From an uncultured archaeon (lineage in GTDB: Archaea; Thermoproteota; Nitrososphaeria; Nitrososphaerales; Gagatemarchaeaceae): DNA of 64,000 nucleotides. Shown here piece after piece: positions 1 to 64,000 of this stretch. The position numbers and the translations under genes were made by a program. Under the pieces are notes generated by a model that saw only the letters and a program-made list of their open reading frames with translations, ran no database searches and was not told where the DNA came from. The DNA lies in assembly GCA_963817525.1 (NCBI GenBank), contig CAWFOU010000007.1, positions 96,001 through 160,000 of the forward strand, in the 5' to 3' direction. Numbering within the stretch: the first letter of the stretch is position 1; every line of letters begins with the position of its first letter.

Positions 1-1054
1 CCGTCGCCCCTTCGTAGACAAGCAGGTAGTTGTAGTTCGTCGGGACCATAACCACCTGATCTAACGAGGGGATGACGGCAATGCTGGACGGCCCGCAAGT
101 CTCCGGATAAACCCTGAATATCACGTTCCCGTTCGTCCCGTTTACGGCTACGAGCTGCGACCCTCCAGTGACGTAGACGATGTCCGTCGACGGGTTCATG
201 GTCATCGGCCCGTAGATTGGAGAGTCAAGGTCGACCGTGGTCACGAGGGAGCCGCTACTCCCGTTGATGATTGCGAGGTACTGGGAACCGCAGACATCGG
301 CCGTCGCCTCCACACAGCCGTCCGCGTATACCATGCCGGTGTAGGGGTCGACCGCGACCTCGAAGGGGTTGAATACAAGCGGGATGCTCTCGACGGCCGA
401 CCCGGTCGAGACGTTGACCCCGATCACGCTGCCATTCACCGGCCCCCAGAGGACGTGCGTGCTCGAGTCGAGCGCCATCCCACTGGTCTCTCCGCAAGTA
501 AAGTCGTTGGACGCAATGATTCCGAGGCTCAGGGTGACCTCTCCCGTGACAGCATCCGTGGAGCCGCTGACCGCGACGATTTCCCCCGCCAGATTGTCCC
601 CCGGGAGGACGGCCGGGAGGATGGCGTAGACCATGCCCGTCGAGTCGTCGACGGCCAGGTCGTAGCAGTAGCCCGCCGGGGTGCGAGGAAGGGAGACGTT
701 TGCGACCACGACGTTGGAGGAAGCGTTGATCACGGTCAACGAGTCGTTCAGTGAGTAGGCCCCCGGGACAGGCCAGCCGAGGGCGTAGATCCTGCTGGCG
801 TTAGCGTCGACAGCCACGATGGGGCCGCCTGCTCCTCCCAGCGAGATGTTGGCGGCCTCGACGTCCGCTGCCTGAATCGGCTGGCCTGTGCCCGCCGTGG
901 AGGTAGATACGGAGGTGACCGTCTTCGCGATCGTCGTGGTTGAGGTGACTGTCCGCGTCTCGGTCTGGTCGACGCCGCTCCCCGCTAGGTACCCGGCACC
1001 GAGGCTCGCAATCACGAGAATCGCAATCACGGCCGCGAGGGATGCCGTCGGCAT
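1..1054 (-). CDS. Membrane-anchored YncE/YVTN-type beta-propeller protein (3' end runs off window)
   Basis: Manual translation from ATG at 1054: MPTASLAAVIAILVIASLGAGYL (TM), Thr-rich linker, then propeller repeats such as AVDANASRIYA, SLTVINASSNVVVANVSL, DLAVDDSTGMVYA. Absent from the ORF track because there is no stop in the window. Confidence 0.75.
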   Translation of the reverse strand, partial: MPTASLAAVIAILVIASLGAGYLAGSGVDQTETRTVTSTTTIAKTVTSVSTSTAGTGQPIQAADVEAANISLGGAGGPIVAVDANASRIYALGWPVPGAYSLNDSLTVINASSNVVVANVSLPRTPAGYCYDLAVDDSTGMVYAILPAVLPGDNLAGEIVAVSGSTDAVTGEVTLSLGIIASNDFTCGETSGMALDSSTHVLWGPVNGSVIGVNVSTGSAVESIPLVFNPFEVAVDPYTGMVYADGCVEATADVCGSQYLAIINGSSGSLVTTVDLDSPIYGPMTMNPSTDIVYVTGGSQLVAVNGTNGNVIFRVYPETCGPSSIAVIPSLDQVVMVPTNYNYLLVYEGAT

Positions 1055-1309
1055 TTCCACTCGAAAGCGCAAAGGAGCGTGGTACCTATTCAACTCTGTG
1101 GTAGAATGTTCTCAAAGCAGTGTTAGTCCACCTGTCCGAACTTCACGACACCCCATCAACGAGTTCCTCGTTACTTACCGTGCTAGGACAGGAAGAGTCC
1201 CTGGCTTCCAGTTGCTGCACGCAACGAGAACAGCAAATCGGCTGTGCCACTTACGCTGCACGAAGAAAATGAGAAGCCCCTCAAACAAAAGGAAAACTTG
1301 ATTTTTTGT

Positions 1310-1794
1310 CTAACTCATCGCGATGGAGGTGGAGGCGCAAGTTCCTGCGTAGCAAGAGTAAGTTGAATAACCTATCGTTGAAGTCGGAGAGGTTCCAGTT
1401 CCGCCAGCTTGCCACCAAGTTTGATATCCCAGTTGGTAGCTGCCGCTGGTACCTTCGCCGACTTCGTCAGTGAAAGTGGTAATACCAGGGAAGTAGCTCG
1501 AGGAGGTAGTACCACTGTGACCTTCATTCGCTGTCAGGGCGTAGGTCAAGGAATTATAGGATATGTCCTGGGTGTAAAACGCCGTGAAAGTTACACAACA
1601 ACCTGATCCTGAAATATTAGAATCTTGGGCGTAAAGAGTCCAATAGCTGCAGCTGCTACAATAATTGATGCTAAAGTACACGGAATCACCCACGCTTATG
1701 CCGGGAAGTTCGTTGCCGCAGAATTGCGTATGGCAAGTCCCAGAACCCGCCGCATCCTCCACGAACAGAATTGGGTTCTTTGAGTTGGTGCATA
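1310..1794 (-). pseudogene. C-terminal fragment of a G1-peptidase-like secreted protein
   Basis: ISVGDSVYFSINY...WTLYAQDSN...ANEG parallels ISTGDDIYAYVLN...YTAFIEDLSN...WITE of 3158-4411. No signal peptide; it begins at the stop codon of the upstream gene. Confidence 0.45.
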
Positions 1795-3078
1795 TTAACC
1801 GACTATAGATGAGCACGAGCCAGCGTTAGTCTGCAACTGTCCGGCCACGCTCACGGGAAGATAGGAGGTGCTGACCACAGTGTTGCCCACGATTATCCCC
1901 ACGTCCATCGCGGTGTAGGTTGCGATAGGCCCCGAGATTAAGACGGAGAAGGTGTAGTTGGCAGACGAATAGGGACTCATCTGGAGGGTCGGGGAGTCGA
2001 ACTCTAGGTAGCCGATGGGCAACTCATTGAAGCTCGTGTCCTTTTCTTCTGAGTCGGCCGTTTGGTTATTGGGGGCCCATGAGCACTCATTGCCCGCGGA
2101 GTCCGGCACCAGCTCCGGGTTTCCCGCGAACACACGGACCACGTTGCTATTGTTTGCGGGTGACCCGAGCGTGACGGGATGGCTGAAGCTCTGGACGTGT
2201 ATCCTGAAGGTGATGTTCTCCTGGCCGCCGGATGTTGGGAAGCTGGACACCGAGATGTCACTCACGTTCTCGGTGGGGTTGAAAATTCTCCCGCTCCGCA
2301 GGTAGGCTACGCTCGCGCCGGTGTAACCAATAATCTGGCCTTCCAGCGGACCAGTATTACACTCGGGAAGTCCGAACGCATAGTTCGGAAAGTCTGAAGA
2401 GTTGACCTGAGAGGGTAAGTAACCAATTGCGACAGGAATTGCTGTGCATCCAAACGAGTAAGAAGGCCCTAGCCATAGCCCATCGAACCCGGTCGAGTTC
2501 TCACCGGTCGACACCTTGTACTGGATGACTGTAGTTTGACCTGCGGAAAGAGAGATGTTCCCAGGGGAGGCGCTCCCGCTAACGTTGTTGGCAGGCGGTT
2601 GCGGACCCGGAAAGTCAGATGGCCATGAGAACCAGGACGAGCCGAGGGGCGTTGAAATGCTTTGGTTGTAAAAGGGCATGTCAACGAACTGCAGACAGAG
2701 GTCAATGGTCGACCCGGTGCCTACAACAAAGGCAGGCTCTGCGCTTTCGGTGATCTGGGTGCCGTTCGCGAGCGTAGTCACGTTGCTGGGCGGAACCCGA
2801 TATGGCTGGTCGCACGGCGAGGGTGAGATGGTCGACGAGGATTGGCTCGTGCTAGTCGAATGGTCTACGTCGGTCGAAGAACTTGAACTGGTTGAATTCG
2901 TGCTTGAAACAGGAGTAGTGGTACTCGCAGATGTAATAGAGACCTGCGGGTGGTACGACACAGCGAATATGCCGACGGCTAATAGAATCGCTATGACGGC
3001 CGAGACCAGCGGAACCCCGAGACGAGATCCGATGCGACTACTTGTTCTCAATACCAACGACAATTGCCTTGTCCTCAT
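1795..3078 (-). CDS. Membrane-anchored extracellular protein (TM, Ser/Thr linker, beta-rich domains)
   Basis: ORF 1795-3297; likely start MRTRQLS at 3078. Hydrophobic LVSAVIAILLAVGIFAV followed by an S/T-rich linker. Confidence 0.7.
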   Translation of the reverse strand: MRTRQLSLVLRTSSRIGSRLGVPLVSAVIAILLAVGIFAVSYHPQVSITSASTTTPVSSTNSTSSSSSTDVDHSTSTSQSSSTISPSPCDQPYRVPPSNVTTLANGTQITESAEPAFVVGTGSTIDLCLQFVDMPFYNQSISTPLGSSWFSWPSDFPGPQPPANNVSGSASPGNISLSAGQTTVIQYKVSTGENSTGFDGLWLGPSYSFGCTAIPVAIGYLPSQVNSSDFPNYAFGLPECNTGPLEGQIIGYTGASVAYLRSGRIFNPTENVSDISVSSFPTSGGQENITFRIHVQSFSHPVTLGSPANNSNVVRVFAGNPELVPDSAGNECSWAPNNQTADSEEKDTSFNELPIGYLEFDSPTLQMSPYSSANYTFSVLISGPIATYTAMDVGIIVGNTVVSTSYLPVSVAGQLQTNAGSCSSIVG

Positions 3079-3157
3079 AAATGGGTTTTTATTCGAACCA
3101 CCCCTACTGTCGTGCGCAGCCCGCACTTCGTCAGATTGACGCACCTTTGTAGTGGCC

Positions 3158-4411
3158 TTACGTGCAGGGTGCAGGTGTATGCGAACTCGTTTGGAAATGG
3201 TTCTTGAAGTCGCCGCTTGATAACATACTGCTGGTGGCAATGTTCTGGAGAAAATTATCGCAAACACATGGATAAGAGCAGCTAGTGCCGCTCTCAAAAT
3301 AGAACAAGTAGGAATACCCAGTTAGCTGGTAGGCCGCATAAGGAGAGATATTGGTAGCGGTGGAAGCATTTTCGAAGGCCTGGTCAGTGAATGAAACTGT
3401 TCCAAACGTCGCCAGCGGTTGGGTTCCCGGATTGGAGGGGTAATTGGGAAGTTCGGTTATCCATTCAGCCCAAGTTGGAGCCGTCATTGCAGAGAAAGAA
3501 ATATCACCAACATAGCAACTCTCATCGCTGTTAGAGAGGTCCTCGATGAAGGCGGTATAAGTCGAGTCACTACCCCCGTTGTAGTAATTGTTGAGGACAT
3601 AGGCGTATATGTCGTCACCTGTGGAAATAGTGATGTATCCGCCATCGGTGGTTGTACAGTTATGGTAGGAGCCCCCAGTCCCAACTGTTTCATACCATGC
3701 GAAATATTTTGATGTACAGCCGCTTCCATTGCAATCGGCCGTCGTCCCGTCCTGCGCGATGTCGTTGGTGCTTTCGCCGTTATCAGCCAATCCGGTCCAG
3801 GTACTTACATAGCAACGGCCAGAGTTACACCCAGTACCTGGGTATCCAGCGCTTGACTGGTTGTATTCTATGTAGGTAGCGTAAGTGTGAATCGTACCAC
3901 GGGAACTGGGACTCGCGCTATATCCCGCGTAGCGTGGGTTATCGTAGGTAGTCGGTGAATTCACTACGCGATTGGGCTGCACTGATGAACCCAATACCGA
4001 GAGGTTCTTTGATTCGGATATTACTAGACTATCTACTATCGAACCTGTGCTGTTGTGCAATACGAATACAACGTTGTAGCTTTCGATGTCTTCTTGGCAG
4101 GAAGAGGTTCCCTTGGCAATCTGGAATATGCTGTTGAAGGTTGGCTGGTAGTAAGAAGCGACCCCTGTTGAATACAAACTCGAGGCCTTCGCGTTTGCGA
4201 TTGCGGTCGTTTGGTTCATACCGTCATAAGCTTGGGCGATAGCAGACGCGCATGTATCTGCAGGTGGCGAAATAGAGCTAGTTGAGGCCGCGTTCCCTTT
4301 GGAGTCACTTGAAGCAGCGTTCACTACTGACACGGCGCTAGATGCCGCTAGCAGGCACATCATTGCAAAGATGCTTGCGACCTCCAGTTTGGATATAGCC
4401 CGGCGCATCAT
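3158..4411 (-). CDS. Secreted G1 (peptidase A4/eqolisin) family glutamic peptidase
   Basis: Signal peptide; motifs YAGY, STWTGL, IAQDGT (catalytic Gln), YFAWYE, AEWITE (catalytic Glu), LATFGTVSFT. Confidence 0.8.
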   Translation of the reverse strand: MMRRAISKLEVASIFAMMCLLAASSAVSVVNAASSDSKGNAASTSSISPPADTCASAIAQAYDGMNQTTAIANAKASSLYSTGVASYYQPTFNSIFQIAKGTSSCQEDIESYNVVFVLHNSTGSIVDSLVISESKNLSVLGSSVQPNRVVNSPTTYDNPRYAGYSASPSSRGTIHTYATYIEYNQSSAGYPGTGCNSGRCYVSTWTGLADNGESTNDIAQDGTTADCNGSGCTSKYFAWYETVGTGGSYHNCTTTDGGYITISTGDDIYAYVLNNYYNGGSDSTYTAFIEDLSNSDESCYVGDISFSAMTAPTWAEWITELPNYPSNPGTQPLATFGTVSFTDQAFENASTATNISPYAAYQLTGYSYLFYFESGTSCSYPCVCDNFLQNIATSSMLSSGDFKNHFQTSSHTPAPCT

Positions 4412-4905
4412 TCTGTCCAGAAGCAATTGGCTCGGACCTAAAAAGGAAGATTCACGACTGATAACTCAACTAGATTATCAACTGCTAGCAACAATGTTCT
4501 GTAAGGTCGTCGGCAAGGGCATCAGCTATCGTCCTAGACCTCCCCTGTCTCCCGGTATCCCTTCAAAGTATCTTCTATGTACCTGAGCAGGATCGGGTCG
4601 CTACATGTGAACTTGTAGGTCTTCTGTCTTCGATCTCCATGAATTTTTGTTGTGACCTCGACTACGAGGTGAAGCCGCAGCAAGGAATACTCGGGCTCGT
4701 ATGAGCCTGGTCGGCCGCGAATGACTCCAATGACTTCGCTTGGGTAGAGACGCGTCTTGTGACAAATCTCGGAGATCAGTGACGCGTGCTCTCACGAGCT
4801 TCCCAGACGGTGAAGATGCGACTACGCAGGGTTCTGGTGGACAGTGCGGGTCACAAGTCGACGCCCCTCGTTAGCCGGTCTGCGGAAACGCTAAGGATTC
4901 GCGGA

Positions 4906-5042
4906 GAGATGTGGACAAATGCTGTCCACAAGTCCGGACGAGAGTTATGGACAGATGCTGTCCACAAGTATGCACTAGAGTTATGGCCTAATGTGGGCCA
5001 CAAGTCCAAACAAGAGTTATGGCCTAATGTGGGCCATAACTT
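4906..5042. repeat. Four 36-bp tandem units, each with a 23-bp 10-3-10 palindrome (centre ATG)
   Basis: Palindromes at 4909, 4945, 4981 and 5017, e.g. TTATGGACAG-ATG-CTGTCCACAA and TTATGGCCTA-ATG-TGGGCCATAA. Confidence 0.9.
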
Positions 5043-5402
5043 CGAGGTTGCGATCCTCCTTCATGGTATTTTTCACGTCATGGTCGATGGTGCACTTTCC
5101 CCGCGTCAGGCCGCCTTACCGGGCAGTCTTTGCTGACCCTGCGATAATCCCACCTGTGCCGTGCTTTCTGTATCAGGTCGACAATCAACTTCACTGGGGT
5201 GTCTTGCCGGTTGGCGCAGACGGAACTGTTCGGCTTGTCGATGACGCCCATCTACTCGCGGACGCACTTCATCCCGAGGTCCGCATCTCGTCGTCCGGCC
5301 TCAACGTCGTGGACGGGAAGTCGGCCTCAACGATTAATGAAAAATCTACGAGCATTCAAGCGGAATCCTTTATTTTCTGCAAGGCTCGTGCGCAATCCGC
5401 TA

Positions 5403-5472
5403 GGCTAAGGCTCAACCCTTGTGCATTAGCTCGTTTGGGCTAAGGCTCAACCCTTGTGCCTTAACCAGTCCG
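5403..5472. repeat. Two 35-bp tandem units with a 10-3-10 palindrome (centre CCC), homologous to 46742-46878
   Basis: TAAGGCTCAA-CCC-TTGTGCATTA at 5406 and a variant at 5441. Shares the linker GTTTGGGC and the tail TTAACCAGTCCG with the 46.8-kb array. Confidence 0.9.
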
Positions 5473-5601
5473 AGGGGGTTCGCCTCTGGCTCGCAAAGCG
5501 CGATGCAAAAGGCTACCCGAAATGTCGTGACGTGCCAAATCAGCGGTTGTCGGAACGTTTTGATCGAGTCCGTGATATCCTCACCTGCAGGCTCCAGGAG
5601 G

Positions 5602-5624
5602 TAATGCTCCAATGTGGAGCATTA
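5602..5624. repeat. Single perfect 10-3-10 palindrome of the same family
   Basis: TAATGCTCCA-ATG-TGGAGCATTA. Confidence 0.85.
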
Positions 5625-5971
5625 TCTTAGCATGGGTAATGCTCGACTGTCGAGCGCAGCTTTTGAAGGTCCTATCGGGCGCTTTTCCAAGTCGCACTGC
5701 GAACCTGTTGGCAGGCGTTCTGAATCGGGGTCACCCCAAGCTGCAAGAAGCTGCCAGCCGAACCCTTTGATCGGGGACTTAGACGTGCACCGCCAGGTCA
5801 CGAAAACAATGAGGCGCGAAGGCCTCGTGCTTCGCAATCCGCAGACAGCAATGAAGGGCTCTAGTCCTATTCGCCGCTTCCGGCTTTGCTCCCGTTAAAT
5901 GCCCTAACCGACTAGGGAACCGGGTAACTTGACCGAAGAGGAATACGTGAAGGTCCCAAGGTCCGCCCTCG

Positions 5972-7228
5972 CTAAGCTAGAGCAGGACCTTGAGCGCCTG
6001 AGGAGGCTTGTTGAGACTTCATCTCCGCGACCTGCCTCTGCAGGTCGATGATGAGCTTGAGCATCTCCTTGCTCGTCTCCTCGCTCTGGCGGCTGGCTAC
6101 CGCCTGGTTGTAGTCCAGCGATAGTGCCGGCTCCATCCTCTTGTAGGCCTCGACAAAGTCCGCCTCGTAGACCTCGCTCCTGTTGTCGTAGACCTGCTGG
6201 ATCCCCTGTTCGTGCCCCATCATGAACTCGATGAGCGAGCTGTCGACCTTCGCGTGCTCCCCCTCCGTCTTGAAGCTGTGCCTGAGCATGTGGGAGTGCC
6301 AGCTCGAGGGGTTCCCGTTCCTGATCATCCCCTTCGCGGCCAGGTTCATCGCGGCCGCCCTCAACCGGCCGTTCAGGTATTGGTAGCTTACCCCGGTCCC
6401 CTGCTTCCCGGGGAAGACCATGTCGTCCGGACGGGGGTCGCGCCCGTAGAGGCGCACCCACTCCCCGTGCCACGCCTTGAGGTGCTCGATGGAGTCGCGC
6501 CCCAGGTAGGTGTGGTATTGCTTCCTGTGCCTCTTCCTCCCGGTGAACTCGAGCTTCAGCGGATACTCGCCCTCCCAGAGCTTCGCGACCTGCCCCCACC
6601 TCAGGGAAAGGAGCCGGTTGATCTCCACGCCGCTCTGCCACTCCATGAGAAAGGGGATGCGGGACGCGAGGGAGAGGGTCTTCAGGACGACGCGCACGTC
6701 GTCCGCGAGGAGTGCCCGGTCCGGCGTGACTGCCGGCCCTTCGGCGACGGAAAAGTCCCCGACGAGCTGGCTGTCGTTTCTCCTGAAGAAGACCTTCACG
6801 GCCGCGGCGGCGGAGGCGCGCTTAGTCCCGACCCCCCTGTTAAGGAGGTAGTCGTTCACGTATTCGTCCAGCCAGTCCGTGTGCCTCCTCTTCGTCTTGA
6901 CGTCCGTCGGCGGGGAGTTGTAGACGCACTCGAGGTTGTCCTTCACCAGCTCGTCCGGGTCCATGGCCACCCCCTTCGCGTCGCGGAGCCACCGGAGGTA
7001 CTGGTCGAGCATCAGGAGGTAGCAGCACCTCGTCGAGACCTTGGAGATCTTCCTCATGAACCGCCTGATGCTGTCGTAGCGGCCCCAGGTCAGCAGGAGC
7101 CTATCCGTCCTGGCCTGCATCTTGAGCTCCCAAGGCGTGAGGTACCGGCCCCCAGCGTCCTGGGCCGGCGCGGCGGCGCCCGACTTACTTGCTTCTCCCT
7201 TCATCCCTTCAAGATTAACCCTATACAT
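5972..7228 (-). CDS. Tyrosine recombinase / site-specific integrase
   Basis: Box II HMLRHSFKT, MMGH, catalytic Tyr in QVYD, C-terminal coiled coil. Box I reads QSGVEINRLL, with Glu where Arg is canonical. Confidence 0.85.
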   Translation of the reverse strand: MYRVNLEGMKGEASKSGAAAPAQDAGGRYLTPWELKMQARTDRLLLTWGRYDSIRRFMRKISKVSTRCCYLLMLDQYLRWLRDAKGVAMDPDELVKDNLECVYNSPPTDVKTKRRHTDWLDEYVNDYLLNRGVGTKRASAAAAVKVFFRRNDSQLVGDFSVAEGPAVTPDRALLADDVRVVLKTLSLASRIPFLMEWQSGVEINRLLSLRWGQVAKLWEGEYPLKLEFTGRKRHRKQYHTYLGRDSIEHLKAWHGEWVRLYGRDPRPDDMVFPGKQGTGVSYQYLNGRLRAAAMNLAAKGMIRNGNPSSWHSHMLRHSFKTEGEHAKVDSSLIEFMMGHEQGIQQVYDNRSEVYEADFVEAYKRMEPALSLDYNQAVASRQSEETSKEMLKLIIDLQRQVAEMKSQQASSGAQGPALA

Positions 7229-7320
7229 CTAACATCGCGAAAAAGGTTTAAAGTCCAATCTATCGGCGTGAGTTCATGCGCCAAGGGCGCGGGCAAGGAA
7301 AGGAGGATTCTAGCAGCAAC

Positions 7321-8082
7321 ATGACGTCCGTCGACGTCGCTCTAGAGCGGACTTTGCACCCTCCCTCCGGTTTCGTCGACACTTTCGCCGACACGCAGAA
7401 CGAACCTGCCGCTCTCGCCATAGACGCGGGCGTCTCCGACCTCAAGGTCCTCTACCACGACGGAAAGGTCGCGCTCCCGGTCACCTTGACGATACAGACC
7501 TCAACCGGCCTCCACAGGGGGGTGCACATGAGCAGGCTGGTCCACGCAGCCCAGTCGCACGACTCCCCGGACATAGTCTCGTGGCTGAGGAGGATATGCA
7601 AGCAGGTGAACGCCAGCCAGCCGGGGTCGTCGGTCACGTGCGCTTTTGAGGTCCCCTACGCGGATCAGTTCATCCCGGTCTCGATAAAGACGAGCCAGGC
7701 GGGCTCCATCAGCTACAGGTTCACCGCCAAGGGCATGACCGCGTGCCCGTGCAGTAAGAAGATGATAGGCGTCGGCCACATGCAGAGGGCGGAGATCGTG
7801 ATGATGGTGAAGGGTCGCAAACCCGTCGACATGCTCAAGCTTATCGACAAGATGGAGGAGTGCTTCTCGGCGGTCCCGACGGAGAAGATGAAGAGGGTGG
7901 AGGAGGCCAAGAAGATCCTGGAGGCCCAGGACCACCCCCGCTTCGCCGAGGACCTGGTGCGGGAGTGCGCGAGGCGCTTCCCCAACTCGGTTTACATACG
8001 CGCGAGGTGCTTTGAGTCCATCCACGCCCACGACGCGATAGCCACCTGGTCGAGGAAGACCAGGTGGGTCCCAGAGTTCTAG
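7321..8082 (+). CDS. mptA: GTP cyclohydrolase FolE2/MptA family
   Basis: GVHMSRL, TACPCS, HMQR, PRFAEDLVRE and ESIHAHDA motifs. Confidence 0.85.
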   Translation: MTSVDVALERTLHPPSGFVDTFADTQNEPAALAIDAGVSDLKVLYHDGKVALPVTLTIQTSTGLHRGVHMSRLVHAAQSHDSPDIVSWLRRICKQVNASQPGSSVTCAFEVPYADQFIPVSIKTSQAGSISYRFTAKGMTACPCSKKMIGVGHMQRAEIVMMVKGRKPVDMLKLIDKMEECFSAVPTEKMKRVEEAKKILEAQDHPRFAEDLVRECARRFPNSVYIRARCFESIHAHDAIATWSRKTRWVPEF

Positions 8083-8098
8083 AGAGACCGCAGGCCGT

Positions 8099-8503
8099 CT
8101 AGGCCTGAGGCTGTGGGGGAGAGGTCGTCGCGGCTTGCTCCGCGGGCTGCTCGGTCGCTGCGGGTGCGGCCTGCGCCGCCTTGGGCGTTGCCATTGGCCC
8201 GGTCGGACGCATGTACCCGTTGTTCTCCAGCCAGTCGGCGTGGTCCTTGATGTAGCGCCAGACTATGTCGGCCCGCTTGGGGTCGAAGTCCCACGGGGAT
8301 ATCAGGACGATGTCGCCCTCGCGGATCCACATGCGCCTCTTCATCTTGCCCCTTATGCGGCACAGCCTCACCATACCGTCGGTGCACTGGACGAGGACCT
8401 GGTTTCCGCCTGAGATCTTCTGGACCCGGCCCAGGAGCTCTCCCTGCTCGGGGAGGACGAGCTCCTTCAGGTGGGCCTCGTTTAGGACCTTTCTCTTACC
8501 CAA
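8099..8503 (-). CDS. eif1a: Translation initiation factor aIF-1A
   Basis: TTG start MGKRKVLNE; CRIRGKMKRRMWIREGDIVLISPWDF...ADIVWRY. Confidence 0.93.
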   Translation of the reverse strand: MGKRKVLNEAHLKELVLPEQGELLGRVQKISGGNQVLVQCTDGMVRLCRIRGKMKRRMWIREGDIVLISPWDFDPKRADIVWRYIKDHADWLENNGYMRPTGPMATPKAAQAAPAATEQPAEQAATTSPPQPQA

Positions 8504-8661
8504 TTGAGTCTCCTCACTTGTGAGTAGCACGCGCCGCAGAGGCTCTTGAACGACCTTGACTCCTCGTTGAAGATGACGCTGACGTGGGACCTGCACACGG
8601 GCTTGTGGCACTCGCTGCAGGTAGTCTTCGCGATGGCGTTGCAGTTACTACATCTTACCAT
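8482..8661 (-). CDS. Small Cys-rich zinc-finger protein (59 aa)
   Basis: MVRCSNCNAIAKTTCSECHKPVCRSHVSVIFNEESRSFKSLCGACYSQVRRLNWVRERS. The ATG overlaps the helicase 3' end and the ORF fills the intergenic gap. Confidence 0.7.
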   Translation of the reverse strand: MVRCSNCNAIAKTTCSECHKPVCRSHVSVIFNEESRSFKSLCGACYSQVRRLNWVRERS

Positions 8662-9980
8662 GAAGAACTCCTCCCTCCCCCGCCCCTCCTGTTGCCGCTG
8701 TTGCCGCCGTTCCCGCGATAGCCGCCCCCGCGCTGCCCATGGCCGCCTCCGCCGCCTCGTCCCCTATATCCTCCACGGTATCCTCCTCCGCCCCTGCCTC
8801 CGCTGCTGTACCTGGAGTCCTGGAGCGCGGTGATGGTGGTCTTCGCCGGTATGTAGAACTGGTGCTCGGCGTCCTGCTTCCTCAGCGGGTAGATGGCCGC
8901 CTTGCTCAGCGACAGGATGCGCTCAAAGTCGCTCTGCTCGTCGCCCGAGACGAGGGTGAATGCGCGACCCCCTTCCCCGGCTCTTGCCGTCCTCCCGACC
9001 CTGTGGAAGTACAGGAGCGGGTCCTGTGGGACGTCGTAGTTGATCACGGCCTCGACCTGCGAGATGTCTAGCCCCCTGCTTGCGACGTCGGTCGCGACCA
9101 GTATGTCGGCCTTCGCGTCCCTAAAGAGGCGCATCGAGTGGTCCCTCTGGTTCTGGCTGAGGTCCCCGTGCAGCGGCACGGCGTTGAAGTATCGCTTCTG
9201 GAGCTCCCTGGCGAGCTTGTGCGCCCCATACTTGGTCCTTGCGAACACTATCGCGCTCGCAGGCCTCTCCGTCTCGAGGATGTCGACCAGCGTCTGTAGC
9301 TTGTCGTCGTACCCAGTGACCGCGTAGAACTGCTCCAGCGTGTCGGCCTGGGGCTCGTCGGCGCTCACCAGGATCTTCTCCGGGTTCTTCATGTGCCTCG
9401 CCGCGATGTCCATGATCCTTTGCGGCATGGTGGCCGAGAAGAGGCTCATCTGCCTCGGTTGAGGGATGGAGTCGAGGATGAACTCGATGTCCTCGATGAA
9501 CCCCATGTCGAGCATTGTGTCGGCCTCGTCCAATACGACGAACTTGGCCTTGCGGAGGTCGAGGGTGCCGCGCTTGATGTGGTCTATCACCCGTCCGGGC
9601 GTCCCGACGACCACGTGCACGCCGCTCCTAAGGTGGTCGAGCTGGACGTTGATGGACTGGCCTCCGTAGATGGTCAGCACGCGGACTCCCGTGTAAGCGC
9701 CCAATCGCTGGATCTCGTCCTTGATCTGCACTGCGAGCTCCCTTGTGGGGGCGAGCACGAGCGCCTGGACCTCGTTCCTCGCGGGGTCGATGGCTTGCAG
9801 CATAGGCAAGCCGAAGGCGGCGGTCTTTCCGCTGCCGGTTTTCGCCTGTCCAATAATGTCTCGTCCCGCTAATAGGGGCCCGATCGCAAGCTGTTGGATA
9901 GGGAAGGGTTTCTCAAACCCTGCTTCGTCTACGCCCCTCAATATCTGGGGGCGTAGTTCCAATTCCTTGAAACTGTTCAT
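8655..9980 (-). CDS. deaD: DEAD-box RNA helicase with RGG tail
   Basis: Q motif GFEKPFPIQ, AKTGSGKT, PTRELA, DEAD, SAT, HRVGRTAR. Confidence 0.93.
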   Translation of the reverse strand: MNSFKELELRPQILRGVDEAGFEKPFPIQQLAIGPLLAGRDIIGQAKTGSGKTAAFGLPMLQAIDPARNEVQALVLAPTRELAVQIKDEIQRLGAYTGVRVLTIYGGQSINVQLDHLRSGVHVVVGTPGRVIDHIKRGTLDLRKAKFVVLDEADTMLDMGFIEDIEFILDSIPQPRQMSLFSATMPQRIMDIAARHMKNPEKILVSADEPQADTLEQFYAVTGYDDKLQTLVDILETERPASAIVFARTKYGAHKLARELQKRYFNAVPLHGDLSQNQRDHSMRLFRDAKADILVATDVASRGLDISQVEAVINYDVPQDPLLYFHRVGRTARAGEGGRAFTLVSGDEQSDFERILSLSKAAIYPLRKQDAEHQFYIPAKTTITALQDSRYSSGGRGGGGYRGGYRGRGGGGGHGQRGGGYRGNGGNSGNRRGGGGRSSSW

Positions 9981-10242
9981 TTTCTCTTGTTTCCACGGCA
10001 AATTCGTTCTCAGAGAATCAGAAGCGTCATCGTCTTTCACGTCGCCGCATATCCGAATCAACTCAGCCGAGTTTGCAGTGAATTATGTTTCCGTCCTTGT
10101 TGTATTTAAGGATTTGACGACATCCGCAAGAAATTCTTGGGTTTTCTGACGCAGCCCGGGTCGCGGCTCGAAGACCGTTCTCGGTGAACACCCAACAGTA
10201 ATCTAGGATGCGGCTCCCACGCCGGAGGGGAGGAAGACAGGG

Positions 10243-11703
10243 ATAGCCTCAGCCGAAACCATCATCGCGGGGTTCCTGATAATTACGGTAGTGGCGTCCA
10301 TCGTCTCGCGAAGGACCCGGATCCCGTACACCGTGTTCATGGTGGTCCTGGGGATCGCACTCGCGACATTCTCCGCGTCGTCCATATTCGGGGTCAACCT
10401 CATCTTCAACAACCTGGTGGGCGGCGGGTACTTCGTCGCGCTGGTCCTGCCTCCCTTGCTCTTCGAGGCCATGATGAACATCAGGTCGACGGAGCTCAGG
10501 ACGGTGATCAACCCCGCCCTCGCGCTAGCGACTGTCGGCGTGGTGATTTCGACGGTCGTCGCCGGCCTCGCGCTCTCGACCCTGGCAGGCATCCCGCTCG
10601 GCGTGGCGTTCCTCTTCGGCGCCCTCATCGCCCCCACCGACACCGCCACCGTCCTCGAGATATTCAGGAGGGTCAAGGTCCCGGCGAGGCTCTCGGCGCT
10701 CATGCAGACTGAGGCGTCCTTCAACGACGCCACCGGCATACTGGTCTTCTCGGTCGTCCTCACCTCCATCACCGTGTCCCACCCCTCCCCTGTCAGCGCG
10801 CTCTCGCAGTTCGGACTCCTGCTGGGCGGCGGGGCGCTCGTGGGCCTGCTCGTCGGGTTCGGCTCGGAGATGCTCTCGAGCTTCGTCGACGACACCCTCT
10901 CAGAGACAATAATCACGGTGGTATGCGTCTACGGCTCGTACTCCCTGGCGAGCTACCTCGGGGTGTCCGGCCTCATCGCGGTGGCCGTGGCGGGGCTGTA
11001 TTTCGGCAACCTGACGATGCGCGCCACCGTGGTCCAGAAGGCCAGGGGGACGATCAAGTCCTTCTGGCAGACCATCGCGTTCGTGGCCAACTCGCTGGCC
11101 TTCCTCTTCATAGGGCTGAGCACCGACATCACCCAGCTCGCGGCGGGCGCGCTGGCCATCGGCGTGGCGTTCCTCGCCGTGAGCATAGCGCGCGTGGCCT
11201 CCGTCTATCCGATCCTGGGCCTGTTCTCGATAGCGGGAGCGAAGATCCCCCGCTCCTGGAGGAACGCGGCGGCGCTGGGCGGGATGAAGGGGGCGCTCTC
11301 GATAGTGCTCGTCGCGTCGATACCGAGCGCGGTGGAGCAGCGGAGCACGATAACCACAATGGTGCTCGGGGTCGCGTTCCTCTCAATAACCCTGCAGGGG
11401 TCGGTCCTCTTCAGGTACGTGGACTCGAGGTTCCCGAAGGGGCCCAAGGCCGCGAAGAGCGAGGCGGATGCCAAGCTTACGACCACCCTCTCGGAGCTGG
11501 AGGAACTCCGTAAGCTGAAGGCCAAGGGCGAGATTGCAGATGACGAGTTCGCCTTCTGGATGAGCCAGAGGGAGAAGGAGCTCGCGCAGCTCGTCGAGGA
11601 GATGAAGGTGACGAACCAGACCACCAAGCTCGTGAGGGCGAGGTGGAAGGGCCTCGTCTCCCTCTTCGGCAGGAGGAAGAGGAAGAAGAGAGCAAAATCG
11701 TGA
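10243..11703 (+). CDS. CPA1-family Na+/H+ antiporter (NhaP-like)
   Basis: LPPLLFEA, APTD, EASFNDATG, GGMKGAL. The first TM helix extends upstream of GTG 10291 to an in-frame ATA at 10243, so the start is uncertain. Confidence 0.88.
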   Translation: MASAETIIAGFLIITVVASIVSRRTRIPYTVFMVVLGIALATFSASSIFGVNLIFNNLVGGGYFVALVLPPLLFEAMMNIRSTELRTVINPALALATVGVVISTVVAGLALSTLAGIPLGVAFLFGALIAPTDTATVLEIFRRVKVPARLSALMQTEASFNDATGILVFSVVLTSITVSHPSPVSALSQFGLLLGGGALVGLLVGFGSEMLSSFVDDTLSETIITVVCVYGSYSLASYLGVSGLIAVAVAGLYFGNLTMRATVVQKARGTIKSFWQTIAFVANSLAFLFIGLSTDITQLAAGALAIGVAFLAVSIARVASVYPILGLFSIAGAKIPRSWRNAAALGGMKGALSIVLVASIPSAVEQRSTITTMVLGVAFLSITLQGSVLFRYVDSRFPKGPKAAKSEADAKLTTTLSELEELRKLKAKGEIADDEFAFWMSQREKELAQLVEEMKVTNQTTKLVRARWKGLVSLFGRRKRKKRAKS

Positions 11704-11740
11704 AGAAACAGTTATCTCGATTGGAAGCCTGTTCTGACTC

Positions 11741-12277
11741 ATGAGCCCCGTCGACCCCTCGGAGGTCTACCGCCTCTTCTATCCGGCGGTACCCGTGATA
11801 GTCAGCTGCAGCGACGGAGGGGTGGTCTACGCGATGCCCGCGGTCTCCGTGATCCCCCTCTCCAACGACCCACCGCTGGTCGGCGTGTCGTCCTCCCCCG
11901 GACACGCCACCCACCAGGCGGTCCTGAATGCCGGGCGCTTCTCCTTGTCGTGGGTGGACGCCTCCCTCGTAAAGTCGCTGGAGGTGCTGGGGACCACCTC
12001 GCACGGCGTCCCCGACAAGCTCCGGGCGGCCGGACTGAAGCACTCGCGCGGAAGGAAGCTCGACGTCCCGATAGTCAAGGGCGCGGCCGCGTCGCTCGAG
12101 TGCTCGCTTGACGCGAGGCAGCCCTTGGGGGACCACGAGCTGCTGATAGGCAAGGTGCTCGATGCCAGGGCAACCGAGGACTTTCAGGGATACTGGAGGT
12201 TCGAGTCGTATAGGCCCGTCCTCTATGCGGGCATCCAGGGCGGGTCGTTCAAGACCTACCCTCCCCGACGCGCGTAG
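11741..12277 (+). CDS. Flavin reductase family protein
   Basis: SNDPPLVGV, AASLEC, GDHELLIGKV. Confidence 0.85.
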   Translation: MSPVDPSEVYRLFYPAVPVIVSCSDGGVVYAMPAVSVIPLSNDPPLVGVSSSPGHATHQAVLNAGRFSLSWVDASLVKSLEVLGTTSHGVPDKLRAAGLKHSRGRKLDVPIVKGAAASLECSLDARQPLGDHELLIGKVLDARATEDFQGYWRFESYRPVLYAGIQGGSFKTYPPRRA

Positions 12278-12278
12278 C

Positions 12279-12932
12279 TCAGACGAGACGGATCGAGGGG
12301 GACTTTAGCCCGTTGAGCTTGCTCGCGTTGAGGAGGGCGGGCGTGATGGCCTCCACCAACCGGGTGGCCGACAGCGGTCCCGCGTACAAGGGTCTGAGCT
12401 TCCCCACAGACGAGACGACCGCGGCGGCCTCCGCGTACACCTCCCTGGTGTCGGCCGTGACCAGGACGTCATAGGCGAGCTCCTCGTCGAGCTGCGCGAG
12501 CTTTGGGGCCGGGACCGTGTGGAACGCGGCCGCGACCCTCGAGCCGGGAAGCGCCCTCGAGACGCGCTCCGCCGCCGAGTCGGCGTTGAGGGCCACCGAG
12601 AAGATCCCGTTGGTGACCACCATTGGGACGATGGGAGAGATCACCAGCTTCTCCATCAGGCTGGGGGCGAGGGAGGCCAGAAAGTCGGGCGAAGGGAGCT
12701 CAGGGACTGCGAGTATCGCAGTGTCGCACCAACGCGCGGCCTCCTCGTTGGCCTTCGCCTCGATGCGGACGCGAGACATCGCGGTGCCCTTCGCCGCCGC
12801 CGCCGCGGCCCTGTCGGGGTCGCGCGAGCCAATCGCCACGGAGTAGGCCTTGGACAGCCTGACAGCGAGCCCGAACCCGAGGTCGCCCGTCCCGCCCAAC
12901 ACCGCTATCTTGGCCTTGGCTGCCCTACTCAT
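12279..12932 (-). CDS. npdG: NADPH-dependent F420 reductase-like oxidoreductase
   Basis: IAVLGGTGDLGFGLA, IGSR, SAAE, VAAAFHTVPA, AGPL, VEAITP. Confidence 0.8.
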   Translation of the reverse strand: MSRAAKAKIAVLGGTGDLGFGLAVRLSKAYSVAIGSRDPDRAAAAAAKGTAMSRVRIEAKANEEAARWCDTAILAVPELPSPDFLASLAPSLMEKLVISPIVPMVVTNGIFSVALNADSAAERVSRALPGSRVAAAFHTVPAPKLAQLDEELAYDVLVTADTREVYAEAAAVVSSVGKLRPLYAGPLSATRLVEAITPALLNASKLNGLKSPSIRLV

Positions 12933-13632
12933 TCTCCTCGACCTCCTCGAGCTTCCCTTGCTCCGCGCCGCCCTGTTCCTGCCACCCGGCGTGCTTTGCG
13001 TCGAGGACGTGCGCGATCTTCGAGGCTCGCTTGGAGCCCACACCCGGGATCATCGCGAACTGCGCCTCCGTGAGGGTCATCACCTTTCTGGGGGTGCCGT
13101 ACCTTGCGAGCATCCTCTTAGCGGTCTTCATCCCCACCCCGGGCAGCGAGGAGACGAAGTAAAGCTGCTGCTGCGCCTCGTCCTTGCTCTTCGGGGGGCT
13201 CTGCAGGATGCCCGGGGGGATGGGCCTCGCCCTGCTGTTCTTCACGAGGGCTGCGATCGCGAGGGCGGTCTCGTCGGGGTTCGCGGTGTGCATCAGCCTT
13301 AGGTCGTACGCCAGCGTCACGGACGCTATCGCGCCGTAATAGGATGCCAAGTTCTTGACCATCCCGCCCACCTTGCTGACGTCCCCCTCGACGATGATGT
13401 ACGGCTTCCTGTAGGAGCTGGCGAGGCCCGAGGCCTGGGCGAAGAGCCTCCCGTCGTAGACGGATGAGACGAAGTCTCCGATCGACTTGCGCTCCGCAGC
13501 TATCTCGGGGTTGACCACGTAGTCCCCGACGGCGAGCCGGGTGAAGTAGACGCGGACGTCCAGCTTCGAGAGCTTGTCGGGGACGCCACTCGCTCTCTCC
13601 CTCTCGTCCGCGATAACCCTGGGAAGTATCAT
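12925..13632 (-). CDS. xpf: Short-form ERCC4/XPF nuclease with HhH2
   Basis: IADERE, GDYVV, AERKS, DGRLFAQ, IVEG, LPGVG/IPGVG. Confidence 0.88.
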   Translation of the reverse strand: MILPRVIADERERASGVPDKLSKLDVRVYFTRLAVGDYVVNPEIAAERKSIGDFVSSVYDGRLFAQASGLASSYRKPYIIVEGDVSKVGGMVKNLASYYGAIASVTLAYDLRLMHTANPDETALAIAALVKNSRARPIPPGILQSPPKSKDEAQQQLYFVSSLPGVGMKTAKRMLARYGTPRKVMTLTEAQFAMIPGVGSKRASKIAHVLDAKHAGWQEQGGAEQGKLEEVEENE

Positions 13633-13637
13633 CGCAC

Positions 13638-14381
13638 TCAGACCCTGAAGTAAACGGGGTGGTAAATATAGAGTGCCACGGCGGAGAAAATGAGAAGGCT
13701 CACAAGGACCACGGCGAGGTCGTACCACCTGAGGCGCATCCCGTAGAGGGACGTGGGCTTCGGGGTCGAGCCGTAGGCCCGCGACTCCATCGCCTCTGCC
13801 AGCTCCCCGCTCCTGATGACCGAGTTGACGACGAGCGGGATGAGGACGGGGACGAGGTTCCTGACGCGCCTGACGACGTTCCCCCTCTCGAACTCCAGGC
13901 CCCTCGACTTTTGGGCGTCCATTATCTGGAAGGCGTCGAGCATGACCACCGGGATGAACCTCACGGCGGTCACGAAGGCGAAGACGACGTCGCGGGGCAC
14001 CCTCATCCACTTCATGATCTGCTCCAGCTCGTCGGGCGAGGTGGTGACGAAGAAGAGGCTCGTCGAGGCGATTATCGCGAGGAATCGCAGCGAGTATAGG
14101 AACGCGTCTAGGAGCCCGAGCCCGACGAGGAAGTTCACCGCGAAGATGAAGACCGCAAAGAGACCGGAGAAGGCGACCGTCCTCCCGATCCTCCGGAGGG
14201 ACTTTGCGACGCCCGCGACGAGGAGGATGCTGAGCAGGACGATGGACACCGCCTCGACGGTCGAGGTGAGGAGGGCGAGGACGAAGAACTCAAGCGCGAC
14301 CAGGAGCTTGACCCGGGGGTCGAGCCTGTGGAAGGGGGAGCTGACCCGCCTGAAGAGGAACCCCGCGGAGAGCCAGTACAT
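13638..14381 (-). CDS. ecfT: ECF transporter transmembrane component T
   Basis: LDPRVKL, AQKSRG, AMESRAY. Confidence 0.88.
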   Translation of the reverse strand: MYWLSAGFLFRRVSSPFHRLDPRVKLLVALEFFVLALLTSTVEAVSIVLLSILLVAGVAKSLRRIGRTVAFSGLFAVFIFAVNFLVGLGLLDAFLYSLRFLAIIASTSLFFVTTSPDELEQIMKWMRVPRDVVFAFVTAVRFIPVVMLDAFQIMDAQKSRGLEFERGNVVRRVRNLVPVLIPLVVNSVIRSGELAEAMESRAYGSTPKPTSLYGMRLRWYDLAVVLVSLLIFSAVALYIYHPVYFRV

Positions 14382-14385
14382 GGCC

Positions 14386-15216
14386 CTAGCGCGCCTCCTT
14401 CCCCGCCTGCCTCCGCGCGACCCAGTCGCGGGCGTCGTTGACCTCCAGGAACGGGGCCGGCGGCCTCTCCCTGAGCCCCGAGTAGAGCCTGAGGAGCTGG
14501 GGCTGGGTGACCCTCGCCCCCTCGAGGAGCGCGCGGTCGCCCATAATCTCGGCGATGGGGCCGTCGGCGACGATCCTCCCCCCCGACATCACGACCAGCC
14601 GCGGCTGGATGGGCCAGAGGAACTCGACGTCGTGAGAGACTATGATGATCGTCTTGCCCGTCGACTGGAGCATCTTGAAAATCTGCGAGAGCTTCTCCTT
14701 CTGGAGGGCGTCCTGGCCCACCGTGGGCTCGTCGAGGACGACCACCTCGGGGTCCCACGCGAGGATGCATGCGAGGGTGAGCCTCTTCTTCTCCCCCCCG
14801 CTGAGGATGAGGGGGGAGGACTTGCGATACTGCTCGAGCCCGAAGAAGCCGAGAGCCCAGTCGAGCCTCCTCGCGACCAGCTCCTCGGGGAACCCGAAGT
14901 TCCTCAGGGCGAAGCTCACCTCGCTCTCGACGCTGTCTGAGAAGAGCTGGTGGTCCGGGTTCTGGAAGGCGATCCCGACCTTCCGGGAGAGGGTCGCGGT
15001 GGTCGTCCCGCGGGTGTCGGCTCCGTCGACGAGCACCGAGCCCCTGGTCGGCTTGAGCAGGCCGTTGGTGTGCCTTACCAGGGTGGTCTTCCCTGCCCCG
15101 TTCTCGCCGACTATCGCGACGGTCTCCCCCTTCCCGAAGGAGAGGTTCACGCCAGAGAGCGCGGTCACGCCGGTCCGATGGACGAAGGAGACGTCCCTGA
15201 ACTCTATGAGGGTCAG
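14386..15216 (-). CDS. ECF transporter ATPase
   Basis: GENGAGKTT, FQNPDHQLF, LSGGEKKR, LDEPT. Start probably CTG, overlapping the upstream stop. Confidence 0.88.
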   Translation of the reverse strand: MTLIEFRDVSFVHRTGVTALSGVNLSFGKGETVAIVGENGAGKTTLVRHTNGLLKPTRGSVLVDGADTRGTTTATLSRKVGIAFQNPDHQLFSDSVESEVSFALRNFGFPEELVARRLDWALGFFGLEQYRKSSPLILSGGEKKRLTLACILAWDPEVVVLDEPTVGQDALQKEKLSQIFKMLQSTGKTIIIVSHDVEFLWPIQPRLVVMSGGRIVADGPIAEIMGDRALLEGARVTQPQLLRLYSGLRERPPAPFLEVNDARDWVARRQAGKEAR

Positions 15217-16103
15217 AGCCCGTTCAGCTCCTCGGTCATCTCCTCGGGGGTCTCGGGGACCCTGGGGAGCCCCACCCCATCCCGCGTGAGGGCAGTGTAT
15301 AGCCTCGAGACGGGCGGGACGCTCACGCCGTAGGCCTCGACCCTCGGGTCGGCGAGGACCTCGCGAGGAGCCCCGTCCATCACCTTGGCGCCCCGGTCCA
15401 GGACGACGAGCCTGTGGGCGATGGGGACGAGGAGCTCGAGCCTGTGCTCCACGACGATGAAGGTTATCCCGAGCTCGCGGTTGAGCCTCTCGATGAGCGA
15501 GACGACCTCCAGCGCGGTCTTGGGGTCGAGGAGGGAGGTCGGCTCGTCCAGGATTATCAGCTTGGGGCGCATGGCTATCACCCCGGCGAGGGCCGTCCGC
15601 TGCTTCTGGCCGTCGGAGAGCTCGTGCGGGGCCCTGAGTGCGAGGTCGGAGATGCCCAGGAGCCGCATGGCCTCGTCGACGCGTGACCTCATCTCCGGCC
15701 TCGGGACGGAGAGGTTCTGGAGGCCGAAGGCGACGTCCCTCTCGACGGAGAACATGAATATCTGGTTCTCCGGGTTCTGGAAGAGGAGGCCCACGCTCTG
15801 GGAGAGTTCGCTCATCGACGTCTTCGCGACCTCGAGGCCGCCGACGGAGACGCTCCCCCGGTAGTCTCCGGGGTACATGTGGGGGATCAAGCCGTTGATG
15901 CAGCGGAGGAGCGTGGACTTGCCGCACCCGCTGGGGCCGGCGAGCACGACCACCTCGCCCTGGCCGATCTCTAGCCTCACGTCCCTCAGGACGGGGTCTT
16001 TCGAGTCGGGATAGCGGAACGAGAGGCCCTGCACGGAGGTGATGACCCTCCTCCCGCCGAGCGTCCTCGCGCCTCCCGTCGACCCGGAGAACTCTGCGGC
16101 CAT
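15213..16103 (-). CDS. ECF transporter ATPase
   Basis: GPSGCGKST, FQNPENQIF, LSDGQKQR, LDEPT, VEH. Confidence 0.88.
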   Translation of the reverse strand: MAAEFSGSTGGARTLGGRRVITSVQGLSFRYPDSKDPVLRDVRLEIGQGEVVVLAGPSGCGKSTLLRCINGLIPHMYPGDYRGSVSVGGLEVAKTSMSELSQSVGLLFQNPENQIFMFSVERDVAFGLQNLSVPRPEMRSRVDEAMRLLGISDLALRAPHELSDGQKQRTALAGVIAMRPKLIILDEPTSLLDPKTALEVVSLIERLNRELGITFIVVEHRLELLVPIAHRLVVLDRGAKVMDGAPREVLADPRVEAYGVSVPPVSRLYTALTRDGVGLPRVPETPEEMTEELNGL

Positions 16104-16160
16104 TACTACTTTCTTGGTCGCTACCAAATTCTTATTAAAGTCAGCGGTCGCGGGTGACAC

Positions 16161-16850
16161 GTGCAAAAGGGGAGGTTCGGCGGGCTGGACAGCGTGTCCC
16201 TCGGCGGCATCGCCGTGTTCGGGGCCTTGGCGGTCGTCCTTACCACGCTCTCGCACGCGCTCGGCCTGGACTTCCCACTCATCCCGTACCTCCAGTTCGA
16301 CTTTGGGGAGATCGCGATACTCCTCGCGTTCTTCATCTTCGGTCCGGTCCCCGGACTGGTCGCGGCCTTCATCGAGTTCCTCACCCTGATGATCCTCGGG
16401 CAGAACGCGCCAATAGGCCCGGTCCTGAAGCTGGTCTCGATACTCGCGTCCATCGGCGGCATCTGGCTGGGGACCGTGGTGGTCTCCCGCTCCCGCAGCC
16501 CGAGCTTCGGCAAGGCGGCCGCGCTGGGCACGTCCCTCGGGATAGTCTCGAGGGTGGTCTTCCTCACGATAGCCAACTACTACCTGATCGTCTACTTCGG
16601 AGGAGAGTACGCGCTGAGCGGTCTCGTCCCCTACCTCGCGGGGACGTTCAAGCTGGTCGGCGTGACGCTCACACCGGGGAACGGGCTGGAGCTCATCCTG
16701 GCCTTCACCGCGATCTTCAACGTCCTGCAGCTCGCCTTCGTAGCGGGCGTGACCTCCTTCCTTGTCGGGCTCCCCCAGCTCCAGTCCACGAGGGCGGCGG
16801 GGAGGACCCTCTGGGTCGTCTCCTATCTGCGCGCCCGCAACCAGGCCTAG
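16161..16850 (+). CDS. ECF transporter S (substrate-binding) component
   Basis: Multi-TM protein with FPLIPYLQFDFGEI...FIFGPVPG; divergent from the ecfAA'T genes. Confidence 0.75.
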   Translation: MQKGRFGGLDSVSLGGIAVFGALAVVLTTLSHALGLDFPLIPYLQFDFGEIAILLAFFIFGPVPGLVAAFIEFLTLMILGQNAPIGPVLKLVSILASIGGIWLGTVVVSRSRSPSFGKAAALGTSLGIVSRVVFLTIANYYLIVYFGGEYALSGLVPYLAGTFKLVGVTLTPGNGLELILAFTAIFNVLQLAFVAGVTSFLVGLPQLQSTRAAGRTLWVVSYLRARNQA

Positions 16851-17845
16851 CGTATCTCCGTCGGTTTTTCCTTGAGGAGCGAGGCCAGGAGCGCCAGGGC
16901 GCCCTCGGCCGCCTTGTCCTCCGGTAGCGAGCACGTGAACGACGCCGCAGTGGGGTGCCCGCCTCCGAACCCGGCTTCCTTGGCGATGGCGGCGGCCACG
17001 TCGGTCCCCAGGTGGATCTTGGTCGAGTCCCAGAACCTCTGGTTGGCGCGCAGGCTCCCCCTCGTCTCGCCACCCGTCTCCCCCGTGACGATGGCCACGT
17101 CAGCGCCCATGGAGACCAGCGACCTCGCGACGTTGGACTGGAAGGAGCCGACGGTGGTCGTCACGACGACCCAGCCCGCGACCTTGTACGGCTTCAGCCT
17201 CCTGGCCGACTTTAGCTTCGCCACAACCTCGCCGTAGTCAGGGGGAGAGCGTAGGAGGAGCCTGGCGTCGTCTATGCTGGCCCCCCGGTCCAACAGCCCG
17301 ACGACCTCCCTCAGCGTGCCCTCCTTCGCTATGAGCAGGTGCTGCGAGTCGAACATTATCCCGAGGAGGATGGCCTGGGCCGTCTGCGCCTCCATCTGCA
17401 CGCCAAGGTCCCTGAAGAGCCTCGCGACTATCTCTGAGGCGGACGAGGAGGCGGGGTCCACGACCATGTGGTCGTAGGGGGAGCCCTCCTGGATCGGGTG
17501 GTGGTCGATGAGGACCTTCACTCCGCGGCTCGCCTTGAGCTGTCCCGACCAATCCTTGAGCAGCTCGGTGTGCCCGATGTCCACGGCCACGAGGAGGTCA
17601 TAGTCTGCGCCGTCCCCACCCCCCTCCACGAGGTTCTCCAGCTTGAACGACTCAGCCAGCCTGCGCGTGAGGAGGCTCATCCCGTCGGGGAGGATGACGT
17701 CCACCCTCGCGGCGGGGGAGGTCTTTGCCATCAGGCGGGTTATGGCGAACGCGGACATGTACGCGTCCGGGTCGGCGTGCCTGTGGCATATCACCCCGAC
17801 CCGCTTGATCGCCTCGGGCGCTACGAAGGGGAAGGAATCGGTCAT
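16847..17845 (-). CDS. DHH family phosphoesterase
   Basis: HRHADPDA, IDHH, GIMFDS, GGGHPTAA. Confidence 0.88.
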   Translation of the reverse strand: MTDSFPFVAPEAIKRVGVICHRHADPDAYMSAFAITRLMAKTSPAARVDVILPDGMSLLTRRLAESFKLENLVEGGGDGADYDLLVAVDIGHTELLKDWSGQLKASRGVKVLIDHHPIQEGSPYDHMVVDPASSSASEIVARLFRDLGVQMEAQTAQAILLGIMFDSQHLLIAKEGTLREVVGLLDRGASIDDARLLLRSPPDYGEVVAKLKSARRLKPYKVAGWVVVTTTVGSFQSNVARSLVSMGADVAIVTGETGGETRGSLRANQRFWDSTKIHLGTDVAAAIAKEAGFGGGHPTAASFTCSLPEDKAAEGALALLASLLKEKPTEIR

Positions 17846-17913
17846 CCTTTCACGCAACCCTGCGGCTCAGGGCCGCAGCCGGTTGAGCGCGCGGTGCGTC
17901 CCGGCGAGCATGG

Positions 17914-18300
17914 TCAGGACGAGTCCTTCCGGTCCGCCTGCGAGGATTGCGTCCTTCCCTTTAGCATGTCGTCGATCTTCGTCTGGAGGTCCTTCAGGCT
18001 CTCCTTGAAGCGGGTCTCCTGCTTCCCGAGCACCAGCGACCTCGTGTTCGAGATCTCCTTCTTCTCCTGGAGCTCCTTGGTTATGGCGTCCTTGGTGACC
18101 TTTATCAGCAGGTTGCCGGCGTACTTGTAGATCTGCTCGCCCTCGGGGGTGGTCTTCAGCTCCTCGAGCGCCCTGTCCGTCTCGGAAAGCTCGGCCTCCA
18201 CCTGTTGCTTCTGCATCTGCACCGCTTGCAGGTTCTGCTGGAGCTGCTCCAGCCTGGCGAGCTGCTCCCTCAGCCACGGAGGTATCTCTTGCTGGCTCAA
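17914..18300 (-). CDS. pfdB: Prefoldin beta subunit
   Basis: TTG start MSQQEIPPWLREQL; coiled coil, IYKYAGNLLIK, coiled coil. Confidence 0.9.
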   Translation of the reverse strand: MSQQEIPPWLREQLARLEQLQQNLQAVQMQKQQVEAELSETDRALEELKTTPEGEQIYKYAGNLLIKVTKDAITKELQEKKEISNTRSLVLGKQETRFKESLKDLQTKIDDMLKGRTQSSQADRKDSS

Positions 18301-18398
18301 TATTTCCTTGTCCGCGACCTTCGCGAGAGTAAATAAAGGCTTCAGGGTTTGGTTCTGTAACTGTTCGCGTGTGGGCGGATTAATACCGCTACAGCATA

Positions 18399-18750
18399 TG
18401 GTCGACGTGAGCGATAGGGTCGCCAGCGCGTGGGGAGTAGCTCCACAGCCCTGCGAAGGGCGATGCTTGGCACGCGAGGATACCATCGCTTCGCAAGCTG
18501 GAGGCTTGGATGGATGGGGAAGCGGACGCGGTGCGCATGGCCTATCCGCAAGGGGGCGGTCGAGGTTCGACCGTTCCCTTTCTCGGCCGGAGAGTGAGGG
18601 GAGTCGCTCGCAGCAAGCCTCTTCCTCTCTTCCTCCCACCGAGGAGAAAGGGCTGGCAGATGAAGCGGTGACGGGGAACGGGACGACTACCCTAATCCTC
18701 CGAGTCGATGCTTGCAAGTTGATTCGAAGGCGTGAGCCGAAGAGTCGACA
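18399..18750 (+). ncRNA. Candidate structured non-coding RNA (unidentified)
   Basis: ~430-bp gap with no credible ORF. Hairpins GCCCT-GCGA-AGGGC, CC-GCAA-GG, CGGTCGA-GGT-TCGACCG; long helix CCCTTTCTCGG/CCGAGGAGAAAGGG; terminal GTCGAC pair; ATTAATA box just upstream. Confidence 0.45.
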
Positions 18751-18754
18751 GAAC

Positions 18755-19018
18755 TCAGGGTTTGCGGGCGAGGAGTTCGGCGAGGAGCCTCAACTGGGCA
18801 AGGGCCTCCTCCGGAGACGCTGCCACAAGCGATACCTTGATGTCGCCCCCCTTCTCGTCCACGGCGAGCCCGTTCCCAGCCGCGAGGCGGCGGAAGTCTT
18901 CTCCGCCCGCTCCGCTCAGTGTCACTGTTAGCCTGATGCCCTTGATGGGGCTTCCCCCCTCGGCGCTGGCGGCCTTACTTTGCCCGCGTCTTGGCGGTTG
19001 AGACGTCGTAGGCACCAC
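18755..19018 (-). CDS. Probable KEOPS subunit Pcc1-like protein
   Basis: Size, beta-beta-helix C-terminus, and position after rpl37ae in the exosome superoperon. Start uncertain. Confidence 0.45.
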   Translation of the reverse strand: MVPTTSQPPRRGQSKAASAEGGSPIKGIRLTVTLSGAGGEDFRRLAAGNGLAVDEKGGDIKVSLVAASPEEALAQLRLLAELLARKP

Positions 19019-19202
19019 CGGCCACGGTGTATCCGCAGCTGGCGCACTTCCAGATCCCTGAGGAGACCCGTCTCAGCCTCAGGTTGGAGCAAGAGGGACA
19101 TTCCTTCTTGGCCTTGAGCGTCCTGTAGATGTTGGAGTACCTCTTCCTCAGGGTGCCCCCGTACTTTGCCCCGAGGCCCTTCAGGGACTTGGACCTAGCC
19201 AT
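18975..19202 (-). CDS. rpl37ae: 50S ribosomal protein L37Ae (eL43)
   Basis: GAKYGGTLRKR, CPSC, GIWKCASCGYTVAGGAY. Confidence 0.95.
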   Translation of the reverse strand: MARSKSLKGLGAKYGGTLRKRYSNIYRTLKAKKECPSCSNLRLRRVSSGIWKCASCGYTVAGGAYDVSTAKTRAK

Positions 19203-20007
19203 GCGCGGTGGCCTCCTTGATCTGCTGCCGTATTTCTCTTCCCCTCGCTATCGACCACTCCGCGGCCGTGATGATCTGCTCCGGTGTGAAGGAGCCGGGC
19301 TCGCCCTTCTGCCCCGCGCAGAGGTTGCCCTCGTCCTCGGTGTCGAGCGTTATCCTCGCGTCCATGACCGCCTCCTCCTCCTCTGTCGGGTCGAGGACGA
19401 GCGTGTTGTTGATGTTCGCGATTGTCACGGAGATCGGGATCTTGCTGACCGGCAGCGGGACCCTTTCGCCCGTGTCCTTGACCACGTCGTTCTCGAGGAC
19501 GAACTTGGGCATGTTGGCGGTGAGCAGCGCGGCGACGACCGCGTAGCTGGTCGCGTCGAAGAGGTTGCCGTCGACGTTGAGGATGTTGACGTCCACGAAG
19601 ATGGAGTACACCCACTTGCCCGCCTTTATCACGAGGGAGGAGACGTCTATCATCTCCGACTCCCTCACGCCCCTGTCCACCACCCTCGCGAGCTCTATCG
19701 CGCTCTCGTCGGGGGGGCCTGCCTCGAGGTATGAGGCCGCCATCGGCAGCACCTCCGCACCCACTATGAGCAGGCCCTTGTCGGGCGTGTCGGGGAACGG
19801 TATGCCCTTGTCGATCTTGACTCCGGCGAGGACCTGGGTGTTCCCCAGGCTCACCATCGCCGAGCCGTTGGCCTTCTCGATGACGTGGGTCTTTATCTCG
19901 AGCTTCCGCGACTCGCTCAGACCGCGGCCGTCAAGGCGCTTCCCCTTGGAGAGCGCGTCGACGATCTGGTTCCTCTTTATCGTCTCTACAACGAAAGATT
20001 TTGGCAA
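19195..20007 (-). CDS. rrp42: Exosome subunit Rrp42
   Basis: RLDGR, ANGSA, PFPDTPDKG, ELARVVDRGVRES, DGNLFDA. Confidence 0.95.
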   Translation of the reverse strand: MPKSFVVETIKRNQIVDALSKGKRLDGRGLSESRKLEIKTHVIEKANGSAMVSLGNTQVLAGVKIDKGIPFPDTPDKGLLIVGAEVLPMAASYLEAGPPDESAIELARVVDRGVRESEMIDVSSLVIKAGKWVYSIFVDVNILNVDGNLFDATSYAVVAALLTANMPKFVLENDVVKDTGERVPLPVSKIPISVTIANINNTLVLDPTEEEEAVMDARITLDTEDEGNLCAGQKGEPGSFTPEQIITAAEWSIARGREIRQQIKEATAHG

Positions 20008-20010
20008 GCT

Positions 20011-20778
20011 CTACGCCTCCTCCATTATCTCGGCCGTGGTGGTGGAGGTCTCGGGGCCTGCTCCGCTGAAGTACTTGTTGAGCAGGGCCTCCCTCTGGAC
20101 CTTGTACACCTTCATCCCGCCGATCTTGGCGAGCTCGATGGCCTGCTTGAACTCCTCGAAGGAGAAGAGCCCGTCCATCTGGAGCAGAGTCACCTGGTTG
20201 AGGTTCGGCATGAAGGCGACGGGCAGGTCGCCCGACCCTTCCTTGTCCTCGGTGTCGTTCAGGTCGAGGACTATCTTGCCGTCGACCTTGCCGACCGCGC
20301 AGCCCACCACGAGGTCGCGCATGTTGATCCCCGCGTCCGCGAGCGCCAGGGCGCTCGCGGTGATCCCGGCGACCCTCGAGCCGCCGTCGGACTGGAGGAC
20401 CTCGACGTAGATCTGTATCGCGGTCCTGGGGTAGTCCTCGAGGAAGAGCGCGGGCTGTAGCGCCTCCCTTATCACCTTGGATATCTCGATCTCCCTCCTA
20501 GAGGGGGCGGGGTTCTTCCTCTCGTCCACCGAGAACGGGGCCATGTGGTATCTGCACTTTAGGAACGCCCTGTCGGCTAGCTCGAGGTGCTTCGGGTGCA
20601 TCTCCTTCGGGCCGTACACGGCTGCGATTATCTTGTTCTTGCCCCACTCTATCAGGGCGGACCCGTCGGCGTTCTTGACCACGCCGACCTCGATCTTCAA
20701 GGGCCTCAGCTCGTCCCAGCGACGGCCGTCGGTGCGAATCCCGTTCTCGTCCATCAGCTTGCGCTTCGCTTCAGTCAA
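20011..20778 (-). CDS. rrp41: Exosome exonuclease Rrp41
   Basis: [32 protein letters not shown]. Confidence 0.95.
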
Positions 20779-20780
20779 AT

Positions 20781-21503
20781 CTATTGTTCACCGCTATTCT
20801 CAGGCGCCGCCACTCCCGCCGCCGGGGCGCTTACCGGGGCTCCGAGGAGCTGCTGCACCTTGGCCGTGAGGTCGGGGGTGTGCGCGTCCTGCTCCACGAG
20901 ACGGACGGCCTCGGCTGCCTTCCGGACGCCCTCCGCTGGGCCGTCTATCACGACAACCCCGTTCTGCCCGACCTTGATCTCGCAGGCCGTGATCTCGGCT
21001 ATCATGTTGATCATGTAGCCCTTCCTGCCTATCAGCCTGGGCACCTTCATCGGGGTCATCTTGACTATCTCACCCTGCGGGATCTTCCCTAGTCCAGGGC
21101 CCCTTATCGAGAGCTGCGGGTCCCTGGTCCTGTCGAAAGCCTCGATCTTCGCGAGCAGGAGGTCTCCCACGTTGAACCTGGTCGTGAGGTCGTGAGTGGA
21201 GGGGGAGAAGTCCCTCCCGAACACGAACTGCCCGGGGAGGTATCCTACGAAGCACGAGTTGATGTCCGCCTCCCAGCCGTAGCCGGTGACGCTGACTACC
21301 TTGCCGACGACCATGTCCTCCGGCCTGGGCATGTATGCCCCAGAGAGAGGGATGACCTTGACGTCGTTCCTTATGATCTCCGCTAGGCCTATCCTCAGGG
21401 CCACCATGTCGTTGCCCCTCCTCTGGACGAACATGCCCGGCCTATAGTCGCCCGTCACGATGACGTCGCCGGGGATTACCTGCTTCCTTGTTATCTCAAC
21501 CAT
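20781..21503 (-). CDS. rrp4: Exosome RNA-binding subunit Rrp4 (S1+KH)
   Basis: [30 protein letters not shown]. Confidence 0.93.
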
Positions 21504-21506
21504 TTT

Positions 21507-22196
21507 CTATTTCACCAATGTAACTTGAGCCGAACCGCGCGTCGCCGATCCCAATCTCTCAAGTAGTCCAGGTTGGGTCGCCGCTGGGACTTCTATTATC
21601 GCAGACAATCCACCGTCCCCTCCCCACTCCTCTTTAAGTATCTCGCCAAAGCCTTTCAGCACGCCGATGGTCTGGCCGGCGTACTGCGCGGGGGCCTTCA
21701 CCAAGAGCTTGACCTTCTCGGACTTCATGGGGAGTATCTTGCGGAGCTCCTCGAGTATCGTCTTCATCTGCTCGTTGGCGTCCTTGAAGGGGTCGAAGGA
21801 GACTCTGGCCTCCTGCATGGCCTGCTCTATCCTGATGGGAGGGTGCGGGAGGCCCGTCTTGGGGTCCACGTAGGTCTTGGCGATCATCGCCACGACCTGC
21901 CTCCGCTTCTCCTCGGTCATCCTGTGGCGCTGCTCCTGGGTCAGCTGGAGCTCGCCGCGCTTGAGGACCTCGATCGCCGCCTTGGCGTGGTCGTCGGTCC
22001 CAAAGTGCTTCTTCAGCTTGTCCCCGGGGGCGCGCAGGCCCTTGTTGGCGTCGGAGAACACCTCGTCGATGCCTATCACCTGGGAGGGCTCGACGGCCTT
22101 CCCGGTCTTGTAGCTCAGCGCCGCGTCGGGGTTGACCATTATCTCGTAGCGCTCCCCCTCTATGACCAGTCGGACGGTCGTGAACTTGCTAGACAT
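21507..22196 (-). CDS. Ribosome maturation factor SBDS/Sdo1
   Basis: GELQLTQEQR, DPKTGLPHPPIRIE. Confidence 0.93.
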   Translation of the reverse strand: MSSKFTTVRLVIEGERYEIMVNPDAALSYKTGKAVEPSQVIGIDEVFSDANKGLRAPGDKLKKHFGTDDHAKAAIEVLKRGELQLTQEQRHRMTEEKRRQVVAMIAKTYVDPKTGLPHPPIRIEQAMQEARVSFDPFKDANEQMKTILEELRKILPMKSEKVKLLVKAPAQYAGQTIGVLKGFGEILKEEWGGDGGLSAIIEVPAATQPGLLERLGSATRGSAQVTLVK

Positions 22197-22210
22197 GAGC
22201 CTACATCAGG

Positions 22211-22966
22211 CTAGGCTCCCTTGTTGTTGGGAGCTTTATCGTTGCCTCTGGTCTTGGCCGTGGAGGCGTACTTTGTGATCTCGTCCTCGGTGAGGCGCCT
22301 CATCTTCTTCGACTTTGCGTCGACGACCGCCGTCTTGATGTGGAAAACGCCCGTCTTGTCCTCGCTCACGAGGTAGATGCACTCTATCGCCAGCGTTATG
22401 CCCTGCTCGAGGGAGATGGTAGGGTCGTAGTTCTTCTCGAGGTACTCGTTGACCTGGTCGCTGCCCGCGCCGATCGCTATCGCGTCGAAGCCTAGGTACG
22501 CGCCGGTGGGGTCGGTGAGGAAGACCACGGGGCCGCGGTTCTCGTCAACCCCTGAGATGATGAGCGAGACGCCGAACGGCCTCACTCCGGCATACTGAGT
22601 GTACTGCTGGTTCAGGTCGGCTATCCTCTTGGCCACGGTCTCGATGTCGACGGGCTCGTCGTAGACCAGCCTGTTGCTCTGGGCGATGACCCTCGCGTTG
22701 TCGACCTGGATGCGCGCGTCGGGGATGTATCCCGCCCCGACGGCGCCGATGTGGTCGTCGATCTGGAACATCTTGACCACGGACTCTACGTTCTGGAGCT
22801 TCCTGCCCCTCTCCTCGACCGCGAGCACCACGCCGCTGTCGGTCCTGACCCCGACCGCCAGGCTTCCGCGCCTCACTGTCTCGAGCGCGTACTCTACCTG
22901 GTAGAGTCTTCCGTCCGGAGAGAAAATCGTAATGGCTCTGTCGTAGCCAGCGGAAGGTGCGAACAT
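22211..22966 (-). CDS. psmA: Proteasome alpha subunit
   Basis: YDRAITIFSPDGRLYQVEYA, RPFGVS. Confidence 0.97.
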   Translation of the reverse strand: MFAPSAGYDRAITIFSPDGRLYQVEYALETVRRGSLAVGVRTDSGVVLAVEERGRKLQNVESVVKMFQIDDHIGAVGAGYIPDARIQVDNARVIAQSNRLVYDEPVDIETVAKRIADLNQQYTQYAGVRPFGVSLIISGVDENRGPVVFLTDPTGAYLGFDAIAIGAGSDQVNEYLEKNYDPTISLEQGITLAIECIYLVSEDKTGVFHIKTAVVDAKSKKMRRLTEDEITKYASTAKTRGNDKAPNNKGA

Positions 22967-23060
22967 GTCATCTAGGCCTCTTTGATTAGCGGGGAGCCTT
23001 TTCTGGTTGTTTTAAACCCTTCTGGATTCTTCGAGGCCCCTGAAGCCCTAAGGGCCTTTT

Positions 23061-23501
23061 ATGGGAGCCCTCCCCGTGTCGGGAAGGCGAGAGTCCTTGG
23101 CTTTCAAGAGCGTCGTGATCCGCAGGCAGGTAGTCGACAGCATATTCTCGTACTCCAAGATGTTCCACCCCAGGGAGGGGATCCTGCTCCTCCGCGGGAG
23201 GAAGAAGAAAGACGTCCTCGAGGTGGACAGCGTGGTCATCCCTCCCGCCGCGGTGCACGGGTCGGGCTTCTCTGGATTCAGCTGGACCATGGTCCCCATG
23301 GACTTGTCGTACGTAGGGGTGGCGCACTCCCACCCCTCTGGATGGGCGGTCCCCTCCCACCAGGACGTCCTCCACGTCAGCGGGAAGATCATGGTCATTG
23401 CGGGGGCCCCGTACTCCGACGACTCCTGCCTGAAGGTCTACGACACGAAGGGGGACCCTCTCCCCTTTGTGGTGAAGGAAGACCCGCCTGCGCTAGAGTG
23501 A
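23061..23501 (+). CDS. JAMM/MPN+ (Mov34) metalloprotease
   Basis: HPREGILLLRG, HSHPSGWAVPSHQD. Confidence 0.85.
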   Translation: MGALPVSGRRESLAFKSVVIRRQVVDSIFSYSKMFHPREGILLLRGRKKKDVLEVDSVVIPPAAVHGSGFSGFSWTMVPMDLSYVGVAHSHPSGWAVPSHQDVLHVSGKIMVIAGAPYSDDSCLKVYDTKGDPLPFVVKEDPPALE

Positions 23502-23514
23502 CCTGGGGCGCGCG

Positions 23515-23904
23515 CTACTTTGGCTTCTCGGGGAGCATCCCCGTGGTGTAGATGGTTATCACGGTGTCCCTGAGCTGGGCTATCTGCTCAAGGTCGACCT
23601 CCGGCTGGGTCGTGATGAGCATGAGGCTGTTCCCGACCCCGAAGATCAGCATGTTGACCTTCTCCCTCTTCACGAAGGTGTACTGTATCTTCCCAAAGTA
23701 CTGGTCCCAGGTCTTGTCGGTCCCGATCTGGATGGTGAGGTTGGCCATGAGCCTCAGGTCCTCGCTCGCGGGCTCGAGCGAGGAGATGCCCTTCCTCATG
23801 CCCCCGGCTATCACGCGCCCGGTGTCGTCCAGGGCGGCGGCGTACCGCACGCGGCGGTCGAACTTGAAAATCTGAAAGCAGAGCTTGTCTAACGGATACG
23901 TCAT
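23515..23904 (-). CDS. Roadblock/profilin-like protein (DUF6659-like, Nitrososphaerota)
   Basis: DRRVRYAAALDDTGRVIAGGMRKGI...FGKIQYTFVKREKV. Confidence 0.65.
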   Translation of the reverse strand: MTYPLDKLCFQIFKFDRRVRYAAALDDTGRVIAGGMRKGISSLEPASEDLRLMANLTIQIGTDKTWDQYFGKIQYTFVKREKVNMLIFGVGNSLMLITTQPEVDLEQIAQLRDTVITIYTTGMLPEKPK

Positions 23905-24077
23905 TAAGATGGTTACAATTGCTCGTCGCTTGATATAAGAATTTTGATTTTCCGCGGACGCGACGCGCTCCAGAGGTCCGTCTCGGTGTGCCGCAAATTG
24001 ATTTCATTGTGTAAGAGCTTTGACACCGTCGCAAATGACGCGATAAGGCCACCTATCGTTTGGTGTAACAAGCAAAA

Positions 24078-24560
24078 ATGGCCTTCGAACAAATGCTGAC
24101 CATACTCCTAGGCACCGGCGTAGGAGTCGCAGTGGTTCTGTACACGGTCAAGCCGAGGCAGATAAGTGCCTCACAGTCCTTCCTCTCCGGAGTCTCGTCA
24201 ATCGAGACCATCTCTCTTCCATCCCAGTCAACATTCTCTCAGAACGAGGCGGCGCCAGCGCCAGAAGTGACCGCAACCCAGTCCTCAGCGGTGGAGGCAC
24301 CGGTCGAGGGGATCGACGCGATCTCCGCAGTCCCGGTCTCGACGCTGACGGCGGAGTTGGTGGTGGTGAGCTCGAGCGACTCGGCAATCGCATCAATCGA
24401 TGCGCCTGCTCTCTCGGCCCCCGCGGCCAGGTCGGCTTCTGTGAGGACTCGCGCGCCCTCGGCGGCGAGGAGCCACAGAGCGCCAAGGAAGAGTTCAGCA
24501 TCCCCGAGAACGCACAAGCCTAGAGCCGTCGATGGCAGCACCACCATCAAAGGGCGCTAG
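24078..24560 (+). CDS. Hypothetical membrane-anchored low-complexity protein
   Basis: N-terminal TM, A/S-rich body, basic tail. Confidence 0.5.
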   Translation: MAFEQMLTILLGTGVGVAVVLYTVKPRQISASQSFLSGVSSIETISLPSQSTFSQNEAAPAPEVTATQSSAVEAPVEGIDAISAVPVSTLTAELVVVSSSDSAIASIDAPALSAPAARSASVRTRAPSAARSHRAPRKSSASPRTHKPRAVDGSTTIKGR

Positions 24561-24645
24561 ACGAAGCTGCGCGAACGGGAAACAACCCTGAGAAGCTGTG
24601 GGTTTCGGGCTCGGACAAGAGCCTTAAACCCACGTCCTACCTCTT

Positions 24646-26646
24646 TTGACGGCAAAGTTGAAGCAGAGTCCTCTCATAGGTTTTCACGTTTCGATAGCCG
24701 GTTCGCTCGACCTCGCGGTCGACAGGGCGCTCGAGATGGGATGCACCACCTTCCAGGTATTCACCAGGAACCCGCGGGGGTGGGCCTTCAAGCCCCTGGG
24801 CGAGGAGCAGGCCCAGCTCTTCAGGGATAAGAGAAGCAAGGCGGGCTACGAGAAGGTGGTCGCGCACATGCCCTACCTCCCGAACCTGGCGGCGTCGCTG
24901 AAGCCCTTTCAGAAGAAGAGCCGGGCCTCGCTCACGGCGGAGATGGGGAGGTGCGAGACGCTGGGGGTGGACTACGTGGTGGCGCACATAGGGTCTCACA
25001 TGGGAAAAGGGACGATGGAGGGGGTCAAAAACGTCGTAGGGGCGTGCAACGAGGCGCTTTCGGCCAATCCAGGCAAGACCGTGCTCCTAGTTGAGACCAT
25101 GGCGGGGCAGAACCACAGCGTCGGGTCGAGGTTCGAGGAGCTCAGGCTGATCCTCGACGGGGTGAAGGAGTCCGAGAGGATGGGGATCTGTTTTGACACG
25201 TGCCTGCCTCCGGGATCAGCAGTATTCCGAGAGTCCGCGCCAACTCCAATTGAAAGTATTCGTCCGGGTGACCTCGTATCAGACCATGATGGCGGCCAAG
25301 TACACGTAACCAGAGTCCTGCACAGACCCTATACAGGCGAGCTCGTCCTCGTCAAACCGAAGGGGTTGCCGTGGATGCGAATGACGCCCGAACATCCGGT
25401 CTTATGCGTGAAGCTCGACCGAATAAAGCATCTTGATGAAAGTCCATGGAGATCGTACCTCACAAAACCACCTTCGTGGGTGACCGCCAGTTTTCTAGAA
25501 AAAGGGCTCTACCTTGTAATGCCACGACTGAAATCCTCCGATGTATCAACCCTAAATTTCGAGAAGTACATCGGCCGCCATACTCGGAGCATACCGTTTC
25601 CAAAGGTCATGCCAATCACAGAGAAGATGGCGAATCTTCTGGGCCTGTACCTGGCTGAGGGTTTTACGTACATGGAAAGAAATGCGGATGGCTCGGAGCA
25701 TGGCAAGGTCTATCTCTCGTTCGGTAAAGATGAAAAGAGCCTCATAACGAAGTCAATTCGGCTGTTTGACGAGGTCTTTTCGTTGAAGGCCTGGACGGAC
25801 GAGACCGAAACTGCACTGAAAGTTTGCGCCGGTTCCAATATTCTCGTCAGGTTCTTCAGGGAGAATTTCGGGAGTGGTGCGAGAAGCAAGAAAATCCCAG
25901 ATTTCATCATGAATTCTGAAGTTACAATTGTTCGCTCTTTCCTCCTGGGATACCTTCATGGCGACGGCAACGTCAACGAGGATGGAATTCGCTTCATTAC
26001 CTCTTCCAAATCGATAGCATACCAACTCATTCACTTGCTCGCCAGATTGGATATGCGCGGAACCTTCGGCGTGCATGCCCCAAGGCAGGGATCCATCGGA
26101 GGTAGGGTAATCAACGGAAGGGGTTGGTTTGAAGTGAAAGTCGCCCGGAGCGACTCGGGAAAGCTGGGATTCAAGTATCGGGTGCCCACGGCTCCCCAAA
26201 GGACGGTCCTAAGGAATGAAGAGTCGTTCTATGTTCCGATTGGGGAGGTCAAACGACAGCGCTATTCCGGCGAAGTCTATAATCTGACGACAGAGTCGGG
26301 GACCTTCCTCGCGCCTTTCGTGGTCACCCATAACTGCCACGTGTTCGCGGCGGGCTTCGACCTCTCGAGCAGGCCCGCGGTCGAGAGGACGATGGGGATG
26401 TTCGGGGACATCGTCGGCAAGGAGAGGCTGAAGGTGATCCACCTCAACGACTCGAAGGGGCCCTGTGGGAGCGGGTTGGACAGGCACGAGTACGTCGGGC
26501 ATGGCCAGATAGGGGAGAAGGGGTTCCGAGCCTTCCTCCGCTACGGGGAGGTCGCGAAGCTCCCGCTGATAATGGAGGTGCCTGTAGAGGACAAGACGCA
26601 ATACGACGCGAACCTGAGGATGGCGAGGCGCCTCCTAGGGCCCTAG
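24646..26646 (+). CDS. nfo: Endonuclease IV (deoxyribonuclease IV) containing an intein
   Basis: GFHVSIAG, QVFTRNPRGW, HMPYLPNL, ETMAG, CFDT|CH, HLNDSK, DRH. Confidence 0.92.
   Translation: MTAKLKQSPLIGFHVSIAGSLDLAVDRALEMGCTTFQVFTRNPRGWAFKPLGEEQAQLFRDKRSKAGYEKVVAHMPYLPNLAASLKPFQKKSRASLTAEMGRCETLGVDYVVAHIGSHMGKGTMEGVKNVVGACNEALSANPGKTVLLVETMAGQNHSVGSRFEELRLILDGVKESERMGICFDTCLPPGSAVFRESAPTPIESIRPGDLVSDHDGGQVHVTRVLHRPYTGELVLVKPKGLPWMRMTPEHPVLCVKLDRIKHLDESPWRSYLTKPPSWVTASFLEKGLYLVMPRLKSSDVSTLNFEKYIGRHTRSIPFPKVMPITEKMANLLGLYLAEGFTYMERNADGSEHGKVYLSFGKDEKSLITKSIRLFDEVFSLKAWTDETETALKVCAGSNILVRFFRENFGSGARSKKIPDFIMNSEVTIVRSFLLGYLHGDGNVNEDGIRFITSSKSIAYQLIHLLARLDMRGTFGVHAPRQGSIGGRVINGRGWFEVKVARSDSGKLGFKYRVPTAPQRTVLRNEESFYVPIGEVKRQRYSGEVYNLTTESGTFLAPFVVTHNCHVFAAGFDLSSRPAVERTMGMFGDIVGKERLKVIHLNDSKGPCGSGLDRHEYVGHGQIGEKGFRAFLRYGEVAKLPLIMEVPVEDKTQYDANLRMARRLLGP
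25201..26334 (+). mobile_element. Intein (378 aa) with LAGLIDADG homing endonuclease
   Basis: Starts CLPPGS, block B TPEHP, LLGLYLAEG and FLLGYLHGDG, ends VYNLTT...VVTHN followed by Cys+1. Visibly lower GC than the exteins. Confidence 0.93.
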
Positions 26647-28218
26647 GGCCTCAGCGGCCTTCTGGACGGGGGCCGTTGCGGCTTGCTTGTCGAGTGGCCA
26701 TGTCTTCCTCGATTGGGCGACCCAGGAGAACTTCCTCTGGAGGGACTTGCTGTAGAGCTTCTCCCAGTCCAAGCCGACGTAGTCGCACCACGACTTGTAG
26801 ACCCTTGGGTCGATGTAGTTCTTCATCGACGTATTGAGGTTGTACTCCTTGGTCTCTTTTGTGAGCTCGATGTCTTTCTGCACCTTATCCGCCATCGCCT
26901 CCTTGCCCTTGGCCTTGTACTCCTCGAGCTTCTGCTCCTTCTTCTTCAGGGACTCCTCCCAGGTCTTGGGGATGGTGCGCTTGTGGTTGCAGTACTTTGC
27001 GGCGGCGAGGTTGGCCTCCTTGGCGAAGTAGAGCTTCTCCAGGTCGGGGGTGGTCCGCATGTCCTTGGACTTTAGCGCCTCCTCGACCGTCTTCGTGGCG
27101 TGGTAGGTCCTGAAGACCTTGGCGCTGACGGTGAGGTTGGGGACAAGGTCGGAGAGGAAGGCGTTGACGTTGCTGGACGTGATGCCGTCGAAGATCTCTT
27201 TGTCGGGTCTCTTCCCGTTCATGAACTCCTTCATGTTCTTCACCAGGGAGGGGTCGGGGTTCTTCAAGGTCTTCAGCCAGCGGACGCTGTCCTTCCCCAG
27301 GAAGTCGAACTCGATGGCCTGGTCGTCCAGCCTCTTGATGTGCTCGACCCTCAGGGTGGTCGCGCCGACTGTGTCTGCCTCGTCCTCGTCCTTCTCGTCG
27401 CCTACCCTCATCCCCACCTCGTCTATCAGGTAACAGACGGTGGCGAGCTTGCGGACCTTCTCCTCCTTATCCCCCATCTTCTCACGCATCCTCTTCTGAA
27501 GAGATGGGAGCTTCTGGCCGACCTTCAGCGCCTTGTCGTACTTCTCGACGTTCCTCGATTGCTGGATGTCGGAGCTCTCGTGCGGCCAAACGTATTTCTC
27601 TTTCGCCGTGAGCTTGTCGATCCATCGCGCGATCCAGATCGACTCGTCGTCGTGGGCGACCTGGAAGCCGCCGGGAGGGACGGGCGCGTCCTTGTCCAAG
27701 TTCAGGGTGACGTCGGGGGCATCCACTCTAGGCTTCCAGCTTCCCCGGAGGGGGTGGGCCCCCCGACCCATGAACATGCCGGGCGGCTCGACCATGTAAT
27801 TTGCCAGCTCTATCTCTTTCCCGTCGAGCACGGCCTTTCCGTACTTCGCCCTGAGGGCTTCCCTCTTCTCCTTCCTGCTGGCGGCGAGGGCCTTCTTCCC
27901 CTCTTTCGTCATCGTCTCCTTTTGCATCTTCTCCTGATCGACGAGCCTGTAGAACTGGGAGAAGTCGATGTCCTCGAACTTGGTGTTCTTAGTGGCGGGC
28001 GGGGGGAGCTCCTTCGTGAAGTACTTCATGAAGTTCGCCCGGAAGACTGGGTCCTGGACGTAGGGGGTGTCCTTCTTCTTGGCGAACTGGTAGGCCATCT
28101 CTTCCGCTAGAAGGGAGAGCTTGAGCTCCTGGCCCGAGAGCCTCACCGAGAGTCCCTTCGGGACGTAGGGGTCGGGGAAGACGACGCCGTTGTGTCGGAG
28201 CGTCCTCCAGACTGGCAT
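26635..28218 (-). CDS. Eukaryote-like DNA topoisomerase IB
   Basis: WRTLRHNGV, EPPGMFMGRGAHP, RVGDEKD, FDFLGKDS, AKVFRTY, CNHKRT, TSMKNYIDPR. Confidence 0.95.
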   Translation of the reverse strand: MPVWRTLRHNGVVFPDPYVPKGLSVRLSGQELKLSLLAEEMAYQFAKKKDTPYVQDPVFRANFMKYFTKELPPPATKNTKFEDIDFSQFYRLVDQEKMQKETMTKEGKKALAASRKEKREALRAKYGKAVLDGKEIELANYMVEPPGMFMGRGAHPLRGSWKPRVDAPDVTLNLDKDAPVPPGGFQVAHDDESIWIARWIDKLTAKEKYVWPHESSDIQQSRNVEKYDKALKVGQKLPSLQKRMREKMGDKEEKVRKLATVCYLIDEVGMRVGDEKDEDEADTVGATTLRVEHIKRLDDQAIEFDFLGKDSVRWLKTLKNPDPSLVKNMKEFMNGKRPDKEIFDGITSSNVNAFLSDLVPNLTVSAKVFRTYHATKTVEEALKSKDMRTTPDLEKLYFAKEANLAAAKYCNHKRTIPKTWEESLKKKEQKLEEYKAKGKEAMADKVQKDIELTKETKEYNLNTSMKNYIDPRVYKSWCDYVGLDWEKLYSKSLQRKFSWVAQSRKTWPLDKQAATAPVQKAAEALGP

Positions 28219-28338
28219 CCAGGCCGAGCCCGAAACAGTTCTTTAAAAGAAAATCGCTGAAGACGGTGAGAACGCCGTCGGCGGCCCGTATTTCTGGTCG
28301 AGTACATTCTTCTGAAAGGTGATTAAGCTGGAACGCGC

Positions 28339-29436
28339 ATGGCGCGCTTCGAGCACAGGCCAGACTTGAGTCGACCCCCCGTACCACTCCTAGCCGCGCT
28401 TCTCTTCGTCTTTGCCCTTGCGCCCGCCCCCACAAACGCCCAGCTGGCAAGCAACTCGGTCACCCTGGACGTCTACAGCGACGGGACGGCGGCGGTGACG
28501 CAGGTCGTCTCGACCAGCGCGAACGACACTTCGATAAGCCTCCAACTCCTTTCTTCCATAATAGCGAACCCGTTGGTCTTCGACCAGAACGGCTCGGGCC
28601 TCTACTTCCAGATCACCGGGTCGAACATCACGGTCTATACAATCGGCGCGACGGGAGTCACCCTCGAGTACGCCACCACGGCTCTCACTAGCAAGCAGGG
28701 TGCGGTGTGGACGCTTGAGTTCACGACGCAATACAACACCACGGTCGTTTTGCCGCAGCAATCCACCCTCACCTCCGTCTCCGGGACCCCCAGCCAGCTC
28801 TCGACCAGCAACGGGTCCCCGGTGGTGGTCGTCGCACCCGGGACGTGGGTGATCGACTATGGGTTGCCGATCGAGGTCTCTACGACGAGCTCCACCACGA
28901 ATTCTAGCGTCTCTGAAACCAGCTCCGCGTCGACCTCCTCCGCGACTTCAAGCGTCAGCTCGACTGCCTTCCCCATCAGCTCGACTTCGGCTTCCACAGG
29001 TAGTTCAGGGACGGTGGCCGCGAGCTCGAGCGCGAGTTCCTCAGGCCTCGGCCCGGTCGTCACGAGCAATTCCGTGACGACCAACACCAGCTCCGCGAGC
29101 AGCTCTCAATCCTACCTAGAGGCGGCGGCGCTGGTAGTCGTCGCGATGGTCCTCTTGGCGGCGACGTCCATGTTCGTCCTGAGGAGGAGGGGCGCGGCGC
29201 CCGGCCCGCAGGCCTCGGAGCTGAGGCCTGACGATGTCAAGGTGCTCGACTTCATCTCGGAGAAGGGAGGGAAGGTCCTGGAGCCGGAGATCCGCACTCG
29301 CTTCGCCCTCCCGAAGACCTCGGGTTGGAGGCAGATCAAGAGGCTGGAGAGGCTCGGCTACGTCAAAGTGACCAAGATAGGGTCTCAGAACCAGATAGAG
29401 CTCCTGAAGAGGCCACAGGGCGCGCAGTCCGCCTGA
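28339..29436 (+). CDS. Membrane-spanning protein with extracellular domain and C-terminal winged HTH
   Basis: Signal peptide, S/T linker, TM, then KVLDFISEKGGKV...LPKTSGWRQIKRLERLGYV. Confidence 0.75.
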   Translation: MARFEHRPDLSRPPVPLLAALLFVFALAPAPTNAQLASNSVTLDVYSDGTAAVTQVVSTSANDTSISLQLLSSIIANPLVFDQNGSGLYFQITGSNITVYTIGATGVTLEYATTALTSKQGAVWTLEFTTQYNTTVVLPQQSTLTSVSGTPSQLSTSNGSPVVVVAPGTWVIDYGLPIEVSTTSSTTNSSVSETSSASTSSATSSVSSTAFPISSTSASTGSSGTVAASSSASSSGLGPVVTSNSVTTNTSSASSSQSYLEAAALVVVAMVLLAATSMFVLRRRGAAPGPQASELRPDDVKVLDFISEKGGKVLEPEIRTRFALPKTSGWRQIKRLERLGYVKVTKIGSQNQIELLKRPQGAQSA

Positions 29437-29439
29437 TGC

Positions 29440-31305
29440 CTAGGCTCCGGCCGTCAGCGCGGTAGAGGCCTGGCTCAAGAGCGCGGCCCCTTGCGGCACC
29501 TCTAGCGCGTCGAAGGCCGCTACCGCTTGGGCGATGAGTGACGATGCTGACGCGACCGCTCCCGTCCTTGCGTCGAGGTCAGCGGTGAGGTAGGCAGAGG
29601 CGCTTGACATCGAGTTCGAGGTCGACTGCGACTGAGAGTCAAGCGAGGACACCTGGGAATCCAGGGCCTGGGAGGCGGCCGCGAACGCTGCGATGCTGGT
29701 GCTGAGGAGGGACTGCGAGGATGCCGCGAACCCGGAGGCGAGCTGCGCTTCCGTCTGGAGCGAGGAGGACGCCGATGAGAGCGACCCGAGCGCGGTGGAG
29801 TTGAGGAGTTGGGACTCTGAGGCGTAGACCGAGGAGACGTTCTGCAGGAGGGAGGAGCTCACCTCCCCCTGCGTCGCGGCCTGGACTGCGGTGTTCAGCG
29901 ACGCGATGCTGGAGCTCACAGTCTCCGTGGAGGAATGTGCGGCCTGAAGCGAAGAGGACACTCCACTTGCCCCGGTGCCTACCGTCGTCTCAAGTTGGGT
30001 CAACGTCGTATCCCATGTCCCGAGTGCCGTGATGAGGGGGAAATCGCCCGCGACGATGCCTACCTGGGCCTGAAGCGAGGCGAGCGACGCGGCGAAGGCG
30101 GCAGCCTCCGTCCCTTCCGTATTGCCCAGCGCATAGAAGGTGGCAGCGTAGGCAGAAAACCCGTCCGCGGTCACGCTTGCGATCGAACCTGCCGATGAGC
30201 CCAGACTGGACAGCGAAGAATCGTACGCGCTTTCCGAGGTCTCCGCGGCTGTGGCGTCAGACTGGAGGCCGGACAAGGCACCCGCCGGGAGGGGGAGCGC
30301 GGCGACCGCCTGCGAGAACGATGTTAGGCTCGAAAGGGCACCCGCCAGAGTCGCCTGCTGAGCCGAGATGCTGGTCGTGACCGAGGTCATCGAGACCGAG
30401 GATATGGCGCTCGCCGCGGCTGTGGCCGAGACGGTCACGGCCTGCGAGGTGCTTGACTGCGAGGCGGAGTCGCTCTGGTAGGTCGAGGCGTCGACCCCGA
30501 ACCAGCCGACGAGAGTGCCCTGCAGCTCCGCCGATGCGTTGGCGGCCGCGAGCAGCGAAGCTAGAGGACCGTTGGCGTAGGCTTCGCCCCTCGAAGCGTA
30601 CGTGAAGGGTACGAGAGTGGAGAGCTCGGCATCCGCGCCAGCGATGTCGGCCCTGGCCTGCGATGTGATCCCGGCGAACCCCGCTGTGCTGCTTCCCGGC
30701 GCTCCGGTCTCGACCGCGGCCAGCAGAGAGGCGGCGGAGCTCAGCTCGGCTGTGGCGTTGACTATCCATGATTTCGCCGTGCCGCAGTCCTGCAGGAACT
30801 GGCCCGAGAGGGACGGGCCGACGCTCGTCGAAGCGCAGGTCTCGTCGATGATGGAGGAGACCTCCTGGGTAGAGTCGTTGAGCGAGGCGACGGTTCCTAG
30901 GTCGGCTTGGACGTCCACCGTGGGCGTCAGGCCGGCCTCCTGGATGGACGTCCCGGCGCTTGTGACAGCAGCTGTGAAGTTGCCCATGGCGTCGTGGGCG
31001 TCCTGGATGCCGGCGTCAAGGTCACCCCCTGTGCTGAGCGCAGCCTCGGCGGCGAGGAGGGAGGCGTTTCCGGCCGCGACGAGCGCGGTCTCCGAGGAGA
31101 CGTTCAGGCCACTCGAAGATGCGAGGACGACCGCCCCCTGGGCATAGGTACCCGCCGAGGACGCCACCTGCACGAGCAACTGGAGGCTGGCGGAGTCCGC
31201 CCCGCTCGAGCCTGGCTGGGCCACCACAAAATGATTCGTGAGCATGCCGGCAAGGATGACCACGGACGCCAATATCGCCAGAGTCGGCCTTCTGGTCGTC
31301 CTCAT
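29440..31305 (-). CDS. Secreted Ala/Ser-rich helical protein
   Basis: 621-aa ORF with a signal peptide. Confidence 0.65.
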   Translation of the reverse strand: MRTTRRPTLAILASVVILAGMLTNHFVVAQPGSSGADSASLQLLVQVASSAGTYAQGAVVLASSSGLNVSSETALVAAGNASLLAAEAALSTGGDLDAGIQDAHDAMGNFTAAVTSAGTSIQEAGLTPTVDVQADLGTVASLNDSTQEVSSIIDETCASTSVGPSLSGQFLQDCGTAKSWIVNATAELSSAASLLAAVETGAPGSSTAGFAGITSQARADIAGADAELSTLVPFTYASRGEAYANGPLASLLAAANASAELQGTLVGWFGVDASTYQSDSASQSSTSQAVTVSATAAASAISSVSMTSVTTSISAQQATLAGALSSLTSFSQAVAALPLPAGALSGLQSDATAAETSESAYDSSLSSLGSSAGSIASVTADGFSAYAATFYALGNTEGTEAAAFAASLASLQAQVGIVAGDFPLITALGTWDTTLTQLETTVGTGASGVSSSLQAAHSSTETVSSSIASLNTAVQAATQGEVSSSLLQNVSSVYASESQLLNSTALGSLSSASSSLQTEAQLASGFAASSQSLLSTSIAAFAAASQALDSQVSSLDSQSQSTSNSMSSASAYLTADLDARTGAVASASSLIAQAVAAFDALEVPQGAALLSQASTALTAGA

Positions 31306-31405
31306 GGCACACTATGGACCTCCGGGAAAGATAAGGAACCCTCCTGGAACGCGTGTTCCAAAAGGGAAATCACCCTTGGATGAGAAAAAAGGGGCGGGGA
31401 CGGCC

Positions 31406-32656
31406 CTATTGGGCCGTCACCAGTACGCTTCCGTACGTGTTCGCCCCCATCACGGTGATGAGGTACTGCTGCCCAGGGACTATCCCGGTCAGCTGTATCC
31501 CCACGACCCCGAAGCCGAGGGATATGCTGCCGCTATAGTCCAGGGAGGTCGAAGACCCCGCTGCTAGCAGGGAGCTGTTCCCGCTCAGGAGGACTGCGCC
31601 CTGGAGCGAGTTGGATGCCTGCAGCGACCCCGCCGAGTTCACGGTGAAGATGGCCGAGCCGGACATCGACGCCGGGAGGGTTGCTGTCGCCACGACGCTG
31701 CCGGACGAGACCGGGGTGATGACGATGGTCTGGATGTGGGCCGAGTCGTTGCCGGTGTTCTTCAGCTGCAGGTCGAGGGACCCGCTCGTGAGTGTGGCCG
31801 AGGAGATGGTGACGTTGGTGGAGGTCTGGTCCTGGAAGCCCACCCACCAGCTGCCCTGTAGCTGCGTCTGGGCGCCTACCTGGAGGGAGGCCGAGGCCAC
31901 CTCGCTAGGCGGGACCGTGGTCGCCTTGGCGCACGCGGAGAAGACGAACTGTGGGTTCGTGGAGCTCCCCGTGTTCATGACGAAGGTCCGGAGGTCGACC
32001 ACCGCGGCGCTGCTCTGCGAGGCGGTGACTTGGGCGTCGCTCTGGAGCTTCGTGGTGATGTTGCTGGAGGCCACCGCTGCGGCGTAGGCCTGGTTGTCGT
32101 ATGTCACTGAGGCAGACTGGATTCCCATGCGCACCGCGTCATAGGTGCCGCTCTGGATCTTCGCGGCCGCTATCGTCTGGCTCACGTTCTCGGAGCTCAT
32201 CAGGTTGATGGTCCCCGTCCCGTTGAGCTGCACCCAACCGGTCGCGTTGCTGGCGCCGGCCGTGTGGACGGCAAGCGAGCTGTAGGTGGCTGTCGCCGCG
32301 GTGACGCCGGACGCGACCACTGGCGGGTCGGTCGCCATCATTGCAAAGTCGCCGCTGGACCCCTGCTGACTGGTCGTGCTGCTTGACGCCGTCGCGCTCG
32401 TGCTCTGCGCGCTCGGCGTTGAGCTCGAAGTGCTAGAGGTAACGCCCGGCGATCCGCCGGACGCGGTGCTAGACGCAGCTACCGTGCTGCTGCCAGTCGT
32501 GCTCGTCAGGGTTCCCGGCGCAGTGCTGCTCGATAAAATGGAGCTAGTTGTCTGCGCGGGTTTCTGCGCGACTTGGACGCCGATCATCGCGACTGCCACG
32601 ATGGCCAGCACCAAGAGCGCTCCTGCCGCAATTGCTGTCGTTTTCATGTCGGACAC
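31406..32656 (-). CDS. Membrane-anchored DUF4382-like protein
   Basis: TM, S/T linker, MMATDPP...LAVH...GWV...TINL pattern. Confidence 0.6.
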   Translation of the reverse strand: MSDMKTTAIAAGALLVLAIVAVAMIGVQVAQKPAQTTSSILSSSTAPGTLTSTTGSSTVAASSTASGGSPGVTSSTSSSTPSAQSTSATASSSTTSQQGSSGDFAMMATDPPVVASGVTAATATYSSLAVHTAGASNATGWVQLNGTGTINLMSSENVSQTIAAAKIQSGTYDAVRMGIQSASVTYDNQAYAAAVASSNITTKLQSDAQVTASQSSAAVVDLRTFVMNTGSSTNPQFVFSACAKATTVPPSEVASASLQVGAQTQLQGSWWVGFQDQTSTNVTISSATLTSGSLDLQLKNTGNDSAHIQTIVITPVSSGSVVATATLPASMSGSAIFTVNSAGSLQASNSLQGAVLLSGNSSLLAAGSSTSLDYSGSISLGFGVVGIQLTGIVPGQQYLITVMGANTYGSVLVTAQ

Positions 32657-32760
32657 TAGAGTGGCTGCTAGGAAAAGGAACCCTGTGAAACAGGCGTTCC
32701 ATTTGAAGCGGGACGAGGTTACAAAGTTGCAATTATTGCAGGAACGGAAGTCCTAGAGGC

Positions 32761-33408
32761 TCATCTGCCGGCGCCGAGGAGCTCCCCTAGCAGGCGCCTC
32801 TCGGCTCTTCGCCGGTGCCCCACGAGGGTCGAGCTGCCTATCTTCAGCCTCTCCCCCAATTGCTGGGAGCTTATCCTGCGGGGCAGGTCGTAGTATCCCA
32901 ACTCGTAGGCGACCGTGAGCACCCTCCGTTGTTTCTCCGTCAGGCGGCTGAGAGGGGAGTCCTTGGGAAACTTCGCGTCCGTGATGCTCTCCACCCTGTA
33001 CCTGGCGCCCGTGCTCTCGACGTCATCCAGGAAGGACCTCACCTGTTTGCCCGTGCCGAGGTAGGTCATGCGGGCCCGGCCATCCCTTATCTCGAAGGGG
33101 ACGGACAGGTAGCCCCCGGCGGTGATGTGGGTGGCGTTCGGCCTGCTCTTGATGAAGTAGGTGTACGCCCCGTCCTTGTCATGGTCGAGCACCTGCATCT
33201 CGACGATGTCGGCGTCTCGGAAGTCCTCCAGCCTCAAGGAGGGGTCGAGGAACTTCACCCTGCACACGATGGCGATCTCATCGGGGCCCTCGTGCAGGAA
33301 CTGCATTATCTCCATGGCCTCCACCTTCTCCCACATGGGGTTTGGTTCGGCGCTCGCGTCGAATTTCCGCATGTCCTCCAGGCTCATCTCGATTACCACT
33401 CTGCGCAT
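32761..33408 (-). CDS. Bat-like (HTH_10) transcriptional regulator
   Basis: LTEKQRRVLTVAYELGYYDLPRRIS...STLVGHRRRAERRL. Confidence 0.82.
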   Translation of the reverse strand: MRRVVIEMSLEDMRKFDASAEPNPMWEKVEAMEIMQFLHEGPDEIAIVCRVKFLDPSLRLEDFRDADIVEMQVLDHDKDGAYTYFIKSRPNATHITAGGYLSVPFEIRDGRARMTYLGTGKQVRSFLDDVESTGARYRVESITDAKFPKDSPLSRLTEKQRRVLTVAYELGYYDLPRRISSQQLGERLKIGSSTLVGHRRRAERRLLGELLGAGR

Positions 33409-33504
33409 GCCAGGCCCCGTCACAGTGCGGTCTCTAAGCATTTTTACCTACATGCGCATATGCGCGCTACAAGGCTAATCTGGGGTCTGGATGGCGTTGC
33501 AGCC

Positions 33505-35070
33505 ATGGATACGGATGCGGCCGCCGCGGGAGGAGACACCCCAGGGAAGGGGGACGGCCCCTCGACGACCCCCGGTCTTTCGAGGGTCGCCTCGATCCTT
33601 GTGCTGGCGGGGGTCTTCTTCGCGATCCTCCTCGGTGCGATGGACGGCCTTGTCGTGGCAACCGTCCTCCCGACCGTGGCGGCAGACCTCCACCAGGTAG
33701 ACGGGGTCACGTTCGTGGCGGGGGCCTATCTGATCAGCTCGACTATCTCAATCCCGATATTCGCCCGCCTTTCCGACGTCTCAAGCCGTCGAAACGTCTT
33801 CCTCGGCGGCCTCGCGGTCTTCACGGTCGGCTCCGCGCTGGCGGGCCAAAGCCAGAACCTTACCGAGCTGATAGTCTTCCGGGCCATCCAGGGGGCCGGC
33901 GGGGGAGGCATCTTCCCGGTCGCCATAGCGATGGTCGCCGTCTTGTTCCCTCCACAGACCCGGGCGAGGGCGACAGGAGTGCTGAGCGGCGCCGCCGGGC
34001 TCGCGATCGTCCTGGGCCCTCTCGTGGGCAGCTACATCGTCTCGATCACCACCTGGCGTTGGGTCTTCTACATCAACCTCCCCTTCGGGGTCGTGGCGGC
34101 GGTGATCATGCTGGCCGCGACAGGCCCACTCCGGCCTGCCGTGCCAGGCAAGTTCGACCTGCCTGGAGCCGGGTTGCTGACTGGGTGGGTCACGGCCCTC
34201 ATGGTGGCTCTCGTCGAGGTGTCGGATTCGGGATGGGCGTGGACCGACCCCCGGATCATCGCCCTTCTGGCGGCGTCGGCCGCGCTCTTCGCCGCCTTTC
34301 TGCGGTTCGAGCTCCGCTCAAAGGAGCCACTCGTCCCCCTCAGGCTGATGAGGCGGCGCATAATCGCGGCCGTCAGCGGGACCATGCTCTTCACCGGAGT
34401 CGTCCTGAGCACCCTGATCACATTCCTCTCAGTGTTCGTCGGGGTCGTCCTGCTGCACAGCGGCCCCACGGCCACGGCCTCCGTGCGGGACATCATCTAT
34501 TTCCTGGCCGTCCCGTTGATCCTCGGAGCGGCCCTCTCAGGCCAGATCCTCACCCGGGTACCGTACAGGACCGTCGTAGCGCCGGGCCTGGCGGTGGCGA
34601 CCATCGTGGGGCTGTTTCTGACGAGGCTGACCTCTTCGAGCCCTCTCTGGGTGCTGGCGAACGGGTTCCTGCCCGTCGGCGGGATCGCCCTCCCTCTGAT
34701 CCCCTTGGGGTTCGGCCTCGGTTTCGCGCTGTCCGTCCCGACCATAGCGGTGCAGAACGAGGTCCCGACGGAGGAGGTGGGCGCGGCCATCGGCCTGACG
34801 CGGTTTCTCCAGAGCCTTGGCGGAGCCCTCGGGATATCGCTCCTCACCGCCTTCGAGACTTGGCGCTTCCAGGCGCTCTCCCAGGGCGTCACTTCTCCTG
34901 CCCTGGTGACGGACGCCCTCGTGTCCACGTACGACGAGGTCTTTCTGATACTGGTCGCGTGCATCGCGGTCGCGTTCCTGTTCGCCATGTTCTTTGTCGG
35001 AAGGGTGCCCAAGGCGGAGACCAAGGGTGAAGAGGCGGGAATTGCGGCGGATGCCCCTCAAGCTTCGTAA
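33505..35070 (+). CDS. MFS drug:H+ antiporter (DHA2, EmrB/QacA-like)
   Basis: AMDGLVVATVLP, FRAIQGAGGG, WRWVFYINLPFG. Confidence 0.88.
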   Translation: MDTDAAAAGGDTPGKGDGPSTTPGLSRVASILVLAGVFFAILLGAMDGLVVATVLPTVAADLHQVDGVTFVAGAYLISSTISIPIFARLSDVSSRRNVFLGGLAVFTVGSALAGQSQNLTELIVFRAIQGAGGGGIFPVAIAMVAVLFPPQTRARATGVLSGAAGLAIVLGPLVGSYIVSITTWRWVFYINLPFGVVAAVIMLAATGPLRPAVPGKFDLPGAGLLTGWVTALMVALVEVSDSGWAWTDPRIIALLAASAALFAAFLRFELRSKEPLVPLRLMRRRIIAAVSGTMLFTGVVLSTLITFLSVFVGVVLLHSGPTATASVRDIIYFLAVPLILGAALSGQILTRVPYRTVVAPGLAVATIVGLFLTRLTSSSPLWVLANGFLPVGGIALPLIPLGFGLGFALSVPTIAVQNEVPTEEVGAAIGLTRFLQSLGGALGISLLTAFETWRFQALSQGVTSPALVTDALVSTYDEVFLILVACIAVAFLFAMFFVGRVPKAETKGEEAGIAADAPQAS

Positions 35071-35130
35071 GAGCTGAGAGCTGAGAGCCCCGCATGCGGT
35101 AAAATAGGGACGCCCGCAAGGAGGGGTGGC

Positions 35131-35243
35131 GGGCCCGTAGCTCAGATCCCGTAGAGGAGAGAAGCCAGGATAGAGCATCGGGCTTTTAACCCGAGGGTCA
35201 GGTCTCGGAACCCCCTAGGCGGGTTCGAATCCCGTCGGGCCCG
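35131..35243 (+). tRNA. tRNA-Lys(UUU) with two non-canonical introns (35146-35164 and 35200-35218)
   Basis: Removing two 19-nt inserts gives GGGCCCG-TA-GCTC-AGCCAGGATA-GAGC-A-TCGGG-CTTTTAA-CCCGA-GGGTC-GCGGG-TTCGAAT-CCCGT-CGGGCCC-G. The second intron forms a full bulge-helix-bulge. Confidence 0.92.
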
Positions 35244-35712
35244 CCTCCGCTCGAGTCCGAATCCCTTCCTTGCTCTTCGACTGCGGTTCGGTAGGCTTGG
35301 GCATACGGAATGGAGTACGCTCCTCGAATATAAGCGCCAACCCCTAGGCGTTGCAGACATCTGAAACGATTTGAATTCTATCTACCGAAGTAGAGGTAGA
35401 AGATAACTTCTACCTATCATGTAAAAGGGGACGGAGAAATGGCAAAAAATGCTAGGCTTGCTTGCCGAGAGCAGGATTGGAGCTTTATTTTACCGTCAAA
35501 TCCGTCCGGAGCGGCAAGGTCCAAGGTCAGGGTGTGGGCCCAGACATCTTGGTTCAAAAATTCCAACATCAGCACATGAGAAACGGGTTGGCAGTCCGAA
35601 ACAATTTTGCTCGCCCAGTCAATTAATCCTTCTCCAAAAGCCTAATGGCGCTCGTTTTATGACACCGTGAACCTCATTGTCAAGCCGACTACTCTTGACG
35701 TACGCCCGACCT

Positions 35713-37050
35713 ATGCGAATCCTCATCGATTCCTTCACTCTCGATAAGGCCCTCACGGCTGCCAATCCGATGGCGGCAATTCTACTGAAGTATAGTGACT
35801 CGAGTTTATTTGAATTCATTCGCTCTCCGGAGAGGACTACCGCATTACTCCTAGTTTCGATACCTGAATACAGCGTCAACACACAGGCACCACCAATGAT
35901 GACAACAATTCAGGTAGGAACGAGAAATAGGTCGTCGGAGTCCGCCTTCCCGTATCGTCAGGTCGACATGGATGTCGTTGGAAAATATGCATTCAGTTCG
36001 ACCGCGCTCTCACCTCGTCAAAAAGAGAGGATATTCCAAGTGTTTGTGCAGGCGGTTCTCAACGGCAGAGGTCCAGATCAGAGCTTATTTGTTACTGAAG
36101 ACAGAGTCCTCTTGAGAACTCGGCTGTGGTTTGAAGCGCACTTTCCCGGCAGGCGACTAAATATTGTCACAATCAATGAAGCCGCCGAGATGATGGATTT
36201 GTTCGCGAAATACAACCAAACATTCCTGCTCGCAAGCATAGCCACAACCAGGAAATGGCATCTGTATTGGTTATCGTTCAGAACCAAGGTACCATTTTTC
36301 AACGTTCCCTCCACTGCCGTTCAGGCCGCAGGTGCTTTGCGCTCCTCTAATTATCTGGACGCATTCTCATCGCGAATGATCTACTTGCTGATGTCAGTAG
36401 ATGAATTAGGATTCCAGCACTACTTGGGCGTGGATAACGACACGGAGGAAAATACGATGTACCATTTCAATTACGCGATTTCCCTTATTTCCAGCATCTT
36501 CGATAGCCTAGCCCTAGAAACCAAGGGCAAGCTGAGTCTTCATTTCAGGGACGAACACATTCCTTCTAGGACGTCGCTCTCAAAAGATGCAGGTGAAGAA
36601 TTCCTGAGAGCGATCGAGAGCAGAGACCCAATTCTGAGGACTCACATCCGAAACCATAGCGCGTTCATCAATCTCATAAGTCAACTTAGGCAATTAGCGA
36701 TTCACAGGGAAGGGTTTCTCAAGCTCGCATATGAAAAACGAGGGGCCCAAGGCGAAACCTGGAAATCAATCTTCATCCCCATTGACCAAGATATTTCAAA
36801 CAAGGTCAAGCATGCACTGGGGCGCAGACTCATTCCGTATGAGGAGATAACCGGTTCTGGCATTCACGAGATTGGTACTAGGCGCTATCTTCAACCATTC
36901 CATTTCGTTAAGGCCGCCGCCGGAAAGCTTAGCCAGTTTTCGTCACGGTACCTTGAATTGCTAGGCTACCCCAACTACATGACAACAGTCACACATCCCC
37001 AGTTCTCTACTGAAAGTAGATTGTACAGCCAGAATAAGCTTGGATTCTGA
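35713..37050 (+). CDS. Hypothetical protein, putative PIN-like + HEPN-like domains
   Basis: N-terminal ILIDS...LFVTED; C-terminal SIFDSLA...LRQLAIH (RxxxxH). Confidence 0.55.
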   Translation: MRILIDSFTLDKALTAANPMAAILLKYSDSSLFEFIRSPERTTALLLVSIPEYSVNTQAPPMMTTIQVGTRNRSSESAFPYRQVDMDVVGKYAFSSTALSPRQKERIFQVFVQAVLNGRGPDQSLFVTEDRVLLRTRLWFEAHFPGRRLNIVTINEAAEMMDLFAKYNQTFLLASIATTRKWHLYWLSFRTKVPFFNVPSTAVQAAGALRSSNYLDAFSSRMIYLLMSVDELGFQHYLGVDNDTEENTMYHFNYAISLISSIFDSLALETKGKLSLHFRDEHIPSRTSLSKDAGEEFLRAIESRDPILRTHIRNHSAFINLISQLRQLAIHREGFLKLAYEKRGAQGETWKSIFIPIDQDISNKVKHALGRRLIPYEEITGSGIHEIGTRRYLQPFHFVKAAAGKLSQFSSRYLELLGYPNYMTTVTHPQFSTESRLYSQNKLGF

Positions 37051-37276
37051 CGAACCCGATTCGGTCATTCCAATGAGGCCTACGGGGCGGGGGAATCGTA
37101 CTTGATGCGGCTGAGGATCTTTTCGCGTTCCTCCTTTCTGTCGATTCCGAGCCGTTTGAGCGCTGCAAGGTGTCCAGCTCGCTCCTTCTTCGCGGCGAAT
37201 TCGACCTCGCCCCGTCAATCAGAAAGCCGCATTCAGTAAGTAAGCCTTTAATGCTGCAGAGAGCCAATTCGGAGAG

Positions 37277-38440
37277 TTGACGCTAGTAGTCTGCGTGCAG
37301 TGCAGAGAGGGCATGGTTGTTGCAACAGATAGCAGAGCTACTTACGAAGGCGCTCCGCTCATGAGAGAGACAACCGGAAAAATCTTCCCTATTGATAATA
37401 GATTCTGCATCGCCACAATCGGCTGGACTGGGGGTGCTGACAGAGTTGTTGACGAAATAAAGGTACAATTCGAAAAGGCCAGGATCGACACGACCAGAGC
37501 TTTCCTCGACTTATGTGAAGATACCTCGTTCAGCTATCTGAAGCGATACAAGGAGCGACTGGATGTTTCAGATGAAAATGACAAGGATGACATGAGCTTC
37601 TACTTGGTCTGTGCCTCTTCGAGCGGGATATTTACCGTCGAGGATGGCATATCAGAGCAGACCTACGATTACGGATGTTTTGGCAGCAGCGAGAATTACG
37701 GAGAATACATTCTGAAGCAACTTTACAAAAGGAATTCTTCACTCAAGGAGGGAACCAACTGGGCGGTCTATGCGATTAAACAAGCCATGAGTTTGGACCC
37801 AAATGTAGGTGGACCTGTATACGTTGCTCACCTCACGAAGAACGGAATAAAGATCCTCAACCAAGAGGAAGTACTGAAAGTCCAACAACAAATATCCAGT
37901 CAATCTCCCGAGTTTCAGAGAGGCCTCTTTGATCTGGTGGATAGAATAGTCCAAGCACGAAGAGAAATCAACCAACTCACCATGAAGGCGCACAAACTCC
38001 CGTTGTTCGATCAACAAGAGGCGCCCATATGGACGCTTGCGCATCAAGTTGTGACGGAAGAAGACTTCACGAATGGGATTCTTGCCCTGGGCGTTCTCGT
38101 CGATGAAATGACTGCGCCGGGTGTAGCGAGTCAAGAAAGGAGCCCTGGAACTCAGTCAATAGGCGGACTTGAGAAGTGGCTGCAGGAACAGCACGAGTCA
38201 AAGGAGGAGATTGAGAAAATAACAAAACCTCTGAGGCAGATACGCAGTCTACGAAACAAGAAACTTCCAGTTCATCCAGATGACGCCGAATTCATATCCG
38301 TGGTGGTGAACTGGGGCCTATCTTTTCCCCCCGACTGGGCCAGTTTGCATGTCATGGCGGTCGGCAAATATCTCTCATTCCTTGGAAACATGCTAGCGTT
38401 GCTCTCAAAAGAGAAAGGCAAAGCCAAAGCGCTCCGTTGA
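37277..38440 (+). CDS. Proteasome-beta-like Ntn hydrolase fused to a helical (HEPN-like) domain
   Basis: M-TLVVCVQCREGMVVATDSRAT (Thr1), GKIF, FGSS, DPNVGGPV; C-terminal LRNKKLPVH. Confidence 0.7.
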   Translation: MTLVVCVQCREGMVVATDSRATYEGAPLMRETTGKIFPIDNRFCIATIGWTGGADRVVDEIKVQFEKARIDTTRAFLDLCEDTSFSYLKRYKERLDVSDENDKDDMSFYLVCASSSGIFTVEDGISEQTYDYGCFGSSENYGEYILKQLYKRNSSLKEGTNWAVYAIKQAMSLDPNVGGPVYVAHLTKNGIKILNQEEVLKVQQQISSQSPEFQRGLFDLVDRIVQARREINQLTMKAHKLPLFDQQEAPIWTLAHQVVTEEDFTNGILALGVLVDEMTAPGVASQERSPGTQSIGGLEKWLQEQHESKEEIEKITKPLRQIRSLRNKKLPVHPDDAEFISVVVNWGLSFPPDWASLHVMAVGKYLSFLGNMLALLSKEKGKAKALR

Positions 38441-38451
38441 CTGTCGAGTTG

Positions 38452-39448
38452 TCATCTGTTCGTCGGCAACGCCAAGGTCGGCACGGCCCACGCGCCGAGC
38501 CAGTTGGAAATCTCCTGAGCGTCAACTTGAGAGGCGGTTGACAAGTCTACGCGGTAGTGGGTCTGTGAAACGCCGGGAGGCTCCGCCATCGTAAAGTGAG
38601 GGGCGTCCGCAGCTCTGTACCACGCTAGGGACTTCTCGGCTTCAGTTGCGTCAAACCCAGGGCCGGGCTCATTCAATAACTCCATACCTGCCTGACGTAC
38701 GGCTCTCTCCAGCTTGATGAATTCTTCGGTCCCTGACAAATCTGCCCTAGCGCTGATAATCAACTCGCGAAGACTGAGTCCGGCATCTTCTTTTCGGAGG
38801 AGGAGAGATGCTATCATGATTTCTTCCCCTTCAAGTGGATAGATTTGTCGGTGAGCGAAATGATGTATCCGAACAGGCCCCAAAGCTGTCTTTACTTCGA
38901 CTCTTTTGGCAAAAGTCGAGAAGTCGAACTTGCGTGTCGTCTCACTATGCCAAAAAGGCGCCCAGAAGGCAAATCCTTTCACGAGACTCATCATAAAGAG
39001 TTCTCCCCACAGCCCCTGCCTTTCGCCTTGAAGGTCGGAGGATTGCTCCACTGAGAACAGTCTTGACATCGAGCCAAAGAAAGAGGTCAACATGGCAAGG
39101 TCTACTCTCCCTTCCTCATGACGGCTGACAAACGCATCTATGAGCACAAGGAAGGCTTCGACATCTCGGTCGTCAGCGGTCTCGCAGCGAAGAGCGTGAA
39201 AGCGCCCGGTGGTCACGGGACCCCCTATCGTTGCAACACTATACTCCTGTCCAACTTGGAGAGACACGTGAGAGGTACGCAAGGGCGGCTCGAGAACCCT
39301 TTCATCAGCTCGAATGAAGAGGCATGGCTTTAGTTGAGTCCACGCCAAGGTAAGTGTCGTCGTGACCAGGCAGTGCCATTACAGTGAAGGTGTGGCTAGA
39401 AGGGTTTGCCCGAAGCTCTTTGTAGATTTCCGCTGTCCGCGCTGACAT
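38452..39448 (-). pseudogene. PD-(D/E)XK motif protein (DUF4420-like), frameshifted near 39330
   Basis: GLWGEL, FDF...VEVKT...HHF. The N-terminus MSARTAEIY...YLGVDS lies in another frame. Confidence 0.65.
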
Positions 39449-39588
39449 GGCTATGGGCCACGCACTACGAAGCCGAGGTCGAACCTTGGGTCTCCCTCCG
39501 GAATGTAGAGTGCCAGAGCAGTCGTCAGTCTCGGCATCACAGGAGTTGTATAAACTTATATAGACAGCTAGCTCGCAGTTAAAAAGCC

Positions 39589-39885
39589 ATGACGCTTCAG
39601 ACCGCACGCCACAGCCGCATCTCGATCAAGAGAGTGTTGCACGAGCCGAAGATATCGACCATGATGATGATAGAGAAGGCTATACTCGACCATCAGGATT
39701 ATCTGATGAGGACGGAGCTCTGGAACTCCCTCCCGAAGAAGGTCCAGTATCAGACCTTCCAGAGGGCGCTCCAGTACCTCGAGAGCCACGGCACCATCGC
39801 CATCGATGATGAGGGAAAGATCTTCTACACCGGGGTCAACAACCAAAAGCTCAGGAAGCTGCTCGCCACGAGCGTCCCCGCCTAG
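39589..39885 (+). CDS. Winged-HTH protein, paralog of 47555-47854
   Basis: HEPKISTMMMIEKAI...LWNSLPKKVQYQTF...YLE. Confidence 0.75.
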   Translation: MTLQTARHSRISIKRVLHEPKISTMMMIEKAILDHQDYLMRTELWNSLPKKVQYQTFQRALQYLESHGTIAIDDEGKIFYTGVNNQKLRKLLATSVPA

Positions 39886-39889
39886 CGAA

Positions 39890-40213
39890 TCAATAACCGA
39901 ACCTCTCTTCGTAGCTCTTGTGTTCCAGGGCTTCGAGCACAAGCACGGAAACCTCGTCACCATCCCGAGCGAGCGTGTAGATCGCCCTGAAGCCCTCGGG
40001 GAGATGGTAGCGGAACAGGTTGTTCACGCCGAACCTTCTGATGTAGTGCTTGGGAATCAGGCTCTTTCGGATGCTCTCTCCAGCAAACATGTTTTCCAGA
40101 AGGACCAACTTCATGTTGTCAAGCCACTTCCGCTCCGGGTCGTTCTGCGGGAGACTGTCGAGGTGAGCCTGGAGCCTTTCTTCAAACTTGACTGATTTCG
40201 GGGCTCTGGCGAT
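39890..40213 (-). CDS. RelE/ParE-like toxin (start uncertain)
   Basis: GVNNLFRYHLPEGFRAIYT...HKSYEERFGY. The frame stays open upstream of ATG 40114 to about 40216. Confidence 0.65.
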   Translation of the reverse strand: MARAPKSVKFEERLQAHLDSLPQNDPERKWLDNMKLVLLENMFAGESIRKSLIPKHYIRRFGVNNLFRYHLPEGFRAIYTLARDGDEVSVLVLEALEHKSYEERFGY

Positions 40214-40378
40214 TGCTCAGCTCACCGATTCGAAAAACACCATCGGCATAGTAAAACGTTCTGAGCCGATCCAGATAGAAGGCAGAGGAAGCGGTAAAAC
40301 TAGGAAGGCCCGGAAGCGTCGTCGCGCTCCAGGCGGGAGAGGAGAGCCAAGAACCTATCAAGGACCTCGGTGCTTGAC

Positions 40379-41481
40379 CTACTGCCAAGTGTCTGTGAAT
40401 GTGGTTGATCCCGTTATCGAGCCGGCCGCTTCGAGTGTGCTGCTTTGATAGAGATCATAAAGGCCTACATTGTAGCTTGATCCGATGTAGGTGTCATGCA
40501 TCCCTGATGGATCTTCGTCCCAGCCAGTCAAGGTGGGGGAGTTTGCTGACCAAAGCACCAGGTTGTGATTCGAGTCTGGAGCTTCGAATATTCCTTCGGT
40601 TTGGACGAACGTTGACTGTGAAGAGCCACCATTGGCAAGGCTAACAGTGAGTGAGTAGCTCCAACTTCCTATTATCCACTGGAAGGTAGGGCTTTGGGTC
40701 GTCCCGAGGAACGAAAACACGTACTCCTCAGAAGTTCCGTTTATTGAGGTCGGGTAAGTACTAAGGTACTTTTCAGTGGAGTTCGAGCCATGGAAATCGG
40801 CATAGAATAGAAGCCATGTCATGGTATGATGACCCGTGTAACTTCCACCACCCGAGCATCCTGCCTCATTGTAGCACACATTCATCCCATTCTGAAGCAA
40901 TTCCCGGTCCCTGAATTACTGCCGCTCAGGCCGGTCCAAAAGCCTGTTGCGCAGCCCGACGCTCCACCATAGCAACTTCCGTCCCAGGTCAAGTCGCCGT
41001 CATACACCCCACTTGTCTGCAGCGTGTAGCTCGCGCTAGAACATACTAGGGCTGCTCCGGATGCCGTGAAGGTACAATTGCCAGATGCTCCTCCAGACCA
41101 ATTGCCGCTGGAAGCGGTAGGCGTATCTTTGAAGTCACCAGAGGTATTGGCCGGATTCAGGATGACCGTGGTCGCATTCATCTTGGCAACGGTAGCGGAC
41201 AATCCCGAATAGGGGTCGTTCAGAAGCTTATCGTAGGCAGTACGGTTCATCGACATCTGACCGTTACCAATGTACTGGATGGTGTAGGTTCCAGTCGGAT
41301 CCTGGATTATTCCTGTGTCGAGAGGGGGAACTATTGACGGCTCTGACACGCGTGGCGCGCTAGTGGAGCTAGGCGTGACGGCCATCGCCTGAATAGCCAT
41401 TACGTTTAGCGAGAGCAGAGACAAGAGGCCGATACTGAGAGCGATTGGGTAAGACTGTCTTGCGCCAATCTTGTGTTTCAT
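40379..41481 (-). pseudogene. G1-peptidase-like secreted protein, frameshifted at ~40900
   Basis: Signal peptide, SGNWSG, FWTGLS | LLQNG, TEGIFE; the two ORFs join by a 1-nt shift. Confidence 0.6.
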
Positions 41482-41570
41482 TAGGCTTCGTAACACTCAA
41501 ACATTGGATATGAGAGTTTATCAGAGGACTCTGACTAAAGTATTTATAATAGAAACGCCGCTTTTTCCAA

Positions 41571-42140
41571 ATGTCTCGACTAGGCTCCATCCTAGTTGCT
41601 CTTATCGGCTTCGCAATTCTTAGCACAGTATTTGCAAGTATCCATCTCCTGACACTATCAGGTAACCGCCTCCAAGACTCGCTTCCCGCCGGAAGTTCGA
41701 CTCCGCAATCTTTGCTTTTCCTTCTGCCAGCAGTTCGGTTCCTTTCAAACAATTCATTTGTACTTGCGCCTACAAGTTGGCTCCTTGTCGGAGGTGTATG
41801 GATGTGGCGCGGGCGCCTCAAGTCCAGGTGGGAAGAACTTGGATTTGACTCGGATGTATTCCAGCTTTTCGTGAAGATGAAGGGCGGAAGAACCAAGCTG
41901 AAAGTGATGAATGCTCTTGGAAAGCCCAAAGATCGCTACCAATTGGCAAAAGAGCTCGGCTTGGACTGGAGAGCCGTTGACCAACACCTCGTAGCCCTGG
42001 CTCGTTGTGGGTTGGTTAGCAATGATGTAGTATATGGCAAGGTACGCATGTACGCACTGACATCGTCAGGAACACGACTTCTCAGGCTGCTGGAAGACAT
42101 GAATGCAGAGACAGATAAGATACCCGCCCACATCGACTAA
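41571..42140 (+). CDS. Membrane-anchored ArsR-like winged-HTH regulator
   Basis: Two TM segments, then KMKGGRTKLKVMNAL...QLAKELGLDWRAVDQHL. Confidence 0.75.
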   Translation: MSRLGSILVALIGFAILSTVFASIHLLTLSGNRLQDSLPAGSSTPQSLLFLLPAVRFLSNNSFVLAPTSWLLVGGVWMWRGRLKSRWEELGFDSDVFQLFVKMKGGRTKLKVMNALGKPKDRYQLAKELGLDWRAVDQHLVALARCGLVSNDVVYGKVRMYALTSSGTRLLRLLEDMNAETDKIPAHID

Positions 42141-42510
42141 CTGAACTGAAGCGGTCCCTCTTGGGAATATGAGAGCCAAACTCTACACTACGCGCCCCGC
42201 CTCTTCGGGCTTGGTCGTGAAGCAGCCGTATTCCAGCGACGTCAGCATGTTGTAGAAGGGAACCCTCCCCTGCCCGTAAAGAGCATCCCGAACCCCTTGT
42301 CTACGCGCTCGATGAAGGCCTTCTCCTGGTCTTTCTTTCGACTTCATGACGGGGTCGCGTATATGGCTCATCAGCCATAACAAACCTAAAGAGAAGAAAG
42401 GAAGCTATGCGCGATAGCCCACACCAGCACCGGCAGGGGTGAAGAGTTCCTCGATGCGCTGCGGGGACCGGCCGAGCGTCCCGATCCGGGCGCGCCAGGC
42501 GACATTTGAG

Positions 42511-42780
42511 ATGAAATATCGAAGCAGGGTCGCGATCGCTTCCAACATCCTGCAGGTGGCTCGAGCGGGGAACGCGACCAAGACCAGGCTGATGTACGGG
42601 TCGTTCCTCTCCTTCGCCCAAATCAACGAGTACCTGGACTTCCTGCAGCTTAACGGACTCATCGTCCTGAGCGGAGAGACCCGCGTATACGCCCTCACCG
42701 AGAAGGGCCTGCGCTTCCTTCGCATCTATGACGAGCTGAGCGCTTTGGTCCCGTTCGACGGGCCCGTCCCGCCCGTCTGA
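42511..42780 (+). CDS. Winged-HTH protein (archaeal HTH_45-type)
   Basis: MKYRSRVAIASNIL...TKTRLMYGSFLSFAQINEYL...TEKG. Confidence 0.8.
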   Translation: MKYRSRVAIASNILQVARAGNATKTRLMYGSFLSFAQINEYLDFLQLNGLIVLSGETRVYALTEKGLRFLRIYDELSALVPFDGPVPPV

Positions 42781-43161
42781 GCCCTTAATGTGGCGTCGCT
42801 GATGACGCGACTACCTGCTTCCGTCGGGCTTCACAGCTTGTCGATGGTCGAGGAAGGTATCGACCCCTTCTGGCCTATGGCCTCGACGATCTAGTTCACT
42901 TTACCTCTGCCCCACGTCATCCTCTATTTGATGTCCCCAGAACAGCGGAGAAAAGGAGAGGGTAGGCGACCTTGAAGGCTCGTCGAGGACAACCCGGCAA
43001 CTTACACGAGTGATTCCGGAAATCTGATTGCCGACCAGCAGTTCGATCGGAGAGTCGAGAGCGGGGGGAGGACCAAGTATCAGTCACTGCAAGAGAGAGG
43101 AAGTCTGGCAAAAGCGGTCCAAAAAAAACAATAAGGCAGATAAGAAAGATATCCGCATTCA

Positions 43162-43434
43162 TGTGAGGGCTCCAGGATGGCTCTTCGCCTTCCTGCTGAT
43201 GCGGAGGGGTGGGCACGGCTCGTTATTAGCCTAGCGACTCGACCGGGGTAGCAGCTCGCCACGCTCCGCTTTTACCGCATGCATTCGATAAGCGCTCCAC
43301 CTATGGTGGGCGTATTCTGACGATTCAACGGAAGCGGAGCATGCCACACTCAACGGGCAAAGCTCTCGGAGCTTGCGCTCCGCGCTCAGCGGATATAGAG
43401 TGGTCAGGCGTGCTGCCCTGTCCCGACTGTCGCG
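43162..43434 (-). ncRNA. Putative bridge/seek RNA of the IS110 element
   Basis: Stem-loops with internal loops. Segments at 43389-43396 and 43347-43356 match the left and right flanks of the insertion site. Confidence 0.7.
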
Positions 43435-44589
43435 CTAGGCTACGCCGCCACCTCCTCTCTCGAGGCCTTCGAGCTTCTTGTTCGTGAGCGCTTCGTTCTC
43501 CCACCTCCAGTGCTCCCTCGTCTTCAGGACGTGGTAGGTCATCCGGAGCAGCTTCTTCATCGCGAGGACGTGGGCTCGCTTGCCGCTCTTTGTCCTCTCC
43601 TTCTGGTGGACGTAGTACCGGTGGAGGTGGGGGTTCCAGTGCATGACCGTGTCGGTCATGATCCCGAGGGTCCACCTGGCTATCGACGGGCCGTCCTTGG
43701 ACATCCTGCCTCTCCTCTTCACGTTCGCGCTGTCGCGCGTCTCCGGTATGATCCCGAAGAAGCTCGCCAGGTGGTCGACCGTCGGGAAGCGGTTGACGTC
43801 CCTGACGTACGAGGAGAAGAGCGCAGCGAGATAGTAGTCCACCCCGGGGATCGTCATGAGGAGCTTCACGTCCTCGTTGTCCTTTACGAGCGCCTTGGTC
43901 CTCTCCTCGAGCGGAGCGCATCTCTCCTCGTAGAACGCGATCTTCTCCATCATCGTCTTCAGGACGAGGTCCCTGTCGTCGCCGAACCTGATCGACCTGA
44001 TCGCCTCCCTCCTCGCGGCGCTGAAGTTGTTGTTCGCCTTCGGGAGCGTCGCGTAGACGTCCTCTCTCTTGAGGTAGCTGATCGCCGAGCTCTTCGTCCT
44101 CGCGATCTCCACGCCGAGCTTCACCCGCTGAATCAGGAGGCCCCTCAGGGTCTGTTCCTCCCTCGTGAGGAGGTGCGACTCTGGCAGCATGTCCATGAAG
44201 AGTAGCCTCGCGATCTTCTCGGAGTCTGCCCTGTCGTTCTTCTTCTTGGACCTCACGATGAGCGCGAGCTCCTTCGGGTGGGCGACCGTGATGTTCTGAT
44301 ATCCCATCGCCCGCAGCCTCCTGTTGACGGGATAGGCCATCGTGCTCGCCTCGTACCCGATCCTCGCGTCCTTCGGTATCCTGCTGGAGAAGAGGGCGTA
44401 GCCCGCGTCGTCCATGGAGAAGTTGAACCTCTCCGATATCTCGCCCAGGACGGAGTACATCGTCGCGACGCTGAACTCTTCGCCCAGGTCCAGTCCTACG
44501 GCAGGTGTCCTCGGAACGCTCAGTTGGCTCATTGCCCTTCGAACTGTCCTCGTGTCGTTTTTCTCTTTCTTCGTTGTCATTCTCTTCAC
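43435..44589 (-). CDS. IS110-family transposase/recombinase
   Basis: VGLDLG, YEAS, KNDRADS, TIPGVD, FFGIIPETRDSA (catalytic Ser), GRMSK. Confidence 0.93.
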   Translation of the reverse strand: MKRMTTKKEKNDTRTVRRAMSQLSVPRTPAVGLDLGEEFSVATMYSVLGEISERFNFSMDDAGYALFSSRIPKDARIGYEASTMAYPVNRRLRAMGYQNITVAHPKELALIVRSKKKNDRADSEKIARLLFMDMLPESHLLTREEQTLRGLLIQRVKLGVEIARTKSSAISYLKREDVYATLPKANNNFSAARREAIRSIRFGDDRDLVLKTMMEKIAFYEERCAPLEERTKALVKDNEDVKLLMTIPGVDYYLAALFSSYVRDVNRFPTVDHLASFFGIIPETRDSANVKRRGRMSKDGPSIARWTLGIMTDTVMHWNPHLHRYYVHQKERTKSGKRAHVLAMKKLLRMTYHVLKTREHWRWENEALTNKKLEGLERGGGGVA

Positions 44590-45011
44590 CCTGACGCAGT
44601 AGCGACTCCCGTCCTGACGGGAGTCGCGGGCGAAGAGCCATCCGGAGGAGAGCCCTCACAATTCAGTCAACGGTATCAGAAGAGCGGCTGGATTAGGACG
44701 ACGGTGTCAACGATTCGCATGGGAACCCGGCCTTTACTTCTCCATCGTCCTGAAGAGGTACTCCTCGGCGTCCCCGTCCACGTGACCATTCAGCTTGCCC
44801 TGCAGTTGTTCACTCAACTTCAAGGCCAGCCTCTCGAGCTCGGCCCTTCACGGCTTCCTCTTCTCTTCCTGCTTAGGTTCCATGCCCTTGGCCTCCCGAC
44901 CTGGTCCCGTCCTGATAAGGTTGCCGCGCTCGGGTTTGGTTCTGTCCCGTTGACGGGCGATCCGCGAGCGTATCCCAAACTGGGTGATTTCGCCTTTGTC
45001 GTGGTCAGCCT

Positions 45012-45380
45012 TCAGTCGTCTTTCGGAGGGTCGATGAAGGTGTAAAGGGCGCTCATTCGCCCTCCGGTGACGACACCCACGTCCATCCCCGTAATATTCA
45101 TCGGTTCGCTCGGTGGCCCAAATGCCCACGAAAAGCGCCCGACGCCGTGAAACGCTTGTATCGGACCGAGTAAAGTAAAGAGATATCCGGGGAACTGATC
45201 ATGGAGGCTTGCGGCCGTCTCATCCAATTCTGCTTGGCCGTGATGAGGCCCGTCAAGATCGATGAAGACCCCGTCAGCAGTCCAGATATTCGCGATAGCG
45301 GCACGGCGTTTTTCTGCGTCACGCTCGTTGAACACCGTGTAGAGGTTCCGTTTGAGCAGGCTTTCTGTCATCTCTGGCAT
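45012..45380 (-). CDS. SnoaL/NTF2-like protein
   Basis: VFNERDAEKRRAAI...WTADGVFID...TGMDV. Confidence 0.8.
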   Translation of the reverse strand: MPEMTESLLKRNLYTVFNERDAEKRRAAIANIWTADGVFIDLDGPHHGQAELDETAASLHDQFPGYLFTLLGPIQAFHGVGRFSWAFGPPSEPMNITGMDVGVVTGGRMSALYTFIDPPKDD

Positions 45381-45565
45381 ATGAGTATCTCTTAGTAAAC
45401 ACGGGCTTCTATTTTAGCTGTCAAAAACCTGACGGACTGTAGTTGCAGAGGACTATCTCTTCGCCCCGTGACCGGCAGTTCGATGGCGTCCGCTCGCGCC
45501 AGGTCTTCATGTGCCGTACGCAAAAAGAGAAAAAGATGGAATACGGCTTCAAAGGCCTGGTCAGC

Positions 45566-45722
45566 ATTTAACGCGGGTCGGGCAGGTTGCCATTCTCGGG
45601 ACGGCTTTTGGCAACCCTGCAGTCCAAATGGCAACCCTGGATGGCGATTTGGCAACCTCCTGCCTCGGTTTTGGCAACCCCAGGACAGGTTTTGGCAACC
45701 TTCGACCCGTAATTTGGCAACC
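45566..45722. repeat. Iteron-like array (TGGCAACC x6 direct plus 1 inverted, 20-22 bp spacing)
   Basis: Copies at 45609, 45629, 45650, 45672, 45693, 45715; inverted GGTTGCCA at 45585. Confidence 0.85.
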
Positions 45723-46546
45723 CTGCTCTGCCGCGCTGCCAAAGCCGCGAGCCGCGGGAGGCGGAGTCTGCCGGGCTCTTGAGGTCGGCAGGATGTCGGT
45801 ATAGACCTGGAAATCGGTCCAAAAAACACACAAGGGGGAGGGAATTAACTAACCCGCAACTCTCTACCTGCGCTCACATACGGCTACTGCGTCTCGATTC
45901 GATGTATTGGCAGCTTGGACGGAGGACGCTTCGGGCATGAGCTCGAGCAGGGTGGCCGACGGGACGAAGAGGTCTTTCAGGTCCGATGTAGAAGACGTAC
46001 TCGTTCGCTCTTTCGTATCGGGGGTCTTTGCTGTCCATGTGGGCGAATTAGGACGGCGGTGTCAAAGGTCTGCATTGGAGGAACCCGGCCGTCGCTTCCT
46101 GAAGAGGAGCTTCTCCGCATCCATTCTTCGTCCTGTCCAGGACGCGCATGCAGCGCCCTCCGACCACCCGGGGCTGTTTGATATTGGCGCGTCTACGGAT
46201 CTCCTAACGCGGGCGTGAGTGGTGAGGTAAATGTTCGGGGTGGTCGCGGCTCAGAATCATTGCCTCTAGGCACGAAGTAGCAATCGCGCAGCTCTGCCGC
46301 TTGGGCATAGCCGAAGCTACCCTGCTTCTCGGACGGCACACTCCTACTGGAGCGGGCCTCTGTTTTTTTGGGGGGGGTTGCTTTGGATAGCGGTCGAGAA
46401 GTACGCGGGGATATTTAACGCGGGCAGAGCGCGGCGGTTCCTGTCGCGCTTTCCATGACCTGGACACACTCGAGCCCAAAACACCCGGACGTCGCGAGCC
46501 GGTCAGGGCCGGGCCATGACGAAAAGGCGCGGGTGCCGATGGCAAA

Positions 46547-46658
46547 GTGGACATTCGGGTCGAAAGTGGACATCCAGAAGGGTTCTGAGGCTGAATAGTG
46601 ACATCGAAAAGGGGCGAAGGGTGACATTTCTGGTTCGAATGGTGACATCGCAGGTCCA
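46547..46658. repeat. Second iteron-like array (GTG(G)ACAT x5)
   Basis: Copies at 46547, 46566, 46598, 46621, 46642. Confidence 0.7.
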
Positions 46659-46741
46659 CCTTGACCCCAGAGGGGCCCCTGGCGTGTCGAGTTTCGAAGA
46701 GTACGTGGGTCCCTAGGAGCACCGGACATTCGGATCGATGC

Positions 46742-46878
46742 TAATGCTCCACCCTGGAACATTAGCGCGTTTGGGCTAATGCTCCACCCTGGAACATTAT
46801 TGCACTTGGAGTAATGCACAACCCTTGTGCATTGTGGCTTTTGGGCTAATGCACAACCCTTGTGCATTAACCAGTCCG
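46742..46878. repeat. Four 35-bp tandem units with 10-3-10 palindromes (centre CCC)
   Basis: TAATGCTCCA-CCC-TGGAACATTA at 46742 and 46777; TAATGCACAA-CCC-TTGTGCATT(G/A) at 46812 and 46847. Confidence 0.9.
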
Positions 46879-47060
46879 GGAGACCGTGATATCCAGGTCA
46901 GAGACGCAATCAGGCCCTAAGGATCATTTTCGCGGTTCTCGCCGTTCAGTCGCGGACGTTACCTCCTCTGGAGGTCCCGTGACCCGCTGGGCTTTCATCG
47001 AGCCGCACTCGAATAGTGATGGCGGGCTATTTATTTCAATATCTGGTATCCTGTTCCAGG

Positions 47061-47357
47061 TTAGTCGGTCCTGGATGACTGGTACTTCGACGCCCAGTCC
47101 ATGAGCTCGTGCATCTCGTTTTCCACATTGAACTTGTATGCCTGCGCGTTCCCTATCTTGCGCGTCGGCTCCATGACCTTCCTCTCGACGAACTTGTTCA
47201 CGACCTTCTGGACGGTCTTGAAGCTCATGCCGGTCGATTCTCCGAGCATGGATATCGTCTGCTCCATGTTGCCGACCAGCAGACTCTGGTCCAGGACTCT
47301 GGCTTGCGCGCTCCCAAATATCGAAAAGAATGGTCCTGATGACTCGTACTTTGACAT
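47061..47357 (-). CDS. Winged-HTH protein
   Basis: IFGSAQARVLD...TISMLGESTGMSFKTV...TRKIGNAQAYKFN. Confidence 0.75.
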   Translation of the reverse strand: MSKYESSGPFFSIFGSAQARVLDQSLLVGNMEQTISMLGESTGMSFKTVQKVVNKFVERKVMEPTRKIGNAQAYKFNVENEMHELMDWASKYQSSRTD

Positions 47358-47554
47358 CTTTCTGCCTCTACAGGCGTTATTGAGAGCCGCACATTTTTAA
47401 GATTTGCCTAAATTCCATTGTTATTGGAAATATGTCCGCTGTTGAGAGGAGCCGCTCTGTGTTGCGCGGTGCAAACAAAAAGTCGCTAGAGGGACAGCAC
47501 CACAGCGCTCAGGCAAGAATATTTATATATAGTTATATAACTCACACGAGCGCC

Positions 47555-47854
47555 TTGCTGAAGAGCGACTCTGTGCGGGGACGTAGACCGGATAGTGCCT
47601 CGCATTCACCTACGCTCGATAGTATTCTGATGGTTGAAGCAGCCATAAAGCAGAGCAATACCCCGCCCTCGAAGGTTCAGCTCTGGCGTTCCCTCCCCAG
47701 GAGGATGATGTACCAGACGTTCCAGAGCATCGTGCAGTACCTGGAGGCATCGAATAAGATCATATTCGATGGAAGGAGGAGGATAGTCTGGGTTGCCGTC
47801 GACAATCCCAAGCTAGAGGCACTAATCAGGACCGGCGTGCGCCTCCGAGGCTAG
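47555..47854 (+). CDS. Winged-HTH protein, paralog of 39589-39885
   Basis: HSPTLDSILMVEAAI...LWRSLPRRMMYQTF...YLEASNKI. TATA-like TTTATATAT lies ~25 bp before TTG 47555. Confidence 0.75.
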   Translation: MLKSDSVRGRRPDSASHSPTLDSILMVEAAIKQSNTPPSKVQLWRSLPRRMMYQTFQSIVQYLEASNKIIFDGRRRIVWVAVDNPKLEALIRTGVRLRG

Positions 47855-47867
47855 ACAGAGAAACACT

Positions 47868-48218
47868 TCAGACGTCGTACCCGAACTTCTTGGCGTAGTC
47901 CTTGTGGGTCTGGAAGAAATCAATCACTCTCACTATTCCTCTCCCGTCACGATTCAGAATCACAGTGTATGAGATCCTCGCGCCTTTCGTGAGGTTGGCC
48001 TTGTAGACGTTCCCCAACCCCATCCGCTTGTATTCCTCTGGCCACCTGTCCTTCGGGACGAAGGCGCCTGCTTTGAGCGGGGCCCTCTCCAGGCTTTCAA
48101 CCAGCGAATCAATCGACTTCTTCATTTCCTCGCCTTCGTTCAGCGACCGATAGTATTCCCGGAACTCAGCGGGCACCGTGACCTCGAAGGTCTTCTCTTT
48201 CGGAGACTTCCGACTCAT
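47868..48218 (-). CDS. RelE/ParE-like toxin
   Basis: GLGNVYKANLTKGARISYT...THKDYAKKFGY; paralog of 39890-40213. Confidence 0.7.
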   Translation of the reverse strand: MSRKSPKEKTFEVTVPAEFREYYRSLNEGEEMKKSIDSLVESLERAPLKAGAFVPKDRWPEEYKRMGLGNVYKANLTKGARISYTVILNRDGRGIVRVIDFFQTHKDYAKKFGYDV

Positions 48219-48521
48219 TTCGCAGCCACGCTCGGGGCCTTATTCACGCCTGCCCACGATGGAGTGGATCGTTCGAGTTAAACACCCCTGTTCCGCCCAA
48301 TTTTTTGCCTCATCTTCCCGTAGAGCTTCATCGCGCCGTCCCTGCCGGACCCTCCCGGGCAGAACAGGTCTATCACGACCTAGACGGGTTCGGCCAAGGT
48401 GAATTCTCCCTTCCTCCGCGCGGTATCTAGAATCAGCTCGGAAAATGATCACAGCCTGTAGCGTTGTGAATCTCAGGCTCGCGTTAAGAGCTTCTCGCCG
48501 CACACTCTGACGAACCGGAAG

Positions 48522-48740
48522 ATGACGCTCGAAAATGACGCGGTCGACATGCGCGCATTCAAGGAGCGCCTGAGGGAGAAGCTGCCCCCTGACAGCCCCT
48601 TGCTGGCCGACCTGCTCGCTGAGCCAGACTCGATGCCCGTCGGGAAGGCCGAGGTCCTGGTCCCTCACTATCTGCAGCGGCTGGAAAGAGAACTCGAGGG
48701 CAAGGGAGCGTCGAGAGGACCGCTCCTCAGGCGCGCGTGA
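48522..48740 (+). CDS. Small hypothetical protein convergent with the integrase
   Basis: 72-aa ORF with host-like codon usage; helical, LLAEPD motif. Confidence 0.55.
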   Translation: MTLENDAVDMRAFKERLREKLPPDSPLLADLLAEPDSMPVGKAEVLVPHYLQRLERELEGKGASRGPLLRRA

Positions 48741-48745
48741 GTCTC

Positions 48746-50079
48746 TTAGGCTGTCCTCAGCCCTATCACGGCCCTTCCGTCGGGCAGGTCCCGCTTGTAG
48801 TCCCACCCCTGCTCTATCCAGCGCTCGAGCTCCGCGACGGGCACGACCTTCTGCGTCCCCTCCTTCAGCCCGAGCATCTGCTTCGACTTTGCGTGGATGA
48901 GCTGCTGGAGCTGCTCCATCGTGATCCGGGTGATGTCGCCGACCCCCAAGAGCTCCTCGTCCGTGTAGCCGAACATCTTGAGCGCCTCGGTCCGCGCGGT
49001 GTTCACGACTTCGTCCCTGCTTATGCTCGCCTGGACCAGGGTCGCCAAGTGCTTCTCCGAGGCCTTTGCGTATGCCTGCCTCATACCCTCCAGCAGGTCC
49101 TCGGGGAGGTGTCCCTTGTTGAGCGTGTAGACATGCTCGATGTCCCCGGTGTGCCCCATCCAGAACACGCGGTAGTCCTTGATCACCTTTCCCTCCTGCT
49201 CGGCGCCCATCATCCTCGTGTCGAAGTACCTCCGCAGGACGTATGGCCTCCAGTCGAACCCCGCGGTCCTGATGGCGTGCCTTACCGCGTCGCATACGTT
49301 GCACACCCTCACGAACCTGCCGATGTAACGGGGGTTGAACTGGTTGGCCGTGAGCAACGGGGAGGCCCCGTCGATCTTCTCCTTCAGGATGTGCATCCTC
49401 CACTCCAGGTACTGCTTCACGTAGCCGCACCCCTGTTCGGGCAGGAAGGAGATGTACTGCCTCCCCGTCTTGGATATCGTCCTCCTGACGACCACAATGG
49501 CGGGCACCTTCAGGAACTCGACCTTCTCCTCTCCTGCGTCGCCCTTTCGTATGGTCATCTCGGGCAGGTCTGACACCCTCAGGCCGTCGTGTTCGCGTCC
49601 CTGTTCCCCAGCACCCCCGGCCTCACGCCGGAGAACGCCATGAGGGCGCAGGCGACCCTCTTCTGGAGGTCAGCGTGCTCGAAGATCGAGTGAAGCTCCT
49701 GGTGGGAGGGGACGCGCTCGTTGTCGTACACCCCCACGTCCCTGGCGAGCCTCACCTGCCTCGTCACCTCGAGGTCGTTGAAGCGCCACCACCCCTTCAG
49801 CTGCTTGACGCACCCGGCGATGGTCGAGCTCCTGTTGCCGTCGCTCTCCAGGCGGGAGACCACCCTGAACAGGAAGGCCCCGGCCTCTCCCTTGGACATG
49901 ACGGCCAGGTCCCTCTGCGTGACCTGGAGCAGCATGCAGACCCTCCCGACCCTGCGCAAGGTCACCTCGGCGTTCACCTTGCTCCCCCTCGCGATGTTCT
50001 CTATCCACGAGGCGAAGGCTTCATCTTCCAGCAGGTGTCTGTACTTGCTGTTCGGGAACAGCTGCGGCTTGGGGGTCAC
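48746..50079 (-). pseudogene. Tyrosine integrase, frameshifted at ~49590
   Basis: FSGVRPGVLGN | DGLRVSDLPEM in different frames; PYVLRRYF, WMGH, HVY. Lies adjacent to the att repeat at 50139. Confidence 0.85.
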
Positions 50080-50138
50080 GCCATTCCGGGGAATTTCTCC
50101 TAATAACGGCGGGGCTTCGACTCGTGCGGGCAGGCGTA

Positions 50139-50151
50139 CCGTCGGGCCCGC
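50139..50151 (+). repeat. att-like copy 1 of the tRNA-Lys 3' end
   Basis: CCGTCGGGCCCGC, identical to the tRNA 3' end. Confidence 0.75.
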
Positions 50152-50417
50152 TAATTAACCCCATTCTGAGCTTTGTTTCGTCAGAAGGGGCGGAATGCAG
50201 GGATGCGGCGTTGACCTAGACTGTTTCAGGGAATTGTCGAAGGTCGCCTTCGCGTCACCAAGATTGCGCCGGCGAGGACCAGTAGGCGGAGGCGCAATCA
50301 TCGTAAGGGACGGCGAGGTGCAGGCCGGACAACCTCCAGATTCAGGCGCAATCTTTCGCCAGATTCAAGCCTGAAATCGTCTCTCTTTGGGCGAGTTCTT
50401 TCTGATCCGTGGGTATA

Positions 50418-51119
50418 CTACCGAGGGGGTTCGACGACGAAGGTAACGTACACGTATTGATTCCAATCGTCCCAGGCCAGGATTGTGTACTCGCCGGGAG
50501 AGAAGGGCACGAGAGTCCCGCTACCGGTATCATAGTAGCCAACCAGCCCCGGATTCTCGCAGCCGCAAGTCTGCTGCCTGTAAGAGAGGATTGTGGTCAC
50601 GTTGAGCCGGCTGGGAACGAGCCCTGAGATCGTTCCGAAATCGGTTTCGTTTGCTTTTGTCTGCGAGGCGCCCGGAAAGAAGGTGACTTGCGTAGGGTCA
50701 GTGGGACCACCACAATAAAGGACCACGGGCACCGCCAGTTGCAAGGGCGACCCCGCCGATGAGATGTTCCCAGCTGTGAAGTGCCCTGGGAAGACTGCAT
50801 AGCCCATGAAGTCCCAAAAGCCGCAGACGCTGATGTAACTGATCCAAGTCGTGAGGTTCTGACTCTGAGCGACCGAGACCGAGAGTGTGACGTTTCGGTC
50901 CGACTTGTTCACCACCGTCACCCGCCCGGTGATCGACCCGTTGAATCTCATGGCCGTGGCATTCAGCGTCAGGTCCAGCTGTAGGCCTTTCGCCGAGACC
51001 GGCGAGGCGAAGACCAGGGGTCCTCCGCCCTGAGTGCTCGAAGGCAATGCGACCAGGCCCAAGACCCCTATGATAATCCCTGCCTGCACGACCCAGAATG
51101 CCCCCTCCTTGCGCTTCAT
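50418..51119 (-). CDS. Membrane-anchored extracellular protein
   Basis: TM plus a domain shared with 52519-53802 (GLQL.L.LNAT, F.GH.TA.N.S.AG.PL.L, PF..G.YTILA.D.WNQ). Confidence 0.7.
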   Translation of the reverse strand: MKRKEGAFWVVQAGIIIGVLGLVALPSSTQGGGPLVFASPVSAKGLQLDLTLNATAMRFNGSITGRVTVVNKSDRNVTLSVSVAQSQNLTTWISYISVCGFWDFMGYAVFPGHFTAGNISSAGSPLQLAVPVVLYCGGPTDPTQVTFFPGASQTKANETDFGTISGLVPSRLNVTTILSYRQQTCGCENPGLVGYYDTGSGTLVPFSPGEYTILAWDDWNQYVYVTFVVEPPR

Positions 51120-51321
51120 TCGACTTTTGGAGGGGTCGGACTGCTATAACCCATGTGGAACGCTGGTCGCGTTCGAGGCATTCGTCGGATCCCCTCATCC
51201 CGAAAGAGTTTGGAGCGCTGCGGATCTTTCCTGATAGCTGGATAGCTCACCTCAGGTTTTAAGCTGCCCTAATGGCCGAAGGCGCCGAGGGCGCAACGCG
51301 CCTTCCAGTGCGGCGTCGCAC

Positions 51322-51960
51322 TTACGGGAATGCGAACTGAGCCAAGATTACTGTAGTGTTTGTTGGGGGTGGCTGATGGGGCGCACCGGTGTCTTCCGTC
51401 CAGCTGAAGTTGAGATTTACGGCGACGCTCCCTGGTTGCGCCAGTCGGTAAACGAATTGGTCACCGGAAGCGGGAGAGAATAGCGTGAAATTCTGGTCAT
51501 GACCCAGGTCGATCTCTGCAGCAACAATCCCGGGGCAATTGCAACCCTCTGTGAGGAGAGAGGGATTTGGAATGACGTTAGAGTTGAGGACATAGGATTC
51601 AAAGGATATCGTGGAGTTGCCGATGTTCTTGACGGTTACGAAGAACATCACGTCTCCGCCGTTGAAACCTGTCGCTTCGACGGAGAGCACCTGTAAGGTC
51701 CCGATCGGACCATAGGTGAACACGCCGCAGGTGATGTTTGCGAGGGCGTAGGAGGTGTTGTCAGGTGCGGAAGGGAAGGGGGAGATGCGACCGACGGGAC
51801 AGGCGCCAGTCATCAGGCTGGTCGATGTAATAGTGGAGGTGCTGACGGAGGTGACTGTCTCCGTTGCTCTGGTGCTGTTTCCGGACAAGTAGCCGATGCC
51901 GAGGCTCGCCACGAGCAAGATTACGACCATTACCCCGACCGCTTGTCTCCCCATTTTCAT
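51322..51960 (-). CDS. Membrane-anchored extracellular protein
   Basis: N-terminus ILLVASLGIGYLSG...TETVTSVSTST resembles that of 1-1054. Confidence 0.7.
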   Translation of the reverse strand: MKMGRQAVGVMVVILLVASLGIGYLSGNSTRATETVTSVSTSTITSTSLMTGACPVGRISPFPSAPDNTSYALANITCGVFTYGPIGTLQVLSVEATGFNGGDVMFFVTVKNIGNSTISFESYVLNSNVIPNPSLLTEGCNCPGIVAAEIDLGHDQNFTLFSPASGDQFVYRLAQPGSVAVNLNFSWTEDTGAPHQPPPTNTTVILAQFAFP

Positions 51961-51968
51961 TCTTTCGG

Positions 51969-52517
51969 TCAGCTCCAAGTGCCTTCGAAGTTGAAGTTCG
52001 TCTCGGTCCCAGCGGAGTAGGGGCCCACAGAATCTACAATCTTCGCTTGGAAGAGCCCTTCCGACGATGACCCGCTCGGCTCATGGGCGAGCTCTGTCGT
52101 GGGGAGAGCGCAGGTCGCGGCGACCTGCGAGTTCGCGGGTATGCCCGCTGCGGCGGGACCGCCAACCGTGCCGTTGAAGTTGTTGTCTGTGGTGACCGTT
52201 AGGGTTGCAGTGCCCGTGGAAGATTGGCTGGTGGTGATGTAGGTGACGCCAGTGTCGTTGACGCCTATGACCACCGACACTTGACAGTCCTCCAGCTGCA
52301 AAGGCGTAGTGCTATTATTCACGATTGTGCAGATGCCCGTCGCAAGAGAGCACGAGACATCTTTCGCTGACAGTTCCCCTATCAATGGCTCAAAGCATTT
52401 GGGACAGTATCCAGTAGTCAAACCTGTTCCCGGGACGAGATTGACGTATGCCACGTATCCGGATGCGACCAGAAGGAGCGCCAGAATTGACAAGGCGAGA
52501 GGGAGCTTTGATTTCAT
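51969..52517 (-). CDS. Membrane-anchored Cys-containing extracellular protein
   Basis: Start MKSKLPLALSILALLLVASG, 1 bp after the upstream stop. Confidence 0.65.
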   Translation of the reverse strand: MKSKLPLALSILALLLVASGYVAYVNLVPGTGLTTGYCPKCFEPLIGELSAKDVSCSLATGICTIVNNSTTPLQLEDCQVSVVIGVNDTGVTYITTSQSSTGTATLTVTTDNNFNGTVGGPAAAGIPANSQVAATCALPTTELAHEPSGSSSEGLFQAKIVDSVGPYSAGTETNFNFEGTWS

Positions 52518-52518
52518 C

Positions 52519-53802
52519 CTAACCTTCACTCTGGAATTGGACATCCACTGTTTCTGAGAACGTGGTGAACTGAGCGGCACTAACCAACGTCCCGTTGAGC
52601 ACAAGGGGATAGGTTACTCCGCTAGCGAAGCCCGCACCGATTAGCGTCGTGGTGAAGTGGACCGTCTGCGCTGGGAACAAGGGGCTGGACGTGCTGACGT
52701 TGAAGTTGGTCGAGTGCGGGCCAGGTGAATCTGCAGGGATGGTCGGGAAAGTGGCTGACAACGATGTTATCGTCATGTTTCCCACGTTCTTGAACGCGAA
52801 GGCGACCACCGGTCCGCCCGGATTGTAGGGCGGGATAGGACCTGTTACCGAAAGAACGTCAACTGGGCTTGGCGTCGGGGAGGCGTCGAAGTAAGCGTAA
52901 GCGGCCTGGTTCCAAATGTCTTCCGCGAGAATCGTGTATGAGCCGGCGGGGAAGGGCTGAAATACGTCGTTGAGGCCTTCAGCACAGATGTCGACGGCCA
53001 CCTGCGTCGGTGCGGCCGGACACACCTGAGTCGTCCGGATCGGCCAATAGCCATAGAGCATGGAGCCGGGGTGACATCCAAGGCCGAACTCCTTACCGCT
53101 GTATGATAGTCGAGTGCCGTTCTCTACGTTACTATAGGAACCCGAACCAGCAGTGGGAGCGCATGCCTCCGTGGCGGCGCTTGTCAGCATCTTGACTTGT
53201 GCCGGCTTGAACACGCCGCTCTCAGAAGTGTTGGCTAGGAGGGTGGCGACGTCGCTGTAAGGCGGGAGCTCGATCGTCTTGACGTAGTTTGCGGGATGGA
53301 CGTAGTTGGGGCACAAACTGGGTTCTGGTGGCCAGAGCAACAACGGCAGACCCGCCTCGGAGACGTTCGCCGCAGTGAGGTGCCCCTGAAACAACGCATA
53401 ATCGAAGATATGGTCGACCGAGCTGAAATCGCACTCACTGTTGTCGCCGTTCCAGACGGCGAGGTTCGGGTTGGCCGAAAAGTTCGCCGCGAGAGAGACG
53501 GTCGTTGGCAATGTGTTGACGAGGTCTATTTGGGCGGCAACAACCCCTCCTTGCGGGATCGTTGTGGCGTTCAGATCCACTCGCAGTTGCAGCCCCATCG
53601 GAGAGACTGCCGAAATGAAAGTTGTCGAAGAATTAACCTGCGTCTGATTTCCTGGTTCGGAAGTTATCGAGACGACTCCCATCAACGCGACCATCGACAC
53701 TATAATCGCGACGAAGAGGATGTGAGAATTGACCGCAGCGCTCCTTCCGGTCACTTCTCGAAAACTCCTCTTTGAAACTATCCGTGTCAAGGCCCACCGC
53801 AT
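52519..53802 (-). CDS. Membrane-anchored two-domain extracellular protein
   Basis: TM, a domain paralogous to 50418-51119, and a C-terminal VLSV...KNVGN domain like 51322-51960. Start uncertain. Confidence 0.7.
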   Translation of the reverse strand: MRWALTRIVSKRSFREVTGRSAAVNSHILFVAIIVSMVALMGVVSITSEPGNQTQVNSSTTFISAVSPMGLQLRVDLNATTIPQGGVVAAQIDLVNTLPTTVSLAANFSANPNLAVWNGDNSECDFSSVDHIFDYALFQGHLTAANVSEAGLPLLLWPPEPSLCPNYVHPANYVKTIELPPYSDVATLLANTSESGVFKPAQVKMLTSAATEACAPTAGSGSYSNVENGTRLSYSGKEFGLGCHPGSMLYGYWPIRTTQVCPAAPTQVAVDICAEGLNDVFQPFPAGSYTILAEDIWNQAAYAYFDASPTPSPVDVLSVTGPIPPYNPGGPVVAFAFKNVGNMTITSLSATFPTIPADSPGPHSTNFNVSTSSPLFPAQTVHFTTTLIGAGFASGVTYPLVLNGTLVSAAQFTTFSETVDVQFQSEG

Positions 53803-53982
53803 GGTGTTTCGCTAGAAGGTGGCTCTTGGATGTTGTGGAGGTATGTTCTCTGTCAGGCGAGTACTTTGGAATGAAATATTCGCGGCGCCCCGGGCGGGAT
53901 CTCCATCATCTGGTTAGAATCCCCATCACGAGGACCCAAATCATGTCAGTGCGGAAGCTCTTTCCTGGCAAATCCGACGTAG

Positions 53983-55665
53983 TTAGGGACACAGCTCCTC
54001 GGATGGGAGGGCCTCTTGGGCATTGAACACGTGGACGGCCGCGCAGCTTCCCGATTCCATGGGTGAATCCGATGCCACAGCCCAGACCGATCCTGCGCCC
54101 GAGGTCACAGCTATCCCCTGGACGTCATAGCTTGCCAGGACCGTGCCGTTGTCCCCGACGAGGTCGGTTCCTGAGGCATCCCCGCCGCTGAGAATCAATG
54201 CAGAACCATTATCAACAAAGCCCGCTGGAATACCAAGATTCGTGAAGTTCCAGAGGAGCTGGCCACCGGCGGTGAAGAGTTGGGCACCGTCTCCTATCGC
54301 TGCGACGTACGATCCGTCAGGTGAAATAGCGACCGGCTGCGCAGCCATGCCTTCTTGGTGCTTCCAGAGAAGCGCGCCGGTCGCACCGTCGAAGAGATAG
54401 ACACTGCCGTTCGAGTTCCCGGTATATACCGGCCCCCCCGCAACATAGGAGCCATTAGTGGACATCAGGACATTTGCGGTACCCGCGTTGTCTTCAGTGT
54501 AATTCCACACCTGATGTCCCTGTGAATTGAGACAGAAGACGCCCCAACCGAAGTTCGTCCAATTTCCTAGAAGCATGTCCTCCGCACTCACGACGACTGA
54601 GCCCCCGTCCCTCGACATTGCCAGATGAATGCTATTACCGCCACTTCTACTGGGAAAGGTGAAGTTCCAAAGGACGTCGCCGGCGGTGTTGAGGTAGATC
54701 ACGCCAGCTGTGTAATCTGCGGCTATCCGCGACCCATTTGCGGAAATGGCCACCTGGAAGATGGGATATCTGCCGGTGGAGACGTTCCACAGCATCTTCC
54801 CCTGCGTGTTGAAGAGGTAGACCTCCCCGTCACGGTAAGCGGACCAATAGCCACCTGCCGCCACATAGGAGCCGTTGCCCGAGACGGCGACGGTATCGAT
54901 GGCCGTGTTGTTTGTGACGTGCCTCCACGACTGCGTCTGTGAGCTCAACGAGACCAGATAGACAGACCCGTTCATGTCACTACCATCTTTGGTTCCTGCG
55001 GCCTAGTTTGAGTCCGCGCTGATGCTCAAGGCATCCACGGCCTGAGTCGCCGATGCCGCTGGGCCTGGTCCCCCGCTGCTCACCAGGTACTCCGCGCCGT
55101 AGCTGAGGAAATCCCATACCTCCTGCGAGATGAGCCAAGCGCCGCTCGAAGCGGAGTAGGCGAAAGAGTCCTCCGCGGAAATCGTGGCGCTGACATTACC
55201 CAAGACAGGGTCCTCCCCAACGAGAGCAAAGCTCGAGTTCACCGTCGCCAGGTCGTCGGAAACGACGACTTTCCCTAGAGTTACGTTCCCGATGGATATC
55301 GAGATGAATTTTCCTAGGAAAGATCCCATCAGGATGCGTATGTTGCCTGCGCCGGAGTAGTTGCCTGTGAGACCGGCTACCTGCCCCGCCCAAGTGACGG
55401 TCGCGTTGCTAGCGTATTGGCTGTCTATTGCGGACAGGTTCCTAGAGGAGAGCCATTGCATGTGATCGGCAAAGCTGCTCTCGACAATAGCGGTATCGAT
55501 ACCCGTCGATGTTTTCTTCAAATCTACCCCGGATGATGTTGAGCTCGATCCGAGCCGAGCCGGCAAGATTGCTATCGCGGTCAAAACCACCAGGGCAGCG
55601 ATGACTATCGCCGCTGCCACGACCTTGTAGCGTCCGATGCCGCGTGCAGGCGGATTCGTCACCAT
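53983..55665 (-). pseudogene. TM + NTF2-like + WD40/PQQ beta-propeller protein interrupted by an in-frame TAG (55003-55005)
   Basis: The two ORFs are in the same frame: ALSISADSN*AAGT...GSVYL is one propeller blade. Confidence 0.7.
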
Positions 55666-55761
55666 TGTGCTTCACGGGGAAGAAGCAAAAGGAGATTCGG
55701 TGACTAATACGTTTGTCCGAGTGTTTAGAGCGTGGTCGCAGGGATTTGAACAGTTGCGGTC

Positions 55762-55802
55762 GGATTCGCTTAATATTCTAAGCGACTCCCCTCGGGCCCG
55801 CC
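55762..55802 (+). repeat. att-like copy 2 (11-6-11 palindrome + tRNA 3' end)
   Basis: GGATTCGCTTA-ATATTC-TAAGCGACTCC-CCTCGGGCCCGCC. Confidence 0.8.
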
Positions 55803-55985
55803 TTGATTCGAACCCACCCGGGTTCGAATCCCCCGCGTTCCTTCCTGCGATTCTGTCAGCTTAAGGGACATGAAAGCCCTCCTGATTACAGTTGCATAAA
55901 TGCTACGATGAGAAATTCCATGTCCCTTGAGCTAACAGAGTGCTTCTTGCATATCGTTAAATATCATATAGCCAAGATTTAACCA

Positions 55986-56225
55986 ATGGAAAGTCGGCTC
56001 CTCAAGAGGATCGTCGTCGACCCGAGAATAATGGTCGGCAAGCCAGTGATTAGAGGGACCAGAATTCCTGTCGACACAATCATCCATAGGATTGCTCAGG
56101 GGGGCACCATCAAGGAGCTCCTAGAAGACTACCCAAAGATAACGCGGTTAGATGTGAAGGCGGCGCTAGAATACGCGGAGAGCCTTGTGCGGGGCGAAGA
56201 CGTTTTGCCGCAAATAAAGAGCTAG
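55986..56225 (+). CDS. DUF433 antitoxin
   Basis: IVVDPRIMVGKPVIRGTRIPV...DYP...AALEYA. Confidence 0.9.
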   Translation: MESRLLKRIVVDPRIMVGKPVIRGTRIPVDTIIHRIAQGGTIKELLEDYPKITRLDVKAALEYAESLVRGEDVLPQIKS

Positions 56226-56226
56226 C

Positions 56227-56583
56227 ATGCGCTTCCTTGTGGACGAGAGCACAGGAAGGAAGATCTGCGAACTCCTTGGCGCGGCTGGTCACGACACGAC
56301 GTTCGTCGGCGACTCGATGCCAGGCTCCGCGGACGAAGCCGTCCTCGCCTTGGCGGATAGCGAAAGGAGAATCTTAATCACTGATGACAAGGATTTTGGC
56401 GAGCTCATTTTCAGACTCGATAGGCCCACGACAGGGGTCATTCTGTTAAGGCTCTCGACGGCAAACTCTCGGAGACGAGTAAGAATTCTTCTTGATGTCA
56501 TCAAGAGCTTGCAGCTCGAGGGAAGTTTCACGACGGTCACGGACAACGGAATCAAGACACGAAGGTTGCGCTCCAGAGGGTAG
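56227..56583 (+). CDS. DUF5615 PIN-like toxin
   Basis: MRFLVDES...GHD...DEAVL...ILITDDKDFGEL. Confidence 0.88.
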   Translation: MRFLVDESTGRKICELLGAAGHDTTFVGDSMPGSADEAVLALADSERRILITDDKDFGELIFRLDRPTTGVILLRLSTANSRRRVRILLDVIKSLQLEGSFTTVTDNGIKTRRLRSRG

Positions 56584-56625
56584 GCGGCAAGCCCTTCGTC
56601 GAAGATTCTATCTTCCAACTTGACC

Positions 56626-56675
56626 GGGAATCCACTTTGAGAACCCGTTCAGGGGCGGGTCCCGTCGGGCCCGCC
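56626..56675 (+). repeat. att-like copy 3 (long-hairpin type + 16-bp exact tRNA 3' end)
   Basis: GGGAATCCACTTTGAGAACCCGTTCAGGGGCGGG-TCCCGTCGGGCCCGCC, followed by AGATTCGCTTG-AGATGT-TAAGCGAATCC at 56678-56705. Confidence 0.85.
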
Positions 56676-57085
56676 TTAGATTCGCTTGAGATGTTAAGCG
56701 AATCCAACTAAACTTGCTTAGAGTCCCAGGCGAAATCCATTTAGCGTAAGTACTTCCATCGCCCTCGGGTTCGAAGCCAAGGGATCGATTCTGCCGGCCC
56801 GTCGATTCCTGCGAGCAAAATTCAAAGGATCAACTTGATTCTACGGGCATTCGATGCTAAGAAGGATTCGCATAGATTCCCCCCAAGTGTTCTTGCTTCG
56901 ATGGCCCACGGGTTTCTCGTCGTCCGGCTCGACTTCCTGAGGAGGGAAATTACATTCGCCCTCTGATCGAGAGGCGGCCCTCTCTGCCGCTTGGCGTGCA
57001 TCTACGACCCTAATTTCAAGTTCGCCTTCAGCGTTGAACAGACACAACGGCTTTATGACGCGGCTCTTCGATTAATCGAGAAGTA

Positions 57086-59041
57086 ATGTCCCAGGGCGTA
57101 CGGAGACTTGCGGCTATAATGTTCACGGACATGGTGGGCTTCACAGCTCTGGGCCAACGGAATGAACAACTTTCCATTGCCCTGGTTGACGAACAAAGGA
57201 AACTGCTGAGGCCAATCTTCACCAGACATAACGGTAGAGAGGTCAAGACTATGGGAGATGCCTTCCTCGTTGAATTTCCAAGCGCACTGGATGCCGTGAG
57301 GTGTGGGTACGACATCCAAAGAGCCACCAGAGAATTCAATGTCTCGTTACCAAGCGAGAAGAGGGTACACCTGAGAGTCGGGGTTCACCTTGGGGACGTT
57401 GTGGAGTCTCAGGGGGACATTTCGGGCGATGCGGTAAACTTGGCATCGCGAATAGAGCCCTTGGCAGAAGATGATGGTGTGTGCATTACCCGTCAGGTCT
57501 ACGACCACGTCAAGAATAAGTTCGAGCTCCCATTGGCAAGCCTCGGGAGCAAATCCCTAAGGAGCATCGCCGAGCCGTTGGAAGTTTACAAGATGATAAT
57601 GCCGTGGGAAGAACGGAATGCCTCACAATCAGAACACTTCGACAGGAAAAGAATTGCAATCTTACCCTTTGCTAACATAAGCCAGGGTGACAACGACGAG
57701 TACTTCGCAGACGGCATGACAGAGGAGCTGATCTCCACACTATCTAGAATCGGAGGTCTGAAAGTCATTTCCCGCACTTCCGTGATGCGATACAAGGCCT
57801 CGGGCAAGAGCGTGAGCGAAATTGCCAAGGAGCTAGGAGTAGGGACGATCCTGGAGGGAAGCGTCAGGATGGCTGGCGGCCACCTGAGGGTCTCGGCCGA
57901 GCTCATAGATGCGGGAAGAGACGAGCATCTCTGGTCACAAGACTACGACAGGGATTTGGAAGACGTGTTCAAGATTCAGACGGAGATCGCCCAGAGAGTT
58001 GCTGAGGCACTGAGAATAGAGCTTCTTTCGGTCGAAAGAGAGGACATTGAACGCCGGGTGACCGAAAGCCCTCAGGCTCATAAGCTCTATCTGAGGGGGC
58101 GTCACTATTGGAACGAAAGGACCAAGGATAGCGTCGATAAAGCTGTAAAATACTTCGAGGAGGCCATCAAGCTGGATTCCAAATACGCGCTCGTCTATGC
58201 CGGGCTTGCTCGTTGCTACATCCTCTACGGTGCATGGGGCTTCATGAGACCGAATGATTCATTTCCCAAGGCCAAAAGGTACGCAATAAAGTCCATAGAG
58301 ATCGACCCGAGGTTGGCTGAGCCGCATACCATCTTTGCCGACGTCCTCAATGATTACGAAGGGCGCTGGGTGGAGTCGGAGCTAGAATACAGGCGGGCAT
58401 TGGAGCTCAATCCTAGCTACGCTACGGCACACATGTGGTATGGGCTCTTGTTAGTATTCTTGACAAGGTTTGACGAGGCTCGCGACCATATCAGGCTAGC
58501 CATCGAGCTTGATCCGCTCACCCATGTCGGTGCATTGAATCTTGCTGGAGTGTCACTCTATGAGGGAAGACCGCGAGACGCCGTAGAACAGATTGAAAAT
58601 GCAATTGAGGGAGACCCCGAATTCGCCCCCAACCACAATGCTCTCGCTTGGGCATACTGCCTTGACTCAAGAACCGACGAAGGGATCAGCGAGATGAGGA
58701 AGGCATTGGCAATGTCTGGCGAACCTATTGATAAAGCGGACTTGGCCTGCCTACTAGGCTTCTCCGGTCGAACGGAGGAGGCCCGCAGTATACTCAAAGA
58801 AATCAAAGAGACTTCGAAGGTTACCTATGTCTCCAAGATGAAGATTGCGCAAGTCTTGTTTGCCTTGGGAAATTACGATGAGGCATTCAAGCTCCTCGAA
58901 GAGGCGAGGGAAGATCATTCGCTCTTCACCCAACACGGGAGCTATCTCCTTGACATGAGATTGCTTCCTTTGTTCGCTCCGGTGCGAGAGGACAGAAGGT
59001 GGCAGACGTTTGTAGCAACCTTAAAGATCCCAGAAGCCTAG
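57086..59041 (+). CDS. Class III adenylate/guanylate cyclase - TolB-like - TPR protein
   Basis: RLAAIMFTDMVGFT, KTMGDAFL, RVGVHLGD, GDAVNLASRI, IAILPFAN, YFADGMTEE, TPR repeats. Confidence 0.9.
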   Translation: MSQGVRRLAAIMFTDMVGFTALGQRNEQLSIALVDEQRKLLRPIFTRHNGREVKTMGDAFLVEFPSALDAVRCGYDIQRATREFNVSLPSEKRVHLRVGVHLGDVVESQGDISGDAVNLASRIEPLAEDDGVCITRQVYDHVKNKFELPLASLGSKSLRSIAEPLEVYKMIMPWEERNASQSEHFDRKRIAILPFANISQGDNDEYFADGMTEELISTLSRIGGLKVISRTSVMRYKASGKSVSEIAKELGVGTILEGSVRMAGGHLRVSAELIDAGRDEHLWSQDYDRDLEDVFKIQTEIAQRVAEALRIELLSVEREDIERRVTESPQAHKLYLRGRHYWNERTKDSVDKAVKYFEEAIKLDSKYALVYAGLARCYILYGAWGFMRPNDSFPKAKRYAIKSIEIDPRLAEPHTIFADVLNDYEGRWVESELEYRRALELNPSYATAHMWYGLLLVFLTRFDEARDHIRLAIELDPLTHVGALNLAGVSLYEGRPRDAVEQIENAIEGDPEFAPNHNALAWAYCLDSRTDEGISEMRKALAMSGEPIDKADLACLLGFSGRTEEARSILKEIKETSKVTYVSKMKIAQVLFALGNYDEAFKLLEEAREDHSLFTQHGSYLLDMRLLPLFAPVREDRRWQTFVATLKIPEA

Positions 59042-59079
59042 TTTTTTCGGCTCTCGGTCTCGAGACCTGTCCTGCAGCA

Positions 59080-59118
59080 GGGTTCGCTTGGAACATTAGG
59101 CAATCCCATCGGACCCGC
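59080..59118 (+). repeat. att-like copy 4 (11-6-10 palindrome + tRNA 3' end)
   Basis: GGGTTCGCTTG-GAACAT-TAGGCAATCC-CATCGGACCCGC; abuts the vapC stop codon. Confidence 0.7.
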
Positions 59119-59489
59119 TAGCTTATCCAAACACGCTTCACCTCGGTGAAGTGCGGGTCATCTGTGACACAAGAGACGCGCAGACTCTTCGACGTTGCCA
59201 TGATCAACGAATCAGCCATGGGAACTCGCAGTCTATGGCTTATCCTAGCTCCCTCCTCCGCTATCCCGGCGCTCACATCGACTATGGTATACTCGTTTGC
59301 AATCGTGCGGGTGCGCAGCTCGGCAACCGTCTTGTCATCGTGTTCAATGGTCTGTTTGTATATCTCGTAAATGCTGATTGATGACGCGAACGGAGTCTTT
59401 GCCTTCTCGAAGATCGCCTTGAGCTTCCTGGTTATCTCCGCGTCCTTTGAAGTGAAGACGGCCCAGAAATACCTGGTCTCGAAGAGCAT
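59118..59489 (-). CDS. VapC/PIN toxin
   Basis: SISIYEI, MADSLIMAT, VTDDPHF. Confidence 0.85.
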   Translation of the reverse strand: MLFETRYFWAVFTSKDAEITRKLKAIFEKAKTPFASSISIYEIYKQTIEHDDKTVAELRTRTIANEYTIVDVSAGIAEEGARISHRLRVPMADSLIMATSKSLRVSCVTDDPHFTEVKRVWIS

Positions 59490-59492
59490 GAG

Positions 59493-59717
59493 TCACCCCT
59501 CAGATGAGCGCATCTCGTCAAGCAGTCGGAAGGACTCCTCGGTGGACAGCTTGCTCTTTCCTGCAAGGTCGAAGATTGATGGAATTTTTGTGAGTACTAC
59601 CTTGTCCCCTTCCGTGTCGACCATTAGCCTTGTTCCCTCCTGTATTCCGAGTTTCTTTCTTATGGATATAGGTATCGTCGTCTGCCCTCGCCTGGTGACA
59701 ACAACCTCTTGAGCCAT
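59493..59717 (-). CDS. AbrB/MazE-type antitoxin
   Basis: VTRRGQTTIPISIRKKLGIQEG. Confidence 0.88.
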   Translation of the reverse strand: MAQEVVVTRRGQTTIPISIRKKLGIQEGTRLMVDTEGDKVVLTKIPSIFDLAGKSKLSTEESFRLLDEMRSSEG

Positions 59718-59840
59718 GAGAGTGGCACGAATTCCTACTATAAAGCAATTCCTACCGCCGTAGGATTCCTATCTGCCCCGTCAGTCAGCTTAGGCGGGCT
59801 GGCGCATAGGTTCCTAAGCGGGCTTCTCCGATGCGACCAA

Positions 59841-59889
59841 GGGAATCCGCTTTCAGAACCTGTTCAGGGGCGGACCCCGTCAGGCCCGC
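59841..59889 (+). repeat. att-like copy 5 (long-hairpin type)
   Basis: GGGAATCCGCTTTCAGAACCTGTTCAGGGGCGGACCCCGTCAGGCCCGC. Confidence 0.85.
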
Positions 59890-60018
59890 TAATGATAAGC
59901 TCAATTTGAACTCTTTTTGAGTATGGCGAACATATTTGTGCCATTCCAGCGATTGTCGAAGCTAATCCGTCTGAATCGAACCCCTAAATATCGTCACCCA
60001 CTACTTACGCCTCGCGTC

Positions 60019-60414
60019 TTGAACGACAAGAAGGGAACGGGACCTGGCCAAGTCAGCGAGTCTGAACTTGCTGATCGAATATTCTCGTTCGACGACGCCA
60101 TCATGTTCTGCGTGATTATGAGCTCCGACGGGGACGTTCACGTGATACGGTCGCAGCCGGGAAGCGGGAGCCTGGTACGGAATAAGGGCGACGTCGAAAT
60201 GCTAGCCAAGCGGTGGGCTATCGTCAGGGGGATAGACGACACGGCAGACAAGTTGTTGGGACAGTCGCGTAGCGCAATAATCCTTCGCGACAAGATTACA
60301 TTGATGAGCATAAACGCGCCCGGCGGAAGGTGCGCGTTCGTCGGGGCACGCCCGGACGTCGATATTCGAAAGGTAAGAGAGATGGAAGAGGCAGTCGCCC
60401 TACTCAGCCCATAA
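60019..60414 (+). CDS. Roadblock/DUF6659-like protein
   Basis: IFSFDDAIMFCVIMSSDG...LLGQSRSAIILRDKI; resembles 23515-23904. Confidence 0.55.
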   Translation: MNDKKGTGPGQVSESELADRIFSFDDAIMFCVIMSSDGDVHVIRSQPGSGSLVRNKGDVEMLAKRWAIVRGIDDTADKLLGQSRSAIILRDKITLMSINAPGGRCAFVGARPDVDIRKVREMEEAVALLSP

Positions 60415-60463
60415 CTGGCGAGGCTGGAGGTCAGCTCCCAGGGGGGGGCGCGGCGTCGCGCTT

Positions 60464-60507
60464 GAATCCGTTGAAAAACCGTTCGGAGGCGGCCCCGTAG
60501 GTCAGCT
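60464..60507 (+). repeat. att-like copy 6 (degenerate long-hairpin type)
   Basis: GAATCCGTTGAAAAACCGTTCGGAGGCGGCCCCGTAGGTCAGCT. Confidence 0.55.
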
Positions 60508-60577
60508 GCCCTTCGCGAGGGTTGGATTCGAACTTCGAGTGCACGGCAACCCTATCGCGCAAGAGTCCTCTTGAGGA

Positions 60578-61438
60578 CTATAGGATATTCAGGTCGCTAG
60601 CTGCGTAATAAGAAGGAACCAACGGGCGAAATCCGAGACTTCTGATTTTTTCAGTGTTAAGGAGGCCGCTCCACGGGTTTATCAAAGGAGTCGCCGGGTC
60701 TGCCAGCTTCGCGGTCTGACCCGCCAGGCGGATGACCTCTTGTAGAGTAATCGGCGAGTCATCGGCGACGTTGCATATCTCGCCCCCCATGGCAGAGACG
60801 CCCAATGCCAGCTTCACGGCTTGCGCAACATCCAAATGGTGCAAAAGATGCAACCTATACGCCGGATGACGGGCCCACCGCTCAAAGAGCGGAATCGATT
60901 CTGGTAGATGCGGGTCACCGGCGCCGTAAACGAAGCTGAAGCGCAGGATGCTTACGTCAAGTTGTCTCGCCGCGTGCATGCCAAGCAAGAGTTTCTCCGA
61001 AGCCACTTTGCTCGAGGGATAGGCAGCCGTTGGACTGACGTGGTCGCTTTCTATGGCAGGCGCGGCGTCATTGCTGTAGACCGTGCTTGTGCTTGAAAAG
61101 ACAAAGCGAACCTCTGGGTTGATTTGGGAAGCCGCTCCGGCTATGTTTTTCGTGCCGGTCTCGTTTATGCTTTTGATCTTATCAGCGTCTTCGCTGCGAA
61201 GACTGCGAAAGAAAGCCGCAAGGTGCACGATTGCATCGACCCCGACAAGGGCTTCTTGCAGGCTCTCAGGCTGCATGATGTCGCCGACGAAGGTCTCTGC
61301 CCCTTTGGCTTTGAGCTTCCCCGCGGTTTCGTCATCGGTTCTTCGGACAAGTATTCGTACGGAATGACCGCCGGTGAGCAGAGACGGAACTAATCTGCTT
61401 CCTACTTTTCCAGTTGATCCCGTTACCAGGACGTTCAT
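60578..61438 (-). CDS. NAD-dependent epimerase/dehydratase (extended SDR)
   Basis: VLVTGSTGKVG, VHLAA, YPSSK. Confidence 0.88.
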   Translation of the reverse strand: MNVLVTGSTGKVGSRLVPSLLTGGHSVRILVRRTDDETAGKLKAKGAETFVGDIMQPESLQEALVGVDAIVHLAAFFRSLRSEDADKIKSINETGTKNIAGAASQINPEVRFVFSSTSTVYSNDAAPAIESDHVSPTAAYPSSKVASEKLLLGMHAARQLDVSILRFSFVYGAGDPHLPESIPLFERWARHPAYRLHLLHHLDVAQAVKLALGVSAMGGEICNVADDSPITLQEVIRLAGQTAKLADPATPLINPWSGLLNTEKIRSLGFRPLVPSYYAASDLNIL

Positions 61439-61540
61439 TTTCTAGACTGCGAGGTAGTCGACGCGCCTATAAGAATGCTTTGTATAAAGTAAATTGGTAT
61501 AAAGTAATTAGATATAGAGGCGGGCAACCAACCGCCCCGC

Positions 61541-61984
61541 GTGGAAGCCAGTCCGAACGCCGGATCTCTTGGCCACTGGGTGAAGATGATAAACCATGAC
61601 GCGACCATCAAGGGGAACCGCCTCCTCAAACCATTCGGTCTGACTCAGAGCGCCTGGTACGTCCTCTATCAGGTCAACCAAGCGGAACGGATCTCCCAGA
61701 AGAAGCTTCAGGGGACCCTAAGAATAGAGTCCGGAAGCATGGCGATGATCGTGGATAGTCTCGTCCGAAAAGGGTGGCTCGAAAGAACCTCCAGCGAGAA
61801 AGATCGCCGAGCCAATTATCTCAAGCTCACCCCCAAGGGCGCCGCTCGGTGGAAGACAGTTCCGGACGTAGCATCTGTCTTACGAAAGGAAATGATGCGG
61901 GGCATCTCGGAGGCGGAGGAGAAAGCCGGCATAGCGGTACTGAAGAAGTGTTGGGCTAACCTGGAGAAGGCGACCGCTGTCTAA
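61541..61984 (+). CDS. MarR-family regulator
   Basis: FGLTQSAWYVL...LVRKGWLER...DRRANYLKLTPKG. Confidence 0.88.
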   Translation: MEASPNAGSLGHWVKMINHDATIKGNRLLKPFGLTQSAWYVLYQVNQAERISQKKLQGTLRIESGSMAMIVDSLVRKGWLERTSSEKDRRANYLKLTPKGAARWKTVPDVASVLRKEMMRGISEAEEKAGIAVLKKCWANLEKATAV

Positions 61985-62011
61985 CAGAAAGAGTCCGCGA
62001 ATCAATTCATC

Positions 62012-62051
62012 GGATCCGCCTAGAGGATTAAACGCATCCCGTGGGGCCCGC
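62012..62051 (+). repeat. att-like copy 7 (11-6-11 palindrome + tRNA 3' end)
   Basis: GGATCCGCCTA-GAGGAT-TAAACGCATCC-CGTGGGGCCCGC. Confidence 0.75.
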
Positions 62052-62095
62052 TCCCATTACGGTTAATACACAGACCCCACCCAGTCACGGGCGTC

Positions 62096-62926
62096 TTGCC
62101 CACGATTAAGACGAAAGATGGGACTCAGATTTACTACAAGGACTGGGGGACGGGACAGCCTGTCGTCTTCAGCCACGGTTGGCCGCTCAGCGCCGACGCG
62201 TGGGAAGACCAGATGCTCTTCCTGGGCTCGCGCGGATATCGTTGCATAGCGCACGACCGCCGCGGTCATGGGCGCTCCGACCAGCCCTGGAACGGCAACG
62301 ACATGGACACCTACGCTGACGACCTTGCCGACCTTGTCAAGCATCTCGACCTCAAGGGCGCCGTTCACGTTGGTCACTCGACCGGGGGCGGCGAGGTCGC
62401 GCGCTACATTGGGCGGCATGGGACGAAGCGCGTCGCCAAGGCCGTTCTCATCGGGGCAGTGCCACCCATAATGGTGAAGACGCCGTCCAACCCTGGCGGC
62501 CTGCCTATCGAGACGTTCGACCAGATCCGCGCGGGAGTCCTGGCAGACCGCTCGCAGTTCTGGAAGGACCTGTCGATGCCGTTCTACGGCGCCAATCGCC
62601 CCAACTCCAAGGTGTCGCAAGGCCTGCGAGACTCGTTCTGGCTCCAGGGGATGTGGGCAAGCCACAAGGCGGTCTACGACTGCATCAAGCAGTTCTCCGA
62701 GACGGATTTCACCGAAGACCTCAAGAAGATCGACGTGCCGACGCTAGTCCTCCACGGGGACGACGACCAGATAGTGCCCATTGCGGACTCGGCGTTGCTG
62801 ACAGCCAAGATAGTTAGGAAGGCCACTCTGAAGGTGATCCCCGGAGCGCCCCACGGCATGTGCTCGACCCTCAAGGACACCATCAACGCAGAGCTGCTGG
62901 CGTTCCTGAAGCAAGGCCTTTCATGA
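62096..62926 (+). CDS. cpo: Non-heme chloroperoxidase-type alpha/beta hydrolase
   Basis: [41 protein letters not shown]. Confidence 0.9.
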
Positions 62927-63016
62927 GCTCCCGAGACCGCTGAATCCCGAGCGGCTACGTTCCGATCCTTGGCAGGGCCGCCTCCTTATTATTATCAAGA
63001 CCTATCTCGGACAATC

Positions 63017-63868
63017 ATGACAGACTCGACGCAGAGCTTCTGGCCCAACGATGCACGGCTCGTCATCTCGGTTTCCATGCAGTTTGAAACCGGATCTCAA
63101 CCCGACCGTGGAGCCGCGAGCCCCTTTCCGCCTCTTGATCCCAAGTACCCTGACCTGCCCGCGCAAAAGTGGTACGACTATGGCTTCAAGGAAGGCATCC
63201 CCAGGCTCCTCGACCTGTGGGACCGGGTCGGCATCAAGGTGACGTCTCACATGGTCGGCCGAGCCGTCGAAAGACACCCTGAACTTGCGAAGGAGATCGT
63301 CGATCGAGGCCACGAGGCGGCCGGCCACGGTCAGACCTGGGAGCCGCAGTACTCCATGACCTCCGAGCAGGAGCGCGCCGGGTATCAGGCCAGCGTCGAC
63401 ACGATCCGGAGGGTGACGGGCACACGCCCGGTCGGTTTCAACGCGTTCTGGCTTCGCGGCACTACGAGCACCCTGGGAATCCTCCAAGACCTGGGCTTCA
63501 TCTACCACATCGATGACGTCAGCCGAGACGAGCCCTTCACGGTGACCGTGAAGGGGAAGCCCTTCGCCGTCGTGCCCTACACGATTCGCAACAATGACAT
63601 CGTGCGTTTTGATTCGCCGGCGATGACGAACGCCGCTTACCTGCAGGACGTTAAGGATGATTTTGATGTCCTCTACGCAGAGGCGGCCTCCCGCCGCCGG
63701 ATGATGTCGATCAGCACGCACGACCGGATCTCCGGCATCCCAGGACGAGTGAAAGTGCTGGAGGAGTTCATCAGGTATGCCCAAGGACGTGACGACGTCG
63801 TGTTCATGCGGAAGGACGAGATCGCAAGGTGGATCTTGTCGGCTTCCGACGCGCCTCGCGAAGAGTGA
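63017..63868 (+). CDS. Polysaccharide deacetylase family protein (PuuE-like)
   Basis: WPNDARLVIS, YGFKEGIPRLLDL, GHEAAGHG, STHDRISG. Confidence 0.85.
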   Translation: MTDSTQSFWPNDARLVISVSMQFETGSQPDRGAASPFPPLDPKYPDLPAQKWYDYGFKEGIPRLLDLWDRVGIKVTSHMVGRAVERHPELAKEIVDRGHEAAGHGQTWEPQYSMTSEQERAGYQASVDTIRRVTGTRPVGFNAFWLRGTTSTLGILQDLGFIYHIDDVSRDEPFTVTVKGKPFAVVPYTIRNNDIVRFDSPAMTNAAYLQDVKDDFDVLYAEAASRRRMMSISTHDRISGIPGRVKVLEEFIRYAQGRDDVVFMRKDEIARWILSASDAPREE

Positions 63869-63901
63869 GCCGACCGGCCACCCATTGAGCGAGAGATTTT
63901 C

Positions 63902-63949
63902 GGAGTCCATTTGCAGAACCCGTTAAGGGGCAGACCCCGTCGGTCCCGC
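63902..63949 (+). repeat. att-like copy 8 (long-hairpin type)
   Basis: GGAGTCCATTTGCAGAACCCGTTAAGGGGCAGACCCCGTCGGTCCCGC. Confidence 0.8.
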
Positions 63950-64000
63950 TGCCAATACTTGCCTGGAAGTATTGGATAGAGTTATGTTTCCGTCGAGGTG

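What the first reader, a model, noticed from the sequence alone, without database searches (positions are those of the whole stretch)
43157..44673. Archaeal IS110/IS1111 element whose non-coding RNA matches its own target site
Seen: the element is bounded by an ATTCA core at both ends and by subterminal inverted repeats. The reconstructed empty site is GATATCCGC-ATTCA-GTCAACGG. In the ~270-nt region downstream of the transposase (minus-strand RNA), an internal loop is closed by CACTC/GAGTG and capped by CGGAGC-GCAA-GCTCCG. One side carries ATATCCGC (43389-43396; 8/8 with the left flank). The other carries CCGTTGAGTG (43347-43356; 9/10 with the reverse complement of the right flank, partly overlapping the stem). 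A second stem-loop (CTCCGCTT/AAGCGGAG) contains the core TGAAT and may read the donor junction CTCACA-TGAAT-TGTGAG. Known: IS110 bridge/seek RNAs guide recombination this way. The transposase looks intact, so this is a candidate programmable archaeal recombinase with widely spaced guides.
Basis: partly seen in the sequence, partly recalled or inferred. Interest (0 to 1): 0.75.

Follow-up and report, generated by a model that had tools for sequence, protein, structure and literature searches.

The report
Archaeal IS110 element with bridge RNA
An intact jumping gene of the IS110/IS1111 kind in a soil archaeon carries a folded RNA whose loops spell out its own insertion site; it is a well-supported but ordinary new member of the RNA-guided recombinases described in 2024.

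Summary
The element is real. It is a 1,510-bp IS110-family insertion sequence (body 43158-44667, minus strand) in a Nitrososphaerota (Thaumarchaeota) genome. It has an intact 384-aa DEDD transposase, subterminal inverted repeats and a 277-nt non-coding region downstream of the gene. The genome holds three 99.7%-identical copies, all in one repeated terminator-like hairpin just after host stop codons. The non-coding region folds into a conserved RNA with two internal loops (19 relatives, 23 of 33 pairs with compensatory changes). In 17 of 17 non-redundant relatives the 5' strand of loop 1 pairs 7-9 of 9 with that element's own right flank. Its 3' strand repeats the left flank, and the 3' strand of loop 2 repeats the element's own right end. 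This is the bridge/seek RNA logic with the IS1111-type strand order. Uninterrupted target copies, one in this genome, read CCGT-TG-CGGATAT. The shared core is therefore the dinucleotide TG (CA on the + strand), and both ATTCA copies lie inside the element. The right-donor guide is unresolved. RNA evidence is limited to metatranscriptome contigs. Verdict: a new member of a known kind.

The parts
43158..44667 (-). Body of the insertion sequence (1,510 bp), bounded by one copy of the core dinucleotide on each side
   Evidence: Occupied junctions compared with uninterrupted target copies. Three copies at 99.7% identity in the genome.
43156..43157 (-). Core dinucleotide at the right-end junction (CA on +, TG in transposase orientation)
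   Evidence: The only bases shared by both junctions and the uninterrupted target CCGT-TG-CGGATAT.
44668..44669 (-). Core dinucleotide at the left-end junction
   Evidence: As above. TG precedes the left end in 19 of 19 left junctions listed.
43435..44589 (-). Transposase/recombinase gene, 384 aa, intact
   Evidence: Pfam PF01548 (31-174) and PF02371 (242-326). NCBIfam NF033542 'IS110 family RNA-guided transposase', 162.5 bits against a cut-off of 140. D34, E80, D119, D122 and S287 are invariant in 5 relatives.
43229..43440 (-). Bridge/seek RNA core. An outer helix that overlaps the transposase stop codon encloses two stem-loops, each with an internal loop.
   Evidence: Fold. Consensus of 19 relatives: 33 pairs, 93.6% of cells paired, 23 pairs with changes on both sides, 0 of 500 shuffles as good, slid controls 8-10 pairs. 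Frequent G-U pairs fix the strand.
43389..43396 (-). Right-target guide, 5' strand of loop 1 (AUAUCCGC). [quoted passage not shown]
   Evidence: 8 of 9 here, 7-9 of 9 in 17 of 17 relatives. Cross-pairings average 5.23. 0 of 20,000 permutations reach the observed sum.
43351..43357 (-). Left-target guide, 3' strand of loop 1 (CCCGUUG). It has the same sense as left flank + core, so it pairs with the bottom strand.
   Evidence: 6 of 7 here, 5-7 of 7 in 12 relatives. For the 5 nt upstream of the core the identity sum is 49, against 23.1 +/- 3.8 when permuted (0 of 20,000).
43281..43286 (-). Left-donor guide, 3' strand of loop 2 (GAAUG = right end GAA + core), plus one base (C) that equals the first base of the right flank
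   Evidence: Identical to each element's own right end plus core through 7 different end sequences. The extra base equals the first right-flank base in 14 of 17.
43317..43321 (-). Candidate right-donor guide, 5' strand of loop 2 (GUCAG). Unresolved.
   Evidence: GUCA is complementary to core + left-end AC, and UCAG to left-end CTGA. One joint change is seen (UCAA with TTGA in L043/L041). No consistent longer pairing.
43162..43189 (.). Subterminal inverted repeats of the right end (11-bp outer 43162-43172, 15-bp inner 43175-43189)
   Evidence: The inner repeat is conserved across relatives.
44629..44660 (.). Subterminal inverted repeats of the left end (inner 44629-44643, outer 44650-44660), followed by the 7-nt extension ACTGAAT (44661-44667 on the minus strand)
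43121..43156 (-). Host target: terminator-like hairpin (43136-43156) and T-run (43121-43128) directly downstream of the right end
   Evidence: Terminator-like site flagged on the minus strand at 43156-43136. Folds. The same module lies at the C8, C1 and G186 copies.
44676..44678 (-). Stop codon (TGA) position of the host reading frame that ends 7 nt before the insertion point
   Evidence: Conserved CTGA in the left flanks. At sister sites an ORF ends 7-8 nt before the hairpin. In the window itself the frame is only a remnant.

Best explanation
This is an active-looking insertion sequence of the IS110 family with the IS1111-type layout, living in a Nitrososphaerota archaeon.

Proposed mechanism. 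The DEDD/serine recombinase is made from the minus strand. Directly after, and overlapping, its stop codon lies a ~210-nt bridge (seek) RNA. The RNA has two internal loops.

- Loop 1 reads the target. [quoted passage not shown] - Loop 2 reads the excised element's joined ends. [quoted passage not shown]
- The left end is read either by a short GUCA/UCAG stretch or by protein contacts with the subterminal repeats.

Recombination at the shared TG puts the element between the stop codon of a host gene and the first base of its terminator-like hairpin, always in the gene's orientation. Read-through transcription could then feed the element, and the host hairpin and T-run could end its transcript.

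Shown here: the anatomy, the copies, the target, the RNA structure, and the covariation of guides with flanks and with the right end.

Inferred from IS621, ISEc11 and related work: that the RNA binds the recombinase, that a circular intermediate forms, and the strand-exchange chemistry.
For: Protein: Pfam PF01548 + PF02371 and NCBIfam NF033542 above its cut-off.

Copies: three at 99.67-100% identity. All 6 differences lie in the gene and none in the non-coding RNA region.

Target:
- The same ~60-bp module flanks every copy.
- 13 uninterrupted modules occur in same-genus genomes, plus an exact 13-mer in this genome.
- The module is found in 10 of 21 other same-genus genomes and 0 of 39 genomes of nine other genera, with controls at 0.

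RNA: z -3.63 alone. In 19 relatives 23 of 33 pairs have compensatory changes, against 8-10 for slid controls.

Guides:
- Right-target guide: 7-9 of 9 pairs in 17 of 17 elements, with about 14 different flanks. Cross-pairings average 5.23 (n=256, none reaches 9). Permutation 0 of 20,000.
- Left-target guide: 49 against 23.1 +/- 3.8, 0 of 20,000.
- Left-donor guide: identical to the right end + core in every lineage.
- In L009 the first core base is C in the left-target guide, the left-donor guide and the junction alike.

Strand order: the top-strand match lies 5' of the bottom-strand match, as reported for IS1111 seekRNAs (PMC11187229, section 9).

RNA libraries: a 253-nt metatranscriptome contig covers 43163-43415 with no differences, and another covers 43348-43500.
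Against: - There is no biochemical or genetic test.
- The RNA evidence is contigs from RNA libraries only. DNA carry-over is not excluded, and no silent control stretch could be laid.
- The RNA's ends and promoter are unknown, and no promoter-like site was seen (scans bacterial sigma-70 consensus only).
- No convincing right-donor guide was found.
- Guide matches are weaker in L053 and L007 (7 of 9). The left-target guide matches only 5 of 7 in L008, L051, L040 and L043.
- The right-target score takes the best of three registers. The same rule was applied to the controls.
- The relatives share descent, so the permutation counts overstate independence. The left-donor guide and the right end sit on the same molecule.
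- No strictly orthologous empty site was found for any copy. The core assignment rests on paralogous copies of the target module.
- An exact target in the same genome is unoccupied.
Confidence: 0.85

Rival explanations
1. The element is bounded by a 5-bp ATTCA (TGAAT) core or duplication, and the empty target is GATATCCGC-ATTCA-GTCAACGG. On this reading the loop-2 segment GAAUGC reads the target rather than the donor.
For: ATTCA is present at both ends. CCGUUGAGUG matches the flank plus ATTCA region at 9 of 10.
Against: - The 21-mer has 0 matches in the genome at up to 3 mismatches.
- 13 of 13 uninterrupted modules lack ATTCA and GTC.
- An exact CCGTTGCGGATAT is contiguous in this genome.
- In relatives the two 5-mers differ between the ends (TGATT/TGAGT, TGACT/TGAGT, TGTAT/TGCGT). 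Only TG is shared.
Confidence: 0.04
2. Target-only guide RNA. The RNA selects the target, as first described for seekRNAs. The element's ends are recognised by the protein through the long subterminal repeats. The identity between loop 2 and the right end would serve something else, for example recognising the integrated right junction for excision.
For: - No consistent right-donor guide was found.
- The inner repeat GGMTGKCYCTTCGCC is conserved at both ends across relatives, as a protein site would be.
- The base after the loop-2 core match equals the first flank base in 14 of 17. That fits the integrated junction better than the circle junction.
Against: - The loop-2 3' strand copies 3-5 variable end bases plus the core in every lineage.
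- Loop 2 has the same internal-loop geometry as loop 1.
- Durrant et al. report donor-binding nucleotides in IS1111 bridge RNAs (PMC11208160, passages).
Confidence: 0.12
3. No RNA guide. The non-coding region is a 3' UTR or terminator structure, and the matches to the flanks are chance or a by-product of the palindromic target. The protein alone finds the hairpin.
For: The target is a hairpin, so both senses of GCGGATAT occur near the site. The 8-mer alone is not beyond chance in the window.
Against: The guide segments change in step with about 14 unrelated, mostly non-palindromic flanks. The surrounding stems stay conserved with compensatory changes.
Confidence: 0.02

Closest known systems
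IS1111-group elements with seekRNA (ISEc11, ISPa11, ISKpn4; Siddiquee et al. 2024, PMC11187229: outline and sections 6, 9, 13 read)
   Same: Subterminal inverted repeats with short terminal extensions. The long non-coding region lies downstream of the gene. The RNA segment that pairs with the top strand lies 5' of the one that pairs with the bottom strand, and the two overlap at the crossover point. The target is a specific repeated sequence.
   Different: The protein is 384 aa, against the 330-350 aa stated for IS1111 transposases. The serine motif reads G-IIP-ETRD-SA rather than GL-P----S(t)G. The host is archaeal. The RNA is not similar enough to be found by any Rfam model. Protein similarity to those elements was not measured here.
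IS621 / ISCro4 bridge recombinase and bridge RNA (Durrant et al. 2024, PMC11208160; Hiraizumi et al.; PDB 8wt6, 9t56)
   Same: A two-loop RNA, one loop for the target and one for the donor. Each loop reads both strands and includes a dinucleotide core. It is a DEDD + serine recombinase family.
   Different: - In IS621 the RNA lies upstream of the gene, and the 5' strand of each loop pairs with the bottom strand. Here the RNA is downstream and the order is reversed.
- The core is CT in IS621 and TG here.
- The protein match is weak and C-terminal only (E about 5e-6).
ISHvo9-family transposase of Haloferax volcanii pHV4 (best named hit in the plasmid collection)
   Same: An archaeal IS110-family transposase, alignable over 87% of the length.
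   Different: Only 29.6% identity. Its ends, RNA and target were not examined here.
IS110/IS1111 elements that insert into repetitive extragenic palindromes (IS621, ISPpu9, ISPa11; titles and abstracts, reference lists)
   Same: Insertion at a fixed position of a repeated hairpin outside genes.
   Different: Here the repeat is a genus-restricted, terminator-like hairpin + T-run that follows stop codons in an archaeon.

Membership tests
IS110 family (DEDD RNA-guided transposase) | N-terminal DEDD_Tnp_IS110 domain plus C-terminal Transposase_20 domain | tested here: met
   PF01548 at E 5.2e-08 (31-174) and PF02371 at E 2e-19 (242-326). NF033542 equivalog at 162.5 bits against a cut-off of 140.
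IS110 family (DEDD RNA-guided transposase) | Catalytic D-E-D-D and a serine in a G--P----S motif | tested here: inconclusive
   D34, E80, D119, D122, G279, P282 and S287 are invariant in 5 relatives. S287 aligns with the serine of ...YESG... in ISCro4. Calling these the catalytic residues rests on spacing recalled from IS621, not on a structure-based alignment.
IS110 family (DEDD RNA-guided transposase) | Site-specific insertion with a short core shared by target and element, and no long target duplication | tested here: met
   A TG core follows from the junctions and the uninterrupted targets. Four or five independent insertions share one target.
IS1111 group | Subterminal inverted repeats of 7-17 bp | tested here: met
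   An 11-bp repeat lies 4 nt from the right end and 7 nt from the left end, plus an inner 15-bp repeat.
IS1111 group | The longer non-coding region lies downstream of the transposase gene | tested here: met
   277 nt downstream (43158-43434) against 78 nt upstream (44590-44667).
IS1111 group | In the RNA the top-strand match lies 5' of the bottom-strand match | tested here: met
   compared with PMC11187229 section 9.
IS1111 group | Transposase of 330-350 aa, related over its full length to that of IS1111, with a GL-P----S(t)G motif | tested here: not met
   The protein is 384 aa and the motif reads GIIPETRDSA. No IS1111-group reference protein was available to align, so relatedness was not measured. 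For this reason I file it under the IS110 family with an IS1111-type layout, not as a proven IS1111-group member.
Bridge / seek RNA | A structured RNA with internal loops whose strands covary with the target flanks | tested here: met
   Structure. Right-target and left-target guides.
Bridge / seek RNA | A second loop whose two strands read the joined ends of the element (the donor) | tested here: inconclusive
   The 3' strand equals the right end + core in all lineages. The 5' strand shows only a 4-nt candidate and one joint change.
Bridge / seek RNA | The RNA is expressed and binds the recombinase | tested here: inconclusive
   Contigs from two peat metatranscriptome runs of one study cover the region. 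DNA carry-over is not excluded. Binding cannot be tested with these tools.

The most novel reading that the evidence does not exclude
This thaumarchaeal clade could be a three-guide variant of bridge recombination. The RNA would read both target arms and the right end of the element, while the left end is recognised by the protein through the long subterminal repeats. The element would depend on its host gene for expression. It lands exactly between a stop codon and the terminator-like hairpin, its RNA's outer helix overlaps the recombinase stop codon, and the host hairpin would end the transcript. If so, it would be a native programmable recombinase from a phylum that, to my recollection, has no genetic tools.
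Probability: 0.2. Interest if true: 0.5.

Novelty: new member of a known kind. Interest (0 to 1): 0.35.

Why it matters
The finding gives a clean natural data set for an archaeal lineage of RNA-guided recombinases: 17 related elements with about 14 different targets, each spelled out in the RNA. The lineage is only about 30% identical to any named insertion sequence found here.

The finding fixes the element's real ends, its TG core and its guide layout. A reprogramming experiment needs exactly these.

The element also sits in a group of soil and peat archaea for which a native programmable integrase could be useful. That last point is my own judgement and comes from no call.

The finding does not change the picture of how IS110/IS1111 elements work.

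Tried and rejected
Steps that led nowhere or to a negative result:

- Rfam (E up to 10 over 42500-45300): 5 matches, all far below their gathering scores (best 21.4 against 52). None is a bridge RNA.
- Orthologous empty sites:
  - Searching the C8 flank in 23 same-genus genomes found only the ~45-nt repeated module.
  - The flank of the G054:C6 copy found nothing in 6 other genomes.
  - The flank of the G054:C4 copy found partial orthologues in G102 and G072, but synteny ends about 100 nt before the site and no target-like site follows.
- Column-by-column covariation between the MAFFT RNA alignment and the flanks was underpowered, because gaps put the guides out of register. It was replaced by anchor-based extraction.
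- A 6-mer complementarity scan for a right-donor guide gave no position shared by most elements.
- Genome-contig scan with the single protein: only 2 loci, both already known.
- RNA runs: shares of words were small (0.06-0.22). Only contigs could be laid, and parts without cover say nothing. One run (X2) covers only pieces of the gene. No control stretch could be laid because the cap is one call.
- Not done: structure prediction, complex prediction, wide protein searches and a tree against IS1111 and IS110 reference proteins. No IS1111-group reference sequence was available without typing from memory.
- Supplementary files of PMC11208160 and PMC11187229 (lists of predicted bridge RNAs and targets for ISfinder elements) could not be seen. 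They may already hold related archaeal entries.
- Literature searches for thaumarchaeal IS110 or bridge RNA listed no paper on it by title or abstract. PMC3379541 mentions IS110 once and was not read.
Full report
WHAT IS THERE.

Window 43157-44673 holds an insertion sequence on the minus strand. Its ORF at 43435-44589 (384 aa) carries the two IS110 domains, PF01548 and PF02371. It also passes NCBI's equivalog model NF033542, 'IS110 family RNA-guided transposase' (162.5 bits, cut-off 140). The only solved relatives, ISCro4 and IS621, match weakly and only in the C-terminal half (E about 5e-6). The best named hit in the plasmid collection is the ISHvo9 family of Haloferax, at 29.6% identity.

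The host is archaeal. The same-genus copy lies on a record titled 'Thaumarchaeota archaeon', and a near-identical one on a 'Nitrososphaerota archaeon' record.

COPIES AND TARGET.

The genome holds three copies at 99.67-100% identity: C7 (the window), C8 and C1, the last at a contig end. The six differences all lie in the gene. One is a 1-nt insertion that breaks the C1 copy. The non-coding region is identical in all three.

All copies, plus an 86%-identical one in G186 and a 97%-identical metagenome copy (L039), sit in the same sequence. This is a ~60-bp module made of a hairpin and a T-run. The module occurs in 10 of 21 other genomes of the genus and in 0 of 39 genomes of nine other genera of the family, with reversed-pattern controls at 0. 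The element itself was found in 3 of 23 genomes of the genus.

The hairpin is flagged as terminator-like on the minus strand at 43156-43136 (folds). At sister sites it starts 7-8 nt after the stop codon of ImmA/IrrE-like (HELGH) or VapC-like reading frames.

THE TRUE ENDS.

Thirteen uninterrupted modules run ATATCCGC directly into AACGG (7), AATGG (3) or close variants (3). None has ATTCA or GTC between. This genome also has an exact, unoccupied CCGTTGCGGATAT at C7:92800-92812, and a one-mismatch copy in the same module at C7:998986.

Set against the occupied junctions, only TG is common to the target and to both junctions. In transposase orientation the target is CCCGT-TG-CGGATAT. The left end begins ACTGAAT + TGTGAGGGCTC, and the right end finishes GAGCCCTCACA + TGAA. 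On the + strand the body is 43158-44667, with CA at 43156-57 and 44668-69.

Its reconstructed empty site does not exist in the genome. Relatives agree: the 5-mers next to the repeats differ between the two ends of one element, while TG is shared.

No strictly orthologous empty site was found. The core assignment therefore rests on paralogous module copies.

THE RNA.

The 277-nt region downstream of the gene folds well on its own (z -3.63). I collected relatives from the same order (29 of 201 genomes at E <= 1e-20) and from metagenomes (L039-L054 at 54-97% identity).

Nineteen non-coding regions align and share seven helices. Of 33 pairs, 93.6% of cells are paired and 23 pairs have changes on both sides. 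0 of 500 shuffles reach this, and slid controls give 8-10 pairs. Many G-U pairs show that the RNA is on the transposase strand.

The architecture is an outer helix whose 5' strand includes the recombinase stop codon. It encloses two stem-loops, each with an internal loop. This is the two-loop plan of bridge RNAs.

GUIDES.

I extracted the loop strands by conserved anchors and compared them with each element's own junctions.

(a) Loop 1, 5' strand. [quoted passage not shown] The best of three registers was taken. Cross-pairings scored the same way average 5.23 (sd 1.26, n=256; 10 reach 8, none reaches 9). 0 of 20,000 permutations reach the observed sum. In the window this strand is AUAUCCGC (43389-43396) against G + CGGATAT.

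(b) Loop 1, 3' strand. It has the sense of left flank + core (CCCGUUG, 43351-43357) and matches 5-7 of 7 in 12 elements. For the five bases upstream of the core the identity sum is 49, against 23.1 +/- 3.8 when permuted (0 of 20,000).

(c) Loop 2, 3' strand. It repeats the element's own last 3-5 bases plus the core. Seven different end sequences are each copied in the RNA: GAA, GAG, GCG, ATG, ACG, GGG and GTC. These two features lie on one molecule, so the identity counts rather than the permutation figure.

(d) Extra bases.
- The base after that core match equals the first base of the right flank in 14 of 17.
- The base after the left-target guide is A in all rows, like the first base of the left end.

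This resembles the handshake principle described for IS621 (PMC13626964, passages). It was not shown to be the same thing.

(e) Loop 2, 5' strand. It offers only GUCA or UCAG against core + AC or CTGA of the left end, with one joint change in the L043/L041 clade. The right-donor guide is unresolved.

COMPARISON.

In IS621 the 5' strand of each loop pairs with the bottom strand, and the RNA lies upstream of the gene (PMC11208160, passages). In IS1111-type elements the non-coding region is downstream, subterminal repeats are present, and the top-strand match lies 5' of the bottom-strand match (PMC11187229, sections 6 and 9). The element here has the IS1111-type layout on all three counts. Its protein, however, is longer than the 330-350 aa given for that group, and its serine motif ends in SA.

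Bridge RNAs were predicted in 93% of ISfinder IS1111 elements. 662 archaeal IS110 recombinases are catalogued. Large-scale mining of bridge RNAs across bacterial and archaeal genomes is under way. The finding is therefore a new member of a known kind.

EXPRESSION.

Three peat metatranscriptome runs, from two studies, hold parts of the element. When laid, one gives a 253-nt contig over 43163-43415 with no differences. One gives a 153-nt contig over 43348-43500. One gives two 151-nt contigs inside the gene. These are contigs, DNA carry-over is possible, and no control stretch could be laid. This is a weak hint that the region is transcribed, in one case continuously with the end of the gene.

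VERDICT.

Its boundaries, core and donor reading are corrected. The mechanism is inferred by analogy with IS621 and ISEc11 and is not tested here. Confidence in the bridge/seek-RNA reading is 0.85, and interest is 0.35.

Noticed in passing
window 43108-43156; L002, L119-L141: A genus-restricted ~60-bp module: hairpin GCGGATAT-N5-ATATCCGC, then CTCTCTTC, a T-run and GGACC. It follows the stop codons of several unrelated small genes (ImmA/IrrE-like, VapC-like). It behaves like an archaeal counterpart of repetitive extragenic palindromes or a shared terminator cassette. One genome (G215) has at least 6 copies and no copy of the element.
   Followed up: partly
G000:C7:92800-92812 (about 3.2 kb before the window start) and G000:C7:998986-998998: Unoccupied sites in the same genome that match the inferred target CCGTTGCGGATAT exactly or with one mismatch, inside a variant of the same module.
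   Followed up: partly
window 44602-44627 (minus strand): A strong hairpin (GCGACUCCCG-UCAGGA-CGGGAGUCGC) lies between the left-end repeats and the start codon. It is conserved with compensatory stem changes in relatives. Its loop keeps GUCAG, the same pentamer as the 5' strand of RNA loop 2. Function unknown.
   Followed up: no
L044 (also L042, L045, L046): In one subgroup the left junction has TG but the right junction has CG. The RNA's left-target guide ends in UG, while its left-donor and right-target guides carry CG. Target and donor cores may therefore differ in the first base, or exchange may fall between the two core bases. In L009 all three read CG.
   Followed up: partly
L128 (G221:C184), at the insertion point of the module: At the point where the element inserts, this module carries about 39 nt of unrelated sequence that ends ...GCGAAT before GCGGATAT. 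The ending resembles the element's right end ...ATGAAT. It may be a remnant of a related element.
   Followed up: no
G000:C1:1164387-1165901: The third copy has a 1-nt insertion (aligned to window position ~44140) that splits the transposase frame, and it ends at a contig end.
   Followed up: yes
L002:3000-3401 (G000:C8, next to the second copy): The ImmA/IrrE-like gene upstream of the C8 copy changes frame at its HELGH motif, so it is a frameshift or an assembly error.
   Followed up: no
window 44691-44780: The flank beyond the left end is itself repeated. It matches G000:C7:1280912-1281001 at 93% and more weakly window ~46047-46090. It looks like a remnant of the VapC-like gene family.
   Followed up: no
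window 43435-44589 (protein residues 209-337): A weak sub-threshold match to NF052498, the TIGR-Tas RNA-guided endonuclease (E 4e-05, 23.7 bits against a cut-off of 100). This is in line with the published Nop-domain kinship of IS110 recombinases.
   Followed up: no

Follow-up and report, generated by a model that had tools for sequence, protein, structure and literature searches.

Genes and features at the locus

The window analysed here is a 64,000-nucleotide stretch of DNA from an uncultured archaeon of the Gagatemarchaeaceae (genome G000); coordinates without a prefix are window positions, and G009 and G012 denote related genomes. At 35131-35243, on the plus strand, lies a tRNA-Lys(UUU) gene with two non-canonical introns of about 19 nt each and the 3' end ...GGGTTCGAATCCCGTCGGGCCCG(CC), which is the anchor, on the attL side, of the island described below. 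On the unedited sequence neither ARAGORN nor Rfam gave a call for this tRNA-Lys gene; with both insertions removed in silico, 2199 of the 2401 boundary variants were called tRNA-Lys(ttt) by ARAGORN, and the orthologue in G009 has the same exons.

Directly behind the tRNA gene is a cryptic integrated element of about 14.9 kb (E1, 35246-50152). According to a Pfam scan its content consists mostly of ORFans, together with proteasome-like, DUF4420 nuclease-like and SnoaL-like proteins. Over its right-hand part, 44722-50177, it shares 92-97% identity with G009, where this part holds the same position relative to tRNA-Lys. The right end of E1 is formed by junction J0 (50081-50152, plus strand), made up of an integrase-proximal arm containing CCTAATAACGG, which we call type 4, and the core ACCGTCGGGCCCGC. 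Abutting J0 is a tyrosine-integrase gene on the minus strand (48764-50049), split into two frames by a frameshift. The integrase-bearing E1 is on the tRNA-proximal side of a row of integrase-less cassettes, and none of the six cassettes between J1 and J7 contains an integrase match.

Between J0 and J1 lies a 5.6-kb cassette or element remnant (50153-55761) with six minus-strand ORFs, one of which encodes a beta-propeller (PQQ-like) protein, the others being without Pfam match. J1 (55762-55802) carries the short arm GGATTCGCTTA-ATATTC-TAAGCGACTCC and the core CCTCGGGCCCGCC; a near-identical arm is found at G000:C8:75940, next to another neighbour and with another triplet (CAC). Cassette 1 (55803-56625, plus strand) encodes a toxin-antitoxin pair, DUF433 (55986-56225) and the PIN-like DUF5615 (56227-56583). 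It is closed by J2 (56626-56675), with a long arm and the core CCCGTCGGGCCCGCC, which is exactly the 3' end of tRNA-Lys. Abutting this palindromic core on its right side is an inverted 11-6-11 hairpin arm on the minus strand (56678-56705). Cassette 2 (56676-59079, plus strand) carries an adenylate/guanylate cyclase-TPR protein (57086-59041), whose family is multi-copy in the genus, and ends at J3 (59080-59118), with a short arm (right arm of 10 nt instead of 11, spacer GAACAT) and the core CATCGGACCCGC.

Cassette 3 (59119-59840, minus strand) holds a VapC (PIN) and VapB (AbrB/MazE-type) pair; the stop codon of vapC extends over the final base of the core. It is followed by J4 (59841-59889; long arm, core CCGTCAGGCCCGC) and by cassette 4 (59890-60463, plus strand), named unk165 after its 165-aa protein without Pfam match (59917-60414). 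J5 (60464-60512) consists of a decayed long arm and a decayed core. Cassette 5 (60513-62011) comprises an NAD-dependent epimerase gene on the minus strand (60578-61438) and a MarR regulator gene on the plus strand (61541-61984), and has a paralogue (81% and 75% identity) directly after a clean core at G000:C1:788921. J6 (62012-62051) bears the short arm GGATCCGCCTA-GAGGAT-TAAACGCATCC and the core CGTGGGGCCCGC. Cassette 6 (62052-63900, plus strand) encodes an alpha/beta hydrolase (62096-62926) and a polysaccharide deacetylase (62969-63868), and J7 (63901-63949; long arm, core CCGTCGGTCCCGC) is the last junction found.

Anatomy and frequency of the sites

The initial annotation had named seven composite sites, J1 to J7, and all seven were found at the positions given for them, on the plus strand; the inverted hairpin arm next to J2 was not among them, J0 represents an eighth junction with a third type of arm, and both J0 and the intact tRNA gene at 35131-35243 had been overlooked. 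Each of the seven closes with CC-NNN-CGGGCCCGC, a motif which is the 3' end of the tRNA-Lys gene itself. One mismatch is present in each of the cores of J3, J4 and J7, and many in that of J5. The triplet preceding CGGGCCCGC was that of the resident tRNA in 3/3 cases in the array on contig C8 and in 6/8 in the window, but in 0/1 at tRNA-Ser and 0/1 at tRNA-Arg-CCG. CGGGCCCGCC preceded by a T arm ends at least nine tRNA genes of G000, including one at 35231-35246.

With up to 3 mismatches allowed, the long pattern matched twice in the window and never in 100 shuffled sequences; the third long copy was recovered as a family member with 80% identity. The 11-6-11 pattern likewise gave 2 matches against none in 100 shuffles, and the short copies at 59080 and 62012, which have more than 3 mismatches, were recovered by a laxer script. 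The tRNA-like core alone is not rare, with 11 matches where 7.19 ± 2.81 are expected, a count reached by 10 of the 100 shuffles. Eight of these 11 matches are co-oriented within 35231-63949, and eight co-oriented cores form direct repeats downstream of tRNA-Lys, with J2 matching 15 nt of the tRNA end exactly. Two subtypes had been said to alternate. Both types are indeed present, but their order follows no rule: short (S) and long (L) sites succeed one another as S L S L L S L in the window, as L L in G009 and as L L L S S in G012. The spacers do differ from one another, as had been noted: the 22 oriented hairpins contain 17 distinct ones.

Related Nitrososphaerota genomes also contain both arm types, and the arms are conserved at homologous loci. 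Of the 41 genomes searched, 8 had the long arm and 14 the hairpin (13/24 same-family relatives and 0/16 genomes from other families); reversed-pattern controls gave 0 matches in the same genome search. Metagenome contigs added 31 further distinct long arms, at least 22 of them fused to the CC-NNN-C+core context. Across many genomes and metagenomes, these two arm families are found at the ends of dozens of small cargos that are unrelated to one another.

The integrase

By tblastn, the two pieces of the window integrase correspond to aa 5-156 and aa 161-425 of an intact paralogue (G000:C7:691916-693202), with 37-39% identity. Short-read contigs covering 49500-50100 show no indel at the frameshift. 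The G009 integrase is frameshifted too, at a different place in the gene, and since the integrase is interrupted in both genomes the window array may now be static. Intact paralogues adjoin junctions elsewhere in G000. Junction-adjoining integrases were found in the window, in G000:C1, G009:C2 and G012:C5, and at G000:C7:691916; in G000:C1, G009:C2 and G012:C5 the homologous integrases adjoin an arm plus core of the J0 type, and the gene at G000:C7:691916 opens a 10.6-kb element (691864-702545) that closes with a hairpin arm.

The array-adjoining integrase is adjacent and divergent and forms one end of a shared element that measures 12 kb or more. It gave no match to PF00589 at E values up to 1. 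Its family aligned to a PF00589-positive paralogue with 27% identity over 422 aa (E = 1.7e-39), and R150, Y269, R272, H299 and Y307, which fall on the catalytic R...Y/HxxR...H...Y positions, are invariant in an alignment of 3 sequences. The match to the solved XerA was weak (E = 0.13). The family has 1923 homologues, some of which are named 'site-specific integrase [Nitrososphaerota archaeon]' at NCBI.

Filled and empty alleles and permuted cassettes

In G009 the tRNA-Lys gene is followed by an integrase-less 2.4-kb cassette, a perfect 11-6-11 hairpin and CGTCGGGCCCGCC, and then by the DNA which in G000 comes directly after the tRNA. The duplication corresponds to the last 21 nt of the tRNA, CGAATCCCGT(A/C)GGGCCCGCC. 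The initial annotation had described the right arm as merging into the T-arm sequence CGAATCC, and the G009 hairpin arm and tRNA-Lys indeed have 21 nt in common, beginning with CGAATCC. The sole informative polymorphism at the filled site is A versus C at position 66, and the crossover can be read on either side of it.

G009 also shares three cassettes with the window, in a changed order. There, the integrase and a J0-like site are followed by unk165, vapBC and the hydrolase cassette, whereas the window order is vapBC, unk165, epimerase/MarR and hydrolase. The unk165 cassette of G009 thus precedes vapBC and lies directly behind the integrase-proximal junction, its vapBC cassette has a left neighbour different from that in the window, and its hydrolase cassette, although preceded by a long arm, begins at an identical base behind the core. 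In all three comparisons of left junctions, similarity begins right after ...CCCGC, and the type of the left-hand arm varies with the neighbour (short vs long in two cases and long vs type 4 in the third). The right-end arm of unk165 and that of vapBC are long in both genomes, and the G009 arm at the right end of unk165 is intact, unlike J5. Each arm travels with the cassette to its left.

A third comparison concerned a 12,000-bp integrase-bearing stretch that is 100% identical between G000:C1 and G012:C5. The identity ends 2 nt past the core, and the arrays beyond are unlike; such complete identity between two species could in part be an assembly or binning effect of co-occurring populations. 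Contigs of 4 soil runs contained no recombination joints over 49500-64000, a weak test at the low depth of these contigs. Taken with the filled and empty alleles, the changes of cassette order at the cores support the proposal of recombination junctions that delimit gene cassettes. Of the three options given in the initial annotation, crossover inside the tRNA-derived part agrees with the data, as the breakpoints of the filled/empty pair and of the neighbour swaps fall in the core or at its edge, outside the hairpin spacer.

Interpretation and alternative explanations

We consider it probable that the sites are attR-type junctions and that the island arose through site-specific integrations stacked in tandem (accretion) behind tRNA-Lys(UUU), at its 3' end. 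The right part of each junction reproduces 10-21 nt of the tRNA 3' end, from part of the T loop through the 3' strands of the T stem and of the acceptor stem to the discriminator. The left part, an arm of 28-36 nt, belongs to the left-hand cassette and is a stretched imitation of the T arm of the tRNA. It comprises an outward half-site, which reads GGATTCGC or GGAATCCRC, then an AT-rich filler (6 nt in the short type, 13 nt in the long type), and an inward half-site (GCGAATCC or GGCGGRYCC) in the exact register of TTCGAATCC in the tRNA; the half-sites are candidate binding sites of the acting integrase. Cassettes of 0.6-5.6 kb, each consisting of cargo and one arm without integrase, would be moved in trans by a Pfam-undetected family of Nitrososphaerota tyrosine integrases. 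Strand exchange would take place in double-stranded DNA, within the tRNA-derived core, where the cleavage points presumably lie.

The variable spacers had suggested homology-independent exchange, or hairpin recombination as at the attC sites of integrons, in which one strand of the arm adopts an imperfect hairpin fold and is recombined in that form by an integrase, whatever the sequence of the spacer. Such a process would suit the integron-like layout, with an integrase transcribed away from a primary site (J0) and then integrase-less cassettes with one closing site each, as well as the homogeneous site families over unrelated cargo, the toxin-antitoxin cassettes and the spacers themselves. 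It nevertheless appears very unlikely, since the arms are conserved in sequence and not in structure. The covariation check proposed for them yielded nothing above shuffles: the short arm showed compensatory changes in 0/11 pairs, with pairing of 83.1% against 83.6% in shuffles, and either candidate helix of the long arm behaved as its shuffles did. Single-strand folds of both strands were no better than those of shuffled sequence (z-scores from -1.8 to +1.1). Moreover, the inward half-site of the metagenome copy L116, GGCGAATCC, copies the tRNA T loop and complements nothing, the integrase side forms the terminus of a mobile element spanning 12 kb or more, and the breakpoints sit in the shared tRNA-derived core, whose existence makes homology-independent exchange unnecessary. 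We see a smaller chance still for a hijack of the host XerA or of an Xer-like paralogue, with the 11-6-11 arms as dif mimics that would recombine at the borders of the 6-nt spacer, as in bacterial Xer-exploiting elements. The geometry equals that of archaeal dif sites, in which a 6-nt spacer separates inverted repeats of 11 nt each (excerpt of PMC8371274), and an Xer-like paralogue, 47% identical to a 284-aa Xer-like protein, is encoded 1.6 kb from the hairpin at G000:C7:691822. Eight copies in G000, 17 distinct spacers among 22 sites, breakpoints outside the hairpin and the 13-nt filler of the long arm all argue the other way, and among the loci compared the Xer-like protein matched only L081, its own source locus.

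The sites might also be dead scars of decayed large integrase-bearing elements, the arms being chance DNA flanking attP and the differences between genomes being due to deletion or to homologous recombination between repeats. The frameshifted integrase, the decayed J5, the mismatches in other cores and the lack of joints in the low-depth soil contigs are in keeping with this, and G000:C7:691864-702545, integrase-bearing and with a hairpin arm, is a possible parent form. We regard it as unlikely all the same: two arm families are shared by dozens of small, unrelated cargos, deletion cannot yield the swapped order of vapBC and unk165, and the homology of about 10-15 nt between flanking junctions of unlike arm type is short for homologous recombination. 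The integrase-less 2.4-kb cassette of G009, with its perfect arm, occupies the tRNA-adjacent slot expected of the newest insert. Least credible, to the point of being extremely improbable, is a role at the RNA level, as terminators, processing signals or tRNA-like handles for RNase P/Z at transcript 3' ends. Five of the seven sites do lie within about 30-50 nt after a plus-strand gene, and the core mimics the tRNA acceptor strand. The terminator alternative raised earlier fails at the other two, J1 and J4, located on the 5' side of minus-strand genes; T tracts and covariation are absent, Rfam gave no match even at E values up to 10, the 5' acceptor strand needed for a tRNA-like fold is missing, and the filled and empty alleles would be left unexplained.

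Accretion at the tRNA-Lys gene may be part of something wider. Tentatively, and with less than even confidence, we propose a tRNA-anchored, integron-like capture system of soil Nitrososphaerota, with two interchangeable arm designs, in which Pfam-undetected integrases would capture, excise and reshuffle cassettes in trans, possibly to this day, at about ten tRNA genes with CGGGCCCGCC, and in which the palindromic core would permit insertion in either orientation.

Comparison with known systems

The island offers a concrete, testable anatomy for the accessory-gene islands of uncultured soil Thaumarchaeota, which carry toxin-antitoxin systems, signalling proteins and hydrolases. Its portable unit is a short arm imitating the T arm plus the last 10-21 bases of a tRNA, and because several tRNA genes share that end, the same cassettes have many genomic docking sites. 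The integrase family and its compact site could serve as a tool for site-specific integration.

Non-autonomous cassettes that accrete in tandem at a tRNA gene are of a known kind, seen here in a variant with an integron-like layout. Among thaumarchaeal elements, att sites have a median length of 17 bp and 39 of 68 elements lie in tRNA genes (excerpt of Krupovic et al. 2019, PMC6563490), a median which the short sites described here fit. As far as excerpts of PMC6563490 and PMC8371274 go, the island resembles these elements in its integration at the 3'-distal part of tRNA genes, intron-bearing ones included, and in its short att (10-21 nt here), tyrosine integrases, ORFan-rich cryptic elements and one-site arrays. 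It differs in that its units are mostly of 0.6-3 kb and without integrase, that two arm families extend over unrelated cargo and that one core serves at least nine tRNA genes. Such cassettes are not described in the excerpts of PMC6563490 and PMC8371274, where arrays receive one sentence. The tycheposons of Prochlorococcus are also cargo-carrying integrative elements at tRNA genes that form variable genomic islands (excerpt of bioRxiv 10.1101/2020.12.28.424599); they are bacterial, and this shallow comparison concerns the tRNA-gene cargo islands and not the ends of the elements.

With dif/Xer the short arm shares its 11-6-11 inverted-repeat geometry, in contrast to its multiple copies, variable spacers and breakpoints outside the spacer. 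CIMEs, which accrete beside the ICEs of Streptococcus, are non-autonomous att-flanked units that share a tRNA-type site with a tandem, integrase-bearing neighbour, whose integrase presumably mobilizes them. Here too, att-bounded units without a recombinase of their own stand in tandem with an integrase-bearing element. CIMEs, however, are bacterial, derived from ICEs and few per site, whereas the present arrays are long, with T-arm-mimic arms and an archaeal integrase family.

Archaeal integrons were reportedly described in 2022. The island has in common with integrons an integrase, a primary site and a row of integrase-less one-site cassettes whose order varies between relatives, together with homogeneous site families over unrelated cargo and toxin-antitoxin cassettes. 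Unlike them, it shows no attC structure signal and has its crossover placed in a tRNA-derived double-strand core, its integrase is part of a mobile element of at least 12 kb, its array is anchored at a tRNA gene and its genes lie in both orientations. The arrangement stands between classical integrative elements and integrons.

Junctions in the window

The seven sites listed in the initial annotation were all found where it had placed them, each on the + strand. Three are short sites with an 11-6-11 inverted repeat, the hairpin arm (55762, 59080, whose right arm is 10 nt, and 62012), and the others are long sites, namely 56626, 59841, 63901 and the decayed 60464. Every one of the seven terminates in CC-NNN-(C)GGGCCCGC, which places a copy of a tRNA 3' end, the core, to the right of a cassette-specific arm. 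In 100 shuffled versions of the window that kept its dinucleotide composition, neither the long nor the short pattern had a match. The core by itself is no rarity in this GC-rich sequence (11 matches versus 7.2 expected from the shuffles); 8 of the 11 are co-oriented and lie between positions 35.2 and 64 kb, and some cores in the array are decayed. An eighth junction, J0 (50081-50152), absent from the initial annotation, carries a third arm type.

The 56626 site combines a long arm with a hairpin arm in inverted orientation (56678-56705), which abuts the core from the opposite side; CGGGCCCG, the centre of this core, lies within 56661-56705 and is a palindrome. Given the palindromic centre and the opposed arms, cassettes may insert in both orientations. 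Just left of the first short site, positions 55732-55752 are the reverse complement of the 3' end of another tRNA (T loop and acceptor), a feature kept at a hairpin site of the relative G012, and on the right, directly past the core, T-arm sequence forms a perfect 11-4-11 palindrome (55805-55830; GATTCGAACCC/GGGTTCGAATC). The cyclase-TPR gene of the second cassette (57086-59041) belongs to a family with many copies across the genus (63-72% DNA identity) and at least four further copies in the same genome.

The core and the tRNA genes

ARAGORN and Rfam searches over the window detected no tRNA and no RNA family. A genome-wide listing of CGGGCCCGC[C/T/A] showed that at least nine tRNA genes of this genome terminate in a T arm followed by CGGGCCCGCC, one of them at window positions 35231-35246. 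This is the end of a tRNA-Lys(UUU) gene (35131-35243), located solely via its 3' end and in-silico intron removal, with two non-canonical introns of about 19 nt; the first interrupts the D loop and the second separates the variable loop from the T stem. After removal of both insertions in silico, ARAGORN called 2199 of 2401 boundary variants tRNA-Lys(ttt). The end of this gene, ...GGGTTCGAATCCCGTCGGGCCCGCC, is the core of the 56626 site, identical over 15 nt. Many tRNA genes of this genome probably escape ARAGORN, since it lists just 33, several with implausible introns.

The hairpin arm is also joined to another tRNA end, that of tRNA-Ile (ATCCCTTCCGGCCCA), at three positions on contig C7 of G000, the genome that holds the window: 1051704, which lies 5.8 kb behind the tRNA-Ile gene, 691822 and 702504. 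In two arrays the triplet preceding the core is the same as in the resident tRNA (3/3 and 6/8 junctions), and in two others it differs (0/1 each); a rule that the two always agree failed in two of four arrays. We also considered the sites as 3' halves of split tRNAs or as T-loop introns, and rejected this reading because neither a 5' acceptor strand nor a D/anticodon arm precedes any of them.

Two further regions of the genome were noted. Behind tRNA-Arg(CCU), a second array (G000:C8:68666-77400) contains three junctions, all CCCAC-CGGGCCCGCCA, two of which carry a further arm type, GGGGCTCGAAC...GCGAGCCCGAAAAA. This tRNA has an A-A mismatch in its own T stem, and its 3' part could have been supplied by an inserted element. 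On contig C1 (about 775000-794300, minus strand), at least seven copies of a second repeat family, TAGCCCGTCCAGGGGCTGCACCTG..TTAGGGGCTTTTA, are interspersed among + oriented cores (779111, 785436 and 788921); the region may hold a further cassette array, of mixed orientations and with its own type of site.

Integrases adjoining the junctions

A search with PF00589 found seven tyrosine recombinases in the genome and none inside the array. A protein of 429 aa (C7:691916-693202) that Pfam did not detect aligns with one of the seven (C7:342480-343745) over 422 aa. Members of this undetected family adjoin junctions in the window (48764-50049, broken by a frameshift), at G000:C1:1153442, and in the relatives G009 (contig C2) and G012 (contig C5); the family also occurs directly behind two tRNA genes, and fragments lie at other junctions. 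Three aligned members share the expected catalytic residues R150, Y269, R272, H299 and Y307 without variation. Among solved structures, XerA of Pyrococcus (4a8e) matches best, though weakly (E = 0.13). With a cut-off of E ≤ 1e-5 the family has 1923 homologues, some of which carry the name 'site-specific integrase [Nitrososphaerota archaeon]'. The integrase at C7:691916 opens a 10.6-kb element closed by a hairpin arm and core, so hairpin arms are carried by an integrase-bearing element too. In the 5.8-kb element behind tRNA-Ile, which ends in a hairpin, neither of the two large ORFs showed similarity to the integrase profile.

A PF00589-positive integrase of 418 aa lies elsewhere in the window (5972-7228, minus strand). 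Its residues 30-123 recur with 72% identity at G000:C7:393647-393928, in a copy that ends right at a CGGGCCCGCC core on the same contig, as would be expected where an integrase splits its own gene upon integration. Tandem 35-36-nt repeats of two families, D1 and D2, occur near this gene (4905-5039 and 5406-5472) and at 46742-46878, inside the integrated element E1; they could be iterons or binding arrays.

Probable cassette exchange and accretion of elements

The comparison of filled and empty alleles proposed in the initial annotation could be made at tRNA-Lys, where G009 is filled and G000 is empty. In G009 the orthologous gene is followed by a 2.4-kb integrase-less stretch that closes with a perfect hairpin, GGATTCGCTTA-GAACAT-TAAGCGAATCC, and then CGTCGGGCCCGCC. 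After this insert comes TCCGCTCGAGTCCGAATCC..., the sequence directly behind tRNA-Lys in G000. The duplicated segment, CGAATCCCGT(A/C)GGGCCCGCC, is 21 nt long and begins in the T loop; its A/C polymorphism is the sole informative one at the filled site and leaves the mapping of the crossover ambiguous.

Further downstream, G009 has the order integrase, type-4 arm (the integrase-proximal third type) and core, unk165 (a cassette for a 165-aa protein), long site, vapBC, long site and hydrolase, while the window has vapBC, unk165, epimerase/MarR and hydrolase. Similarity begins directly past ...CCCGC in all three comparable left junctions, where the arms on the left differ in type, and the right-end arms of unk165 and of vapBC are of the long type in both genomes. 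These comparisons indicate that an arm moves with the cassette on its left and that exchange takes place in the core or at its edge, in agreement with the earlier suggestion of a crossover within the tRNA-derived part. We also considered homologous recombination between long arms as the origin of the swaps; where the flanking arm types differ this is improbable, as such junctions share only about 10-15 nt. A paralogue of the epimerase/MarR cassette lies on contig C1, directly behind a clean core. Contigs of four soil runs (X1, X2, X3, X5) covering 49500-64000 contained no joints and no excision or insertion product, and being of low depth they are uninformative on mobility; loose contig ends at 55765 and 55802 stem from a paralogous site on contig C8.

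The region from tRNA-Lys to J0 (35246-50152), E1, is a cryptic, ORFan-rich element with its integrase at the far end, and the right part of E1 matches G009 at 92-97% identity. Between G000:C1:1153345-1165344 and G012:C5:1-12000, in genomes of two species, 12,000 bp bearing an integrase are 100.000% identical. This could reflect a very recent transfer of the integrase-bearing element, or an assembly or binning effect of co-occurring populations. The identity ends 2 nt past the core and the cassette arrays beyond differ, which indicates that the integrase belongs to a large mobile element ending at the core, with the cassette row beyond it. We would read the arrangement as accretion rather than as a fixed platform.

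Conservation and structure of the arms

The long arm, searched with up to three mismatches, was found in 8 of 41 genomes (the genome itself, 6 of 22 in the genus and one in a second genus), and the hairpin arm in 14 of 41, including 13 of 24 relatives of the same family and none of 16 from other families; reversed-pattern controls gave no match for either. A scan of metagenomes contributed another 42 loci; they contain 31 distinct long arms, of which at least 22 directly precede the CC-NNN-C and core context. The first such scan had no matches for the vapC-end pattern. A 19-mer scan of genome contigs returned 34 stretches, of which 11 were inspected (8 archaeal, 3 bacterial), the other 23 all being bacterial. 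Five of the 11 (L050, L055, L057, L063, L064) are real sites, and six were dismissed as coding-sequence coincidences. Judged from this distribution, the arms are conserved families rather than chance palindromes.

We aligned 22 oriented hairpin sites, 21 of them hairpin plus core and one the inverted hairpin of the 56626 site read on the minus strand. The spacers differ, as initially described, with 17 distinct 6-bp sequences among the 22 sites, and are AT-rich (80% A+T). The outer arm is almost invariant and the inner arm varies without compensation: none of 11 pairs was altered on both sides, and 83.1% of the cells were paired, versus 83.6% in shuffles. For the long arm (31 sites), neither candidate helix exceeded the shuffle controls. 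When both strands of six sites were folded as single-stranded DNA, the z-scores lay between -1.8 and +1.1. The attC-like hairpin recombination first envisaged thus found support neither in the covariation alignment nor in the folds.

The inner half-site reads AGCGAATCC in short arms, GGCGGGTCC in long arms and GGCGAATCC in one metagenome copy, in the register of TTCGAATCC in the tRNA, and GGATTCGC, the outer half-site, is similar to the core GGGCCCGC, from which it departs by transitions. We infer that the arm may be a stretched copy of the T-arm palindrome, which would present the integrase with the putative half-sites of the tRNA in double-stranded DNA.

Comparison with known systems

Thaumarchaeal integrated elements are described as having att sites that are short (median 17 bp) and located in the 3' part of tRNA genes; arrays arising from re-use of one site are already known (PMC6563490, PMC8371274). 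What appears to be new here are two portable arm families that mimic the T arm, a core common to many tRNA genes and an integrase family missed by domain models. The sites resemble integrons in layout but failed the attC structure test, and they are similar to dif in geometry only. They work like the attL/attR junctions of tRNA-targeting integrative elements, whose testable defining features were all found here.
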